Positions 1 through 64,000 of a stretch of DNA of 64,000 bases are shown piece after piece; positions within the stretch are counted from its first letter, which is position 1, and the number at the start of each line of letters is the position of its first letter. The notes beneath the pieces are model-generated. The model was given only the letters and a program-made list of their open reading frames with translations. It ran no database searches and was not told the DNA's origin. The position numbers and the translations under genes were made by a program. The stretch lies in assembly GCF_046119375.1 (NCBI RefSeq), contig NW_027362765.1:95976001-96040000 (forward strand). The letters run 5' to 3'. This DNA comes from Phyllobates terribilis. Its lineage: Eukaryota.

Positions 1-622
1 TCACCTCCACCATTATCTCTGCTGCCAGGAGAGGTTACTATGTGTTTCTCTATAGGAGGAGTCACCTGATTCTTAGAATTGTGTGTGTAGAATGGCCGCA
101 ATACTTGTACTATGGTCCATTCATGTCCACTATGAACAGTTGTGTTTCTGGGCTGTATCCTCGCTGCCCTCTGCAGTGTTTTTCCTGTTATTACACATCA
201 CATTCTTATAACTGTCTCTCCCACCCTTGGGTTAAGAGGATCAGGCTTGAGCCGAGTTAATAAACAGGTCAGCACAGATTAGAGATTCTATTCAAAACTC
301 TACTAGGGAAAAAGTGAGTCATTAATCAGAGAAGCAGCAGGAAGTCATTTTGATATGGTTCATTTGTTTGAGTTGAATTTAGGACCTTACAGTTGCAAGG
401 AAGAGATGCCAGACACTGTGCCACACAGTAAAAGTCAATGCCAACCTTAGGAATGTGATCAAATAGAGCTAGGATACGCAGAATGGTTTGGGCCAAAAGA
501 GTGTCCATCACTATGAAGTCTTATGATATTTTTTTAGGTCACCAATCAGATTTAGGTTACATTATTGTTGGGATTTTGATTCCCGTTTGGTCAAGAACCA
601 GCCTAGGGCCCCCTCTCAAGTG

Positions 623-2268
623 TGGCAAAAATTATGGAATCACCGGACTCGGAGGATGTTCATTCAGTTGTTTAATATTGTTGAAAAAAAGCAGATCACA
701 GACATGGTACAAAACTAAAGTCATTTCAAATGGCAACTTTAGGGTTTAAGAAACACTAAAAGAAATCAAGATTTAAAATGTGGTACTCAGTAAGGGTAAT
801 TTTTTTCAGACCAAGCAGAGGGAAAAAATTATGGAATCACTCAATTCTGAGGAAAAAAATATGGAATCACCCTGTAAATTTTCATTTCCAAAACAAACAC
901 CTGCATCAAATTAGATCTGCTCGTTAGTTTGCATCTAAAAAGGAGTGATCACACCTTGGAGAGCTGTTGCACCAAGTGGACTGACATGAATCATGGCTCC
1001 AACACGAGAGATGTCAATTGAAACAAAGGAGAGGATTATCAAAGTCTTAAAAAAAGGTAAATCATCACCCAATGTTGCAAAAGATGTTGGTTGTTCACAG
1101 TCAGCTGTGTCTAAAATCTGCACCAAATACAAACCACATGGGAAGGTTGTTAAAGGCAAACATACTGGTAGACCTAGGAAGACATCAAAGAGTCAAGACC
1201 GGAAACTTAAAGCAATAGGTCTCCAAAACAGGAAATACACAAAACAATTGAGGAACGAATGGGAGGAAACTGGAGTCAATGACTGTGACCGACCTGTAAG
1301 AAACCGCCTAAAGGAAATGGGATATACATACAGAAAAGCTAAACAAAAGCCATCATTAACACCTAAACAGAAAAAAACAAGGTTACAATGGGCTAAGGAA
1401 AAGCAATCGTGGACTGTGGATGACTGGATGAAAGTCATATTCAGTGATGAATCGCGAATCTGCATTGGGCAAGGTGATGATGCTGGAACTTTTGTTTGGT
1501 GCCGTTCCAATGAGATTTATAAAAATGACTGCATGAAGAGAACATGCAAATTTCCACAGTCATTGATGATATGGGGCTACATGTCAGGTAAAGGCCCAAG
1601 TTTAAATGCCCAAGTTTACATTGATATTTTGGACAGTTTTCTTATCCCATCAATTGAAAAGATGTTTGGGGATGATGACATCATTTTTCAATATGATAAT
1701 GCATCCTGCCATAGAGCAAAAACTGTAAAAACATTCCTTGAAAGAAGACACATAAGGTCAATGTCATGGCCTGCCAATAGTCCGGATCTCAATCCAATTG
1801 AAAATCTTTGGTGGAAGTTGAAGAAAATGGTCCATGACAAGGCTCCAACCTGCAAAGCTGATCTGGCAACAGCAATCAGAGAAAGTTGGAGCCAGATTGA
1901 TGAAGAGTACTGTTTGTCACTCATTAAGTCCATGCCTCAGAGACTGCAAGCTGTTATTAAAGCCAGAGGTAGTGCAACAAAATATTAGTGATGTATTGGA
2001 GTGTTCTTTTGTGTGTTTCCATAATTTTTTCCTCAGAATTGAGTGATTCCATAATTTTTTCCCTCTTCTTGGTCTGAAAAAAATTACCCTTACTGAGTAC
2101 CACATTTTTTAACTTGATTTCTTTTAGTGTTTCTTAAAGCCATAAAGTTGCCATTTGAAATGACTTTAGTTTTGCGCCATGTCTGTGATCTGCTTTTTTT
2201 CAACAACATTAAACAACTGAATGAACATCCTCCGAGCCCGGTGATTCCATCATTTTTGCCAGGGGTTG
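623..2268 (+). mobile_element. Tc1/mariner DNA transposon with long IR/DR-type terminal inverted repeats; outer left end damaged
   Basis: About 250-bp TIRs (tggcaaaaattatggaatcacc ... ggtgattccatcatttttgccaggggttg|TA) with an internally repeated aaaaaattatggaatcac motif; encloses a transposase ORF. Confidence 0.92.
993..1988 (+). CDS. Tc1-family DD34E transposase, open frame but with small in-frame deletions
   Basis: Paired-like HTH N-terminus, [35 protein letters not shown]; segment GKGPSLNAQ looks shortened relative to typical Tc1. Confidence 0.88.
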   Translation: MAPTREMSIETKERIIKVLKKGKSSPNVAKDVGCSQSAVSKICTKYKPHGKVVKGKHTGRPRKTSKSQDRKLKAIGLQNRKYTKQLRNEWEETGVNDCDRPVRNRLKEMGYTYRKAKQKPSLTPKQKKTRLQWAKEKQSWTVDDWMKVIFSDESRICIGQGDDAGTFVWCRSNEIYKNDCMKRTCKFPQSLMIWGYMSGKGPSLNAQVYIDILDSFLIPSIEKMFGDDDIIFQYDNASCHRAKTVKTFLERRHIRSMSWPANSPDLNPIENLWWKLKKMVHDKAPTCKADLATAIRESWSQIDEEYCLSLIKSMPQRLQAVIKARGSATKY

Positions 2269-2602
2269 TATAATGCTCAGCTGTTCCAACCATCAAAATA
2301 CACATCCTGCCACTTGAATTGGGTTTTAATGAGGGTGGATGAGGTAGGTACAAATGTACAGCTACAAATCTGATGATTACTCGCACATGTCCTTTGTAGG
2401 AATCCACCCAACTCATTTGTAAAAGGGTCCCCATACTAAAGACGCTGCTGCATCCTATTGACCTGTATTTCTTTAGTAAGTTATTTGCGGACTTCTCTCT
2501 CTTGCAGGTGGGTCTAGAATTCCTACCTTCACCTGGTGTCACCTGGATTTTTTTCCATTTTGCCTGTGAGTCAACAGACGCCAAAGAGGCTCCAAGCTCA
2601 GC

Positions 2603-2748
2603 ATGAATCTTGAGCCAGCAAAGCTGGAGATCAAATCTGCCACACGGGTGACTGGAGGACCTGCCACCCCAAGGAAAGGACCACCAAAATTCAAGCAGCG
2701 GCAGACCAGGCAGTTCAAGAGTAAACCTCCGAAAAAAGGAGTTCAGGG
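2603..2748 (+). CDS. PDE6G: Rod cGMP phosphodiesterase 6 gamma subunit, coding exon 1
   Basis: Manual translation [49 protein letters not shown]; acceptor cag at 2575-2577 upstream of a short 5' UTR part; donor GG|GTAAGA (phase 2). Confidence 0.96.
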
Positions 2749-3053
2749 GTAAGAGAACATGGACCTTGCTAGCTTGATTTCATTGCAAAATGGTCTTTGA
2801 AGAATACTGCAAGGACATTCAGACTCTAAGGTATGTGCTCACTGTCTGGAGCCGGCTGCGGCCCCGACGCTCTGGAATAGACGCGCGGCTTCCGCCCTCA
2901 TTATGCAAATGAGCGATGCCATTTTTTTTTTCCACCTGCGGACTTTCCTCAGCGGTTAGGTCTATGGGGAAAGTCCGCATGCGGACTCGCAGGAGAAATT
3001 GACATGCAGCGTCAAACCCGCAGCGGCTCCGGATCGTGTGCACATATCCTTAA

Positions 3054-3405
3054 AGGGAATCTGTCACCACTTTGGAGCCATCAGACCTCTACTATGGGCA
3101 TACATGGTATAGAAAAGTAAATCTATACATACCTTTATGGCCCATAGTAGAGGTCTGAATGCAGAGAAATGTAGTTTTGGTTTTTCACAGGCTTGGCGTC
3201 CCCCGGATGCCAAGCTATCTCCGCTCATCTGCTTATTATTACACCAAATCCCCGCCTATGTCCACGTTTACTACATTCCCCCCCCCCCTCCCCGCACATC
3301 ACAGGGCACTACCATGGACCATACAGGTATGTATAGATTTACTTTTCTATGCCCTGTATGCCCATAGTAGAGGTCTGATAACTCCAAAGTGGTGACAGAT
3401 TCCCT
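3054..3405. mobile_element. TTAA-targeting non-autonomous DNA element (T2/Kolobok-type MITE)
   Basis: TIR AGGGAATCTGTCACCACTTTGGAG / CTCCAAAGTGGTGACAGATTCCCT with TTAA on both sides (3050-3053, 3406-3409). Confidence 0.85.
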
Positions 3406-3878
3406 TTAAAGGAGTTGTCAGACAAGAAAGAAAAACAAAAAAAACAACACCCCTCTATATTAGAAAACCCCTTTAAAGAGAAATGCAGTGTAATTATCAA
3501 TTAAAGGGATTGTCCACTTTAACTAGTCCCTTTTTGCTAGAAACATTACCTGATAAGCAGATGACTTGATGTTCTACCGCTGGGACGTTAAGGAATGTGA
3601 AGGAATCCAGCAACGAGTGCCCTAATTTGCCTGCAGCGCCACCACAGGTGATATGATGTATTACACAGTTCCTATTCTATGTCAGTATTTCTCAACAGAA
3701 TATTTAAAAAGGACTCACTGGAGCAGAAAACTTCATTAAGAAGTTATTCAAAGGCATTTAGAAGGGTCTGATGTAGATCCTATTGTGATCTTTCATCGGG
3801 GGTCCCCCCCCCCCCCTCACTCCTTCCCCAAAAAAAAAAAAAAAATCACACGTGATGTGTCTGGTATCTCAGCGCAGC

Positions 3879-4865
3879 TGTGGCACCCAAGGAGTCTGGT
3901 TGCCACAGTGGCATTGCCTCCCTCACAAGGGGGTGATGCCATGCCTGGAAGCAAGGAGGGGTCCTCTAATCAGGTTTTGCTAGCATGCAACACTTTCCTG
4001 GCTCCAGACCAGCAAGGGGAGATCCTCCCCTTAGCAACTGGGATCTGGAGGCGGGGTTAGTGAGTGTGAGGAGAACAGACAGGAGTTGAAGTCAGGACGT
4101 CGCCGAGGAAAGACCTAGGGAGTGGAGCTGCACGGCAGCTCACCCCAGAGGAAGCGCAGAAGAACCGGACACCGGAGTCCGAGGTTGTGGGGCACTGAAG
4201 GCCCAGCAGCAGAAACCGGAGGGCAGGAGACTGCAGGTCTCCTGGCCCCATCAGACGCCCGGAGGCTCAGCAGCACATAGGGCCCAGCACCGCCACGTGG
4301 GAGCGACAATCCAGGAAGGCCTGAGCTGCCTGCCATACGGGTGAGAACAGAGATGTTTTACTCAGGGACGAGGGACACAGCATAGCTATACGCAGCAGGG
4401 CCAAAGAGGTAGCGCAAAGGGAAGGCCTACAACTCCACCTGGCTAGGTGGATCCCCCAACTTGCTTCCAGGTCGCCCGGACCTCTACTACCAGCTAGTAC
4501 CCGTGCCTCGGTCTGCCTAACCACCGCAAGTAAAGATGAGAGGAAACCTGCGCCATCACCCTCTGCACTGTACTGCACCTCGAGCGCTACTTCCATAACA
4601 GCAACATCTACACTGTCCTGGAGCTAAGCTCTACCTGTGGAGAGCTAAACCAACTCTGCTGCATTAACAACAGCTCCGCAGCGGCGGCTCCACATAGCCG
4701 CATACCACAGGTGGCGTCACAAACTCTATACAAGAACTATAAATCCCCTATAAATATCCCCTTTTATTGACCGCCCTTGGCCACGACCGGGTCACCGCCA
4801 CTGTGACATCTCCCCTGCACGGACCGGCCCGGCACAGAGTACCCCACGGCTCAGGGGGCGTGTCA
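3879..4865. mobile_element. Solo LTR (Gypsy-like), 987 bp, in PDE6G intron
   Basis: TGTGGCACCC...GGGGGCGTGTCA termini (TG..CA), 4-bp TSD CAGC on both sides; shares 3' motifs (gaccgggtcaccgccact) with 25440-26672. Confidence 0.8.
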
Positions 4866-4930
4866 CAGCCCCATTCATTTCTGTAGAGCAGAGCTTTCAG
4901 AGGTTGTGGAGTAAGACAACTGCAGGTTTA

Positions 4931-5729
4931 GGCTGCGTGCACACGATGCGTTTTTCATGCGTTTCCGCTGCGGAAACGCATGAAAAACGCATGGTAATCC
5001 GCACCCCATGGTCCCCAATGGCATTCCGCAATGTCAATGCACATGCTGCGGATTTTTCCGCAGCGCTCATAAATGCGCAGCATGTTCATCAATTTTGCGG
5101 AAGCGCCGCCATTGACTTGCATTGAGACGCATAGAATCCGTGTCTGTACATTTGTACAAGCGGATTTTATGCGTCTCTATGTGCGGATGGTACCCAGGTC
5201 TGGAGGAGAGAAGACTCTCATCCAGACCTGGGTACCATTGTACCTGTGAAAAAAATAATAAAATAAAAAATAAAGTTTATATTCACCTGTCCGGCGGCCC
5301 CTGCAGGACTTCTCCTTCCAGGACCTGAGATGTTGTCGCGGTCATGTGACCGCAGCCTGTCTCGCGAGATGCCGGCAAGCCAGGAAGGAACCAGGAAGGA
5401 GCGCGACAGCACACGCGGCGGCATCGGAGGTAAGTATAGCTTTTATTTTTTTCTTTTTACGGTCACACTATATAAATCCATGCTGTTTGCATGGATTTAT
5501 ACAGTGTGACCTAGTTGTCAAGCACTTTCCAAGTGATGCTATCGCCTGGAAAGTGCTTGTCAGTCCACATGCGGAAACACATGCGTTAACGCATGTGGAT
5601 ACGCATGTGAATCCGCATGTATTCTGCAGGAAAAACGCATGTACAATCTGCATGCGTTTTTTCTGCCAGGGAGATGCAGATATGCTGCAGAAATTTTCTG
5701 CTTCATTTCTGCATCGTGGGCACATAGCC
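4931..5729. mobile_element. PIF/Harbinger-type MITE, about 800 bp (family copy 1)
   Basis: TIR ggctgcgtgcacacgatgc / gcatcgtgggcacatagcc; internal sequence shared with 43142-43981 and 44049-44886. Confidence 0.8.
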
Positions 5730-5920
5730 GTAGACTATGCAAAAAGTTTATTTTGTCATCTAACTATGGAGACACACAAGTCTGCATAGGAGCTGTGTAC
5801 ATAAAACAATAGCTTTCATTGCTTTGCTTTTGGATGCATTGGAGCACTATAAAAATGGATGCAAAAGCATACACAACTGAAAGTCAATACAGCTAAAATA
5901 TCTCCATCCTTCCCTTACAG

Positions 5921-5961
5921 ATTTGGTGACGACATTCCCGGAATGGAAGGTCTAGGAACAG
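5921..5961 (+). CDS. PDE6G: PDE6 gamma coding exon 2
   Basis: cccttacag|A TTT GGT GAC GAC ATT CCC GGA ATG GAA GGT CTA GGA ACA G|gtgata = FGDDIPGMEGLGT; phases fit the flanking exons. Confidence 0.96.
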
Positions 5962-6822
5962 GTGATACAATCTTTCCATTGTATTATTTCATTATGGAGG
6001 TGAAAGGGTTAAATCGCTGATATTAAGAAAAATGCTGACTTGCATAAAAAAAAAAAAAAAGCAGCAGAGATCCTGAAACCTTTGAGGATTTTAAACAAAC
6101 TGTTTTAGAAAGCTGCAGAACTTTTCACTATACGATGATTCCATGCCTTTTTCAAACCCCAGTCAATTGCAATTTGCCGGCTCTATTATTTCAGTAGAGG
6201 AACTCTGTATCAATAAGAGAGTTGTCCCTTTACGTAAAGCACGAGGCAGGGATGAAACATTTACCCGTTCCCCAACATAAACCACTAGGGAGCTCTCAAC
6301 ACCTTTTAACTACCCTGCAGGACTGACTTTAAAGTGTGCCTCCACCATGGGACTATAAAGATACTGTACATTTCTCATGTAGTCACCCTACCTGGTGCCC
6401 TGTGTTTGCCACCTGTCAGCTTTCTTGGAAGTAGGAGAAACGGAACGGTGACCTGAGCAGAGAAGGCAAATGGAGGGCATCAGGTCACTTTCCAGTCCCA
6501 GGGTGGAGGGTCACTTAATTTTTCACTTCCTTTGACCACCACGGATGCTAGAATGAGCATCCTATACAACCCTACATTTGGAATAACACTCCTTACTCGC
6601 CAAGACCACCAGGGATACTAGGATCAACATCTTCTACTCTAGACCACCAGGGATGGTATGAGAATTTCTTACTCCCAGAGACCACCTGAGATACTAAGAC
6701 CACCAGGTATATTATTATTAACCCAGTAATTACCGCCAGGTGTGGGAGAATGGAAAAAATATAGAAAAATGATATAGTTTGATTAGTTATCAAATACTAC
6801 ATCTGTTGTTATCTCTTTTCAG

Positions 6823-6899
6823 ACATCACCGTCATCTGCCCCTGGGAAGCCTTCAACCACTTGGAGCTGCACGAACTGGCCCAGTATGGCATCATCTAG
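6823..6899 (+). CDS. PDE6G: PDE6 gamma coding exon 3 (terminal)
   Basis: ttttcag|AC ATC ACC ... = [25 protein letters not shown]; spliced total is 87 aa. Confidence 0.97.
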
Positions 6900-8537
6900 A
6901 GACATTGGTCAACCCTGTATTTATTTCCTGGTGGCTGGTCGCTACAGTGAGGTGTAGTGTGTAGGGATCGGTACAGGACAAGGTCACCCAATTTTGCTTT
7001 TCCGAGGTCTTGGTGTTGACCTGCTGGCTTTCTCTTTTGACAAAAAAACAGAAACTTGCACACACATTGCATTGGTCCCAACTAATAGAGATCTCTGCAA
7101 CATCCACCAGGTTGTGCAGCGCGGGAAAATAAATTATGTAAATCTCCAAAAGATTTGAAAAATTTGCTCCTGGCGTCATTACCAAGCATTGACCACAACA
7201 TATATTATCTGGGATTAAATTATGTTATCTCCATTTTTGGAAAAATCTGCCCCCATCTATTAGCATTAGGGACCGTGTTGGCACCAATAAACCATTCTGC
7301 CATGATCAGGGTATTTAGGCACAGAACCAAGGGTATGAAATAGCCTTCCTTCATCCTGGGCAAAAAAATCTATGACGGTCACCCAACTCCAATCACTCAT
7401 GATGGCATCCCTCTCATCAGACCCTACAATAGAGCACAAATCCCTAATCTTTTTATTTTGGGAAGAAGAAGCCTTCTTCGGTGTCCTTTATTACCCTCTA
7501 TTGGGAGACACAGACAAGTAGGTGGAGCTATTGCTTAGGTGAAGGGGATGTCAGACTTTCTGATAATATAAAGTATATTGTATCGGCTACATTTTTTTGC
7601 CCATATTTTGGGTACTGTATGTCTTACCTCCCCTGTTTAGTTTTTAGTTGTATCATGTCATAATCCAAAATTATGTAATAAAAAAAAAACATTTTTGGTA
7701 GATATGTTTTATTGTATGTCTTTACGCCCTTTCAAGGATCTCTGGTTGAGAGGCAGGTTTCTGAAGCAGGAACCTCTCCCCACCACTCTGTCCGCAGTAA
7801 AGAAACATATCACTTATCAGAAGGATAGGGGCATGAAGGATCACGCTAGCAATCAACTGACAAAGGAGTAAAATGCTTGTTCACCGGCTGATTGGATCAT
7901 TAATTTTGGCAGAACATCATCCTATGTAGACAGGATATATTTTGCCGATAATATGATCGTTCTGTGCTCATATAATCTCATTAACAATTGTTCTGTGTTC
8001 ACAGAATTCTGGTCAGTTTGTCATAACAGGCCATCAAAAGACTGCCTATTGTGTTGTACAGTATATAACCGTATGGCTTTATATACCCCAACAGACTGTA
8101 AATACCCTACTACTGGGACCCCCACCGATCCCGAGAACAAGGCTCTGAAAAGTTCTGTTAGAACGCATCTGTACCCATGAGACAGAGAGAGCATATCAGA
8201 GCCCGATTCTCAGGATTTGTGTGGGTCCCAGTGGTCGTTCCCCCCACCAGTCTGCAAGTTATAACGTACCAATTTTTTTCCTTTTATACAACTATTATGT
8301 TTTGCGTTACTGCATCCAAATAAATTATGGACGGTTAGTACCAACCCTGCCAGCAGGTGACAACTCCAGACCCAAATCTTACTGTGGACATTAAGAGCAT
8401 GTGCGCACTACATATTTTAGATGATGGCATACCCACATCATTTTTAATACAGAAGAAACCAGTAGCGTTTTCCCTGAAGAATTTTTACTAACGTGATTTT
8501 TTGGTGCTGCGCCGCTTTTTTTAAATTCCATATTATA

Positions 8538-8542
<5 letters not shown>

Positions 8543-8598
<56 letters not shown>
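8543..8598. repeat. (TA)n microsatellite
   Basis: Direct inspection; sits where the left TIR of the interrupted Tc1 would be. Confidence 0.95.
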
Positions 8599-8601
<3 letters not shown>

Positions 8602-9617
8602 CTACCTGTCCACTTAGGAAGCAACACTGATTGTGAATCAATTTCTCCTGCTGTTGTGCAAATGGAACAGACAACTAGTAGAAATGATAGACAATTAGCA
8701 AGATACCCTCTATAAAGGAGCGGTACTGCAGGTGGTGACCACAGACCATTTCTCTGTTCTCATCCTTTTTGGCTGTTGTTACAGTCCCTTTTTCATTTTG
8801 CCATTGCTCTTGTTATGCACACGCCCGGGCTAAGCGGCGTGTGCGTGTGATTGGTAGTGATTCCACTGGACCGTGCCGGAGAGTGAATGCCTGGAGGGGC
8901 GTGACTAAGTATTCACCCGATCCGACCAGGGTCGCACGACGGCATACGACGCCAGTGCACCAAGGAGGAACCGAGCAGAGGGACCAGGTGCTACTCCAGG
9001 ACAGACCCCGGACACGGCTGTTGACCCACACAGGGGAATACAGGAACAGGCTGGTAGGCTGGCACACAGACTGGTGGGTATAGGCAGGCACGACTGGTAT
9101 GCAGGCAGGCGGGTATGCAGGCAGGGGGGTAAAGGCAAGCACAGCTAGAGTGCAGACAGGGAGGCACTAGCAGGTAGGAACACAGGCGGGATAGGACCCA
9201 GTACACACCGGGACTCAGGAACATTACAGGCAGAGGGGTACAGGCAGGGCAGGACAGGACTGCCGGAGCAGCGGGCAGAAGCAGGGCAGGACAGGACTGC
9301 CGGAGCAGAACGGACAGGACTCTGTACACACGGAACAGACAGGAAGGGAAAGGCAGAGCCAGATACCCACAGGGTACTTGCAGTGAAGTAGCGAGGGGAC
9401 CACAAACTCACAAACGGGAGTACAGAGACAACAAGCAGGAGTTAGGTACGAGTTCAGACTCTGCAGAAAAAGGAAGGGAACGGACATAGAGGAAAAACAG
9501 GTAAAGGATAGGAGAGAGTTCAGACTGGAACTGAGTGTACGGAGGGGACCGACACTGCAGCGGGATACAGGAGTGGGTCTGGGAATACTGCCCCCAGAGA
9601 GGCGGGACGAACAGGCA

Positions 9618-9805
9618 AGGAGCGTGTTCAGACAGGACAGACAAAATACAGGAGCGGGTCTAGGTAATCGGCCCCTAGAAGGCGGGAGGAACAGGCTAGG
9701 AGCGTGTTCAGACAGGACAGACAAAATACAGGAGCGGGTCTAGGTAATCGGCCCCTAGAAGGCGGGAGGAACAGGCTAGGAGCGTGTTCAGACAGGACAG
9801 ACAAG
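9618..9805. repeat. 80-bp tandem repeat (about 2.3 copies) inside LTR; also at +3492 and +6984
   Basis: aggagcgtgttcagacaggacagaca recurs at 9618, 9698, 9778. Confidence 0.9.
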
Positions 9806-9816
9806 ATACACAGAAA

Positions 9817-10126
9817 GGACTCAGTTCAGACACGGGAACTAATACCGCAAAGCAGGAGACATACAGGACTCAGTTCAGACACGGGAACTAATACCGCAAA
9901 GCAGGAGACATACAGGACTCAGTTCAGACACGGGAACTAATACCGCAAAGCAGGAGACATACAGGACACAGTTCAGACACGGGAACTAATACCGCAAAGC
10001 AGGAGACATACAGGACACAGTTCAGACACGGGAGCTGATACCGCAAAGCAGGAGACATACAGGACACAGTTCAGACACGGGAGCTGATACCGCAAAGCAG
10101 GAGACATACAGGACTAAGTTCAGACA
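9817..10126. repeat. 49-bp tandem repeat (about 6.3 copies) inside LTR; also at +3492 and +6984
   Basis: ggactcagttcagacacgggaactaataccgcaaagcaggagacataca recurs every 49 bp. Confidence 0.92.
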
Positions 10127-10253
10127 GGCCTGGAAATACAGCCTCCAGGAAAGGCAGACAAGGAAACAAAGACGAGACCTGGCACCTTCAGAGTGCAAGC
10201 ACACACTGAAGGAAAACACTATGCTCAGGCAGGGATAGAAGGGAGCTGCTGAG

Positions 10254-12158
10254 CTATATACCAAGTGTCAGACAGCAATAGGCTGAGGACGCACAAGGGG
10301 CGTGACCCACAGCAGGTACAAAGAGCAGGAAGTGATCGGGCGCCGCCCTTAAGCAGCAGAGACAGACACAAACAGACAGCATGGAGGGAAGCCAGAGTGA
10401 CATTCTGGACAGGAGATCAAGTGCGCTCTCTTGCACAGTGGGAGATGGACCACCATGCAAGGACGCCGCCAGGTATGTTACAGTACCTCCCCCCTTACGC
10501 CCCCTCTTCTTCAGGCCTGCCAGAATCTTCCGCAGGGAATTCGAGGACCAGTCGTTCACTGGGTTGGAGGGGGACAGAGACTTGAGGGTAATCTCTGCTT
10601 CGAGGTACATCTTGTCAAGCTCACAGGAAAAAATAGACGGGTTATCAGGTACATAATGAGGAAAAGTCACTGTCTCTTTGTTATCTGGTGGTATCCCGGA
10701 GGATTCAGGAAACAACTGGAGGTCCTCCGCCGGGTCAGAAGAGTGCAGAGGCTCAGAGAAAACAACTGCTTCAGAGTACACTAGGTCGGACTCACTGGAG
10801 GAAGCAGGCGAGGTATCGGGTACCGAGTATAGGAAAGTCTCTGTCCATTCACCACCAGGTGGCACCCCGAAGGGTTCTGAACACAACTGGAGGTCCTCCG
10901 CCTGGTCGGAGGGGTGTAGAGACTCGGGAGTAACCTCTGCTTCGGAGTACACTAGGTCGGACTCACTGGACGAAGCGAGCGAGGTATCAGGTACAGGATA
11001 TAGGAAAGTCTCTGTCCATTCACCACCAGGTGGCACCCCGAAGGATTCTGAACACAACTGGAGGTCCTCCGCCTGGTCGGAGGGGTGTAGAGACTCAGGA
11101 GTAACCTCTGCTTCGGAGTACACTAGGTTGGACTCACTGGACGAAGCGAGCGAGGTATCAGGTACAGAGTATAGGAGAGTCTCTGTCCTTTCGCTACCAG
11201 GTAGCACCCCGAAGGGTTCAGGAGACAACTGGAGATCCTCCGCCTGGTCGGAGGGGTGTAGAGACTCGGAGGTAACTACCACTTTGGGGTACCCATTGTC
11301 AGGCTCACAGGACGAAGCGGACAAGGTATTGAGTACCGGGTGTAGAGAAGTCTCTCTCCATTTGTCATCGAGTGGTATCCCGGAGGATTCAGGAGGCAAC
11401 AGGGGATCCTCCGCCAGGTAGTAGAGGTGCACAGACTCAGAGGTAACCACAGCTTTGGAGCATCCTTGGACATGCACACCGGTTAAAGAGAGAGAAGCAT
11501 CTGATGCCGGGTGCAGGAAGTTCTCCTGTGTGGAGTCTGGATGGGCAGAAGTCTCTTCGGGCAGGAGAACTGGTGCACTACCCACGCACATTACCCATTG
11601 GGGTTTCTCCGGGATACAGGGAGATGAAGCTTCAGTAGGGACTTCAAGGTTGGGGTCAGGAGGTCTCAGGGAGGACAGACCCTGGCGTGACGGCTTGCCT
11701 CTACGTCTAGCACGTCTGGACTGCCTCTTGAGGTTGAGAGAAGTATTCCGGAAAGCGTAGTCACCCTGTGAGGATTCTGGGTGGGCAGTAGTCTCATTGG
11801 GCTGGAGGACTATTGCGCTACCCACACACATTACCCATTGGGGCTGCTCCGGGATATTGGGAGGTGAAGCTTCAGCAGGAGCCTCCGGGTTAGGATCATC
11901 GAAGACCATTAGAAAGGCCACCAGGAAGGCCATTAGGTCCCGGAGGATCGGATCCTGTGTTTCATATAGGGGGTTGATCCATTCCAAGGCATCACCCGCC
12001 AGGTAAGACATAATAAAGGCCACTTTAGCCCAATCGGAAGGAAAATAGAGAGGGTAGGCCTTAAAGTGTAGCATGCATTGCTCCACAAATGCACGACACT
12101 GTCTTGGATCCCCATAGTAACGTGGCGGATCCGCAGGAACGAGAGCTGATAGATCCAT
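10254..12158 (-). CDS. Gag-derived ORF: Sushi/Ty3 capsid N-terminal domain (LDOC1/RTL-like) plus acidic 57-aa repeats, copy 1
   Basis: aa 1-89 PPRYYGDPRQCRAFVEQC..F..YP..FPSDWAKVAFIMSYLAGDALEW..P resembles retrotransposon Gag/RTL domain; 171-nt internal repeats keep frame; 634-aa uninterrupted ORF. Confidence 0.8.
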   Translation of the reverse strand: MDLSALVPADPPRYYGDPRQCRAFVEQCMLHFKAYPLYFPSDWAKVAFIMSYLAGDALEWINPLYETQDPILRDLMAFLVAFLMVFDDPNPEAPAEASPPNIPEQPQWVMCVGSAIVLQPNETTAHPESSQGDYAFRNTSLNLKRQSRRARRRGKPSRQGLSSLRPPDPNLEVPTEASSPCIPEKPQWVMCVGSAPVLLPEETSAHPDSTQENFLHPASDASLSLTGVHVQGCSKAVVTSESVHLYYLAEDPLLPPESSGIPLDDKWRETSLHPVLNTLSASSCEPDNGYPKVVVTSESLHPSDQAEDLQLSPEPFGVLPGSERTETLLYSVPDTSLASSSESNLVYSEAEVTPESLHPSDQAEDLQLCSESFGVPPGGEWTETFLYPVPDTSLASSSESDLVYSEAEVTPESLHPSDQAEDLQLCSEPFGVPPGGEWTETFLYSVPDTSPASSSESDLVYSEAVVFSEPLHSSDPAEDLQLFPESSGIPPDNKETVTFPHYVPDNPSIFSCELDKMYLEAEITLKSLSPSNPVNDWSSNSLRKILAGLKKRGRKGGGTVTYLAASLHGGPSPTVQESALDLLSRMSLWLPSMLSVCVCLCCLRAAPDHFLLFVPAVGHAPCASSAYCCLTLGI

Positions 12159-12290
12159 CTGGACGGTGCGTAATTTCGCCTGGAACTCAGCTAAGAGAAA
12201 AAAAAAAAATTTATTTATTTATTTTAATGCATATATTCGCTGGAAAAACTTCTCAAAGAGCGAAGGCCGTGAGGCTCAACGGGAACCATG

Positions 12291-12300
12291 GCCTGAGCAT
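12291..12300 (-). other. Putative self-priming primer-binding site (also 15783-15792)
   Basis: ATGCTCAGGC on the minus strand, 2 nt inside the 5' LTR end; I do not recognise it as a tRNA 3'-end complement. Confidence 0.7.
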
Positions 12301-13712
12301 GCTGTTATGCACACGCCCGGGCTAAGCGGCGTGTGCGTGTGATTGGTAGTGATTCCACTGGACCGTGCCGGAGAGTGAATGCCTGGAGGGGCGTGACTAA
12401 GTATTCACCCGATCCGACCAGGGTCGCACGACGGCATACGACGCCAGTGCACCAAGGAGGAACCGAGCAGAGGGACCAGGTGCTACTCCAGGACAGACCC
12501 CGGACACGGCTGTTGACCCACACAGGGGAATACAGGAACAGGCTGGTAGGCTGGCACACAGACTGGTGGGTATAGGCAGGCACGACTGGTATGCAGGCAG
12601 GCGGGTATGCAGGCAGGGGGGTAAAGGCAAGCACAGCTAGAGTGCAGACAGGGAGGCACTAGCAGGTAGGAACACAGGCGGGATAGGACCCAGTACACAC
12701 CGGGACTCAGGAACATTACAGGCAGAGGGGTACAGGCAGGGCAGGACAGGACTGCCGGAGCAGCGGGCAGAAGCAGGGCAGGACAGGACTGCCGGAGCAG
12801 AACGGACAGGACTCTGTACACACGGAACAGACAGGAAGGGAAAGGCAGAGCCAGATACCCACAGGGTACTTGCAGTGAAGTAGCGAGGGGACCACAAACT
12901 CACAAACGGGAGTACAGAGACAACAAGCAGGAGTTAGGTACGAGTTCAGACTCTGCAGAAAAAGGAAGGGAACGGACATAGAGGAAAAACAGGTAAAGGA
13001 TAGGAGAGAGTTCAGACTGGAACTGAGTGTACGGAGGGGACCGACACTGCAGCGGGATACAGGAGTGGGTCTGGGAATACTGCCCCCAGAGAGGCGGGAC
13101 GAACAGGCAAGGAGCGTGTTCAGACAGGACAGACAAAATACAGGAGCGGGTCTAGGTAATCGGCCCCTAGAAGGCGGGAGGAACAGGCTAGGAGCGTGTT
13201 CAGACAGGACAGACAAAATACAGGAGCGGGTCTAGGTAATCGGCCCCTAGAAGGCGGGAGGAACAGGCTAGGAGCGTGTTCAGACAGGACAGACAAGATA
13301 CACAGAAAGGACTCAGTTCAGACACGGGAACTAATACCGCAAAGCAGGAGACATACAGGACTCAGTTCAGACACGGGAACTAATACCGCAAAGCAGGAGA
13401 CATACAGGACTCAGTTCAGACACGGGAACTAATACCGCAAAGCAGGAGACATACAGGACACAGTTCAGACACGGGAACTAATACCGCAAAGCAGGAGACA
13501 TACAGGACACAGTTCAGACACGGGAGCTGATACCGCAAAGCAGGAGACATACAGGACACAGTTCAGACACGGGAGCTGATACCGCAAAGCAGGAGACATA
13601 CAGGACTAAGTTCAGACAGGCCTGGAAATACAGCCTCCAGGAAAGGCAGACAAGGAAACAAAGACGAGACCTGGCACCTTCAGAGTGCAAGCACACACTG
13701 AAGGAAAACACT

Positions 13713-13752
13713 ATGCTCAGGCAGGGATAGAAGGGAGCTGCTGAGCTATATA
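13713..13752 (-). promoter_or_regulatory. LTR promoter: TATATA box (13747-13752) and predicted TSS at 13722 (same at 10221-10260 and 17205-17244)
   Basis: Minus-strand TATATA lies 30 nt upstream of GCCTGAGCAT, the exact complement of the PBS-position sequence. Confidence 0.65.
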
Positions 13753-15650
13753 CCAAGTGTCAGACAGCAATAGGCTGAGGACGCACAAGGGGCGTGACCC
13801 ACAGCAGGTACAAAGAGCAGGAAGTGATCGGGCGCCGCCCTTAAGCAGCAGAGACAGACACAAACAGACAGCATGGAGGGAAGCCAGAGTGACATTCTGG
13901 ACAGGAGATCAAGTGCGCTCTCTTGCACAGTGGGAGATGGACCACCATGCAAGGACGCCGCCAGGTATGTTACAGTACCTCCCCCCTTACGCCCCCTCTT
14001 CTTCAGGCCTGCCAGAATCTTCCGCAGGGAATTCGAGGACCAGTCGTTCACTGGGTTGGAGGGGGACAGAGACTTGAGGGTAATCTCTGCTTCGAGGTAC
14101 ATCTTGTCAAGCTCACAGGAAAAAATAGACGGGTTATCAGGTACATAATGAGGAAAAGTCACTGTCTCTTTGTTATCTGGTGGTATCCCGGAGGATTCAG
14201 GAAACAACTGGAGGTCCTCCGCCGGGTCAGAAGAGTGCAGAGGCTCAGAGAAAACAACTGCTTCAGAGTACACTAGGTCGGACTCACTGGAGGAAGCAGG
14301 CGAGGTATCGGGTACCGAGTATAGGAAAGTCTCTGTCCATTCACCACCAGGTGGCACCCCGAAGGGTTCTGAACACAACTGGAGGTCCTCCGCCTGGTCG
14401 GAGGGGTGTAGAGACTCGGGAGTAACCTCTGCTTCGGAGTACACTAGGTCGGACTCACTGGACGAAGCGAGCGAGGTATCAGGTACAGGATATAGGAAAG
14501 TCTCTGTCCATTCACCACCAGGTGGCACCCCGAAGGATTCTGAACACAACTGGAGGTCCTCCGCCTGGTCGGAGGGGTGTAGAGACTCAGGAGTAACCTC
14601 TGCTTCGGAGTACACTAGGTTGGACTCACTGGACGAAGCGAGCGAGGTATCAGGTACAGAGTATAGGAGAGTCTCTGTCCTTTCGCTACCAGGTAGCACC
14701 CCGAAGGGTTCAGGAGACAACTGGAGATCCTCCGCCTGGTCGGAGGGGTGTAGAGACTCGGAGGTAACTACCACTTTGGGGTACCCATTGTCAGGCTCAC
14801 AGGACGAAGCGGACAAGGTATTGAGTACCGGGTGTAGAGAAGTCTCTCTCCATTTGTCATCGAGTGGTATCCCGGAGGATTCAGGAGGCAACAGGGGATC
14901 CTCCGCCAGGTAGTAGAGGTGCACAGACTCAGAGGTAACCACAGCTTTGGAGCATCCTTGGACATGCACACCGGTTAAAGAGAGAGAAGCATCTGATGCC
15001 GGGTGCAGGAAGTTCTCCTGTGTGGAGTCTGGATGGGCAGAAGTCTCTTCGGGCAGGAGAACTGGTGCACTACCCACGCACATTACCCATTGGGGTTTCT
15101 CCGGGATACAGGGAGATGAAGCTTCAGTAGGGACTTCAAGGTTGGGGTCAGGAGGTCTCAGGGAGGACAGACCCTGGCGTGACGGCTTGCCTCTACGTCT
15201 AGCACGTCTGGACTGCCTCTTGAGGTTGAGAGAAGTATTCCGGAAAGCGTAGTCACCCTGTGAGGATTCTGGGTGGGCAGTAGTCTCATTGGGCTGGAGG
15301 ACTATTGCGCTACCCACACACATTACCCATTGGGGCTGCTCCGGGATATTGGGAGGTGAAGCTTCAGCAGGAGCCTCCGGGTTAGGATCATCGAAGACCA
15401 TTAGAAAGGCCACCAGGAAGGCCATTAGGTCCCGGAGGATCGGATCCTGTGTTTCATATAGGGGGTTGATCCATTCCAAGGCATCACCCGCCAGGTAAGA
15501 CATAATAAAGGCCACTTTAGCCCAATCGGAAGGAAAATAGAGAGGGTAGGCCTTAAAGTGTAGCATGCATTGCTCCACAAATGCACGACACTGTCTTGGA
15601 TCCCCATAGTAACGTGGCGGATCCGCAGGAACGAGAGCTGATAGATCCAT
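13746..15650 (-). CDS. Gag-derived ORF copy 2 (translation identical to copy 1)
   Basis: ORF track gives identical 634-aa protein at +3492. Confidence 0.8.
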   Translation of the reverse strand: MDLSALVPADPPRYYGDPRQCRAFVEQCMLHFKAYPLYFPSDWAKVAFIMSYLAGDALEWINPLYETQDPILRDLMAFLVAFLMVFDDPNPEAPAEASPPNIPEQPQWVMCVGSAIVLQPNETTAHPESSQGDYAFRNTSLNLKRQSRRARRRGKPSRQGLSSLRPPDPNLEVPTEASSPCIPEKPQWVMCVGSAPVLLPEETSAHPDSTQENFLHPASDASLSLTGVHVQGCSKAVVTSESVHLYYLAEDPLLPPESSGIPLDDKWRETSLHPVLNTLSASSCEPDNGYPKVVVTSESLHPSDQAEDLQLSPEPFGVLPGSERTETLLYSVPDTSLASSSESNLVYSEAEVTPESLHPSDQAEDLQLCSESFGVPPGGEWTETFLYPVPDTSLASSSESDLVYSEAEVTPESLHPSDQAEDLQLCSEPFGVPPGGEWTETFLYSVPDTSPASSSESDLVYSEAVVFSEPLHSSDPAEDLQLFPESSGIPPDNKETVTFPHYVPDNPSIFSCELDKMYLEAEITLKSLSPSNPVNDWSSNSLRKILAGLKKRGRKGGGTVTYLAASLHGGPSPTVQESALDLLSRMSLWLPSMLSVCVCLCCLRAAPDHFLLFVPAVGHAPCASSAYCCLTLGI

Positions 15651-18600
15651 CTGGACGGTGCGTAATTTCGCCTGGAACTCAGCTAAGAGAAAAAAAAAAA
15701 ATTTATTTATTTATTTTAATGCATATATTCGCTGGAAAAACTTCTCAAAGAGCGAAGGCCGTGAGGCTCAACGGGAACCATGGCCTGAGCATGCTGTTAT
15801 GCACACGCCCGGGCTAAGCGGCGTGTGCGTGTGATTGGTAGTGATTCCACTGGACCGTGCCGGAGAGTGAATGCCTGGAGGGGCGTGACTAAGTATTCAC
15901 CCGATCCGACCAGGGTCGCACGACGGCATACGACGCCAGTGCACCAAGGAGGAACCGAGCAGAGGGACCAGGTGCTACTCCAGGACAGACCCCGGACACG
16001 GCTGTTGACCCACACAGGGGAATACAGGAACAGGCTGGTAGGCTGGCACACAGACTGGTGGGTATAGGCAGGCACGACTGGTATGCAGGCAGGCGGGTAT
16101 GCAGGCAGGGGGGTAAAGGCAAGCACAGCTAGAGTGCAGACAGGGAGGCACTAGCAGGTAGGAACACAGGCGGGATAGGACCCAGTACACACCGGGACTC
16201 AGGAACATTACAGGCAGAGGGGTACAGGCAGGGCAGGACAGGACTGCCGGAGCAGCGGGCAGAAGCAGGGCAGGACAGGACTGCCGGAGCAGAACGGACA
16301 GGACTCTGTACACACGGAACAGACAGGAAGGGAAAGGCAGAGCCAGATACCCACAGGGTACTTGCAGTGAAGTAGCGAGGGGACCACAAACTCACAAACG
16401 GGAGTACAGAGACAACAAGCAGGAGTTAGGTACGAGTTCAGACTCTGCAGAAAAAGGAAGGGAACGGACATAGAGGAAAAACAGGTAAAGGATAGGAGAG
16501 AGTTCAGACTGGAACTGAGTGTACGGAGGGGACCGACACTGCAGCGGGATACAGGAGTGGGTCTGGGAATACTGCCCCCAGAGAGGCGGGACGAACAGGC
16601 AAGGAGCGTGTTCAGACAGGACAGACAAAATACAGGAGCGGGTCTAGGTAATCGGCCCCTAGAAGGCGGGAGGAACAGGCTAGGAGCGTGTTCAGACAGG
16701 ACAGACAAAATACAGGAGCGGGTCTAGGTAATCGGCCCCTAGAAGGCGGGAGGAACAGGCTAGGAGCGTGTTCAGACAGGACAGACAAGATACACAGAAA
16801 GGACTCAGTTCAGACACGGGAACTAATACCGCAAAGCAGGAGACATACAGGACTCAGTTCAGACACGGGAACTAATACCGCAAAGCAGGAGACATACAGG
16901 ACTCAGTTCAGACACGGGAACTAATACCGCAAAGCAGGAGACATACAGGACACAGTTCAGACACGGGAACTAATACCGCAAAGCAGGAGACATACAGGAC
17001 ACAGTTCAGACACGGGAGCTGATACCGCAAAGCAGGAGACATACAGGACACAGTTCAGACACGGGAGCTGATACCGCAAAGCAGGAGACATACAGGACTA
17101 AGTTCAGACAGGCCTGGAAATACAGCCTCCAGGAAAGGCAGACAAGGAAACAAAGACGAGACCTGGCACCTTCAGAGTGCAAGCACACACTGAAGGAAAA
17201 CACTATGCTCAGGCAGGGATAGAAGGGAGCTGCTGAGCTATATACCAAGTGTCAGACAGCAATAGGCTGAGGACGCACAAGGGGCGTGACCCACAGCAGG
17301 TACAAAGAGCAGGAAGTGATCGGGCGCCGCCCTTAAGCAGCAGAGACAGACACAAACAGACAGCATGGAGGGAAGCCAGAGTGACATTCTGGACAGGAGA
17401 TCAAGTGCGCTCTCTTGCACAGTGGGAGATGGACCACCATGCAAGGACGCCGCCAGGTATGTTACAGCTCTCACCCCTAGAAGTACAGTAGCATGAGGCG
17501 GTGTCTACAGTACAACCCACAGAAGTTGCTCAAGTAGTGCAGTTCATCCAGGATGGCACATCAATACGAGCTGTGGCAAGAAGGGTAGCTGTGTCTGTCA
17601 GCACAGTGTCCAGAGCATGGACCACATACCAGGAGATGTGGAGGGAGACATAGGAGGGCTACAACCCAGCAGCAGGACCATTACCTCCTCCTTTGTGCAA
17701 GGAGGAACAGGAGGAGCACTGCCAGAGCCCTGCAAAATGACCTCCAGCAGGCCACAAATGTGCATGTGTCTGCACAAACGGTTAGAAACCGACTCCATGA
17801 GGGTGGTATGAGGGCCCGACGTCCACAGATGGGGGTTCTGCTCACAGCCTAACACTGTGCAGGACACTTGGCATTTGCCACAGAACACCAGGATTGGCAA
17901 AGTCGCTACTGGCGCCCTGTGTTCTTCACAGATGAAAGCTGGTTCACACTGAGCACATGTGACAGACATGACAGAGTCTGGAGACGCTGTGGAGAACGAT
18001 CTGCTGCCTGCAACATCCTTCAGCATGACCGTTTTATCAATGGGTCAGTAATGGTATGGGGTGGCATTTGTTTGGAGGGTGGCACAGCCCTCCATGTGCT
18101 CGCCAGAGGTAGCCTGACTGCCATTAGGTACCGAGATGAGATCCTCAGACCCCTTGTGAGACCATATGCTGGTGCGGTTGGCCCTGGGTTCCTCCTAATG
18201 CAGGACAATGCCAGACCTCATGTGGCTGGAGTGTGTCAGCAGTTCCTGCAAGATGAAGGAATTGAAGCTATGGACTGGCCCGCCCGTTCCCCAGACCTGA
18301 ATCCGATTGAGCACATCTGGGATATCATGTCTCGCTCCATCCACCAACATCACGTTGCACCACAGACTGTCCAGGAGTTGGCGGATGCTTTAGTCCAGGT
18401 CTGGGAGGAGATCCCACAGGAGACCATCCGCAACCTCATCAGGAGCATGCCCAGGCATTGTAGGGAGGTCATACAGGCACGTGGATTCCACACACAATAC
18501 CGAGCCTCATTTTGACTTGTTTTAAGGACATTACATCAAAGTTGGATCAGCCTGTAGTGTGTTTTTCCACTTTAATTTTGGGGGTGACTCCAAATCCAGG

Positions 18601-18757
18601 CCTCCATTGGTTAATAAATTTGATTTCCATTGATGATTTTTGTGCGATTCTGTTGTCAGCACATTCAACTTTGTACAGAACAAAGTATTCAATGAGAATA
18701 TTTCATTCAGATCTAGGAGGTGTTATTTGAGTGTTCCCTTTATTTTTTTGAACAGTA

Positions 18758-18762
<5 letters not shown>

Positions 18763-18824
<62 letters not shown>
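18763..18824. repeat. (TA)n microsatellite
   Basis: Direct inspection. Confidence 0.95.
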
Positions 18825-18833
<9 letters not shown>

Positions 18834-19987
18834 TGGCATCTTCCAAGCAGAACCCTTCAGAACAATGGCCACTTCACGGCTTTCGAAAGCCTGAAGCAGT
18901 TAAAGAAAATCCAAAAACCGAAAATCTGCACAGCAAGTAGTTTTAACACTACTGTGCAGATGTTCATTTTTTTTTGGTGCTTTTTAGGCAGGTTTCAGGT
19001 GTTTGAAAGACGTTGCGAGCGCATACTCTTAATCGGTGTCTTCGAGAAGGAAGGGACCAGCTCTTCAGAAAGTATGTGACGTAGCCAAGCCTTCTGTTCA
19101 AAATTGATCAAAACAACCAGATTTCTACATGAGCAGAAATAATGGAGTCATAAGCACTTTAAAGTAGTTGTCCAAAATTAGAAAATCATAGCTGCCATCT
19201 TTGAAAAACAGCTCCACACCGTCTCACGGGTTGTGTGCGGTATTGTGGCTTAACCCCCTTCGCTTTATTGGAGCAGAGCTGCGATACCAAACAAAACCTA
19301 TGGATAAGTGTGGACCTGTTTTTTTTTTTTGTTTGGGGTTCGATGCATGGCTTCCCAAAAAAAAACAATCACTTTTTGCTCATCCTGTAAAAAAAACCAA
19401 CTAATGTACCATGGCGTGTCACAGATGGGTTTGATAATATTAAACTTTGGATTTCTGTCCCTCAAAAAGTGGGTTACTGCTCATCCACTGGTACAATTTG
19501 TAGGGCGTATTTGTTTCTCATGTTAATTTATCCTGGTGTGATGTTAATGCTGTGCTATGCACGATTGATACTCTCCGCTTCAGCTCCTTTTCCCCTCTCA
19601 CAGCACACAGTCACACAAAAAAAATGCAGCTTCATCTCTTCCTCCCACTTAATAATTGTAATGATGTATATGGACATGTGGAAGGCTGAGGTTTTGCACA
19701 GCCCGTAGTTAAGTTCCCTTGCTGTACTAATCCTGCTTCTCCAGATAAATCCTCAGCTTCCTGCGTGCTGGGTGATATAATCTTGCACATATGTACCCAT
19801 CCTTTCTGCTGTCTCTATAAATCACCTGTAATCTGCTCCTCTAATCCTCACTGCACAATGGTTTTATAAGATAAAGGATGACGTGTAGGGGGATATCCTG
19901 CGGATAAGCTGGTACATATGGTATACTGGTTTAGGCAAGGCCCAAAACACTTCCAGATTAACCTTGACACATTCTCAAAGTGTGTAA

Positions 19988-21402
19988 AGGCCCCGTCACA
20001 CATAACGAGATCGCTAGCGAGATCGCTGATGAGTCACGTTTTGGTGACGCATTAGCGATCTCGCTAGCGATCTCGTTATGTCTGACAGGTAGCAACGATC
20101 AGGCCCCTGCTGTGAGATCGCTGATCGTTACAAAGCTTCCTGGACCATTCCTGGGTCGTTGCGCTCCCGCTGGGCAGTGTGCATCGCTGTATTTGACACC
20201 TTGTCAACGACCTCGCTAGCGATTCAGAACTGACACACATTGAGGTGCATAAATTGGACTTTTCTGCGTTCATTGTCCCCGATTGGTGGTCGCTACTGCG
20301 TCCTTGTTTTTTCAGATCCCACCAGCGTTCTCCGGCTGTGACTCCACTTTGAACAAATCAGACATCTTTAGCGAAGTAGGTTTTGTTTGGGGTCTCAAAT
20401 GAGTTTCCATTTTTAATTCATTTATAGGACATCTACCAATTATCTGCTATCATTGCTCTTCAGGGAGGGAGGGCTTGGCTTCTATCTGTATATATATGCT
20501 TTTGCATGGGCAGATATTTTAGGGGTCTCGTGCACACACACCCACACAGCACGTTTTCTGACACGCTGTCGTGGCCAACCGCTTCAGAGTTTTTCACACG
20601 CCAATTAACATGAAGCTTAAATCAATAGACTCTGTTCTTTTGGCCTGTTGCACGCTTCAAAACTTTCTTCGTCGACGTGATGCAATTACGTACTGTCCGC
20701 CTGGCTTTGTGGACTCTGTGGACCGAGCCAATGGGGAAGTGGAGCTCGGTGAATGGCGTGCAAAAGATCCTGCAATTGCAGGCCTTCAACCAGTGGGACA
20801 TGGCAGAAACACCCATGATGCGAAGACCTGCCGCGACAACTACTGCCAGTATTTTAACGGTCCTGGTGCCCCGTCACACATAACGAGATCGCTAACGAGA
20901 TCGCTATTGAAGCCAAGCCCTCCCTCCCTGAAGAGCAATGATAGCAGATAATTGGTAGATGTCCTATAAATGAATTAAAAATGGAAACGCATTTGAGACC
21001 CCAAACAATACCTACTCCACTAAAGATGTCTGATTTGTTCAAAGTGGAGTCACAGCCGGAGAACGCTGGTGGGGTCTGAAAAAACAAGGACGCAGTAGCG
21101 ACCACCAATCGGGACGATGAACGCAGAAAAGTCCAATTTATGCACCTCAATGTGTCTCAGTTCTGAATCGCTTGCGAGGTCGTTGACAAGGTGTCAAATA
21201 CAGCGATGCACACTGCCCAGCGGGAGCGCAACGACCCAGGAATGGTCCAGGAAGCTTTGTAACGATCAGCGATCTCACAGCAGGGGCCTGATCGTTGCTA
21301 CCTGTCAGACATAACGAGATCGCTAGCGAGATCGCTATTGCGTCACCAAACCGTGACTCATCAGCGATCTCGCTAGCGATCTCATTATGTGTGACGGGGC
21401 CT
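19988..21402. mobile_element. PIF/Harbinger-derived element with about 495-bp inverted arms around a transposase fragment
   Basis: Termini AGGCCCCGTCACACA / TGTGTGACGGGGCCT, TAA TSD both sides; 19988-20482 is the reverse complement of 20909-21402. Confidence 0.85.
20571..20868 (+). pseudogene. C-terminal fragment of a Harbinger/PIF (DDE_Tnp_4-like) transposase
   Basis: ANRFRVFHTPINMK...VLLACCTLQNFLRRRD...GEWR...AKTCRDNYCQYFNGPGA resembles Harbinger nuclease C-termini. Confidence 0.7.
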
Positions 21403-21778
21403 TAAGACATTTCAGGCAATGTTTCCGTATACTCTAGGCAGTCCTGAGCTACGAACGCCAGGAAGATGAGACAAACGTCAACAGCACTTGCCAAGATCTT
21501 CACCTTTCTCGAATGGCGTTATGATAAACCCATCCTGGAATATCAGAAGGGTGCTTCCAGCAGCAGGGCCAGCTTTGAGACCAATGTGTCTCTATACCGG
21601 TTTCAATTGTAGGAATGAACAAATGGCCATTGATCCACTGCGTGAGAGTCAAAGGAAACTTACTCCTTATTTGTAGGTCTTTTTTCAACAGAGCGCTCAC
21701 TTCACCTACGTGTGCTCATTTTCGGCTAAAGTTTCCCTGGTTGGAGCCTCACCTGACATGTTTTAGCTGAAACTAGAA

Positions 21779-24522
21779 CAGTGGCTTGCGAAAGTATCCC
21801 CCCCCCCCCCTCCCAGACCACCCCCCTTGGCATGTTTCATGTTTTGCTACCTCACAACCTGGAATTTCATTTTTTTTTTGAGGGATTGCCTCAGTTCATG
21901 TGAAGACTATGCCTACAGCTGTGAACATTTGTTTTTCTTTTTATTGTCTAGCAAGTAGGACAAAATAACTGAAAATTTCAGTGTGCATAACTATTCACCT
22001 ACCCCCCCCCCCCACACACACACTCTAAAGTCAGCTGCAGTCGCTTTGGATGTCTCTATGAGCTTTTCACATCTTGCCATTTTTGCTCATTCCTCAAGGC
22101 AAAACTGCTCCAGCTCCTTCAAATTAGATGGTTTCCTCTGGTGAACAGCAAATCTTCAAGTCTGACCACAGATTCTCAATTGGATTAAGGTCTGGGCTTT
22201 GACTAGGCCAATCCAAACATTTACACGTTTCCCCTTAAACTACTCAAGTGTTGCTTTAGCAGTATGCTTTGGGTCATTGTCTTGTTGGAAGGTGAATCTC
22301 TGTCCCCGTCTCAAATCACTGACAGGCTGAAACAGGTTTTGCTCAAGAATATCCCTGTATTTTGCACCATCCATCTTTCCCTCAACTCAGAATCTTTTCC
22401 TCGTCCCTGCTGCCGAAAAACATCCCACAGCATGCTGCTGCCACCACCATGTTTCACTGTGGGGATGGTGTTCTTGGGTGATGAGCAATGTTGATTTGGC
22501 GCTAGACAGCGTTTATCTTGCTCGTCAAAAAATTCAATTTTGGTCTCATCTGACCACAGCATCTTTCTCCATACATTTGGGGAGTGTGCCACATGTCTTT
22601 TGGCAAACTCAAAACTAGCCTTACAATTTTTGTAAGTAAAGGCTTTTTTTCTGCCCACTTTTCTATAAAGCTCACCTCTATGGAGTGTACGGCTTATTGT
22701 GGTCATATGGACAGATTCTTCTGTCTCTGTGCTGCCTCTCTGATTAATGCCATCCTTGCCGTGCTGAGTGTTTTGGTGGGCGCCCTCTCCTGTCAGGTTT
22801 ATTGTGGTACCATGTTCTTTTCATTTGATGGTGCTCTGGAGGGAGGGGGTGGGGGTCATCAAATATTGTGATTTTTTAACCAAACCCGGCTTTGTAATTA
22901 TCAACAAATTTGAAGATCTCTTTGGTCTTCATGGTATTTGGTTAGTGGTGCCTCTTGCTTAATGGTATTGTAGCCTCTGTGGCTGTGACGCTCACAGCCC
23001 TCCCTGGGAAATGGGGTACTTGGAGCCAGGTCAGATGTTGGGGAGGCAGTCGTGGCCTGGACCCGTTCCGTGCCCAGGGCCGTCACATGAAAGTAATGGG
23101 CCATCAGGGTTGAGTGGTATTATCGACTACGCCACCTGTGGTGTCTGGTGATGCGCCACCAGCGCTGCTAGCAGTCCTCTGAGGCTGGATGTAGTGGCAG
23201 CAGGCGATGTTATAACTCCCCACAGGCGGAGCAGGGCCTCAGGGCAGATGTGACAGGAGGATGGGGAGAGTAGTCCTGGGTCACGCAGGTGCTGTGTGGT
23301 GCAGTGTAGAAATGAAGGAACCAGAGGCCATAGTGATAGTCTTCCAGGTCTTTTACTCACAGTTCCTTTAAGCAGCGGCAAGGCTTCTCCCTGCTCCTCA
23401 CGGATCACTGCGGCCACCAGGGATGAGGGCTCAGCGCACCCAAGGAATTCAGGTACCTCGATCGGGACCCTCCGAGTGTTCCTAACAGTCCCCTTTGAAC
23501 CTCTCCTGTGTGTGTGCGTGCAAAGGCTGGGTCCCACTGGATAAACGCAGGTAGAGGGGTACAGGTGGCGTAGGCCGCTCCGTCTGTATCCCTCCCGGGA
23601 TCCACTAAGCCATTAAGTAACAAAGTCAGATATCGGGGGCCGGTCATCCCTCTTGCAGCAGGAGTCCCTCTGGCCAGGCCAGAATGGAGAGTACAGGTGG
23701 GATACGCCGCTCCGTCGGTGCACCCTGGGATCCTTTTGCTTGTGGAGCTGTCACTAAAGCTCCCACCCTTCTCAAGCAAGGGAACTTGACCGGGGTAGAG
23801 ACACTGTTAACTCCTTCCCGCTCCTCGTGTCAAGGTCAGGGCACGAGGACCGTGTATCTTCAGCACACTGCAGGCTCCTACACAAGGCCACCGTCAGCTG
23901 CAAAGACCACAATCAAAGAACCTTGTGCTTAAGATGGCTGGCTATTTATATATGAAACTATGTGTGCAAACTAAAACTGTGTTCTACCCTTCACCCACTA
24001 CATGGTTCTCCTAACTTTTGGTTCCCCCCACTTGTGATCCTGCTGAGGCAGCACTATGGTGCATACTTGCCTCCCGTAGGTCAGGAGTGTGTAGTGTTGA
24101 ATGTAGATTCAGGGTCCTGACCAGTGCACCTTCCTTACCTGGGTGAGGAGACACTACACCTGCTGACAGGCTGCAGTATCCCCCCTTGTGGCGACCGAAC
24201 CCTCAGGGGCGCCACATGGCCTTTCAGAAAAGGTGTGTATATATACTGACATGTGACACTTGGATTGCACACAGGTGGACTTCCTTTCAATAAGCATGTG
24301 ACATATGAAGGTACTGTAATTGCTTGCACAAGAATTTTTTAGGGGCTTCATCGCAAAAGGGGTAAATATACATATGCCAATTTTTAATTTTTCTCACTTC
24401 ACCAACTTAGACTGTTTAGTGCTGATGCAGCACACACAAATCTGAATAAAATATTTTGTACAGGTTGTAATATAACAAAATAGGTAAGAAGCAAAGGGTG
24501 TGAATACTTTCACAAGCCACTG
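21779..24522 (-). mobile_element. Heavily decayed Tc1 element interrupted by a solo LTR
   Basis: Termini cagtggcttgcgaaagta / tactttcacaagccactg|TA; remnants [13 protein letters not shown] and WSDETKIE. Confidence 0.8.
22984..24216. mobile_element. Solo LTR (1233 bp), opposite orientation to 25440-26672
   Basis: TGTGACGC...GGGGCGCCACA; 4-bp TSD TGGC on both sides. Confidence 0.82.
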
Positions 24523-24973
24523 TAGTAGAAATGCATTACATAACAATATACAGCAAGTATAGGTTCACCAAAACTGAACCTGGGCCTACCAGAGGAGCAT
24601 CCAGGAGGTCCACCCACAATACAGGCTCACCAGCTGTCCAACTTTGGACCACAACAGCACAGAAACCGGCGCTTCATATTTAAAGAAGTGTTCCCAAACC
24701 TGAGATTGGTGCCTGGCTTTACTATCCACAAAATTTTTTTAGGGTCCCAGGGGTGAGACCACACCCAACAGACAAATTGGTGTTCTGTGACGCCTGTATC
24801 ATGATTCTTGGTGGACTTAGATGCCTTAGAAAGTCGAGAGGTCGCACAGCCTAACAAACTTGTAATCACATCTCACCACATTTAAAATGTTTCAAAAAGT
24901 CAGATTGGTGTCAGTTTAGTAGCTGCATCTTGCCTCCCATTCCAATTAATGGCATCTATATCCCAAAATGTGC

Positions 24974-25189
24974 NNNNNNNNNNNNNNNNNNNNNNNNNNN
25001 NNNNNNNNNNNNNNNNNNNNNNNNNNNNNNNNNNNNNNNNNNNNNNNNNNNNNNNNNNNNNNNNNNNNNNNNNNNNNNNNNNNNNNNNNNNNNNNNNNNN
25101 NNNNNNNNNNNNNNNNNNNNNNNNNNNNNNNNNNNNNNNNNNNNNNNNNNNNNNNNNNNNNNNNNNNNNNNNNNNNNNNNNNNNNNNNN
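24974..25189. other. Assembly gap (216 N)
   Basis: N run. Confidence 1.
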
Positions 25190-28032
25190 CACACCTTCTC
25201 ATTTAAAGATTTTTCTGTATTTTCATGACTATGAAAATTGTACATTCACACTGAAGGCATCAAAACTATGAATTAACACATGTGGAATTATATACTTAAC
25301 AAAAAAGTGTGAAACAACTGAAAATATGTCTTATATTCTAGGTTCTTCAAAGTAGCCACCTTTTGCTTTGATGACTGCTTTGCACACTCTTGGCATTCTC
25401 TTGATGAGCTTCAAGAGGTAGTCACAGGAAATGTTCTACTGTAGCACCCTGAGGATTCGGCTGCTACAGGGGTATTGCACCTCAAACCAGAGGTGTGATA
25501 TTCCACTCCCGGGTAAGGATGGAGCGTGGAACTGAGCTAGTAGGCTGCATGCACTACATACATCCCATTTCCGGGGGACAGATCGACGGTACTCCCACCA
25601 GTTTATGTGCAGGTACAATAGTGTCTGTCCCTGGCTGGAGTAAGAGGGGGGTGGAACATCCCAGTAGTGTAGGGGCAGATAGGGGGGAGCAGTTTGGGTA
25701 AAGCTAGGAGCTCATTGGGTGCTGGTCACCTGAGCTCACACATAGAGGGAGTATATAAGGTGGGCACCATCTTAGATCAGAGTCAGTCTGTCAGAGTTGA
25801 GTCAGAGGAGCAGAGCAGAGAAGCTCAGCCAGAAGGGCTGACAGGGGAGTTGTGGTTCCGGCTGGGCCCAGCTCCAAGGCCAAGAGAGAGAGGAGTCAGA
25901 AGGACCCAGAGAGAAGGAGAAGGAACCCCAAGACCCCAGAATACAAGCAACAGGGTGAAGGGTTGGCACCTAGGGTACCGGATCCCAAGCTGGCAGAGAG
26001 AAAAGCACACCTTAGCCAGAGACCGGAGGTCGTGGGCAGGATCTGCCACGACCCTCACCAAATCCACCAGGAAGGCAGACCAAGTATAGGGTCAGGGAAC
26101 CCAGAAGAGGTGTACCCACCAAGAGACCCGAGGGAGCCGGACATAGGTGGATCCCTGGTGAGAACGGCCAGAAGAGAGGGAAAGTCAGACAGGAGCTCAG
26201 GACCACACTCCAGAATTACTTGGGGGTTGGCCGAGTCCAGGACCTGGTGGACGCAGCACGGCTCGGGTGGTCGCTTCAGGCCAGAGTGACCATAAGAACA
26301 CCCGTAAGTAAAAACCCCTGAACTGCACAGCCCGACTCTGAGTCTTCTTGCTGATTCATCCTGCACCTGCACAACCACCATCCTCTACACCTGACCCCCT
26401 GAGGCTATACCCCTCCCGTTGGGGGTTATACTACCAGAGCTGCACACACACCACCAGCCTCAGCGGACCCTTCTGCAGCGGCGGCCTTGTGACCGCAAAT
26501 CAACGGGTGGCGTAGTCGACATTAAGGACCCTTAACAACATCTGTAAAGACTGCCACACACTGAGTTTGACACCCTGGGCACGGACCGGGTCACCGCCAC
26601 TCGGAGACTACAACCCCCATCTGATCCGGCTCCGGGTAATCCCCAAACAGCACTGGCCCAGGGGGCGCGTCACTACCAACAATCTTGAAGGAGTTCCCAG
26701 AGATGCTTAGCACTTGTTGGCCCTTTTGCCTTCACTCTGCGGTCCAGCTCACCCCAAACCATCTCGATTGGGTTCAGGTCTGGTGACTGTGGAGGCCAGG
26801 TCATCTGGCGTAGCACCCCATCACTCTCCTTCTTGGTCAAATAGCCCTTACACAGCCTGGAGATGTGTTTGGGGTCATTGTCCTGTTGAAAAATAAATGA
26901 TGGTGCAACTAAACGCAAACCGGATGGAATAGCATGCCGCTGCAAGATGCTGTGGTAGCCATGCTGGTTCAGTATGCCTTCAATTTTGAATAAATCCCCA
27001 ACAGTGTCACCAGCAAAGCACCCCCACACCATCACACCTCCTCCTCCATGCTTCACGGTGGGAACCAGGCATGTAGAGTCCATCCGTTCACCTTTTCTGC
27101 GTCGCACAAAGACACGGTGGTTGGAGCCAAAGATCTCAAATTTGGACACATCAGACCAAAGCACAGATTTCCACTGGTCTAATGTCCATTCCTTGTGTTC
27201 TTTAGCCCAAACAAGTCTCTTCTGCTTGTTGCCTGTCCTTAGCAGTGGTTTCCTAGCAGCTATTTTACCATGAAGGCCTGCTGCACAAAGTCTCCTCTTA
27301 ATAGTTGTTGAAGAGATGTGTCTGCTGCTAGAACTCTGTGTGGCATTGACCTGGTCTCTAATCTGAGCTGCTGTTAACCTGTGATTTCTGAGGCTGGTGA
27401 CGCGGATAAACTTATCCTCAGAAGCAGAGGTGACTCTTGGTCTTCCTTTCCTGGGGCGGTCCTCATGTGAGCCAGTTTCTTTGTAGCGCTTGATGGTTTT
27501 TGCAACTGCACTTGAGGACACTTTCAAAGTTTGCCCAATTTTTCGGACTGACTCACCTTCATTTCTTAAAGTAATGATGGCCACTTGTTTTTCTTTACTT
27601 AGAATTTGTATTATGGCAAGAAAAAAGCAGCTAACAGTCTATTCAGTAGGACTATCAGCTATGTATCCACCAGACTTCTGCACAACACAACTGATGGTCC
27701 AACCCCATTTATAAGGCAAGAAATCCCACTTATTAAACCTGACAGGGCACACCTGTGAAGTGAAAACCATTTCCGGTTACTACCTCTTGAAGCTCATCAA
27801 GAGAATGCCAAGAGTGTGCAAAGCAGTCATCAAAGCAAAAGGTGTCTACTTTGAAGAACCTAGAATATAAGACATATTTTCAGTTGTTTCACACTTTTTT
27901 GTTAAGTATATAATTCCACATGTGTTAATTCATAGTTTTGATGCCTCCAGTGTGAATGTACAATTTTCAAAGTCATGAAAATACAGAAAAATCTTTAAAT
28001 GAGAAGGTGTGTCCAAATTTTTGGTCTGTACT
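25190..28032 (-). mobile_element. Tc1 element with about 200-bp TIRs; transposase 26673-27584 interrupted near C-terminus by a solo LTR
   Basis: TIRs cacaccttctcatttaaag... / ...gagaaggtgtgtccaaatttttggtctgtactg|TA; [19 protein letters not shown]; C-terminal KRMPRVCKAVIKAKGGYFEE resumes below 25436. Confidence 0.9.
25440..26672. mobile_element. Solo LTR (1233 bp) inserted in Tc1 transposase
   Basis: TGTAGCACCCTGAGG...GGGGGCGCGTCA; 4-bp TSD CTAC. Confidence 0.85.
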
Positions 28033-28178
28033 GTAAAATATATATATAATTCTCATCTATTGAGCGTTTATGGCACATTTTGGGATATAGATGCCCTACG
28101 GATGTCATGGGACATCTTGTTTATGTCGACCAGGTGACAGTGTGAACAGAGACCAGCGCGTGGGCACTTCTACATATA

Positions 28179-29818
<1,640 letters not shown>

Positions 29819-30836
29819 TAGGTTCTAAAAGGGAAACCTGTCTATGAATTGGTTTTATCATTTCTCTCGACAGGTACTGGTCCTACCCTCACCTATCAGG
29901 CACTCATGATATATATTTTGTGCATATTAAATAACTGCATGAGGTGAAGATACACCATTTATATAAAAAAAAAAAAAAAAGAAGGACATCTCACTTGGTC
30001 AAAAGTGGTCAGATTTTTTGCACTTATTTTATACCCAATGTTCCCCTGAGTATTTTGTTTTTTGTTTAAATTAAAATTTGCCATGCGGTTCTGGAGATGT
30101 GGTCCTTTTTATTTAATGTTAATTTTTATGATCTTTACAATGGGGCGTGGCTCACAGTAATTATGCAGAACAGCCTAAAGACACGCCCCAGAGGATCCTG
30201 TTAACCACACCCAATTGTAAAAACCACAAAAAAAAAAGCCTCAAACTCTGGAACTGAATGGCGGATTTTAATTGAACAAAAACACAAACAAAAATAGATT
30301 AGTCATGGAGCAGCAGCAATAAAATCAGAGCACTTTTGACTTTGTGACAGGTGCTCTTTAAACAAAGAGGATGTCTCAAACCATTGTGCCATTAGATCAG
30401 ATGTTACGGATCAGCACCATTAGTATGGAAAGGGAATGGGGGAGGTTGGGGTTAAAGTTCTCACTAACACGTTTACATTTCTTCTTTTGCAAATAAAGAC
30501 AAACCAGTCTAGGTAATTTTCAAGATCAGTAGGGGGAGGGTTTCTTCTATTTTATGGCATTTCTGGATTAGGGGCAGACACAGACAGAAGAGGGCCCCTG
30601 TGCAAGAACTTGGGTCCTTTACAATCCTGGAAGTGGGCCCCTGTGCAGCTGCACCATTGATATGTCCAATGTCCACCCCTGATCTGGATGATATGCCAGA
30701 GCAGCGCAATTGCCCTCAACTGCCTTGCACTAGTTTGCCAATGGGTGGGCAAGGAGCACCATTAAGGTGACAAACCTCACATACATAACATGTACACACC
30801 TCTACCATTGTAGGGAGGAACAATTCAACCTGGATT

Positions 30837-31143
30837 TTAATAAATGGATTTTATTATTCTTACTTCGCTCATGACCCTTTGGGCACAAACAATACATACA
30901 AGTTCAGTGGCGGCCACCATGATGTAAGCAGCGGCAATATCCCAAATTCTGCGGTTGATCCAAAGAACAAGCTGAGGGATGCAGCCTCCCAGGTAGATCA
31001 GGCTGGCAGCCGAGGCTTCACTCATACTAAGGGCTCCAAATCCACACTGGGAATTGGGCACAGTACCGTTCTGAAGTGGGTCGATGCAGCAGGAATAAGG
31101 GACACCACAGGAGTTGACGCCAGGAGAACTGCAGTTGAAATAC
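30837..31143 (-). CDS. TSPAN10: Tetraspanin-10 terminal coding exon
   Basis: ttcctacag|G TAT TTC AAC TGC... = YFNCSSPGVNSCGVPYSCCIDPLQNGTVPNSQCGFGA...LGGCIPQL...IKSIY*; cysteine pattern of tetraspanin EC2 plus TM4. Confidence 0.9.
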
Positions 31144-31725
31144 CTGTAGGAATAGAGACTCGTTAGTTAGAACGTTCACGTGATTATATAGATCTCTCAT
31201 CCCAGTAGACCCTCAGCAAATACGTTGGTAAAGGGGGTTATATCATGTTACGACTCTTGTCGGGTATCCCGGGGCTCCTACCCCATCCCTCATGCTAGGG
31301 GCCCCCTAGCTGGCCCTGTTCCCTGGATTACTTCTGAAGGTGAAGATGCCGGGGCCACGTACCTTGTCTGAGCTCCTCAATCCGCCCTCAGTCTGTTCCC
31401 TTACCCCCCCAGGGAAGAGGGAAGTAGTAGTGTATGGCAGTACACAAACCAGACTAACAAGGCTAAAGGAAAATACCAATCATACAAATATATGCACACA
31501 AACAACACAGGTTAACACTGGGAAGTGGAGGATGGGAAACAAACCAAAACAGAAGAATAGGATTAGCAGGCAAACTAAACCACACAACAGTCTAAGCTGA
31601 AATCCACCACTCTCCAACACACTACATGCAGCATAAGCTAGCTCTGTCAATGATAACCTGCCAAAGTCCAGTATAATATATATATATATATGAGAGTGGC
31701 TAACACTGGACAGCTGAGAGCCTAA

Positions 31726-32328
31726 AGCCCCCGTCTCACATAGCGAGATCGCTGCTGTGTCACGGTTTTGGTGACGCAACAGTGACCTCACCAGCGATGT
31801 CGCTATGTGTGACACTTTGCAACGATCAGGCCCCTGCTGTGAGGTCGCTGATCGCTGCAAAGTGTCCTGGACCATTTTTTGGTCGTTGCTCTCCCGCTGG
31901 TCAGCACACATCGCTGTGTGTGACCAGCGATCAGGCTGGTAACCATGATAAACATCGGGTTACTAGGGGCACACGCGCACCTAGTAACCCGTTGTTTATC
32001 ATGGTTACGAGCCTGCTAAAGTGAGTGGTAACCTCCCACTGTAGCAGAGTGGTAACCATGATAAACAACGGGTTACTAGGAGCGTGTGTGCCCCTAGTAA
32101 CCCGATGTTTACCATAGTTACCAGCCTGCTCCTGCTTCAGCCGCAGGCTGGTAACCAGGAGCAGGACATCGTGGAAAGATTCTTTCCACGATTTCGCTGC
32201 TCCCCTGATCGTTGATGAGCCTGCCTGTTTGACAGCTCACCAGCGACCACATAGCGACGGAGCAACGATCCCTGACAGGTCGTATCGTTGTCGGGATCAT
32301 TGCAGCGTCGCTAAGTGTGACGGGGCCT
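31726..32328. mobile_element. Harbinger-type MITE (same terminal family as 19988-21402) in TSPAN10 intron
   Basis: Termini agcccccgtctcaca / tgtgacggggcct with TAA TSD; two internal hairpins of about 28-bp stem (31940-32007, 32051-32122). Confidence 0.8.
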
Positions 32329-32943
32329 TAAATTAAGGTAAGCTTCCAGGAGTTCACAACTGAGCAGATTAACCCCTGCACTGCTAAAAGAACCTACACC
32401 ATTTAATATGAAGGCGAAAGGCTTCTAATGAGTGCAGGAGTGGAAGGAATCAGACACTGCAGTCTTCTGGCTCCTCTGTCGCAGTAAACTCGTGACATTA
32501 TTAGAGACAACTTCTTAGATGAGGCACACCATGTGCCCGACCTTCTCCGTACCCCCAGCCATAAAATATATGGACTGGCTCATTACTTATGTCCTAATAC
32601 GGCATAAGGACAAAGCTTGTCTTTAGGATACAACCCTCTTTAAAACTGGTCATAGACCTCATAAATTTGATCTTCAAACGCTATTTTACAGGGTAGATGT
32701 AGGTAAAATCAGTCCTGTAGATATCCTGAGTTATATCATGTATTATACTCCAGAGCTGCACTCACTATTCTGTTCACGATAATTAGACGAGCTTGCTGAC
32801 AACTCTGGTAAAATATAAGCTGCGCTGTCATTGGACATTACAAAATGCTTCAAGAGTATGATATAAAATGCAAGTCTGGATTACAACATGGGTGTGCTTT
32901 ATAGACAACAATCCCCAAATAATTTGACTTAACCGATACTTAC

Positions 32944-33548
32944 AAATTTGAGGTCCAGTCCTGGTAGGACTGCGCACCACAACACTCCATGCCAAGCTGT
33001 ATTTCATCCAATATAAACTTGAGGTCTGAATCATCTTGGTATCTGTTCACGGCTACCATCATGGTCTTCTTCATCGAATCCTCAATCTGTTTGTGAAAAC
33101 ACAGTACCACCAGGGACACCAAACATTGTGCAATCAAAAGCGTAGTAATCCCAGCAAAAAAAAGCTTGAGGAGACAAATGTTCTCTCTGATGAAGCCAAC
33201 GCATCCAGAGAAAGACAAGACACAGACGACCAAGCCCACCAGTACAAACACAAGCATGGGGTCGGTTCCCAGATTATTGATCTGCTCACCCATCAAGGAC
33301 TGCTTGTCCGCAAGGCCCCAAAATCCTATGCACAGCAGTCCAAAGCCCAGCGTAAAGAAGATGAAGTTGAGAAAGAACATGAAATATTTGATGAAGGGTA
33401 GAAATGGATCGGGATGATGGCCTCGAGGTGGTGGCCAGTCTTTCGGCACAATGGAGAATGGGGAGTTGTCCACTTCAGCATTACTATGGGTGTAGTATTG
33501 GAAGTCATTCGATTCCTGGCCGTATTTTCTATTCCATTTTTGAGCATC
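32944..33548 (-). CDS. TSPAN10: Tetraspanin-10 large middle coding exon (TM1-3, CCG motif)
   Basis: Acceptor ctcaatttcag|GAT GCT; KYFMFFLNFIF..GCVGFIREN..ECCGAQSYQDW; donor TT|GTAAGT, phase 2 matches next exon; position between PDE6G and NPLOC4. Confidence 0.92.
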
Positions 33549-34733
33549 CTGAAATTGAGGTTTTAAAATGAGAGAAGGCTCTGATCCCTCCAGGTACACA
33601 GTCATTGTCACTGCCTGTGACCCCACATTGCTCACCAGCCATAGCCGCCGCTCGCCCAAGCCAAGATGTCGCAAACCATAGCCATGGCCTGCCCAACCGT
33701 TGACATCACCAGCCACAACGATTGCCTGCCCACCCTTTGGCATTACCAGACATAGTCATTGCTTCCCCAAATGACCGCATAGATAGTCAGTCACAGTCAT
33801 CTCTCCCCAGAATGTGGTAAGACATAGTCTATGCTCTCTACATCATAAATAGCCATAGTCATTGTCACAGTCAATACCCCTCCTCCTCTCAAAAAATTTA
33901 ATCTATGTCAGTGCTCCCCAAAACGTTGGCAGTCATCGTCTGTGGTCCTCGCTGCCAGGTACAGTCATCGCTTCTACAACAATGCAACCATAAGTCACTG
34001 GTGGAGGTGCTGCATAATCCTGGATGGTGAAGAGTCCACTGCAAGAAACTGCTTCAAAATCCAGAGTGTGAACACAAACTTATGTAAAATAAAAACCAAA
34101 ACCCCCAACTACTTAGTTATAAACTTAGCCTTGGGAGCCTACTGTATAGTGCAGCTGGCATCCATACTCTATGGAGCAGGCTCAGCTGCAGAGCACGCTC
34201 CATACACACAGAAGGGATATCTACTGAATATGTATGGCGGACGTCGCAAATTGAAACATGGGCAGAAGTAAGTCGCCTAGAAGTCATGAGCCCGGGAACT
34301 TGTTTCCTGGCTCTAACCCTACTACAGAGTCATATCTAGGATTTTCAAGGCAACAATTAAGAATTTGGGCGTTTTTAGAAATGTAGGTTGTGCATACTCC
34401 CGGACAACCAGAAAAAAACAAAACAAAACAAAACAAGGCACTTTTTCTTTTGTGCAAAATTCATGAATCTCCCCGACCCATTTTGAATAATTTGGTGCAA
34501 AAAAAATAAACATTTTATACCACAAGCCAAAAACTAAATTAGTGAAATAAACGTGACTTCAATAAATTGTATATGATGAATCGGACCCCATGTGTATTAG
34601 AAAGTTGCAGAATTTACGATGAGTCTTAATATGTAGAAGTGACTTTTTGTGGAGTAAAACCAGAGCACAAATAACCCCCTTCCCCACCCAAGCATTAAAA
34701 TTCTGAAACACACAGATTATAAGGATTTATCAC

Positions 34734-34805
34734 CTTGGATAACAAGTTTCTCGCTTCCTCATGCTGTGCTGGGTTTCTTCGCAGTTTCTGGAGTAGACGA
34801 AACAT
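34734..34805 (-). CDS. TSPAN10: Tetraspanin-10 first coding exon (predicted)
   Basis: MFRLLQKLRRNPAQHEEARNLLSK|gtgata, phase 0; end resembles mammalian exon-1 peptide (EE..SPLLSQ). Confidence 0.65.
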
Positions 34806-36675
34806 TTTTGTGCCCCTCTTCACATGCATAAAATTCGGAAAGGGGGGTAATATGGACTCCAGATATTCTGGTGATTATCCGACCCCCATCCCCCAGCACA
34901 AGTCAATCAGGAGACTGGAGGTCAGCCTCTAATCATGTGAGGCACCATGTCTTCCAGTGCAGCTTGATTTCGCCTCCTTTATTTAACCCCATCTATGCTG
35001 GAGACTTCTCCAAGCCCTGCTCAGATCTAACCTTCAATAATAGAGGCTCCATAAGCTGATCCCAATAATGAGTAGAAAAAAGGCCCCCCTAGTGCTTGGA
35101 AGGGCATGGCGCCCAATGAGGCTCTAGCACTTGACTGCAACATGTGAATAAGGCTGGAGAACACAGCAACTCTACCTGTGATATAGGTTACCACTGCTAT
35201 ATCACTGTTACCACAGCTCCTAAAAATGCAAAATTGCACCTGCTTTGGAGGTATAAATGGGCCCCTTACCTCTTGGGCCCCTGTGTGGCCACACAGGTTG
35301 CACCAATGATATGGTCGCCCCTGGATCTGTCAAGAAATCCCTATGGTCTATTGTTTTCAGATTTCTGAAAACCCTGTCCCCTAGGTGCAGTTTATTAAAA
35401 TGACAAAAATAACCCCTGCGTTTACTCACCCTCCCCTAGTCCAGCGCTGAGTCTCTGCCACAGGAATCCGTTACTGACTGCAGCCAATCACTCAGCTCAG
35501 TGGCTCATGACGTCAACTCAGGCAGAGCTGCTGAGCTCAGTGATTGGCTGCAGACAATAACAGACACCAAGAGCAGTGGGGCGGGACTCACGGCTGGACC
35601 CAGGGATGGTGAGAAAAGCAAGTGTGTTTTTTTTTTCTTCTTAAACTGCGGTCAGGGGAAGGGATTTTCCGAAACAGAAAAGATTGGATTCACATGCAAA
35701 ATTTTGCACTGTACTAAAAACTGAGTGAGAAAGGGCGAGTGTCTCTGTGACCGTAAAACTGCCTAGGTGACACAATTGTTCTTGATGTTGGCATTTAAGT
35801 GGTTAAATGGTCAGTACAGGATTATCATTAGAGGAGGCTCATCTTCTGACAAGTCTTGATCATTTATTATATATTATTATGGCATGGGTCGCAATGCAAG
35901 TTGGTGCAACCGTGACAGGCAAATCGCAAAAAAGATAATTATTTTGTATTTTTGTGACTTGGTGTCACAGTCCTGGCTGCGTAGCACCAGCCTCAGGGAG
36001 AATTTTTTTGCCCTCTCAATTAGTTTTTAATCTGAATGTTTTATATGGTCAGTATTTGATGAATTTTTTACCTCAGTATTTGTAAGCCAAGACCAGGAGA
36101 GGAACAATCAGAGGAAAAGTATAATAGAAACACGTCACCAGTTCTGTATTTATCACCCACTCCTGGTTTTGGCTTACAAATAGTGAGGTAAAAAACTGAC
36201 CAAATACTGAACGTGTGAACATGGCCTTACAATCCAAGCAAAGTGGGAGTGATTTCATGAAAACCCCTGCCCACCATGCGTTCAAAGATGCTGTGTGACT
36301 ATGATTTTTTTTTGGTGTATTTTTATATGCACAATTAAAGGTTATCTACACAAAAAAAAAGACATTAAAAACGCTGCTTCAAATAGGTATGAAAAACACA
36401 CCCAATAAAGGGAAAAATGCAGCAAAAACGCAATAATCAGACAGAATTGTTTGGCCGTGTTTTTGTTGCGTATAAGTTCTGGGGTGGGTAGTGGGTAGAG
36501 GTTGTCATGAAATGAACATGGCCTTATTGCGTATTTTGGAGTGGACACCTGCAAAAAAACATGCAAATAAAAAGCTGCAGAAAAAAATGCAGCATTTATA
36601 TTACATGTTAACATGGCCTAAAGGATTTATTTAAATCTCGCACCCAATATGCTGTTTTTTTTATGCTGTGTAAAC

Positions 36676-37742
36676 TGATCTGCAGTGTGATCTGATCTGA
36701 TCACTGATCTACGTTCTGATCTGATCACTGATCTACATTCTGATCTGATCAATGATCTGCGGTGTGATCTGATCACTGATCTACTGTCTGATCTGATCAC
36801 TGATCTGTCGTGTGATCTGATCACTGAACTGTCGTGTGATCTGATCACTGAACTGTCGTGTGATCTGATCACTGAGCTGTCGTGTGATCTGATCACTGAT
36901 CTGCGGTGTGATCTGATCACTGAACTGTCGTGTGATCTGATCACTGAACTGTCGTGTGATCTGATCACTGATCTGCCGTCTGATCTGATCACTGATCTGC
37001 CGTCTGATCTGATCACTGATCTACCGTCTGATCTGATCACTGATCTGCCGTCTGATCTGCGGTCTGATCTGATCACTGATCTATGGTGTGATCTGATCTG
37101 ATCACTGATCTGCCGTCTGATCTGATCACTGATCTGCCGTCTGATCTGATCACTGATCTGCTGTCTGATCTGATCACTGATCTGCCGTCTGATCGGATCA
37201 CTGGATCTGCCGTCTGATCTGATCACTGATCTGCCGTCTGATCGGATCACTGGATCTGCCGTCTGATCTGATCACTGGATCTGCCGTCTGATCTGATCAC
37301 TGATCTGCCGTCTGATCTGATCTGCCGTCTGATCTGATCACTGATCTGCCGTCTGATCTGATCACTGATCTGCCGTCTGATCTGTGATCTGATCACTGAT
37401 CCGCGGTGTGATCTGATCACTGATCTGCCGTCTGATCTGATTACTGATCTGTGGTGTGATCTGATGACTGATCTGCGGTGTGATCTGATGACTGATCTGC
37501 GGTGTGATCTGATGACTGATCTGCGGTGTGATCTGATCTGATGACTGATCTGCGGTGTGATCTGATGACTGATCTGCGGTGTGATCTGATCACTGATCTG
37601 CGGTGTGATCTGATGACTGATCTGCGGTGTGATCTGATGACTGATCTGCGGTGTGATCTGATGACTGATCTGCGGTGTGATCTGATGACTGATCTGTGGT
37701 GTGATCTGATCACTGATCTGCGGTGTGATCTGATCACTGATC
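36676..37742. repeat. TGATC-based minisatellite (about 24-bp unit tgatctgatcactgatctgccgtc and variants)
   Basis: Direct inspection; yields low-complexity ORFs (VIRSDGRS)n. Confidence 0.95.
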
Positions 37743-38999
37743 TGCAGTGTGTTTTTTAAATCTGCAGCATGTCAGTTTCTCTTGTTATTGATGTGTGTTT
37801 TATTTCTGGATTTTCCCCATGTGCTTGAATGAGATGCAGAAAATCTTCATTTAAAAAAACGCGCTAGTGGTTTTATTGCGTTTTCGCAGCGGAAAAACTA
37901 AGTAAAAACACATGTAATCTGTACATGATCAAAAAGAGACAAAAAACGCAGCAGGAAAAACACACGTGACTTATTGGCTAAATGGTGCAGAAAATCTGTA
38001 GCATAAAAACCGGACCAAATACTCATCGAGGGAACTTCGCCTTAGAATATGCTGTCAGTTGTTGGAAATGGTGAACGGGTCCCCTCCTACTCCCGATGAC
38101 CAGCGGCTTACTGGAGACCTCCGTGTCTGCCATGTTTGGACACCTATGAAGCCCATGGGCTTTAATCAGTAATTTTACCTTAGGCCACGGTCCCCACTAT
38201 CAGTATTTGGTCAGTATTCGGTCAGTATTTTTTCTCAGGAGTGAAAGCCAAAACCAGGAGTGGGTGATAAATGCAGAATTGGTGACTTGTTTCTATTATA
38301 CCTTTTCTCTGATTGTTCCTGGTTTTGGCTCCCACTCCTGAGAAAAAATACTGACCAAATACTGATATTGGGGCTGTGGCCTTTCTCTGCAAGATTACAA
38401 TGAGTCGCGATCCAATACAAAATAGTGCTAAAAAATATGAAAAAAAATCAAATTAAGGTCCTTATCACCCTCTCCCTTTTACTGGACAGTAAATAAAGTC
38501 TAAAAAAAACCCCCAAAAGAACATATTTGGTGCTGCCGCGTGTGAGACCGTCCAAACTAATAAAATATTATCATATTTATCCTATACGTTAAAGACCTAA
38601 AGAAAAAATAAATCGCTGTTTCTTTGTCACTTAGCCCCCCCCTCCCACACACAAAAAAAAAAGAAATAAAAAAATCAAGAAGTTGATCGATCCCCAAAAT
38701 GGTGATGATTAAACTCCGTCTCGTACTGGGAAAAACAAGCTCCATGGACGATTATTCACAGTGCGGGTTCCAAATTCAAAAGTGAAAAATGCGACAAAGA
38801 TTTGAGGTCGATTTTGGAGCGGAATTTGAGCCAAAATCCTTTTGACATTTTGTCAGGGGTAAGACGCCCTAAATAGAGGGGTACAGCGGGGTCAGCATTA
38901 TTATGGCGCAGGGAGCAGGACATGTAGGGGACTTTGCTGGTGGTCAGGGAGCAGGGCAACATTTACTGAGGGCATCAAAATCAGTGCCCAGGAAATGTC

Positions 39000-39370
39000 A
39001 TCCCCAGAACCCTCATGTGTCACTAGGTGGCGCTCTCTCTATCAAGGCGGAACATTCCAAGCCGGAACCTTGTGATCTGGGATGTGACACCGGGGGGGAA
39101 GCTGAGCGAGGTGACACCAGTGCGCAGAACCGGCCGGTTGGAGCCGTTAGAGGCCGGGAATACCCGGAGGTAATCGCGGTGTGAGGCGGAGGAGGAGGCA
39201 GAGGAGCGACAGACATGGCGGAGAGCATGGTGAGTGGCTGAGGAGGAGGAGGAGGCGGCGGCGGCCGTGTGTGAGGAGCCGGGCGGGGAGAGCAGGCCCA
39301 GAAATAGTGTCATGTCATGTGTCATCACTGCCGGCTGCACCGGGCACAGACACAGTGGGAGGTGCACAGC
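39000..39370 (+). promoter_or_regulatory. GC/CpG-rich NPLOC4 promoter and first-exon region
   Basis: Locally high CpG, GGA/GGC runs, ETS-like CGGAA motifs surrounding the start codon. Confidence 0.55.
39215..39229 (+). CDS. NPLOC4: NPL4 homolog coding exon 1
   Basis: agacATG GCG GAG AGC ATG|GTGAGT = MAESM. Confidence 0.85.
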
Positions 39371-39399
39371 TGCTCACCGCGGGTATATAGCATGTAGGG

Positions 39400-39437
<38 letters not shown>

Positions 39438-39663
39438 AGAAAATGGAGGCAGCACAGCAGTCTGAATAGGGGAAAAGCTTGTGCTAGTTATTTCTCAAGA
39501 AAGGTTCTCAGCTAGAACCGAAAGGTCGCCATTATGGGCTAGTAACTGGCTCAAATTGATGTGCTGCCTCCATTATTCTCAGTTTATATTGAAGGGTTGC
39601 TCTTTAACTGGGAGGCTTGGCACCTTGACCTGCTGGTGCTTTCTATGTGTGTGTATGTATGTA

Positions 39664-39710
<47 letters not shown>

Positions 39711-40930
39711 CACACTAACATATAATGCTCCAATACTTGCAGAACGTTACTTAAACACAATATACTAACACACACTAAAGCACAGGGTCTCAATACTTAT
39801 GCACACAGATAAATGCAGTTGTGTAAGTATCAGAGCACTAGGTGTTTGTGTTTATATACACACACACACATTAGTGTGTTGTGACCTGAAATGTCAGGCT
39901 TCACAAATGTCTGTGAACTCTGATGGTGTGAGAAGCCATTTTTACACACAGATGTAATTAGTGTAAGGACCATTGTGAAGTCTGGTGACCCCCAGCAGAA
40001 GAAGCAACCTGCTCCCCTGGCATTGGGTGGTGGTGGAGATAAAGGAGGCCAGCCAGTGCCTTTGCTGTGGTCGCTGTCGGGACTCCAGTTAAATCTGCAG
40101 CCGCACGGGACATAGTGTCCTGCACAGTGCAAGAAGTGCCCAACTGCCAGACGGCGTCGTCAGTTAGGGATCAGAGGAGAGATGTCTATGGAGGATCCTT
40201 AGTTGTCAGCGATGGGAAGAGAGCTGGGGTACTTTCCTGTAAGCCTGAGGTGCTGTGGATGCCAAGGTCCTGGCTGAGAGGAGAAGTTTTAGTGCAGGTA
40301 TAGTGCTATATGCAGCGGGGGTGAGGAGAGCTGCTACGCATTGCCGGAAAAGAGCTGGATTCATCACACCATAAGGGGCTGTTGGCTCAGTGTATTGCAC
40401 CTTTTTTCAGCCAAGGACCATGTGGATATTTATACCATCCTTCGGGGGCCGTACAAATTGTGCCCTAACTCCGCCACAAAGTAAGGCTCTCAAAACACAG
40501 CTGCCAGCCCAAGCAATGTGGTCCCCAAGAATCTGCCTGGGGGCCGGAGAAATGGCTCGCGGGCCTGAAGTTCCCCATCCTTGGTGTACTGAATAACTGT
40601 GGAGAGCTGTAACCATCATCATCAACTCCTCCCATAAAAGCGAGTTTTCTTCCTGTTGCACCTGAGGCCTGGACATTGCTTATTGAGACAGGCTGATCCT
40701 GCATCCTTTCCACAACTTTCCAATTTTTATTTTGCTGAGGACGGCCCACCGGCCGACGAGGCTGCCATTATGCCCCGACTTGGTGGAGGCAGACCCAGAT
40801 TATCATATATATATTATACATAAACATGTAGACACAGCTGTACAGACAATATATATACACATATAATTATCCAGTTCTGACAGAACTCTTTATATGTGGG
40901 TTATTTATATTAGTGGTATACATGTAGCCA

Positions 40931-42790
40931 CAGTTGAAACCAGAAGTTTACATACACTATATAAAAATACACATTTGAATGTTTTTCTCAATATCTGACA
41001 TGAAATCAGAATAAACCTTTCCCGTTTTAGGTCAATTAGGATTACCATAATTTTTAATATTTGCCAAATGCCAGAATAATGAGAGAGAGAGAGAATGCTT
41101 TAAGGCATTTTTATTACTTACTGCAAAGTCAAAAGTTTACATACATTTCATTAGTATTTGGTACTATTGCCCTTAAACTGAATGACTTGGGTCAAACATT
41201 TGGGATATCCTTCTACAAGCTTCTCACAATAGTTGGTTAGAATTTGGGCCCATTCCTCCTGACAAAACTGATGTAACTGATCCAGGCTTGTAGGTCGCCT
41301 TGCTCTGGTGTAACTGATCCAGGTTTGTAGGTCGCCTTGCTCGCACCTGCCTTTTCAGCTTTGCCCATAATTTTTCAATAGGATTGAGATCAGGGCTTTG
41401 TGATGGCCACTCCAAAACATGGACTTTGTTATCCTTAAAGGGGTTGTCCACTACTTTTACATTAAAGGGGTTGTCCACTACTTTTACATTTTAGGATAGG
41501 GCATCAATGTATGATCGTCCGGGGTCCCGAATGAGGCACCCCCGCCAATCAGCTGTTATCTGTGACGGCAGCCGCCGGCTGAGAGTGCTCACCTGCGGGG
41601 CTCCGCCGTCAAGCAGATCAATGTAAGAGTAGTGGACAACCCCTTTAAGCCACTTTGATACTATTTTGGCAGTATGCTTCGGGTCATTGTCAATTTGGAA
41701 GACCCATTTCCGCCCAAGCTTTAACTTCCTGGCTGATGTCTTGAGATGTTGCTTCAGTATTGCCACATAATCTTCTTTTCTCATGATGCCATCTATTTTG
41801 TGAAGTGCAGCAAAACAACCCTACAACATGATGCAACATGATGCTGCCACCCCCGTGTTTCACAGTTGGGATGGTGTTTTTAGGCTTCTAAGCTTCTCCC
41901 TTTTTCCTCCAAACGCAACGATGGTCATTATGCCCAAAAAGTTCAATTTTAGTTTCATCATACCACAGGACATGCCTCCAAAAATTAAGGTCTCTGTTCC
42001 TGTGTGCATTTGCAAACATTAATCTGGCTTTTTTATGTATCTTTTGGAGTAATGGCTTCTTCATGGGAGAGTGGACTTTTCAGCCCATGTTGTTACACTA
42101 CTCGTTTCACTGTGGATATTGACACAATCTTACCAGCTTCCGCCATCATCTTCACAAGGTCTTTTGCTTTTGTCCTTGGGTTGATATGCACCTGTTGGAC
42201 CAAAGCACGGTCATCTCCAGGACACAGAACCCGTCTCCTTCCTGAGCGGTATGATAGCTGGATATTCCCATCTTGTTTGTACTTGCGTATAATTATTTGT
42301 ACAGATGATCGAGGCACCTTCAGGTATCTTGAAATTGTACCCAAGGATGAGCCAGACTTGTGCAAGTCCACAATTCTCTTCCTGATATCTTGGCTGATTT
42401 CTTTAGACTTTCCCTTGATGCTACACAAAGAAGCAGTGTGTTTCAGGTGTGCATTAAAATACATCCACAGGTGTGTCTCTAATTAACTCAGATGTTACCA
42501 AAAAACTATCAAAAGCTTCCAAACACGTGACATCATCACATGAGCAGTCCAGAATTGTTTAAAGGCATAGTAATCTTAGTGTATGTAAACTTTTGACTTT
42601 GCAGTAAGTAATAAAAATGCCTTAAAACATTCTCTCTCTCATTATTCTGGCATTTGGCAAATATTAAAAATTATAGTAATCATAATTGACCTAAAACGGG
42701 AAAGGTTTATTCTCATTTTATGTCAGATATTGAGAAAAACATGAATATGTGTCTTTTTATATAATATACGTAAACTTCTGGTTTCAACTG
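40931..42790 (-). mobile_element. Decayed Sleeping Beauty-like Tc1 element with nested TTAA MITE
   Basis: TIR cagttgaaaccagaagtttacatacact; peptide KSKEISQDIRKRIVDLHKSGSSLGTISRYLKVPRSSVQ...SGRRRVL closely resembles SB transposase N-terminus. Confidence 0.88.
41440..41644. mobile_element. Short TTAA MITE with duplicated left end
   Basis: ttaa|aggggttgtccactacttttaca (twice) ... gtagtggacaacccct|ttaa; host Tc1 resumes after it. Confidence 0.75.
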
Positions 42791-43141
42791 TGTGTGTGTG
42801 TGTGTGTGTGTATATTTGTATGTATATGTGTATGTATATATATATATATCTCTTATGATGCCCAGTTACTTAGAAAACGCTGTGCATATTTATTAATTAA
42901 TGATATACATGTAGTCACAGCTGTACAGACTATATATACATTGCTCAAAAAAATAAAGTGAACACTAAAATAACACATCCTAGATCTGAATGAATGAAAT
43001 ATTCTCATTGAATACTTTGTTCTGTACAAAGTTGAATGTGCTGACAACAAAATCACACAAAAATCATCAATGGAAATCAAATTTATTAACCAATGGAGGC
43101 GTGGATTTGGAGTCCCCCCCCCCCCCCAAATTAAAGTGTAA

Positions 43142-43981
43142 GGCTGTGTGCCCACGTAGCGTTTTTCAAGCGTTTATGCTGCGGATTTTCCGCAGCGGAA
43201 ACGCTTGTGAAACGCTAGGTAATCCGCACCCCATGGTCCCCAAGGGGATTCCGCATGTTCTATGCACATGCTGCGGATTTTTCCGCAGCGTTTATGCTGC
43301 GTACAAAAATCCGCAGCATGTCAATTAATTTTGCGGAAGCGCAGCGGAACTCCCGCCATTTACTTGCATTGAGACGCACAGAAACCGCGACTGTACATTT
43401 TTACAAGCGGCTTCTATGCGTCTCTATGTGCGGATGGTACCCAGTTCTGGAGGAGAGGAGACTCTCATCCAGACCTGGGTACCATTGTACCTGTAAAAAA
43501 AGAATAAAATAACAAATAAAGTTTATACTCACCTGTCCGGAGGCTTCTCTCTGAATGCCAGCAGCGCTGAAGGACCTTCGGTGACGTCACAGTCATGTGA
43601 CCGCAGGCCCTTCACCGCTGTGTCTCGCGATATGCCGGCAGCCGGGAACCAGACAGGAACGAGCGCTGCAGCCACGCCGGGGCCTCGGGGGTGAGTATAG
43701 CTTTATTTGTTTTAATTTTTACGGTTCACACTGTATAAATCCATGCTGTTTGCATGGATTTATACAGTGTGACCTAGTTGTCAAGCACTTTCCAAGTGAT
43801 GCTATCGCCTGGAAAGTGCTTGTCAATCTGCATGCGGAAACGCATGTGAACCCGCATGTGGATCCGCATGTATTCTGCAGGAAAAACGCATGCACAATCT
43901 GCATGCGTTTTTTTCTGCCAGGGAGATGCAGAAATGCTGCAGAAATTTTCTGCTTCATTTCTGCATCGTGGGCACATAGCC
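43142..43981. mobile_element. Harbinger-type MITE (family copy 2)
   Basis: TAA|ggctgtgtgcccacg ... cgtgggcacatagcc|TAA. Confidence 0.85.
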
Positions 43982-44048
43982 TAAAAAGACACTACAGGCT
44001 GATCCAACGTTGATGTAATGTCCTTAAAACAAGTCAAAATGAGACTCA

Positions 44049-44886
44049 GGCTGAGTTCACACGATGCGTATTTAATGCGTTTCCGCGGTTGTGTAAACGC
44101 CGCGAAAACGCATGGTAGAAGGACAGCAATGTTCCCCAATTGAAATCCGCATGTGCTGTGCCCATGATGCGGATTTTTCCGCAGCGTAAACTCTGCGCTC
44201 AAAAATCCGCAGCATGTCAATTAATTTTGCGTAAGCGCGGCGTTTTCGCCGCCATTGACTTGCATTAGAACGCGCCAATTCCGCAAGACTGCATCTGTAC
44301 TTGCGTAATTGGTGCGTTCTAATGTGCGGATGGTACCCGGGTGTAGAGGAGAGGAGAGTCTCATCCACACCCAGGTACCATTAAAAAAGCTGTAAAACAA
44401 GAATAAAATAAAAAATATATATATACTTACCATCTGTCGGCCCGCGCAGCGCTCCTGCTTGGTTCTCGGCACTTGCAGTGAGTTGAAGGACCTGCGCTGA
44501 CGTCAGAGTCATGTGACGGGTCACGTGACGCTGACGTCGGCAGGTCTTTCAATTCAAAGTTGCCGGCAAGGGAGAACGGTGTGAGCAGGACAGCGCGGGC
44601 CATCAGAGGGTAAAGTATACATGTATTTTTTATTTTTACCATTCTCTCGGGTCACACTATATAAATCCATGCTGTTTGTATGGATTTATATAGTGTGACC
44701 TAGTTGTCAAGCACTTTCCATGTGATGCTAAAATCGCCTGGAAAGCGCTTGTCAATCCACATGCGGAAACGCATGTGAATCCGCATGTATTCCGCAGGAA
44801 AAACGCATGCACAATCTGCATGCGTTTTTTCTGCCAGGGAGATGCAGAAATGATGCAGAAATTTTCTGCATCGTGTGCACATACCC
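44049..44886. mobile_element. Harbinger-type MITE (family copy 3)
   Basis: ggctgagttcacacgatgc ... gcatcgtgtgcacataccc; imperfect TSD TCA/TCC; Tc1 resumes on both sides. Confidence 0.8.
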
Positions 44887-46156
44887 TCCGTATTGTTTGT
44901 GGCCTCCACGTGCCTGTATGACCCCCCTACAACGCCTGGGCATGCTCCTGATGAGGTCGTGGATGGTCTCCTGTGGGATCTCCTCCCAGACATGAACTAA
45001 AGCATCCGCCAACTCCTGGACAGTCTGTGGTGCAACGTGACGTTGGTGGATGGAGCGAGACATGATGTCCCAGATGTGCTCAATCGGATTCAGGTCTGGG
45101 GAACGGGCAGGCCAGTCCATAGCTTCAATGTCTTCATCTTGCAGGAACTGCAGACACACTCCAGCCACATGAGGTCTGGCTTTGTCCTGCATTAGGAGGA
45201 ACCCAGGGTCAACCGCACCAGCATATGGTCTCACAAGGGGTCTGAGGATCTCATCTCGGTACCTAATGGCAGTCAGGCTACCTCTGGCGAGCACAAAGAA
45301 ATGCCACCCCACACCATTACTGACCCACTGCCAAACCGGTCATGCTGAAGGATGTTGCAGGCAGAAGATCGCTCTCCACGGCGTCTCCAGACTCTGTCAC
45401 ATGTGCTCAGTGTGAACCTGCTTTCATCTGTGAAGAGCACAGGGCACCAGTGGCGACTTTGCCAATCCTGGTGTTCTGTGGCAAATGCAAAGTGTCCTGC
45501 ATGGTGTTGGGCTGTGAGCACAACCCCCATCTGTGGATGTCGGGCCTTCATACCACCCTCATGGAGTCGGTTTCTAACCGTTTGTGCAGACACATGCACA
45601 TTTGTGGCCTGCTGGAGGTCGTTTTGCAGGGCTCTGGCAGTGCTCCTCCTGTTCCTCCTTGCACAAAGGCGGAGCTAGCTGTCCTGCTGCTGGGTTGTTA
45701 CTCTCCTACGGCCTCCTGCACGTCTCCTGGTGTACTGGCCTGTCTCCTGCTAGAGCCTCCAGCCTCTGGACACTACGCTGACAGACACAGCAAACCTTCT
45801 TGCCACAGCTCGCATTGATGTGCCATCCTGGATGAGCTGCACTACCTGAGCAACTTCTGTGGGTTGTAGAGTCCGTCTCATGCTACCACGAGTGTGAAAG
45901 CACAACCAACATTCAAAAGTGACCAAAACATCAGCCAGAAAGCATTGGTACTGAGATGTGGTCTGTGGTCCCCATCGGCAGAACCACTCCCTTATTGAGT
46001 GTGTCTTGATAATTGCCAATAATTTCCATATATTGTCTATTCCATTTACACAACAGCATGTGAAATTGATTGTCAATCAGTGTTGCTTCCTAAGTGGACA
46101 GTTTGATTTCACAGAAGTTTGACTTACTTGGAGTTATATTCTGTTGTTTAAGTGTT

Positions 46157-46296
46157 NNNNNNNNNNNNNNNNNNNNNNNNNNNNNNNNNNNNNNNNNNNN
46201 NNNNNNNNNNNNNNNNNNNNNNNNNNNNNNNNNNNNNNNNNNNNNNNNNNNNNNNNNNNNNNNNNNNNNNNNNNNNNNNNNNNNNNNNNNNNNNNN
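46157..46296. other. Assembly gap (140 N)
   Basis: N run. Confidence 1.
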
Positions 46297-46891
46297 TGAC
46301 AGAACTCTGTGTGTGTGTATGAAAATGGCAAATCATCAAGATGTCACTTGCAGTACAGAATGGACCAGTGGTGCGACCAATTCTCCGAACACGGCAACAC
46401 CTAGCCGCATGTTGCTGATACTACTGTGTGCAGTCCGCATGGCCTAAACTTGGTACCATGGCTGCAGAGTCTTCGGACTTGTTTTCCATCGAGCCCATCT
46501 GGGACGTCATTGATTGGCAATTGCCCCAGCCCCCCTAAATCGAAAGTCACTGACTGACTTTAATAGTGTAGTTAGGGAAGGATAGGGAATTTTTAATTTA
46601 AGCATGTTAGAAAATAGTGTAGATTATGGCACTAAATGGAAAGGGTTTTAGGGTCAAAATTACTTTGGACTTCGGACAACCCCTTTAAGAAAACAACTAG
46701 ACTAGCTTGCCCTTGGTACTGTACATAGTCAGAATACCCCTTTACTTAGCATGGCTTCAGAAAGCTTAGAGAACAAGAGGGTCCCATGCTCAAGCAGGGG
46801 AACAAACTCCCTCATACATGCCCAGATATGTATACATGCATAAGTATATAATTAGTATAATATGAATGGGAATTGTACTTTTATTCTATAG

Positions 46892-46972
46892 ATCATCCGT
46901 ATCCAGTCTCCGGAGGGGGTGAAGCGCATCAACGCAAGCAAGCGGGAAACTGCTGCAACGTTTCTCAAAAAG
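46892..46972 (+). CDS. NPLOC4: NPL4 coding exon 2
   Basis: ctatag|IIRIQSPEGVKRINASKRETAATFLKK|GTTTGT. Confidence 0.95.
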
Positions 46973-48119
46973 GTTTGTCTCCTTCTCGTATTGACAGGGT
47001 ATTAATTCATTACTGCATCCATTATACACTGCTGTGCTCCCATATTGCACAATTAAAGGGATTCTCCTACTAAATGCAATAATCATTTATCCCCAGCATA
47101 GCTGATAAATGTGTGAACGCTGGGAACTCCACCGATCCGGATAACAGGGGCTACAAAATCAATAATGAGGGGGAAGTGGTAGTATGCATGCTTGTCAATT
47201 GCTCCATTCACTTCTATGGGACTGGTGGAAGTAGAAGAAGTGACTGGAGTTATAATCGTGTCATAAGTACATTCACATGGTGAATTTTGGGACTCCTGTT
47301 TTGGAGGTCACACATAGTGGATGTACCCCCAGGGTCCCACTGATTCCAGTAAGTGGCAACGTATATTTTTTGTTGTATACCTTCAGCGCAGAAATAAAAC
47401 GCATAGTGACCAGAACCAGACACGGTTAATAATTAATCTGCCTTTCTAAAGTTTACTGTGCCAATGATAGGAAGTCATTGCGGGCTGAGCTGGGTGTAAA
47501 TCACTGCCCGATCTCAGCAGGATCAGGTTACAGCCTGTACACTGCGCAAAAGCTCAATATTGGCATTGTGAATGTCACTTATTTATTGTGTTTTATTTGT
47601 ATTTTTGTTACATTTAATAACCTTAATGTTTTTGCTCCATAATATATATATTTTTTTACTCATGCACTTTCTTTTTATTTTAGCGCTATACTTTTGTGTT
47701 CTATTTTGTATTTATATCTCGGTTTATTTTATTTCCTGTTTTATCAGTTAATGAGTTTGGTATATAATTTTATATTTGCAAAAAATTTAGATTAAATAGT
47801 ATTTGGCAAAAGTTCTGACAAATCGTTGAGCTCTGGGTTGCCAGAGGCGAACGGCTGCACGCTTTACTCCATTGTCTTTTTATAGGTCTACAGGGAGAGC
47901 AGGGTCACTGGTATATAGATTATATACTGTCTGTGAACCCATTTACTACTTTCCCAGGGGAGCTGAAAAAGCCAATCAGAGTTTACAGGCACAGCGTTCA
48001 GCCGATCGCTCTCTGTGTTTTCTACCTACTTTATTGTAATCTTGTATCTGATGGTAGTAATAAGATGCCTGCTGAAATGTGCGTGGGAGCGTGCCACAGG
48101 ATGTTGGCCTCAACTGAAA

Positions 48120-48860
48120 TGTGGGGTGAGACTGAGCCACGGGGCATTGGCCTGTGATGACGTGGGGTCGAGCTCTGCTGGAACGTGGGGTGAGTGTATG
48201 CCACGGGGAAGTGGGCTGTGCTGGAACGTGGGCTGAGTGTGCCATGGGGAAGTGGGTTGAGCTGGAATGTTGAGTGAAGGTGTACCACAGGGAAGTGGGC
48301 TATGCTGGAACGTGGTGTGAGTGTGCTATAGGGCGGTGAGCTGTGCTGGAATGTGGGGTGAAAGTGTGTCGCGGGGAATTGGGCTAAGCATTGAATGTGG
48401 TGTGAGAGTGTGCCATGTGGAAGTGGGCTGTGCTGAAACATTGGGTGAGGGTGGGCCACAAGGCAGTGAGTTGTGCTGGAATGTGGTGTGAGTGTGTGCC
48501 ACGGGAAGTGGGCTATGCTGGAACGTGGTGAGGGTGTGCTATGGGTCGGTAAGCTGTGCTGGATTGTAGGGTGAGTGTGCTATGGGGGCGGTGGGCTGTA
48601 CTGGATTATGAGGGGAGTTCGCCACGGGGAAGTAGGTTGTGCTGGAATGTGGGCTGAGTGTCTGCCACGGGGCGGTGGGCTGTGCTGTAACGTGGGTTAG
48701 TCTGCCATGGGGAAGTGGGCTGTACTGGAATATTGGGGGAGTGTGCACCATGGGGTGGTGAGCTCTGCTGGATTGTGGGGTGAGTGTGCTACGGGGCGGT
48801 GGGCTGTGCTGGATTGTGGGGTGTGTGCGTGCCACAGGGCGGTGGGCTGTGCTGGATTGT

Positions 48861-48946
<86 letters not shown>

Positions 48947-49571
48947 CGCGCCATGGGGCGGTGGGCTGTGCTGGATTGTGGGGTGTGTGCGTGCTACGGG
49001 GCGGTGGGCTGTGCTGGATTGTGGGGTGAGTGTGTGCCACGGGGCGGTGGGCTGTGCTGGATCGTGGGGTGAGTGCGTGCCACGGGGCGGTGGGCTATGC
49101 TGGATCGTGGGGTGTGTGCGTGCCACGGGGCGGTGGGCTGTGTTGGATTGTGGGGTGAGTGTGTGCCATGGGGAGGTGGGCTGTGCTGGATTGTGGGGTG
49201 AGTGTGTGCCACGGGGCGGTGGGCTGTGCTGGATTGTTGGGTGAGTGTGTGCCATGGGGAGGTGGGGTGAGTGTGTGCCACGGGGCGATGGGCTGTGCTG
49301 GATTGTGGGGTGTGTGCGTGCCACGGGGCAGTGGGCTGTGCTGGATTGTTGGGTGAGTGTGTGCCATGGGGAGGTGGGGTGAGTGTGTGCCACGGGGCGA
49401 TGGGCTGTGCTGGATTGTGGGGTGTGTGCGTGCCACGGGGCGGTGGGCTGTGCTGGATTGTTGGGTGAGTGTGTGCCATGGGGAGGTGGGGTGAGTGTGT
49501 GCCACGGGGCGATGGGCTGTGCTGGATTGTGGGGTGTGTGCGTGCCACGGGGCAGTGGACTGTGCTGGATT
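48120..49571. repeat. G/T-rich 43-bp minisatellite with embedded (GT)n(CG)6
   Basis: Unit ggtgggctgtgctggattgtggggtgagtgtgtgccacggggc; (GT)n 48862-48938, (CG)6 48939-48950. Confidence 0.93.
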
Positions 49572-49641
49572 GCTCACACAATTCCATGTTGGTGCAGTGT
49601 CATGTTGTAAAATCTTCTCTTTTTGTGTTTTTTTTCCACAG

Positions 49642-49754
49642 GTAGCGAAAGAGTTTGGTTTCAGGAATAACGGCTTCTCTGTGTATGTGAACAGGAACAG
49701 GACAGGAGAGATATCCGCCAGCCAAAACAAGTCACTCAACCTACTCAAAATTAA
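49642..49754 (+). CDS. NPLOC4: NPL4 coding exon 3
   Basis: ttccacag|VAKEFGFRNNGFSVYVNRNRTGEISASQNKSLNLLKI K|GTGAGT. Confidence 0.96.
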
Positions 49755-51918
49755 GTGAGTACCCTGCCTTATTTATCTGCCATTGTCAGTGTGCCCGTGA
49801 CCTTCAGCAAGTACTGTCTGTGGCATGGCTACAACTACAGGGTTATCGGGTACAACTAGGATATCAGCTGTTTTGCAAAATCGTGAAGGCAGCTTGAGGC
49901 AAATTTATTTCTAGATTCCAGAGGAAAAGTGATATATTGCTGGTCGGTGGGGTTCACACTGCTGAGACCCTGACTGATCTTGTAAAGAGGCCTCTGAAAT
50001 GCCCCGTTGGATTGGAGCCATGGCTGTGCTTACGCACTATCGCTGCGTTCAGTTTTAACAGGACAGACGAGCGCTGTACTCTTTGTTTCCGGTAGTACCA
50101 TCAATAATAAATAGATCGATGGCACGCATGCATGGCCATCTTTTAATGGTATTGAGGCCCTTCATAGCCCATTTTTGGGATTTGTGGGGGTCTCGATGGT
50201 GTGAAATAACTCTGTTAAGGGAATCTGTCCGCAGGATTTCACCCCCAAAACTATTTATATGTAAATGTAGCTCTTTCAAAGAGAAGTCCAGCAATACCTT
50301 TATATGGCCAGTTTATTTGTCCCATCAGCTCGGAGCAACTCCAAAGGCTTCAGATTGTTTTCCATGCAAGTAATGTCTCCTCACATATAACTGTGTCCTG
50401 GAATCTTCCAGGCGTCTCGTCATCACCGGACTGGAGACACATAATCAATGGCCGAGTCTCACTACAGCCCAGACATGCTGCTCTCCTGTCCCAAGAGGGG
50501 GCGGACGGAGCCTCCATTATGCAGAGCCCTTTAGTTGGGTTGTCAGACCCTGACGAGTGCTCTCTGGTAATAAGCAGTCGGACGTGCTCCCTGTTCTGAC
50601 CTGCGGGGCGATATTTTATTCCGGGCCCTGTATGCACTAGAGGTGTAATCAATGAGCATCAAAGTATTTGTTAGCCCCTTATCTAATCAACCATAAAAAA
50701 CACAGCCTATTTTCCTTTTTGGGGTTTAATTTTTCTTTTTCATAGAGCCATAAGTTTTTATTTTTTTTTTATTTTACAGTCTGTATGAGGGCTTGTTGTC
50801 CTCCCCCCTATGAAAAGGGGGGAGTGATTGGATTTTTTTGTTTTTATTATTTAAAAAAACCTGTATTTTACTGTTCTCTTTTTTTCAGTCATCATAGGGG
50901 AATTGTACAATATACTGCAATAACTGCATATATAGTAAAAATCACGGTGTCATATGAAGCCCAGCCCTTGGCTGAACTACATTGGCGAACGAACAAGTCA
51001 GCGTTCAGTTGGCCTTCGACTGCTATGCCAAACCCATCGACACCCCATAATCATGTCGCGGGGTAGCCAATAAGTGCTCAAACGCACAGGTCAGGTTGCA
51101 GTCAGTGATTGATGACCTGATTTTAAGGGTTAAAGGGAGTTTGTCAGCACAGAACGGCTGTTCAAACCAAGCTTCGTTTTGGTGTGGCTTAATATTTAGG
51201 TGCCCCTTCCCACCTACTTGTTTTTTATCTATTTCTGCCCTTCTCTGGCTCTATAAAGCCACAGCTGTCAATCAAAATAGAGAGGGGGGGGATAAAGGGA
51301 AAACAAGTAGGTGGGAAGGTGCACCGAACTGTTTGGTCACGCTTAGGGTGCTCCGAGTGGTTGTGCTTGGTTTGAACAGTCATTCTGTGCTGTCAGTCCC
51401 TATAACAGCAGCGATCAGTGGTACCACCAATCTCTGCTGTAAAAGGCATATTCCGGCTTTGTAACACAGCTGTCTTTTTCTCTGTGTGCAGCGAGCTCAG
51501 CTACATTAAGGGGTTAATCCAACTATTGATAGGGGTTTCAAGACCCCAAAATACAGCAACTCCAATCTACTGGTAACAGTAGGGGTCCAGGCTGGGGGTG
51601 ATAGAGCTCACAGGTTGATAAGTTTATGGGCCAGGGATGCGTGCACACCATTAGCAGTGGGTGTCCCAAGCTAAAAATAAAGACTTTTAAATGCCCCTTG
51701 CTAAATAAAATAAGCAGATATAAAAGCGTCAGCACACACAGGATTTAGCAGCACTTGGTGTTATGAGCGCTCATCACGCAGTGTAATCAGGCACGATAGT
51801 CCGCCCTGTGTGATCGTCAGCACAGGAGGCGATTCCCGGCTGTTCACCTGACACCGCTAGCTCCAGATAAATAATGAATGGCCGCAGCTGATCACAGCTC
51901 TGTTTGCTTCCCTTGTAG

Positions 51919-52101
51919 ACATGGAGACATGCTGTTCCTCTTTCCATCCAGCGCTGCCGGCCCTTCATCGGAAGTTATGGATACATCTGCATCAAGCCAG
52001 TCTTCAAGGCCGGCAAGTGCACCCCTGGTGGTGGAAGACGACATCGACCAGTACCTCAACAAACAAGAGGGAAAGATCTACAGGAACAGAGATGCCCAGC
52101 T
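51919..52101 (+). CDS. NPLOC4: NPL4 coding exon 4
   Basis: ccttgtag|HGDMLFLFPSS...VVEDDIDQYLNKQEGKIYRNRDAQL|GTAAGT. Confidence 0.95.
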
Positions 52102-52711
52102 GTAAGTTTCGTAGTCGTGGTACATCGACCACAGGGGGCAACCATGCTTTATGTGCAGCATGCATCGTTTCTTATAAGTGCTGTGTTTTAGGCTAGAGAG
52201 ATTGTCCTATCAAGTGATGGCATATCACTTTGATTACGCCATTACTACTTGCTTATTGAGGTCCCCCATCAATCCTCAGAACCTGCACTTTGGCTCCTTC
52301 AAGTCATTTACTGCACATCTGTCATCCACTATGCTTTGCACTGCAGCACAGCTCCATTCACTTGAATGCCACTTTATTGCAAATTCCTGCACAGTGGGTG
52401 GCCTGGTGCGCCAGTGGTACAAGAGAAATGTCGAAAGTGACCTCAGACCCTCCGTTTTCTGAAGGGGGTTTTGGAGGATGCAATTCGACACTAGTAATAT
52501 TTTAGGATATAATGTGCTTTAATGACACCACATAGCCATCATTGAATGTTATGGATGTTTATTTGCATAGCAAGGGAGATATTGGTCCCTTCAAGTGAAT
52601 GAGGCTGCAGTACAGACCCCTGCACAACGCGGTTTCCTGAAACGGATCTTAATGGATCTTTTTTCTTGCTACCCCTGTACTAACGTTGCTTTTTCTTCCT
52701 TTCTCCTGCAG

Positions 52712-52760
52712 ATGTCGTCATGGTCCGTTGGGTAAATGCGTGCACTGCGTCCCGCTAGAG
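52712..52760 (+). CDS. NPLOC4: NPL4 coding exon 5
   Basis: ctgcag|CRHGPLGKCVHCVPLE|GTGAGG (zinc-finger 1). Confidence 0.96.
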
Positions 52761-52850
52761 GTGAGGATGGCGACATAGAAACGTTAGTGTGTTCCAGTTT
52801 GGAGGGGGTGTGTGTATTATCCCCTTAGCTAACACTGCCTTGTCCTGCAG

Positions 52851-52945
52851 CCTTTCGACGAGGATTATCTCAACCATCTGGAGCCCCCAGTGAAACACAT
52901 GTCCTTCCATGCCTACATCCGCAAGCTGACAGGCGGAGCAGACAA
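52851..52945 (+). CDS. NPLOC4: NPL4 coding exon 6
   Basis: ctgcag|PFDEDYLNHLEPPVKHMSFHAYIRKLTGGAD K|GTGAGT. Confidence 0.96.
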
Positions 52946-53610
52946 GTGAGTCGCCACAGCCCAAATATCTCATAATCCACCGGGAAGGGGGCGCCGAGCT
53001 GAATTTAAAGGCACATTAACCATAGAAAATACACAAGAAGATGTCCCTCCACTTCTGTAATCATAACATGCGAGAAATATATACGTGACTAATGGATATA
53101 TTTCTTTTTGCCTGTGTATCCCTTTTAGTGGTTTTATTTCCAATATCACATTGATTTGATTGCATTATTCTTAGCGTAGGCCAATAATATGTGATCAATT
53201 AGGGGCCCACTCCTGGAAACATCATTTTTATTTTTACCTTTCCATCTTCTTCCTGGTCTCAGATTGCAGGTAGAACAATGGGGGAAAGGCTCCTGCTGCA
53301 GAGGAGGAGTAAGGGGAAATGACTAATTCCCCCCCCCCCCCCACCCTGGGTTACTTAAAGAAGAAATCTTTATATATTCATCTTTTTTTTTTTTTTTTAT
53401 GAGAAGAAATTGGATCAAAGGAGATTATGCACAAAATCGCTGGGATTTATATTTATTTTCCACATTTACTGATACTTGAAACTAATATATATTCAGCATT
53501 TACTTGCTTGTAGATTATACTGCCCCCTTCATGGGTGACTACACTAAAGTGATGCTTTGTGCTTAGCTGTGTAATGTCTCATAGGCTAAATGTAATGTTA
53601 CTATTTTCAG

Positions 53611-53734
53611 GGGCAAATTTGTGGCCTTGGAGAATATCAGTTGCAAGATTAAATCTGGCTGTGAGGGTCACCCACCGTGGCCAGAAGGAATCTGTACCAA
53701 ATGCCAGCCCAGCGCTATTACACTCAACCGGCAG
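53611..53734 (+). CDS. NPLOC4: NPL4 coding exon 7
   Basis: ttttcag|[41 protein letters not shown]|GTAAGA. Confidence 0.96.
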
Positions 53735-56700
53735 GTAAGAAGGGACAAGTCACCTGTCAGATCAGGGTGTATAGAGCGGACACTGCTTCATACATTGCAG
53801 GTGTCGGCTGTGTCACACAGCCAGCACCTTCCTCTAACAGCAGTGATTGGAGTTGGCTCAGCTTGCTGCTGTTTAACCATTATGATGCCGCTAACCATCT
53901 CTGACAGCCGCATTTAAATGGTTTTGAAGTGGTGTGGACGTCAGTTTGGCCGCCATCTGGATGCTCCTATGAAACAGAGTCTGTGACGTTTGTTCATGAG
54001 ATTGGTAAATACTTTGGAATGGCAGTATATAGCACATGTCCCTAGCGTGTCTAAAAAAAAAATATGTAAAAATTAGTTAAAACATTTAAAAAAACAAAAT
54101 GCTGAAAGTATGAATCAACCCCCTTGTCCCAGTATGAAAATAAAGAAATAAAAAAAGCACATCTTGTATCATGCTTGTCTGTGAAAATTTAATTATCTAT
54201 CAATATAATGGATCTGCAGAATTGCAGTTTTTAGGTCACTGCAAGTACCCTAATGGTTCATATAAAAATTACAGCAAGCCATGTAAAAAAAAAAAAAAAA
54301 CAGGCTATCCCACTGCTTCATCAACAGAAAAATAAAGTAGTCACGGTCTCAGAAAATAGACAAAGCAAAAACATTATGGAAATTGTCGTAATCGTATTGA
54401 CATGGTGAATCGCGTTGCTAGGTCGTTTTTACCTAACTAAACAACGTAAAAATTAAACCCACACGCAAAAAATTGGTGGAATTACGTTTTTTCTTTATCG
54501 CTTCATTGGGGGACACAGGACCATGGGTGTATGCTGTTGTTGTTAGGAGGTTGACACTAGGCAAAAAAAGAAACTAGCTCCTCCTTCGCAGTATACACCC
54601 GCCTAAAGGCACCAAGCTCACCAGTTTAAGCTTAGTGTCTGTAGGAGGTAGACCTGGATCCTAACTGATCCAACCCTGTTGTGTTTTATTAATCCTTGTT
54701 CTTTATTTTTAAGATACAACTCTTCAGGGTTAACAGGGAACACTGCGTCCCCTGTTATCCCCATTCTCAAGCGACCGAGAGAGCAGTGTGGCATTCCCCA
54801 CATCGCCCACTCTCGGACCCGCTGGGCAGGACCTATCCCCTGTCACCTCCAGGTGTCTCAGGGTGATTCCCGGTGGCCAGTCCTTGCCTATTCCCCACCC
54901 CAGCCCCCTCCTCGGAGCGGCCTGGGAAGGAGACGGTGGTCCCTGTGGGTGACCTTCCCCCAGATTCTGGGGTCGACACAGTCTCCTGCACTGTCCAGCA
55001 TCGGTCAGTGCGGGAAGGGGGAAGAACCAGGATCCCCCCTATTAACGGAGGACCTCCTGTGACCATCCTCAGAGGGGGAGAGGAAGAAGAGACATCGGGA
55101 CCTCAAACAAAGGTACAATCCCTCCCACTCCTGCTGCCTTACAGCTGCAGCCCCGCAGGCCCAGAACACTGGATATGGATCAACAACAGCTTACTTACAG
55201 CAGCGCTTCCCTGGCCACACCCCCTCTCTTCACATCTTCATGGCGTCCCCCACAACATGGCTTTCCCCGCAGCACGGCGTTCCCCACAGCCCCCCCCCCC
55301 CCTCTTCTTCTCTTTTTTTTGCGCGGCAAATCCGCCCGTGCTTCCTCCGTCAGGGCGTCTCGGGTGGGGCGTTCCTCTTACCGGCAGGTATACGCCCCCT
55401 CCGGCAATCGGCCAATAAGGGCCGAGGAGCAATGTGATGCGTCCGGCACACCCACATTTCTCCCGGGGACCTATTAGCGGCTGGGTTCTTAAGCCCACCC
55501 CATTCTTTCCACCTATCAGAGCCTCGGCTCCCCGAAGTCACTCAGGACAGCACGCTCTGCTCCTGCCCTGCCCCTCTACGCTGTCCTCTGTTCCTGGCTC
55601 TGCCTTCCAGCTTTAGCTCCGCAACTGCTACAGCAGCTCCCTTCAGCCTCAGCTCCGGAGTTTCCGACGGGATACTGGACCGTGGATATTCCTAGACCGG
55701 GTAGGTCCTGTCCTGGGATGACACACACCTTTCCTGCCCACAGGCTACCTCCTCTGCAGTATTCCTGGTTCGGCACATATGCCCAAACCCAGGGAGCTTT
55801 CTGTCCGTCCCGCTCACAGTCACATACTACGCCTGTGCTCTTTGCAGTACTAAGTGGCCTGCGGGTCTGACAACGGCTTTCTGCTCGACCTGCAAGCCTC
55901 CCACCATGCTGGCACCCCAAGATCCCCCTGCCGCCCGGGGAGAAGTAACTCTTCCTCCTCTGGAGTGGGCTGTTGCTATGTCCCAGTCTGTCTCTGACCT
56001 CACCAAGGTATCTCAATCTCTGGTGCAGGTCCTAGAATGCTTGCCTATGTTATCCACAGCCACCAGTGCTCCGAACGTTCCCACGTATGATTCGCAGGCA
56101 CCCCTACCCCCTCCTCCCAAGGGCAGATTGAGAGCACGTTCTCAGAAACGGACTCACACAAGTTCATCTTCCAGCTCTCCAGACTCCAAAAATGCTCCCT
56201 GCATCTCACACCTCTTCCCCAGAGGTCTTTCCGGGATCTGACACGGCATCAGATTCTGACTTTGGATCCGACACGGACCAATATTCTAAAATCCAGGACA
56301 TGGTTGACAGCCTTATATCGGCCGTCAATCAGACCCTGCATGTTAAAGAGGACGAGAGCCCTTCTCAGGACTACTCCTTTTCCTTGAAGAGAATTAAGCG
56401 CCCGGCTCGCACCTTTTCTAATCGTACAGAATTTGACGGTGTCTTTCAGAAACAGTGGGAGCATCCAGAAAAGCGCTTCACTGGAAAGAAACAGACATGC
56501 TATATCCGTTTAACCACGATCTTGTCAGCAAATGGACGGAGTCCTAATCTGTGGATCCTCCTGTCTGTCGGCCAAGACGGTGCTGTCTCTACCAGACGGT
56601 TCCTCCCTCAAGGATACTACGCATAGACAGATTGAGGCCTTGGCTAAGTCAGCTTTCAAGGCTGTTGGCACCTCCCTGTGTCCTTCCTTCTACTCAACTT

Positions 56701-57225
56701 GGGTATCAAAGGCCGTCTCCGCATGGGCCAAACAGCTTTGGCAGGGCATCCTAACGGGGGCTTCCCCGGACGATCTGGCTGACCTAGCGGATCAGATCGC
56801 CCATGCAGGAAAATATCTGCTCACGGCGTCCTTTGACGCCGCTGCCTGTTCAGCCCGCGTCTCTAGCAATATCATTGCTATACATAGAATTCTCCCTTTT
56901 CAAGGCTCCAGGCTGTTTGGGTCTATGTTGGACTAGATCATTTCTGATGCCACTGGGGGCAAGAGCACCTCCCTTCCCCAGCCGAGACCTAAACGGCCCT
57001 TTCCTATGAGAATTTCCCTTCAGTTCCGGTCCTTTTGTCAGTTCGCTCAACCGGACCCCTCCTCTCAACAGGACCGTTCCCCAGCACAGCGAGAGAGAAG
57101 TAAGCCTACCTTTAGGCCCACTCCCAACTGGCGCACAAAGGGTCACTCTTCTAAGCCCTCGGGATCACGATCCAACAGATTTTCCTCAGCATGATGGGTC
57201 ACTCCCACCTGGGACTTCTCCCAGG

Positions 57226-58191
57226 GTGGGCGGCCGTCTACTTCTGTTCCGAGACTCTTGGGTCTCGGCAATAGAAGACGCCTGGGTCAAGGAGATTGTG
57301 ACCTCCAGCTACAAGATCGAATTCAACGCCATGCCAGGAACACGATTTCTCAGGTCCCGCCCCCCGCATCCATCTCTGCTTCCCGGTTTCCTTCAGGCCA
57401 TCGCCTCCCTTCTGCGCTCAGGAGTCATAGTTCCAGTCCCCCTTCAGGAAAGGTTTTCCGGTTTTTACTCCAGTCTTTTCGTTGTTCCAAAAAACGACGG
57501 CTCACTACGTCCGATCCTGGACCTCAAACAACTAAACCGACAGGTACGCATCCGGCACTTCAGAATGGAGTCCCTCAGGTCGGTAATCGCCTCAATGGAA
57601 GCCGAGGAATATCTATGTTCAGTGGACATTCAGGATGCGTATCTTCACATCCCAATCTGTGCACCACATCAGAAGTTCCTTCATTTTGCCTTCCAGAATG
57701 CACATTATCAGTTCACCTCTCTCCCCTTCGGGCTTGCCTCCGCCCCAAGGGTTTTCACGAAAGTAATGGTCATGGCCAATCTACGAGCCAGGGGGATTGT
57801 AATTATCCCCTACCTTGACGACCTATTGATCAAGGGTCCCATGTTCAGGGACTGTCTCCACAGTCTCCAGATCACCTTGAACACGCTCTCTCGGTTAGGC
57901 TGGCTGATCAACACAGACAAATCCTCCCTGGTCCCATCTCAACACGTAACCTTTCTAGGGATGCAGTTCGACACGACCCATGCCCGGGTCCTTCTCCCGA
58001 GGGAAAAGATAAACTCTCTCCGTCTAGGGATCCACCTTCTTTCTGACCCAAGTCCACACTCTCTTCGCCTATGCATGAGTGTCTTGGGAAAAATGGTGGC
58101 AGCTATGGAAGCAGTGCCTTTGCCCAGTTCTATACCCAGCCTCTTCAACTGGCCCTTCTGTCGGCATGGGACAAGTACCTGTCGTCTCTAG
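57226..58191 (+). pseudogene. DIRS reverse transcriptase (frameshifted)
   Basis: GFYSSLFVVPK, RPILDLK, VDIQDAYLHIPI, LPFGLASAPRVF, IPYLDDLLI. Confidence 0.9.
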
Positions 58192-59044
58192 ATCGACGCT
58201 TCAGGTTACCTCTTCATGTGAGAAGGTCATTAACATGGTGGACTCTCCCTCTTCCTTCAGACCTGGGAGGTCATTCCTACCACTTTGCTGGCAGGTGGTC
58301 ACGACCGATGCCAGCCTCATCGGTTGGGGGGCAGTCTTCCTTCACCACACGGTGCAGGGCCGGTGGAGTCCCCACGAAGTCTCCCTACCGATCAATATCT
58401 TGGAGATAAGGGCAATTTACCTGAGTCCCCTGGCAGGATATTCTTGCAGGGTTCCCGGTCCGCGTACAATTGGACAACGCCACGGCTGTGGCATACATAA
58501 ACAGTCAGGGAGGAACGCGCAGCAAGTCCGTCTTGAAAGAGGTGGCAAGAGTGCTAGTTTGGGCCGAGAACACAGTTCCGGCAATCTCAGCAGTCCACAT
58601 TCCGGGGTCGACAATTGGGCGGCCGACTTCCTCAGTCGACAGGGCCTTGCCTCAGGAGAATGGCCTCTCCATCCCGAGGTGTTCCATCAGATTTGCTTAC
58701 GATGGGGCACGCCGGACGTCGACCTCATGGCGTCTCGGTTAAACCACAAGGTTTCATCCTTTGTAGCCCGGTCCCGCGATCCCCTTGCGATCGCTCAAGA
58801 CGCGCTAGTCATATCGTGGTCTCAGTTCCAGCTGCCATATCTTTTTCCTCTTCTACCATTGATCCCTCGAGTCGTCAAAAAGATCAAGACAGAAGGAGTA
58901 CCGGTTATTCTAGTAGCCCCTGATTGGCCCAGACGCGTCTGGTACGCAGATCTAGTAAACCTGCTCGTCGACTGCCCCTGGAGACTACCAGACTGTCCGG
59001 ACCTCCTCTCTCAGGGGCCTATTCTTCGAGTCCTCGTTCTCTGA
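58079..59044 (+). pseudogene. DIRS RNase H and methyltransferase-like region (frameshifted)
   Basis: VTTDASLIGWGAV, INILEIRAI, DNWAADFLSR, PDVDLMASRLN, ILVAPDWPRRVWY. Confidence 0.85.
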
Positions 59045-59054
59045 ATTCAATGGC

Positions 59055-60073
59055 ATGGCTGTTGAGGCCGCAGTGTTGAAGAAGACGGGTTTTGCGGACG
59101 TCATCCAGACCTTAATTCGTGCCAGAAAACCCGCAACTTCGCGCATATACCACAGAACCTGGAGAGCCTTTTTTCTTCACTGCGAGAAAGATATGCTAGC
59201 TCCCTTGTCCTTTTCGTTACCGGTCATTTTGGCCTTTCTTCAGTCTGGTCTGGAAGCGGGACTCTCTCTAAGCACTCTCAAAGGCCTAGTTTCGGCCTTG
59301 TCCATTCTATTCCAACGTAACTTGGCTTTCCGTCCTCAGGTCAAGACGTTTCTACAAGGGGTGGCTCACCTGGCGCCGCCTTATCGTCCCCCGGTGGATC
59401 CATGGGACCTTAATATGGTCCTAAGCACCCTCCAACAGCCCCCGTTTGAACCCATTCAGGACATCTCAGCCTCTCTTCTCTCCTGGAAGGTGGCTTTTCT
59501 GGTGGCCGTTACCTCTATTAGGAGGGTTGCAGAGCTCGCAGCCCTCTCATATCGGTCACCCTTTCTGGTCTTCCATCAAGACAAGGTAGTGCTCAGGCCG
59601 GTGCCTTCCTTTTTGCCGAAAGTAGTCTCCTCTTTCCACATCAATGAGGACATTGTTTTGCCCCAGTGCACCCAGAAATCCCTGCACAAACTGGATCTGG
59701 TCAGAGCTTTACGTGTGTACCTTTCTAGAACGGCTTCCCTCCGGCGTTTGGACGCCCTGTTTGTCATCCCTGATGGGCGTCGCAGGGGCCTTCCAAGTCG
59801 ACCATCGCCCGTTGGATACGTTCGACCATTTTGGAGGTATATCGCATTTCGGACAAACCTCCCCCTCCGGGGTTAAGGGCTTACTCCACCCGGGCGGTGG
59901 GGGCCTCTTGGGCTGTTCGCCATCAGGCTTCAGCTTCTCAGATCTGTAAGGCCGCAACCTGGTCTTCACTCCACACCTTTTCAAGGTTTTACAAAGTCCA
60001 CACTTATTCCTCGGCTGATGTCAGTCTTGGACGGAAGGTTCTGCAGGCGGCGGTTGCCAGCAGTCAGACCTAA
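59055..60073 (+). pseudogene. DIRS tyrosine recombinase (frameshifted)
   Basis: KVAFLVAVTSIRRVAEL, FLPKVVS, STRAVGASWA, ICKAATWSSLHTFSRFY. Confidence 0.88.
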
Positions 60074-60946
60074 TTTGTTGCTATCTTTTGTTCTCCCTAG
60101 GGACTGCTTTTGGACGTCCCATGGTCCGGTGTCCCCCAATGAAGCGATAAAGAAAGAGGGATTTTTGGTACTCACCGTAAAATCTTTCTTGGAGCCTTCA
60201 TTGGGGGACACAGCACCCTCCCTGATTTTGGGCATATGTCCAGTTGGCCCTGTTAGGCATCTAATTTAGTTTTCACGGTTGTGCCCCGTTGGGCATTGCA
60301 TAGTTAATTATTTTATGTTCCTCCTACTGCTTTAGCCACTAACTGGTGAGCTCGGTGCCTGTAGGCGGGTGCATACTGCGGAGGAGGAGCTATTTTCTTT
60401 TTTTTGCCTAGTGTTAACCTCCTAGCGACAGCAGCATGCACCCATGGTCCTGTGTCCCCCAATGAAGGCTCCAAGAAAGAGATTTTACGGTGAGTACCAA
60501 AAATCCCTCGTTTTCCACCATTTTACCCCATGTGGAAAGCTTTTTTTCTCTCTCTATTTTCAGTATATTGTATAGTAAAATGAACGGTGCCTTTTCAAAA
60601 CTAAAACTCATCCCACGAAAAAACAAGCCCTCATCCATCGGTCTATGGAAAAAAATGAAAAAAATTCTGTCTTGTTGAAAAAAAAAAAAAAATTGCTTTG
60701 TCCTTAAAGGGTTAATGGGGCAGTAACAATGTATAGGACTTTTGGGTTACATTTGGAACTTGCAGCTTCTTGAGTTATGGGTTTGTTAGTATAAAAGTGG
60801 CAAAGCTACAAATGCTAAAGCAGCAGTAACAGATGGGAATCTGACAATAGTCGGGGTTTCCTGCGCTAATTTCCTGTTTTAAGGCAAATATTGATACCGT
60901 CTCTTTTTTAGTTTTACAAGTGTGACTTTTTATTATCTCCCTGTAG

Positions 60947-61126
60947 AAATACCGACATGTGGACAACATTATGTTTGAAAATCACACCATTGCCGATCGC
61001 TTCCTGGACTTCTGGCGCAAAACTGGAAACCAGCGCATAGGCTACTTGTATGGCCGTTACACTGAACACAAGGACATCCCGTTAGGCATTCGGGCTGAGG
61101 TGGCTGCCATCTATGAACCGCCGCAG
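60947..61126 (+). CDS. NPLOC4: NPL4 coding exon 8
   Basis: ctgtag|[60 protein letters not shown]|GTAAGG. Confidence 0.96.
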
Positions 61127-61464
61127 GTAAGGTTATTTTTTTTTAAGTAAGTAAGTGGGTATTTTTACAAAAAAAGGCAGAAGAGGTTTTAGTAAAAAAA
61201 ACAAACCTAAAAACCAGTGTTCGCCTCCCCGATCTGTTCTGACAATGTTGAGTTGTTTTCTGACCTCTACTTTTGCTACAGCGATTACATCCCGACTCTG
61301 AGACGTATGACCTCTGCAGCCAATCACTGGCGGAGGATCATGATGACCCTCTGGATATCCCTTTAGATAAAGTGGTCGGTCTAGTGAAAGGTTCCCCAGT
61401 TTGCATCGATACTTTCTGTACATATCACTATGTGCATTCATCCATCGCTGTTTTTCACTTTCAG

Positions 61465-61551
61465 ATTGGGACACAGAACAGCCTGGAGCTGCTCGACGAT
61501 CCAAAAGCCAAAGTGGTGGATGAGATTGCAGCCAAGCTCGGATTAAGAAAG
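61465..61551 (+). CDS. NPLOC4: NPL4 coding exon 9 (probable GC donor)
   Basis: ctttcag|IGTQNSLELLDDPKAKVVDEIAAKLGLRK|GCAAGA. Confidence 0.9.
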
Positions 61552-62092
61552 GCAAGAGAAAAGCACGACTGTAAAGTATTGTAAAATATGCACTTAGTGG
61601 TGGGGTTGCCCATAGGTTTGAACCCAATGACAGCCTGCGGCGTAATGGCACAATGCTGCAGCCAATCATTGAGCTCAGTGACCCAAGTAGAGGGCACAAG
61701 CCGCTCAGTCGCTAAGCTCACTGATTGGCTGCAGCGTTGTCAATGTGCAGTCAGCTCTACAGACGCTGGAAACAGATGCAGAAACTCCTCGCTGGACCCG
61801 GGAGAATGGGTAAAGCTCAGTTTTTGTTTTTAAAATACAATGCAGTAATTTTTAAAAATGGTGTAATCATAGAAGACGTTCAATGGGAAAGCAAAGAAAT
61901 TCCCTTACAGCCCAATGTATTTCCTTACCTTGTATATATGGACAGCTCGGGGTCTCTTAGGTATACTGTCACAACAACGGTGTGTATACTTCATTATCAG
62001 TTCCTAGGGTAATGTACTCTCATATATGTGTGGATGTAAATAATAAATTGCACTCTGCCTCTTCAAATATAAATTAATTAGTATCACATATA

Positions 62093-63710
62093 CAGTGGGT
62101 ACGGAAAGTATTCAGACCCCTTTAAATTTTTCTCTTTATTTCACTGCGGCCATATGGTAAATTCTAAATTGTTTTTTTTTTTCTTCTCATTAAAGTACAC
62201 TCTGCGCCCCATCTTGACTGAGCAAAAACAGAAATGTAGACATTTTTGCAAATTTATGAAAAAAAACCTGAAATATCACATGGTCATAAGTATTCAGACC
62301 CTTTGCTCAGACACTCATATTTAAGTCACATGTTGTCCATTTCCTTGTGACCCTCCTTAAGATGGTTCTACTCCTTCATTGGAGTCCAGCTGTGTTTAAT
62401 TAAACTGATAGGATTTGATTTGGAAAGGCACACACCGGTCTATATAAGACCTCAGAGCTCACAGTGCATTTCAGACCAGATGAGAATCATGAGCTCAAAG
62501 GAACTGCCCAAGGAGCTCAGAGACAGAATTGTGGCAAGGCACAGATCTGGCCAAGGTTACAAAAGAATTTCTGCAGTACTCAAGGTTCCTAAGAGCACAG
62601 TGGCCTCCATAATCCTTAAATGGAAGAAGTTTGGGACCACCAGAAGTCTTCCTAGGCCGTCCAGCCAAACTGAGCAATCATGGGAGAAGAGCCTTGGTGA
62701 GAGAGGTAAAGAAGAACCCCAAGATCACTGAGGCTGAGCTCCAGAGATGGAGTTAGGGAGATGGGAGAAAGTTTCACAAAGTCAACTATCACTGCAGCCC
62801 TCCACCAGTCGGGCCTTTATGGCAGAGAGGCTTGACGGAAGCCTCTCCTCAGTGCAAGACATATGAAAGCCCGCATAGAGTTTGCTCAAAAACACATGAA
62901 GGACTCCCAGACTATGAGAAATTAGATTCTCTGGTCTGATGAGACAAAGATAGAACTTTTTGGTGGTAATTCTAAGTGGTATTTGTGTAGAAAACCAGGC
63001 ACTGCTCATCACCTGCCCAATACAATCCCAACAGTGAAACATGGTGGTGGCAGCATCATGCTATGGGGGTGTTTTTCAGTTGCAGGGACAGGACGACTGG
63101 TTGCAATTGAAGGAAACATAAATACTGCCAACTACAGAGATACCCTGGATTAAAACCAGTGCTCTGGACCTCAGACTTGGCCGAAGGTTCACCTTCCAAC
63201 AAAACAATGACCCTTAGCACACAGCTAAAATAACAAAGGAGTGGCTTCAGAACAACTCTGTGACCATTCTTGACTGGCCCAGCCAGAGCCCTGACCTAAA
63301 CCCAATTGAGCATCTCTGGAGAGACCTGAAAATGGCTGTCCACCAACGTTCACCATCCAACCTGACAGAACTGGAGAGGATCTGCAAGGAAGAATGGCAG
63401 AGGATCCCAAATCCAGATGTGAAAAACTTGTTGCATCATTCCCAAGAAGACTCATGGCTGTACTAGCTCAAAAGGGTGCTTCTACTCAATACTGAGCAAA
63501 GGGTGTGAATACTTATGACCATGTGATATTTCAGTTTTTCTTTTTTAATAAATCTGCAAAAACTTCTACATTTGTTTTTTTTTCACTCAAGATGGGGTAC
63601 AGAGTGTACATTAATGAGAAAAAAAAGAACTTTTTAGAATTTACCAAATGGCTGCAATGAAACAAAGAGTGAAAAACTTAAAGGGGTCTGAATACTTTCT
63701 GTACCCACTG
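62093..63710 (+). mobile_element. Full-length Tc1 element with multiply disrupted transposase
   Basis: TA|cagtgggtacggaaagtattcagacccct ... aggggtctgaatactttctgtacccactg|TA; [34 protein letters not shown] remnants. Confidence 0.9.
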
Positions 63711-64000
63711 TATATTCAAAAATTTGTACCCAAAGAAAGGGCGACAAAATTAAGAGTGCAGACGCCCCGATCGACTTTTGTCTCCCTGTGAATGTAGAAG
63801 AGCAAAGGTGCACATGCACGGTCACTGCTTTTTTTGAGACTGCCGCAGAAACTGCCACTTTCTGGCAGTTGGTGGGGATCATGCTCTCGGGCCACCACGA
63901 ATATTAGGTACAGGTGATTATCACTTTATACTGGAATACTCCTTTCAGGCCCAAAATGCCTGGGCCTTTAAGGGGTTATTGATGTTTTATGTCCTGGGTA

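Follow-up and report, generated by a model that had tools for sequence, protein, structure and literature searches.

A three-LTR tandem of a pol-less, Sushi-derived retroelement predicted to encode a half-capsid protein in the Phyllobates terribilis assembly

Tandem arrays of LTR retrotransposons, in which three LTRs alternate with two internal regions (LTR-internal-LTR-internal-LTR) inside one outer target site duplication (TSD), have been described for rice elements, for tandem TRIMs and Cassandra, and for elements of Drosophila and kangaroos. The rice pangenome yielded 266 tandem LTR retrotransposons, for which the two mechanisms of formation could not be told apart; one of these arrays, TLI2, is nested inside a MULE (PMC11899658). 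In non-autonomous families of beet, 97 tandems were reported, of which 65 comprised three LTRs and 73 had kept a TSD (PMC13570524). Shared-LTR tandems are frequent in Drosophila, where they were ascribed to LTR recombination (PMC5932611), and recombination between LTRs is the main explanation offered for such arrays (PMC5932611, PMC13570524).

Several described systems are comparable to the element within the array studied here: chromoviruses of the Tf1/sushi V-clade (Sushi-ichi, Amn-ichi/ni/san), gag-only elements, and domesticated half-capsid genes of mammals. RTL8 and LDOC1 are fixed host genes that lack LTRs. The RTL8 protein, a sushi derivative consisting of the capsid N-lobe only, enters PEG10 particles and antagonises them (PMC11684626). 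Among the chromoviruses, Amn-san outnumbers every other LTR clade of Xenopus tropicalis (PMC4131045); a primer site paired to the 5' end of the RNA itself is a hallmark of Tf1/sushi elements (PMC6317226, PMC4600332), and Sushi LTR models normally contain AATAAA inside the LTR (PMC3601003). Plant TR-GAG, zebrafish BHIKHARI-1/-2 and chicken ENS-1 are young, multi-copy elements with one Gag-derived ORF of about 600 aa and no pol, BHIKHARI and ENS-1 being known examples of young gag-only elements in vertebrates (PMC12067270). Non-coding, non-autonomous elements are classified by size as TRIMs (<1 kb, or <1-1.5 kb) and LARDs (>4 kb) (PMC13570524).

In this work, we analysed an array of the same LTR-internal-LTR-internal-LTR form in an amphibian, unlike the plant, fly and kangaroo hosts of the arrays above, within a 64,000-nt stretch of the P. 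terribilis assembly (GCF_046119375.1, contig NW_027362765.1, positions 95,976,001 to 96,040,000 of the forward strand), hereafter the window. A preliminary description had proposed a three-LTR tandem within one GCTCT TSD, with TG..CA ends and a polypurine tract (PPT), and string comparison and self-BLAST returned the coordinates and lengths that it gave (Table 1). The array structure in the assembly is real: LTRs and internal regions alternate within a single outer TSD, as in other tandem LTR arrays, and 8,656 bp lie between the TSD copies, where a two-LTR unit would occupy 5,164 bp. The three LTRs (1,672 bp each) are identical strings, as are the two internal regions (1,820 bp each). The element is oriented on the minus strand, its LTR termini read TG..CA on both strands, a PPT stands 3 nt ahead of each downstream LTR, and GCTCT is found outside the array on either side (chance match of a 5-mer, about 1 in 1,000). 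Self-BLAST of the array gave a gapless match of 5,165 bp at 100% identity. The earlier impression that the units are identical even in the A12 run was borne out by exact alignment, which gave no difference between the LTRs and none between the units over 5,164 bp, tandem repeats included.

Table 1. Features of the array and its flanks (positions in the window; a dot marks features without assigned strand)
Feature	Position	Strand	Basis
Tc1-like host transposon, interrupted, 5' part	8599..8810 (homology 8599-8800)	+	self-BLAST
TSD, left copy GCTCT	8806..8810	.	sequence
3' LTR, 1,672 bp, TG..CA	8811..10482	-	self-BLAST and string comparison
Tandem repeats within LTR (80 bp x 3.1 and 49 bp x 6.3), in 3/3 LTRs, putative R-U5 part	9565..10126	.	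repeat search
634-codon ORF from first Met; N-lobe, Pro/Ser-rich linker, acidic 57-aa repeats	10254..12158	-	ORF list
634-codon ORF, second identical copy	13746..15650	-	ORF list and string comparison
Internal region, downstream unit	10483..12302	-	string comparison
Polypurine tract, 3 nt from LTR	10486..10496; second copy 13978-13988	-	sequence
171-bp (57-aa) repeat x 4.5, 83% matches, indel-free	10687..11460; second copy 14179-14952	.	repeat search
DUF4939 / Gag capsid N-terminal lobe, aa 9-90	11889..12134; second copy 15381-15626	-	Pfam, tblastn, model
Primer-binding site, downstream unit	12291..12300	-	identity to upstream unit
Middle LTR common to both units, junctions exact, zero extra bases	12303..13974	-	self-BLAST and string comparison
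Internal region, upstream unit	13975..15794	-	string comparison
Leader patch, AT-rich: ATTAAA, 2x AATAAA, followed by T12 plus a 3'-splice-site-like end, 32 nt ahead of the ORF Met	15683..15720	-	motifs only
Primer-binding site, internal nt 3-12, complementary to LTR nt 253-262	15783..15792	-	sequence
5' LTR	15795..17466	-	self-BLAST and string comparison
Predicted transcript 5' end and self-primer, LTR nt 253-262	17205..17214	-	start predicted from sequence
TATATA, sole TATA-like word of LTR, 30 nt ahead of self-primer	17239..17244	-	sequence
TSD, right copy GCTCT	17467..17471	.	sequence
Tc1-like host transposon, interrupted, 3' part, decayed DDE_3 transposase	17467..18504 (homology 17488-18504)	+	self-BLAST and Pfam

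With no differences between the outer LTRs, their divergence is <0.18% at 95%. Substitution rates are of the order of 1e-9 per site per year, which would place the age below about 1 million years, barring gene conversion; the very recent event proposed earlier agrees with the letter-identical LTRs and internal regions. Like rice TLI2 in its MULE, the array is nested in a DNA transposon. Its flanks are the two halves of one old, decayed Tc1 copy, and they match an uninterrupted Tc1 relative in the window (44886-46108, minus strand) at 79% over 202 bp on the left and 88% over 1,037 bp on the right. At the equivalent site this relative carries one pentamer with 4/5 matches, followed by a 6-nt length difference. 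The coding span of the tetraspanin gene does not contain the array.

The proposal of a multi-copy family is supported by contig numbers and depth. Among 24 sequencing runs listed, 16 hold at least half of the words of the element, all from one organism. In four runs, 48,924, 38,313, 36,283 and 1,305 contigs fell on one unit plus its right flank, with 30/30 bins covered; these counts include the Tc1 flank, and the contigs are of short-read type. The family is large in 3/3 DNA runs, with variant contigs numbering in the tens of thousands and a very high depth along both LTR and internal region. At common variant sites, the mean depth per contig was about 4,600-13,900 for the internal region, as compared with 14,000-20,800 for the LTR, and the shallowest listed contigs had a depth of 8-31; contig depth is no copy number, and as a rough reading these values suggest hundreds of near-identical, mostly full-length copies. 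In one run, whose RNA label is a guess, five contigs continued into other, mixed sequence near one LTR end and a single contig did so near the opposite end, which hints weakly at further insertion sites; a second TSD was not seen among these contigs. The excess of LTR over internal depth in run X9 was considered as expression and dropped, the RNA label being guessed and contig depth a poor measure. The LTR-end motif had no matches in metagenomes, the protein had none among 80 candidate stretches of metagenomes, and a single 12-residue match to viral contigs was taken as chance.

The likeliest of the readings of the array, which we prefer tentatively and at somewhat less than even confidence, is one insertion that was later doubled by exchange between its own LTRs. 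Its parts differ in strength: the tandem is probably real, and, provided that it is, an exchange in place is moderately probable. In this sequence of events, an autonomous relative would supply capsid, reverse transcriptase (RT), RNase H and integrase; transcription would start at LTR nt 253, about 30 nt past the TATA box; the RNA may anneal to the primer site through its first 10 nt and so begin reverse transcription with no tRNA involved, as in Tf1; and integrase would put an ordinary two-LTR copy into the old Tc1, creating the GCTCT duplication. The two LTRs of that one insertion, 5' and 3', would then misalign between sister chromatids or homologues and exchange, giving LTR-internal-LTR-internal-LTR as one product and a solo LTR as the reciprocal one. 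All three LTRs carry a letter that makes up 0.02-0.04% of the summed contig depth, and in the two internal regions there is likewise one with a share of 0-1.5%; as these family-rare letters are common to all units, both units should come from one template, not from two family members. Against this reading, the contigs showed neither a solo-LTR or two-LTR allele of the locus nor an autonomous partner.

The absence of differences over 5,164 bp is equally expected of a duplicated assembly, in which an ordinary, very young two-LTR copy was lengthened when the assembler went an extra round of the LTR-internal loop. The highly repetitive family and the two short N runs of the window (216 and 140 bases, distant from the array) are on the side of this reading, and no listed contig spans the one unit plus right flank on which the short-read-type contigs were placed. 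However, long reads can now cross an array of 8.7 kb, and short-read assemblers usually collapse repeat loops rather than expand them. Genuine three-LTR arrays with a kept TSD are moreover frequent, as the beet counts illustrate (PMC13570524), and we consider a duplication by the assembler rather unlikely. The depth of the rare letters was also considered for telling two LTRs from three and was dropped, the single-copy depth not being known.

One TSD and identical units would likewise be expected if the tandem was made before integration, by read-through of a weak LTR terminator (from a tandem source or a one-LTR circle) or by an extra strand transfer, and a three-LTR cDNA was inserted once. 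None of 12 poly(A) hexamers tested was found in the minus-strand LTR, a lack that lends plausibility to read-through and to a preformed tandem, and AATAAA is present shortly after the primer site, at internal nt 80 and 88; the route has been proposed for TRIMs and rice tandems (PMC11899658). Against it, only this one tandem locus was seen, and reverse transcription would have had to copy 3.5 kb twice with zero differences. This origin appears unlikely. Integrase-independent recombination of cDNA or of a one-LTR circle into a resident LTR, reported for yeast elements (cited in PMC11899658), would also retain the single TSD, but the incoming unit would usually come from a different family member, whereas the units share family-rare letters; it would need progeny of the locus itself and is very improbable. 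Recombination between two loci is ruled out by the single TSD and the exact junctions, as is a double insertion at one site, which would leave four LTRs and an inner TSD.

The absence of protease, RT, RNase H and integrase noted in the preliminary description was confirmed with tblastn of 12 Gag or Gag-Pol relatives against the window, in which only a capsid piece, and no pol, was matched in the array; RT matches in the window lie outside it, at 57.3-58.1 kb. A pol-less element must be mobilised in trans, as had been stated. The element thus does not carry the protease, RT, RNase H and chromo-integrase of an autonomous chromovirus, and it is almost certainly a non-autonomous Sushi derivative: by Gag homology it classifies as derived from Tf1/sushi chromoviruses, and its Gag relatives and self-priming agree with the Sushi-type ancestry suggested earlier. 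Like members of the V-clade, it combines a capsid part (51-56% identical to the top amphibian Gags) with a self-complementary primer site, TG..CA ends and a 5-bp TSD. Unlike them, it has no protease, RT, RNase H, integrase or chromodomain, and its Gag lacks the C-lobe, the zinc knuckle and the N-terminal coiled coil. The label TRIM/LARD-like, in contrast, was not supported. A two-LTR unit of 5,164 bp with a 634-codon ORF is not a TRIM, and LARDs, whose size of >4 kb the 5.2-kb unit does reach, are non-coding, whereas the element has a Gag-derived open frame. LTRs, primer-binding site, PPT, a gag ORF and the lack of pol are shared with TR-GAG and gag-only elements, to which the element is closer than to TRIMs or LARDs, although it does not possess their complete Gag (both lobes, nucleocapsid). 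BHIKHARI and ENS-1 are retroviral and, in the available text, described with a full capsid domain (PMC12067270), while the element reported here is Ty3/gypsy-derived and has one lobe and acidic repeats.

The Tf1/sushi-type self-priming signature is present in the sequence as a primer site complementary to the predicted end of the element's own transcript. The site is a perfect 10-nt complement of LTR nt 253-262, a segment that starts 30 nt past the TATA word. When the first 40 internal bases were shuffled 20,000 times, 2 shuffles gave a 10-mer match close to the TATA word and 69 gave one at any place in the LTR. For self-priming in Tf1/sushi elements, the references cited are Butler 2001 and Lin and Levin 1997. 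Neither this site nor the 634-codon ORF of each unit had been mentioned in the preliminary description. With a start at LTR nt 253, U3 would measure 252 nt and R-U5 1,420 nt, the latter enlarged by the 49- and 80-bp repeats; the LTR of 1,672 bp compares with a mean of 572 in the Sushi training set (PMC3601003). The leader of 1,564 nt contains 12 upstream ATGs, which makes plain scanning unlikely. Its T12-AG site ranks first among 96 YAG sites, but splicing there was set aside: no strong donor was found upstream (best rough score 2.9), and the joint is absent among the 15 of 101 joints listed.

The ORF crosses the PPT and extends 229 nt into U3, where its stop overlaps the TATA-like word; open stretches in 2,000 shuffled sequences reached at most 438 codons, vs 634 in the element. 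Its first 90 residues contain DUF4939 (E 1.1e-7, above the Pfam cutoff), the sole Pfam domain found. A search of representative sequences returned 1,645 proteins at E<=0.001, with a best identity of 55%. Among the best 150 of these, 30 were scanned with Pfam and had DUF4939 in 30/30, Retrotrans_gag in 28/30 and a chromodomain in 3/30 cases; nine relatives were looked up, and all seven that were named are amphibian (five frog, two caecilian). Homology ends at aa 90, where the capsid C-lobe starts in full Gags. A C-lobe match is present in 83 of the best 150 relatives, while 37 end at most 40 aa past the N-lobe and 30 have another tail. The latter 30 appear by eye to be mostly broken gene models. 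By the test that was positive in the 83 relatives, the 634-codon ORF has no C-lobe, and its tail was matched by none of the 150 listed relatives (best E 0.52). Past the lobe, aa 231-520 hold 54 D+E vs 7 K+R, and the remainder is Pro/Ser-rich and acidic.

The predicted model of the lobe has a pLDDT of 88.9 and aligns to dArc1 residues 47-121 with Z 9.3 and an rmsd of 2.0 over 73 aligned residues. Ty1 C-lobe structures reached Z 8.2-9.0, nearly tied with the dArc1 N-lobe in the VIA comparison; as these scores cannot separate N-lobe from C-lobe, the N-lobe assignment rests on position within full Gags. Foldseek gave no match for the lobe model at E<=0.001, a sequence search of the PDB gave chance matches only, and Atlas matches, of Gag type and all <0.9, are leads only. 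In a word-based protein search at E<=0.001, there were no matches for the whole ORF (0/8,000 candidates), for residues 1-125 (0/63) or for shorter proteins (0/270). The ORF is predicted to encode a chromovirus Gag of the amphibian Sushi/Amn type that is reduced to its N-terminal capsid lobe and continues into acidic repeats. With the C-lobe and zinc knuckle missing, such a half-capsid protein would be unable to form a particle alone and could act at most as a co-assembling accessory.

Selection on the protein is suggested by a weak synonymous excess in frame. In the part of the ORF that lies within the internal region, 12 of the 23 variants listed are synonymous, vs 32% expected (one-sided p 0.034), and stops are absent; the three listed indels are all within the LTR. 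The list leaves out four further variants, and many of its rows come from single contigs. For the tail the evidence is mixed: differences among the 57-aa repeats are even over codon positions (68/63/63), and the chance of the tail remaining stop-free is 0.10.

The tandem alone is ordinary, a vertebrate addition to the pattern in plants, flies and kangaroos, and arrays are common enough in rice, beet and Drosophila for it to be unsurprising. The family is of more use, as it appears recently multiplied, enzyme-less and self-priming across a putative 1.4-kb loop; being also abundant and half-capsid-coding, it represents a modest novelty. One conceivable role, which we regard as quite unlikely, is that a half-capsid, fused to a long tail that is acidic and disordered, is kept under selection in a satellite element, where it may co-assemble with helper Gag and either aid its own packaging or damp the helper. 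In its boldest form, this idea would make the tandem an efficient source copy, since canonical poly(A) signals occur only behind the primer site and full-length RNA would end only in the second unit. If true, the satellite half-capsid would parallel the RTL8/LDOC1 architecture while having evolved independently and being still mobile, and it could serve to model the origin of half-capsid regulators. Should the protein be made and enter helper particles, the family could be used to test whether RTL8-type truncation began as a selfish satellite trait; should it not be made, the family would be one more non-autonomous Gypsy family of the repeat-library sort.

The mildly new aspect is an RTL8/LDOC1-like half-capsid on a still-multiplying element. 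In a partial survey of the literature, no vertebrate mobile family with an N-lobe-only Gag was found, and Repbase or Dfam may well hold this family. Mammalian RTL8/LDOC1 and the element have the Pfam domain DUF4939 in common, a likeness judged from sequence; in contrast to these genes, the half-capsid here is carried by a multiplying element and has a tail of about 540 aa. Among the relatives, a caecilian record automatically named LDOC1 is 53% identical and stops 2 residues beyond the corresponding N-lobe boundary.

On the element's strand, the plus-strand A12 run noted in the array by the preliminary description is a T12 tract, which ends in a splice-acceptor-like AG and is immediately preceded in the leader by two AATAAA words. 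Downstream of the array's primer-binding site lies an ATG in strong context that opens 21 codons only, and this codon may represent the ancestral gag start. Within the long frame of the array units, the linker carries a second internal duplication (11525-11658 and 11765-11898; 81% identical, spacing 240 bp), by which a QPQWVMCVGSA-like motif is repeated immediately after the Gag capsid N-terminal lobe.

Other genes and repeats in the window are listed in the table.

Features in and around the retroelement array (window coordinates)
Feature	Position	Strand	Remark
T12 tract region, leader of array units	15683-15720; 12191-12228	minus	
Tetraspanin gene, two coding exons	30840-33755	minus	Pfam Tetraspanin, E 1.6e-29
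Tetraspanin gene, last exon	about 31140-30840	minus	
DIRS-like retroelement, decayed	54490-60467		RT, Pfam RVT_1
Its inverted terminal repeats	54501-54626; 60341-60467		
Tc1/mariner copies, several	990-1988; 26673-27638; 28507-29599; 44886-46108		
Degenerate minisatellite arrays (2)	36664-37751; 48070-49572		
GC-rich pieces (2)	22980-23900; 25500-26400		by eye

The array is located on the 3' side of the tetraspanin gene, at a distance of about 13 kb; this gene presumably resembles TSPAN10. In the DIRS-like element, additional frames appear by eye to be RNase H-like and tyrosine recombinase-like, without a Pfam match. The first Tc1/mariner copy retains an open transposase-like frame of 332 aa, bracketed by inverted repeats (623-870 and 2013-2261). 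By eye, each of the two GC-rich pieces resembles a solo LTR, or part of an LTR, from some other family. The second minisatellite array shows a strong strand skew.

What the first reader, a model, noticed from the sequence alone, without database searches (positions are those of the whole stretch)
10254..12158. Capsid-NTD-only Gag fused to expanding acidic repeats: architecture convergent with mammalian LDOC1/RTL8
Only about 89 aa resemble Sushi/Ty3 Gag, the capsid N-terminal segment also kept in domesticated RTL/SIRH proteins. No capsid C-terminal domain or CCHC knuckle is visible. It is followed by a duplicated 28-aa motif (DPNxExPxEASxPxIPExPQWVMCVGSA) flanking an Arg-rich patch (KRQSRRARRRGK), then about five 57-aa (171-nt) Ser/Pro/Glu/Asp repeats. 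The repeat copies have diverged by substitutions yet the 634-codon frame has no stop or frameshift, hinting at selection on the protein. Hypothesis: it co-assembles with helper capsids, either to favour packaging of its own RNA via the basic patch or as a dominant-negative modulator, as reported for RTL8 with PEG10.
Basis: partly seen in the sequence, partly recalled or inferred. Interest (0 to 1): 0.8.

Follow-up and report, generated by a model that had tools for sequence, protein, structure and literature searches.

The report
Half-capsid gene in parasitic retrotransposon
The open reading frame is real, but it is the only gene of a very young, helper-dependent LTR retrotransposon, probably in an amphibian-type genome; it keeps exactly the N-terminal half of a Ty3/gypsy capsid fused to a long acidic repeat tail, the domain plan of mammalian LDOC1/RTL8/RTL5 genes, here still inside a mobile element.

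Summary
A 634-codon ORF lies on the minus strand at 10254-12158. Residues 9-89 are a Ty3/gypsy capsid N-terminal domain (Pfam DUF4939 above threshold; 1656 relatives; confident 4-5-helix model). Homology stops exactly at the NTD/CTD linker. After it come a duplicated 44-aa motif, an Arg-rich patch and about 5.6 units of 57 aa.

The ORF sits in an LTR retrotransposon with no pol, arranged as a perfect tandem dimer (LTR-int-LTR-int-LTR, 8811-17466). It has 1672-bp identical LTRs, a polypurine tract and a 5-bp target duplication (AGAGC). A second identical ORF lies at 13746-15650. The last 76 codons are LTR read-through.

Selection evidence is mixed. There are no stops where about 5-8 are expected (P 0.008-0.0002), and both repeat periods are multiples of three. 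But substitutions between the 171-nt units show no frame-specific amino-acid constraint.

So this is not a host LDOC1-like gene. It is a TE-borne half-capsid in a non-autonomous element. Co-assembly with a helper Gag is plausible but untested. No other copies could be retrieved.

Verdict: new variant of a known kind, moderate interest.

The parts
17467..17471 (-). Target-site duplication, 5' side (AGAGC on the minus strand)
15795..17466 (-). LTR 1 (1672 bp, TGTAAC...ATAACA), 5' LTR of the upstream unit
   Evidence: 100% identical to LTR 2 and LTR 3
13975..15794 (-). Internal region, upstream unit (1820 bp)
   Evidence: 3492-bp period with no mismatch
13746..15650 (-). Second, identical copy of the 634-aa ORF
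12303..13974 (-). LTR 2, shared by the two units (3' LTR of the upstream unit, 5' LTR of the downstream unit)
10483..12302 (-). Internal region, downstream unit (1820 bp): 144-nt leader, ORF, PPT; no pol
12159..12302 (-). Leader with three short uORFs, a candidate primer-binding site (TGGTTCCC starting 15 nt after the LTR) and a T13CTCTTAG acceptor-like tract
   Evidence: PBS assignment not confirmed
10254..12158 (-). The flagged 634-aa ORF
11892..12134 (-). Capsid N-terminal domain, aa 9-89
11814..11897 (-). 28-aa motif, copy 1 (aa 88-115), starting at the former NTD/CTD linker
11694..11729 (-). Arg-rich patch KRQSRRARRRGK (aa 144-155)
11574..11657 (-). 28-aa motif, copy 2 (aa 168-195)
10562..11525 (-). 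171-nt (57-codon) tandem array, about 5.6 units, acidic and Ser/Pro-rich; central units 95% identical, outer units 43-78%
10486..10511 (-). Polypurine tract AAGAAGAGGGGGCGTAAGGGGGGAGG, translated as KKRGRKGGG
8811..10482 (-). LTR 3 (3' LTR); its first 229 nt encode the last 76 aa of the ORF
9565..10126 (-). Tandem arrays inside each LTR: 49 bp x 6.3 (9816-10126) and 80 bp x 3.1 (9565-9810); the same arrays recur in LTR 1 and LTR 2
8806..8810 (-). Target-site duplication, 3' side (AGAGC)

Best explanation
The locus is a very recently inserted, non-autonomous Ty3/gypsy-type LTR retrotransposon on the minus strand, present as a head-to-tail dimer that shares its middle LTR. Its 1.8-kb internal region holds one ORF and no protease, RT, RNase H or integrase, so it must be copied by the Gag-Pol of an autonomous relative elsewhere in the genome. 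The ORF keeps an intact capsid N-terminal domain. It has lost the coiled-coil N-terminus, the capsid C-terminal domain and the zinc knuckle. From the old NTD/CTD linker it continues in frame into an acidic, probably disordered tail built from a 240-nt duplication and a 171-nt array, and it runs through the polypurine tract into U3. Shown here: element anatomy, domain identity, breakpoint, repeat structure and stop-codon avoidance. Inferred: the element lineage has been selected to keep this frame open. The product probably docks through NTD-NTD contacts onto the helper's assembling Gag lattice, as RTL8 does on PEG10. That would bring the element's own RNA, perhaps held by the Arg-rich patch, into helper particles. 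At high dose it would be expected to disturb assembly, because it lacks the CTD and NC needed to close a shell. My probabilities: element identity about 0.9; ORF kept open by selection about 0.55; co-assembly with helper Gag as the function about 0.3.
For: Element anatomy. The 3492-bp period is perfect over 8811-17466. The LTRs are 1672 bp with TG...CA ends, a PPT abuts each downstream LTR, and AGAGC flanks both ends. Self-BLAST shows the 1820-nt internal region is a leader, the NTD codons and repeats only.
NTD identity. DUF4939 scores above threshold. The HMMER scan gave 1656 hits at E<=1e-3; the best are amphibian Gag or Gag-Pol at 52-56% identity, carrying Retrotrans_gag, Ty3_capsid, PR, RNase H and integrase domains. 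A profile of relatives hits Ty3 Gag 6R22 at E 0.0018, and PEG10 CA-CTD 7LGA from profile position 88, exactly where the query diverges. The AlphaFold model has pLDDT 91-98 for residues 11-90 with helices at 18-34, 42-51, 55-66 and 70-86. The top fold matches are dArc1, Ty3, PNMA2 and Arc capsids with TM about 0.55-0.58. The NTD scores 114 bits against an HMM built without it, within the members' range of 108-153.
Openness. There are 0 stops in 472 post-NTD codons, against 5-37 in the other five frames. About 4.8-8.3 new stops are expected from the repeat tree length times 3.7% per substitution, giving P(0) of 0.008-0.0002, and every control frame has 4-10 unit-specific stop columns. Both repeat periods (240 and 171 nt) are multiples of three. 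The duplicated motif has pN/pS 0.49 against 0.93-1.11 in four control frames, and PQWVMCVGSA shows 2 synonymous and 0 non-synonymous changes.
Precedent. RTL8 is NTD-only, enters PEG10 particles through NTD contacts and lowers VLP yield (PMC11684626). Half-capsid genes recur in mammals (PMC10516033).
Against: Between the 171-nt units, pN/pS is 0.63 in the ORF frame and 0.58-0.63 in three control frames, and differences are flat over codon positions (67/55/71). So there is no sign of amino-acid-level constraint on most of the protein. One antisense frame is also open for 247 codons. The motif signal rests on 27 substitutions, and one antisense frame gives 0.43. The last 76 codons are U3 sequence on an A-poor strand where stops are rare. 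No second independent copy, no helper element and no expression data were available. The primer-binding site is not convincingly identified. All fold-search E-values are above 0.3.
Confidence: 0.5

Rival explanations
1. Functionless relic. A deletion derivative of a gag-pol element kept a gag stub by accident. The internal minisatellites happened to be stop-free in that frame and were amplified recently, so the long ORF reflects youth, composition and repeat structure, and the protein, if made at all, does nothing.
For: There is no frame-specific constraint between the 171-nt units. The central units are 84-95% identical, meaning recent amplification. An antisense frame is open for 247 codons. 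The ORF simply runs on into the LTR until the first stop. The minus strand is A-poor. Many amphibian gene models are truncated or chimeric gag stubs.
Against: Zero stops against an expected 5-8 across diverged units. Both repeat periods are divisible by three and in frame with the NTD. The deletion end-points coincide with domain boundaries on both sides of the NTD, and an ATG lies 8 codons before it. The NTD shows no decay. The motif has excess synonymous change.
Confidence: 0.25
2. The frame is kept open for the sake of the RNA, not the protein. An ORF reaching almost to the 3' end (through the PPT into U3) keeps ribosomes on the genomic RNA and avoids the long-3'-UTR trigger of nonsense-mediated decay. 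Selection would then act against stops only.
For: This predicts exactly the observed pattern: stop avoidance without amino-acid constraint, and an ORF that ends only 229 nt into the 3' LTR. That retroviral RNAs need protection from NMD downstream of gag is general knowledge, not tested here.
Against: It does not explain why an intact, precisely excised NTD is kept at the start, nor the mild constraint on the duplicated motif. No data on RNA stability are available.
Confidence: 0.12
3. Dominant-negative half-capsid. The product mainly poisons assembly of related autonomous elements. It would be a competition weapon between elements or an incipient host-beneficial restriction factor, analogous to RTL8 on PEG10 or, for the other capsid half, Ty1 p22/Drt2.
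For: It has an NTD-only architecture without CTD or NC. RTL8 and an isolated PEG10 NTD both reduce VLP release (PMC11684626). Solved Ty1 p22 and Drt2 CA-CTD restriction factors appear among the fold matches, showing that self-encoded half-capsid inhibitors exist.
Against: The element depends on a helper and has just transposed or duplicated (identical LTRs and intact TSD), so strong poisoning would be self-defeating. There are no dose or expression data.
Confidence: 0.1
4. Host gene. This is a domesticated LDOC1/RTL8-like gene of the organism rather than part of a mobile element.
For: The DUF4939 match, and amphibian RefSeq sets with many 'LDOC1-like' models that end at the same linker.
Against: The ORF is bracketed by identical 1672-bp LTRs with a PPT and a 5-bp TSD, is duplicated with them, and reads into the LTR. 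No orthologue was found in any protein search.
Confidence: 0.03

Closest known systems
RTL8 (RTL8A/B/C), eutherian domesticated half-capsid
   Same: It has a capsid N-terminal lobe only, a very short N-terminus before the lobe, no CTD and no zinc knuckle, and belongs to the same Pfam family (DUF4939). RTL8 binds the PEG10 CA-NTD, enters PEG10 particles and lowers their yield (PMC11684626), which is the working model proposed here.
   Different: RTL8 is a 113-aa host gene without LTRs, conserved under purifying selection in eutherians. This ORF is 634 aa, carries about 470 aa of acidic repeats, and lies inside a structurally intact non-autonomous LTR element.
LDOC1 (RTL7) and RTL5, eutherian Gag-like genes with acidic C-termini
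   Same: Each has a Sushi/Ty3-type capsid N-lobe followed by an acidic tail. LDOC1 ends in DDDEDDDDEEEEDD (PMC12853606). RTL5 is 599 aa with pI 4.39 (PMC9641642), compared with 634 aa and pI 4.43 here. Henriques et al. describe several RTL/SIRH 'half-capsid' genes (PMC10516033).
   Different: LDOC1 and RTL5 keep an N-terminal leucine zipper, which is absent here. Their tails are not 57-aa tandem repeats. They are host genes; this ORF is TE-borne and of independent, non-mammalian origin.
TR-GAG elements (plant non-autonomous LTR retrotransposons that encode only GAG; PMC4350172)
   Same: Both have LTRs, a PPT, a TSD, a single gag-derived ORF and no pol, and are presumed to be mobilised in trans.
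   Different: TR-GAGs are described in plants, are under 4 kb and encode a complete GAG with a zinc knuckle. Here the monomer is 5164 bp (2 x 1672 + 1820), from an animal genome, and only the NTD half of the capsid remains, fused to repeats.
Ty1 p22 / Drt2 (self-encoded or endogenised Gag CA-CTD restriction factors of yeast)
   Same: It is a retrotransposon-derived protein made of one capsid half that acts on the full-length Gag lattice. Their structures surfaced in the fold search.
   Different: Those factors are the C-terminal half of a Ty1/copia capsid. This is the N-terminal half of a Ty3/gypsy capsid, and an inhibitory role is not shown here.
Amphibian Ty3/gypsy Gag and 'LDOC1-like' gene models (e.g. 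Ranitomeya XP_077136974, Rhinatrema XP_029442985)
   Same: These are the closest sequence relatives of the NTD at 52-56% identity. Several 128-166-aa models end at the same linker.
   Different: Full Gags carry a coiled coil, CA-CTD and CCHC. The short models keep the coiled coil and lack any long tail. None of the 154 retrieved relatives has an acidic repeat extension.

Membership tests
LTR retrotransposon, Ty3/gypsy (Metaviridae) lineage | Two direct long terminal repeats ending TG...CA | tested here: met
   Three identical 1672-bp LTRs, TGTAAC...ATAACA
LTR retrotransposon, Ty3/gypsy (Metaviridae) lineage | Short target-site duplication flanking the element | tested here: met
   AGAGC at 17467-17471 and 8806-8810
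LTR retrotransposon, Ty3/gypsy (Metaviridae) lineage | Polypurine tract immediately 5' of the 3' LTR | tested here: met
   26-nt purine tract at 10486-10511 and 13978-14003
LTR retrotransposon, Ty3/gypsy (Metaviridae) lineage | tRNA primer-binding site next to the 5' LTR | tested here: inconclusive
   The only TGG-initiated candidate (TGGTTCCC...) starts 15 nt after the LTR. The window has no tRNA gene to compare with. A resemblance to the tRNA-Glu 3' end is from memory only.
LTR retrotransposon, Ty3/gypsy (Metaviridae) lineage | Gag homologous to Ty3/Sushi capsid | tested here: met
   DUF4939; relatives carry Ty3_capsid and Retrotrans_gag; the relatives' profile hits Ty3 6R22 at E 0.0018
LTR retrotransposon, Ty3/gypsy (Metaviridae) lineage | pol (PR-RT-RH-IN), required for an autonomous member | tested here: not met
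   The internal region is 1820 nt of leader, NTD and repeats, and Pfam finds no enzyme domain. The element is therefore non-autonomous.
TR-GAG (non-autonomous, GAG-only LTR elements) | LTR/PPT/TSD plus a single gag ORF and no pol | tested here: met
TR-GAG (non-autonomous, GAG-only LTR elements) | Complete GAG (capsid plus zinc knuckle), length under 4 kb, plant host (PMC4350172) | tested here: not met
   Only the CA-NTD is kept; the monomer is 5164 bp; the closest relatives are amphibian
LDOC1/RTL8-type domesticated half-capsid genes | DUF4939 capsid N-lobe without CTD or NC | tested here: met
LDOC1/RTL8-type domesticated half-capsid genes | Host gene: no LTRs, fixed syntenic orthologues, purifying selection between species | tested here: not met
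   The ORF is embedded in an LTR element with a TSD, and no orthologue was found. Between-species dN/dS is not testable here.
LDOC1/RTL8-type domesticated half-capsid genes | Binding to or interference with a full-length Gag (RTL8-PEG10) | not testable with these tools
   Needs co-expression or VLP assays
Ty1 p22/Drt2-type half-capsid restriction factors | Consists of the capsid C-terminal domain | tested here: not met
   The retained half is the NTD; the CTD-homologous region starts where the query's homology ends

The most novel reading that the evidence does not exclude
A helper-dependent retrotransposon of a lower vertebrate has evolved its own RTL8-like half-capsid: an NTD-only protein with an acidic disordered tail and a basic RNA-binding patch. 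It would use this to plug into, and be packaged by or compete with, the capsid of its autonomous relative. That would be a living example of the pre-domestication state from which LDOC1/RTL8/RTL5-type genes arose. It would also show that the half-capsid architecture is first selected at the level of parasitic elements, before any host co-option.
Probability: 0.25. Interest if true: 0.75.

Novelty: new variant of a known kind. Interest (0 to 1): 0.5.

Why it matters
Half-capsid genes (LDOC1, RTL8 and others) are so far known as domesticated host genes of mammals. How a capsid comes to be cut exactly at its inter-domain linker and given an acidic tail is unknown. Here the same architecture sits in a structurally intact, apparently just-active non-autonomous element. 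This suggests the truncation and tail may arise and be maintained during parasite-on-parasite evolution among retrotransposons. It also offers a natural pair, half-capsid element plus autonomous helper, for testing how an NTD-only protein affects Ty3/gypsy capsid assembly. If the ORF instead proves to be an unselected relic, the locus is an ordinary deletion derivative, and its main value is as a caution about long ORFs across in-frame minisatellites.

Tried and rejected
1. Word-index protein searches with the whole ORF, with aa 1-100 scored in the whole-length context, and with aa 1-230 returned nothing. Only the full HMMER scan of aa 1-100 found relatives.
2. An exact look-up of the ORF in public assemblies found nothing on record.
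3. DNA around the closest Ranitomeya relatives could not be served because the files are too large. LTR, PBS and PPT could therefore not be compared with a candidate helper.
4. Scans of viral and metagenome contigs for further copies found none.
5. A single-sequence search of the NTD against PDB gave no significant hit. The profile search was needed.
6. A helper in the window was sought and rejected. tblastn finds the ORF only in the two units. The RT-bearing ORFs at 54-60 kb have no gag or integrase signal. No LTR-related sequence lies elsewhere in the window.
7. NTD-plus-long-tail relatives were checked as precedents. The 16 found are chimeric or degenerate models, and none is acidic-repeat.
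8. Rfam and tRNA scans were empty.
9. The idea that the insertion split a Tc1-like transposon was not established. Only AT microsatellites match across the site, although a Tc1-like transposase copy starts about 120 nt away.
10. ESCRT late-domain or LIR-type motifs in the repeats were considered by eye and not pursued, because no clean match was seen.
11. Human origin was considered and rejected: the window has Tc1/Sleeping-Beauty-like transposases and the best hits are amphibian. The N runs at 24974-25189 and 46157-46296 were left untouched.
Full report
OBSERVATION. The ORF is real. It lies at 10254..12158 on the minus strand, starts with ATG and has 634 codons. An in-frame stop lies 17 codons upstream, so it cannot be longer. 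Pfam places residues 11-86 in DUF4939, the RTL1-8/LDOC1 Gag-like family, at E 1.7e-7 and 31.5 bits, above the 29-bit cut-off; no other family matches. The 28-aa motif occurs at aa 88-115 and 168-195, and the Arg-rich patch is aa 144-155. At DNA level the motif belongs to a 134-nt duplication, 81% identical, offset by 240 nt. It is followed by a 171-nt array of about 5.6 units with no indels. The central units are 84-95% identical and the outer ones 43-78%.

The sequence from 8811 to 17466 repeats with a 3492-bp period and not one mismatch. Read on the minus strand it is LTR-internal-LTR-internal-LTR.
- The three LTRs are 1672 bp each (15795-17466, 12303-13974, 8811-10482) and run TGTAAC...ATAACA.
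- The two internal regions are 1820 bp each.
- A 26-nt polypurine tract abuts each downstream LTR.
- The whole array is flanked by a 5-bp duplication, AGAGC.
- A second, identical ORF lies at 13746..15650.
- Each LTR carries 49-bp x 6.3 and 80-bp x 3.1 arrays.
- The internal region contains only a 144-nt leader, the ORF and the PPT, with no room and no signal for protease, RT, RNase H or integrase.
- The ORF has no stop before the PPT. The PPT is translated as KKRGRKGGG, and the last 76 residues are encoded by U3 of the LTR.
This is a non-autonomous LTR retrotransposon. It inserted or duplicated so recently that its LTRs are still identical. A dimer sharing the middle LTR is what unequal LTR-LTR exchange would produce; an assembly artefact cannot be excluded for the dimer. 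The window itself looks like a lower-vertebrate genome, with about eight Tc1/Sleeping-Beauty-like transposase copies. I do not take it for human.

THE N-TERMINAL DOMAIN. Word-index searches found nothing, so I ran the full HMMER scan on aa 1-100. It gave 1656 hits at E<=1e-3 and 97 at E<=1e-10. The best hits, at 52-56% identity, are amphibian: Ranitomeya variabilis XP_077136974, a R. imitator Gag-Pol chimera, and a Rhinatrema 'LDOC1'. The longer relatives carry Retrotrans_gag and Ty3_capsid plus aspartic protease, RNase H and integrase, and P0003 has a CCHC knuckle.

In those relatives the matched segment starts near residue 90-100, after a coiled-coil region. In the query it starts at residue 9, so the N-terminal region is missing as well. 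Aligned to 19 relatives, similarity runs to VFDDPN (aa 85-90, against VFDEPGR in the relatives) and then stops abruptly. A profile of that alignment hits Ty3 Gag (6R22, E 0.0018). It also hits the crystal structure of the PEG10 capsid C-terminal domain (7LGA, E 1.6e-14) from profile position 88 onward, which is exactly where the query departs. The break therefore sits at the NTD/CTD linker.

An AlphaFold2 model built with 48 homologues has pLDDT 91-98 over residues 11-90 and helices at 18-34, 42-51, 55-66, 70-73 and 75-86. Its best PDB fold matches are dArc1, Ty3, PNMA2 and Arc capsid lobes, with TM about 0.55-0.58 and rmsd 2.5-3.2 A. All E-values are above 0.3, as expected for so small a domain, so this is supportive only. 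Against an HMM built without it, the NTD scores 114 bits, inside the range of bona fide members (108-153). It keeps every invariant and near-invariant residue. The NTD is thus intact, not decaying.

THE TAIL. Residues 90-558 are Ser (15%), Pro (12%), Leu (10%) and Glu (10%) rich, with a net charge of -46. The whole protein has pI 4.43, and the repeats have 59 D+E against 10 K+R. A single-sequence AlphaFold run shows no secondary structure and pLDDT around 30 for residues 83-532. This fits disorder, but such a run cannot prove it. No Pfam family or database protein resembles the tail.

IS THE FRAME UNDER SELECTION? Evidence for:
- The 472 post-NTD codons have no stop, while the other five frames have 5-37.
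- A neighbour-joining tree of the six units implies about 130-230 substitutions. With 3.7% of single-base changes creating a stop in this frame, 4.8-8.3 stops are expected, so P(0) is 0.008-0.0002. Every control frame shows 4-10 unit-specific stop columns.
- Both repeat periods are multiples of three and in frame with the NTD.
- In the duplicated motif pN/pS is 0.49, against 0.93-1.11 in four control frames. The ten-residue block PQWVMCVGSA has two synonymous and no non-synonymous changes.
Evidence against:
- Between the 171-nt units pN/pS is 0.63, the same as in three control frames (0.58-0.63). Differences are flat across codon positions (67/55/71).
- One antisense frame is open for 247 codons.
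- The motif signal rests on 27 changes, and one antisense frame gives 0.43.
- The ORF was noticed because it is long.
My reading is that there is fair evidence for selection to keep the frame open and for constraint on the NTD, possibly on the motif, and none for the amino-acid sequence of the acidic repeats.

HOW IT MOST LIKELY WORKS. Shown: the element cannot replicate alone, and it encodes an intact capsid N-lobe without the parts needed to close a shell (CTD) or bind RNA through a knuckle (NC). Inferred: the LTR-driven RNA serves both as mRNA and as a template that a related autonomous element's Gag-Pol packages and copies. The half-capsid binds the helper Gag through NTD-NTD contacts, as shown for RTL8 and for an isolated PEG10 NTD with PEG10 (PMC11684626). 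For a parasite that needs the helper, the useful outcome is access to particles for its own RNA, perhaps via the Arg-rich patch. Interference at high dose would be a side effect.

Three rivals remain live:
- The ORF is a functionless relic of a deletion derivative.
- The frame is kept open only to keep ribosomes on the RNA up to U3 and so avoid decay. This would neatly explain stop avoidance without amino-acid constraint, but not the intact, precisely excised NTD.
- The protein is chiefly a dominant-negative inhibitor.
A domesticated host gene is excluded by the LTRs, PPT and TSD.

COMPARISON AND NOVELTY. By domain plan the protein resembles several known genes:
- RTL8: N-lobe only, with a short N-terminus.
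- LDOC1: N-lobe plus an acidic tail (PMC12853606).
- RTL5: 599 aa, pI 4.39 (PMC9641642).
Henriques et al. describe such 'half-capsid' genes as recurrent in mammals (PMC10516033). It fails membership of that group on the defining point of being a host gene. As a mobile element it is closest to the plant TR-GAG class (PMC4350172), but it fails that on complete GAG, on size and on host. Ty1 p22 and Drt2 are half-capsid factors made of the other capsid half.

Amphibian RefSeq sets contain many 128-166-aa 'LDOC1-like' models (coiled coil plus NTD) that end at the same linker, so truncation at this point recurs. None of the 154 retrieved relatives has an acidic repeat tail, and none was shown to sit in an intact LTR element. 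I therefore rate it a new variant of a known kind. The proposed function is plausible and untested.

LIMITS. Only one locus was available: two identical units. No other copy, no helper and no expression data could be obtained. The expected-stop estimate therefore uses pairwise distances and per-codon stop-neighbour counts on the natural sequence only. The primer-binding site is unresolved. The N runs were not touched.

Noticed in passing
window 8811-17466: The retrotransposon is a perfect head-to-tail dimer (LTR-int-LTR-int-LTR, 3492-bp period, 0 mismatches) bounded by a single TSD. Either this is a very recent unequal LTR-LTR exchange or multimer integration, or it is an assembly duplication.
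   Followed up: partly
window 9565-10126 (also 13057-13618 and 16549-17110): Each LTR contains a 49-bp x 6.3 array (98% matches) and an 80-bp x 3.1 array (94%). They are possibly enhancer-like repeats in U3.
   Followed up: no
window 12190-12208 (minus strand): A T13CTCTTAG tract, resembling a polypyrimidine tract plus splice acceptor, lies about 30 nt upstream of the ORF's ATG and is preceded by AATAAATAAATAAA. It could mark a spliced sub-genomic message or a captured exon border.
   Followed up: no
window 993-1988, 17595-18500, 26676-27620, 28519-29596, 41154-42410, 44890-45848, 62495-63492: About eight Tc1/Sleeping-Beauty-like transposase copies, one with an intact 331-aa ORF (993-1988). 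The LTR element is inserted about 120 nt upstream of the 17595-18500 copy.
   Followed up: partly
window 8530-8599 and 18762-18825: (AT)n and (TA)n microsatellites lie on either side of the insertion. They are the only similarity found across the site.
   Followed up: partly
window 32940-33743 (-): A 267-aa single ORF with a Tetraspanin domain (E 1.6e-29). It could be a large exon or an intronless copy.
   Followed up: no
window 53621-53917 (+): A 98-aa ORF matches the NPL4 zinc-binding region (E 7e-15), probably an exon of a host gene.
   Followed up: no
window 54679-59876 (+): A run of overlapping ORFs includes a reverse transcriptase (RVT_1, 57226-58191). No gag, integrase or LTR was detected. 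It is a different, unclassified retroelement and not the helper of the flagged element.
   Followed up: partly
window 36631-37700 and 48120-49615: Two minisatellite blocks: 12/24-nt units at about 36.6-37.7 kb, and 43-nt units with strong GC skew (0.47) at about 48.1-49.6 kb. Both create long spurious ORFs.
   Followed up: no
proteins P0004, P0015, P0016, P0041, P0058, P0113 (amphibian RefSeq): Six amphibian genomes (Rhinatrema, Rhinoderma, Dendrobates, Rana, Ambystoma, Dendropsophus) carry 128-166-aa 'LDOC1(-like)' gene models made of a coiled coil plus CA-NTD. They stop at or within a few residues of the same NTD/CTD linker. Whether they are genes or TE stubs is unknown.
   Followed up: partly
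window 24974-25189 and 46157-46296: Two runs of N (216 and 140 bases).
   Followed up: no

Follow-up and report, generated by a model that had tools for sequence, protein, structure and literature searches.

The question raised by this locus is how a long terminal repeat (LTR) element that encodes no reverse transcriptase (RT), and whose primer-binding site (PBS) matches no recognisable tRNA end, starts its minus-strand DNA. In Tf1 this is done by self-priming, which has been demonstrated for that element and implicated from fungi to vertebrates (PMC4600332). The Tf1 primer is 11 nt long and is released by an RNase H cut (PMC7175516), a pretzel structure has been described for Tf1-type RNA (bioRxiv 10.1101/2022.12.06.519325), and self-primers are reported in Tf1/sushi elements of yeast and vertebrates (PMC6317226, citing Butler 2001). 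Further papers were also consulted (PMC5341516, PMC3601003, PMC4340606, PMC3035444, PMC2864245). The analysis of the window (the whole stretch of 64,000 nt) and of copies elsewhere in the genome leads us to conclude that this family very probably primes reverse transcription with the 5' end of its own RNA, as Tf1 does, rather than with a tRNA.

The element lies at 17466-8811 on the minus strand, with the arrangement LTR-internal-LTR-internal-LTR, identical units of 3492 bp and a 5-bp target-site duplication (TSD), AGAGC (Table 1). Because the units are repeated within this three-LTR element, the motif pair described below is present twice.

Table 1. Coordinates of the element's features within the window
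Feature	Position	Strand	Remarks
LTR 1	15795..17466	-	1672 nt, TGTAAC...CATAACA
LTR 2	12303..13974	-	Identical; serves unit 1 as 3' LTR and unit 2 as 5' LTR
LTR 3	8811..10482	-	Identical to the other two LTRs
TSD AGAGC, upstream copy	17467..17471	-	
TSD AGAGC, downstream copy	8806..8810	-	
TATA box	13747..13752	-	First T at -30 from the 10-mer
Predicted RNA 5' end / self-primer GCCTGAGCAT	13713..13722	-	Also 17214-17205 and 10230-10221; transcription start inferred
R-U5 loop	12303..13712	-	About 1.41 kb; 49-bp, 80-bp and 16-bp tandem repeats
U5 hairpin GCACACGCC / GGCGTGTGC	12309..12336	-	9 bp, directly before LTR end
U5 GGAATCA	12350..12356	-	May pair with the 7-mer that follows the PBS, as third duplex of a pretzel
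GC spacer, LTR to PBS	12301..12302	-	Replaces first two 3' TSD bases in other copies
Primer-binding site ATGCTCAGGC	12291..12300	-	Second copy 15792-15783
TGGTTCCCGT	12279..12288	-	Candidate pretzel arm; 10-bp complement of the 3' end of one tRNA-Glu gene
gag-like ORF, 634 codons from ATG	10254..12158	-	Second copy 15650-13746; ends inside next LTR
Polypurine tract before LTR 3	10486..10498	-	Second copy 13990-13978

At the curated cut-off the gag-like ORF has a single Pfam match, to DUF4939, a capsid N-terminal-like domain, which is followed by acidic Pro/Ser-rich repeats of 57 aa; the Pfam scan found no protease, RT, RNase H or integrase domain in it. The 171-bp (57-codon) repeats at 10687-11460 and 14179-14952 preserve the gag frame, and in 150 copies that share the same N-terminus the open frame measures 123-766 aa. 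Upstream of gag there are 12 ATGs. Between the PBS and the gag ATG, at 12235-12195 (minus strand), lie AATAAA repeats and a T-tract ending in TAG, a stretch that could act as a splice acceptor or direct early polyadenylation. Acceptor-like sequence precedes gag in all 40 main-family copies sampled and in 6 of 20 sister copies; no matching splice donor consensus was found, and the LTR contains none of the 12 poly(A) hexamers looked for.

Elsewhere in the window, an RT domain (Pfam RVT_1) with overlapping ORFs is found at 57010-59876 (plus strand), in what looks like a DIRS-type element. A Tc1-like transposase frame at 990-1988 was confirmed by Pfam, and the frames at 17853-18515, 26673-27638 and 28507-29599 are Tc1-like by appearance. 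A further frame, at 32940-33755, presumably resembles tetraspanin.

A check of the window sequence places the PBS ATGCTCAGGC, TATATA and the LTR motif GCCTGAGCAT exactly where the preliminary description had put them, on the minus strand. The LTR motif is the perfect 10-nt complement of the PBS, and the first T of TATATA, the sole TATA(A/T)A hexamer of the LTR, is at -30 relative to it; the PBS is offset from the LTR end by 2 nt, the intervening spacer being GC. The Tf1-type geometry that had been proposed, with the PBS immediately past the LTR and its perfect complement 30 nt after a TATA box, is thus borne out. The chance expectation for a perfect 10-mer match is 0.001 per LTR, and a perfect LTR complement is present for 5 of the 1811 internal 10-mers, the PBS included. 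From the TATA spacing, the RNA is predicted to start at G13722, the first base of GCCTGAGCAT; the PBS adjoining the 5' LTR can thus pair with the predicted start of the transcript, as expected of a Tf1/sushi element. When the 1462-nt RNA so predicted, which spans 13722 to 40 nt beyond the PBS start, is folded in silico, all ten PBS-motif pairs form, with probabilities of 0.96-1.0. The loop that they close had been described as about 1.4 kb filled with tandem repeats, and so it is.

The same description had found no recognisable tRNA complement in the PBS, and we agree. The PBS begins with ATG and is therefore unable to pair with the CCA end of a tRNA; a tRNA-primed element would have a PBS starting with TGG within a few nucleotides of the LTR, and the nearest TGG here is 14 nt away. 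As regards the flanking helices of a pretzel, the 9-bp U5 hairpin is found in 39 and the 7-bp arm in all of the 40 main-family copies, one arm of each being part of the search pattern. Compared with shuffled sequences they give z values of -0.2 to -2.6, which are not significant, and the full-length fold lacks the 7-bp arm.

The family is large. At least 5,359 exact LTR-PBS junctions occur in the 10.6-Gb genome, and 40 copies were sampled (38 in listing order on contig C1, with one tandem partner skipped, plus two listed PBS variants). All 40 have two LTRs. An element without its own RT had been postulated, and indeed no Pol domain was found in the 634-codon ORF, in any of these 40 copies or in 20 copies of a sister subfamily. 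The internal parts are 1.5-2.4 kb long and the LTRs 1.3-2.2 kb, so that the loops come to approximately 1.0-1.9 kb. The 5-bp TSDs match in 38/38 evaluable copies; divergence within LTR pairs of the listing-order sample averages 0.17% for the young promoter type and 0.34% for older types; and the ORF is open into the 3' LTR in 101 of 114 copies from all samples. Despite three promoter types that differ between TATA and motif, the 10-mer is perfect in 36 of the 40 5' LTRs, and a TATA-like box is found at -30 in 39 copies and at -29 in one. In other words, the subfamilies have swapped the sequence from TATA to motif and kept both the 10-mer and the spacing.

With two LTRs, a TSD, a polypurine tract, a gag ORF and no pol, the element has the make-up of the TR-GAG elements. 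It is a young gag-only non-autonomous chromovirus of the Tf1/sushi group. Being without Pol, it offers neither an RT for placement nor a chromodomain integrase; the Tf1/sushi assignment rests on similarity of its Gag to that of Pol-bearing relatives, of which it would be a derivative.

Tandem arrays with common LTRs recur, with up to four PBS sites in a row (G000:C1:86492383-86504731; L133, L188, L195, L218, L237, L241), and in some loci (L081, L096, L099, L103, L196) a short piece of the LTR end is duplicated, either alone or together with the PBS. It is unlikely that the tandem unit in the window is an assembly artefact, because such units recur in the family, with four arrays among the first 100 listed junctions.

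Relatives were sought through the DUF4939 domain. From 150 scored matches, 20 relatives were chosen and fetched at 10 kb, and 30 short loci were also checked. A perfect 10-bp match between PBS and LTR motif is present in 16/20 relatives and absent from four; these 16 have four different PBS sequences (ATACTCAGGC, ATACACAAGC, ATACTCTAGC and ATACTCAAGC), with loops of 192-700 nt. Ten of the 30 short loci have a 10-bp match and 20 have none, many of the relatives and short loci without a perfect match being degenerate or truncated. A TATA-like hexamer lies at -29 to -31 in one representative of each of five groups. The DUF4939 Gag is 38-47% identical to that of six related elements in the same genome; among the relatives, L062 has RT, RNase H, integrase and chromodomain, and L070 has RT, RNase H and integrase. 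Full-length relatives have LTRs of 0.4-0.9 kb, compared with 1.3-2.2 kb in the gag-only family.

The sister gag-only subfamily has 412 sites with the PBS TTGCTCAGGC. Its LTR motif GCCTGAGCAA was found in 18 of 20 copies (in every LTR seen in 16, in one of two LTRs in 2) and is absent in two. Here, as in four related families of which two have a confirmed Pol, PBS and motif still pair with changed letters; because the motif pairs thus differ between families and subfamilies, PBS positions 1, 3, 5, 7 and 8 vary together with their partners. Covariation of the two 10-mers had been suggested as a check, and between families it is present, as expected of a Tf1/sushi element. Within the family it holds only in part, as described in the following paragraphs.

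Variation of the PBS within the family is concentrated at one position. Among about 5,500 sites overall (5431 of common type, a count that includes position-5 A), position 5 is A in 65, G in 1 and C in none; position 3 has 8 variants and position 7 has one. On the LTR side, +6, the partner of PBS position 5, is variant in 401 LTRs against 9243 common ones, and the variant is T in 98 of the first 100 listed; at +4, 20 LTRs deviate from the common base, 15 of them with G. The A at PBS position 5 (hereafter PBS-A) thus complements +6 T, the most frequent of the LTR-motif variants tested. No PBS change matching LTR +4 G exists genome-wide, where a rough estimate would expect about one. Of nine PBS variants at positions 3 and 7, all four that have an LTR motif inside the locus are uncompensated.

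From the 66 position-5 variants, 40 were fetched (those on C1-C13 minus one tandem partner; the 25 on smaller contigs were left out). The 39 PBS-A copies among them have +6 T in 21, G in one and the common base in 17, two of which are duplicates. The 21 copies with +6 T compare with 1.6 (4%) expected. In the reverse direction, C1-C3 hold 41 +6 T elements, of which 5 have PBS-A and 36 retain the common PBS, so that nine of ten pairs, or a primer from another RNA, must suffice. It is these 36/41 elements, together with the 17/39 PBS-A copies lacking the LTR variant, that make the covariation within the family partial. The combinations of LTR +6 and PBS position 5 on C1-C3, (T,A):(T,T):(A,A), occur as 5:36:4, against 1:3:1 from a simple model (one generation, half intermolecular transfer, 50:50 resolution), a comparison that is illustrative only.

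PBS-A does not mark a lineage. When a tree is built from the 700 nt that follow the PBS (113 rows, with the duplicate L171 excluded), the 38 PBS-A copies need 31 changes, compared with a shuffled mean of 31.6; at least 23 of the changes are forced by well-supported branches, and six sets of identical rows contain both PBS states. A U5 tree needs 26 changes, against 28.2 when shuffled. This scatter would fit repeated rewriting of the PBS from the self-primer, and the match of the PBS variant spectrum to the RNA start likely records self-primed copying. The LTR variant +6 T is also scattered, on U3 and U5 trees, and recombination or an error hot spot is therefore common here.

The PBS-A copies without +6 T hint at priming or strand transfer between RNAs. 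Six of these 17 have a U5 type that is seen in 0/38 unselected common-type copies and in 18/55 selected +6 T copies; two of the PBS-A copies with a common LTR, L157 and L185, have an older-type promoter and U5 end. Priming by the primer of the L061 family was also considered. It predicts A at PBS position 3, which is found in only 2 of the 8 variants there, and it was rejected. The bases flanking the motif vary as well, with T, G or C at -1 (13723) and insertions and substitutions at +11/+12 (13712-13711); as a sign of strong-stop cDNA ends this is suggestive only, neighbouring U3 sites being equally variable.

A separate footprint is found at target sites. In 6 of 33 +6 T copies (L191, L194, L197, L200, L201, L211), the 3' TSD starts with GC, the LTR-PBS spacer, in place of its own first two bases. 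Across the genome, GC and then a non-A base follow 624 LTR ends; 40 of these were fetched (L230-L269), and comprise 16 GC-replaced sites, 19 true TSDs, one other and four without a 5' end, making 16/36 classifiable sites GC-replaced. We estimate that about 5% of insertions are of this kind. A specific link to +6 T copies (6/33 vs 0/76) was dropped, the wider sample showing that the replacement occurs family-wide. Among PBS-A copies it is seen in 0/38, which is not significant; the self-priming model predicts none. The simplest reading is that a 2-nt 5' overhang was ligated, which would imply that the primer 3' end lies on A12300.

We propose the following mechanism. RNA polymerase II would start at G13722, as suggested by the spacing kept in all families examined, and the first 10 nt would pair with the PBS over the 1.4-kb loop; the complementarity and covariation are observed, and the pairing in vivo is predicted. 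The RT/RNase H of an autonomous chromovirus would cut after nucleotide 10, as in Tf1, and the cut fragment would be extended, copying the GC spacer first, a 2-nt start that the GC-replaced target sites support. In retroviruses, the primer is the template for the plus-strand PBS and the genomic PBS for its minus-strand counterpart, so that a variant primer gives rise to a recurring PBS variant (PMC4549124). By analogy with this work on HIV and tRNA-Lys5, a variant primer here would produce a heteroduplex, from which daughters could inherit either version. Such a model would account for the recurrence of PBS-A and for its enrichment with the matching LTR variant, and the PBS-A copies with a common LTR would have received primer or strong-stop DNA from another RNA. 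Going further, and with only modest confidence, we lean towards reading the germ-line copies as a natural record of self-priming in an animal: the PBS would be repeatedly overwritten, the primer would act between co-packaged RNAs, a loop of 1-2 kb and one central mismatch would be tolerated, and about 5% of insertions would keep the 2-nt overhang.

Other readings of the 10-mer pair have to be weighed against this. If tRNA-Glu primes at TGGTTCCCGT, 14 nt after the LTR, then the pairing of the 10-mers is merely structural. One tRNA-Glu gene (L303:1500-1573) does pair over 10 contiguous bp at this site, and 15 of 20 sister copies contain TGGTTCC. However, the other two tRNA-Glu genes at L303 (G000:C971:162687-165708, a tandem cluster of tRNA-Glu and tRNA-Thr genes) pair over only 5 contiguous bp, and a T-loop followed by the matching tRNA-Glu 3' end has just two matches genome-wide, compared with seven for a control pattern. 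The overhang retained in target sites is 2 nt rather than 14, and the related families examined have no TGG at the corresponding place. With tRNA priming the 10-mer would moreover be plain DNA, with no route to a recurrent rewriting of position 5 tied to the LTR variant, and we regard this reading as scarcely credible, the least probable of those considered. It is also very unlikely that the complementarity is an inherited relic, the copies having arisen by DNA-level duplication or another priming route and the covariation reflecting lineage only. The identity of the three LTRs in the window would suit such a relic, as would the outcome of the helper searches, which identified no helper with the same PBS and ends; the reading is nevertheless largely refuted by the TSDs, one for each evaluable copy, and by the trees, on which PBS-A is unclustered by lineage, and the low divergence of the LTR pairs likewise speaks against it.

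A reading that we think rather unlikely, and take more seriously than these, leaves room for self-priming and dispenses with priming between RNAs. Both PBS-A and +6 T would arise when RT misreads a single base of the RNA, namely an A at +6 that is modified or slippery. Both variants do amount to A inserted opposite A+6, both are scattered on the trees, and the 17 PBS-A copies with a common LTR would be explained. Independent errors nevertheless fail to explain why 21 of the 39 PBS-A copies also have +6 T, and the U5 type shared by six of the 17 with selected +6 T copies, and with none of the unselected common-type ones, also argues against misreading.

The mechanism preferred here, self-priming with enzymes supplied by another element, calls for a helper. 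A search for the same PBS followed by different downstream sequence gave 29 matches, all of them family copies or unrelated sequence without a Gag-like frame, using a filter that lets through only about a third of arbitrary sequences. The same polypurine tract and LTR start with different upstream sequence gave no match, and a different LTR end gave 332 sites. A set of 139 related sites (e.g. G000:C1:43838634) has the LTR end TGT(A/G/T)ACA and the PBS TTGCTCAGGCC, and is a candidate helper or ancestor.

The variant spectrum goes beyond mere complementarity, and provides copy-level evidence consistent with a primer copied into the PBS. The footprint would mark where minus-strand DNA starts and names the exact base for the transcription start, and the same counting would suit any LTR family of high copy number for which a self-primer is suspected. 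A family without Pol would thereby have reached a copy number in the thousands, in a giant genome, with no need of a tRNA.

Self-priming itself is a known mechanism and, in the sources consulted, has already been predicted for vertebrate Tf1/sushi elements. The literature searched yielded no description of the copy-level footprint, the loop of 1.0-1.9 kb or the gag-only form, and no title or opening of an abstract in it pointed to PBS rewriting by a self-primer, Tf1-type priming in trans, a gag-only amphibian element or spacer retention at a TSD; the primary Tf1/sushi papers may cover some of these. Tf1 and Tf2 of Schizosaccharomyces pombe, Tj1 and Tosmo1-3 are described as sharing a PBS beside the 5' LTR that is complementary to the RNA 5' end, the lack of a tRNA site and the chromovirus lineage. 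The frog family differs in having 10 bp where they have 11, a loop of 1.0-1.9 kb, no Pol, an animal host and thousands of copies. The vertebrate Tf1/sushi elements (V-clade: sushi-ichi and Amn-san, the latter abundant in frogs, PMC4131045) resemble it in their DUF4939 Gag and 5-bp TSD, with self-priming described for the group, and one Gag-similar relative in this genome has the order RT-RH-IN-chromo. Unlike them, the frog family is non-autonomous, with a truncated Gag followed by 57-aa repeats and with longer LTRs.

The plant TR-GAG elements keep a gag ORF, lack enzymes and form tandem arrays (PMC13570524), all of which is seen here. The frog family, in contrast, is of animal chromovirus origin, is predicted to be self-primed and retains only the N-terminal part of the capsid in recognisable form. 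Finally, the Lys5 variant of the HIV/SIV PBS is a single-base change that recurs and that the primer writes into the site by way of a plus/minus heteroduplex (PMC4549124). In the frog family the part of the primer would instead be played by the 5' end of the element's RNA, and germ-line copies preserve the record.
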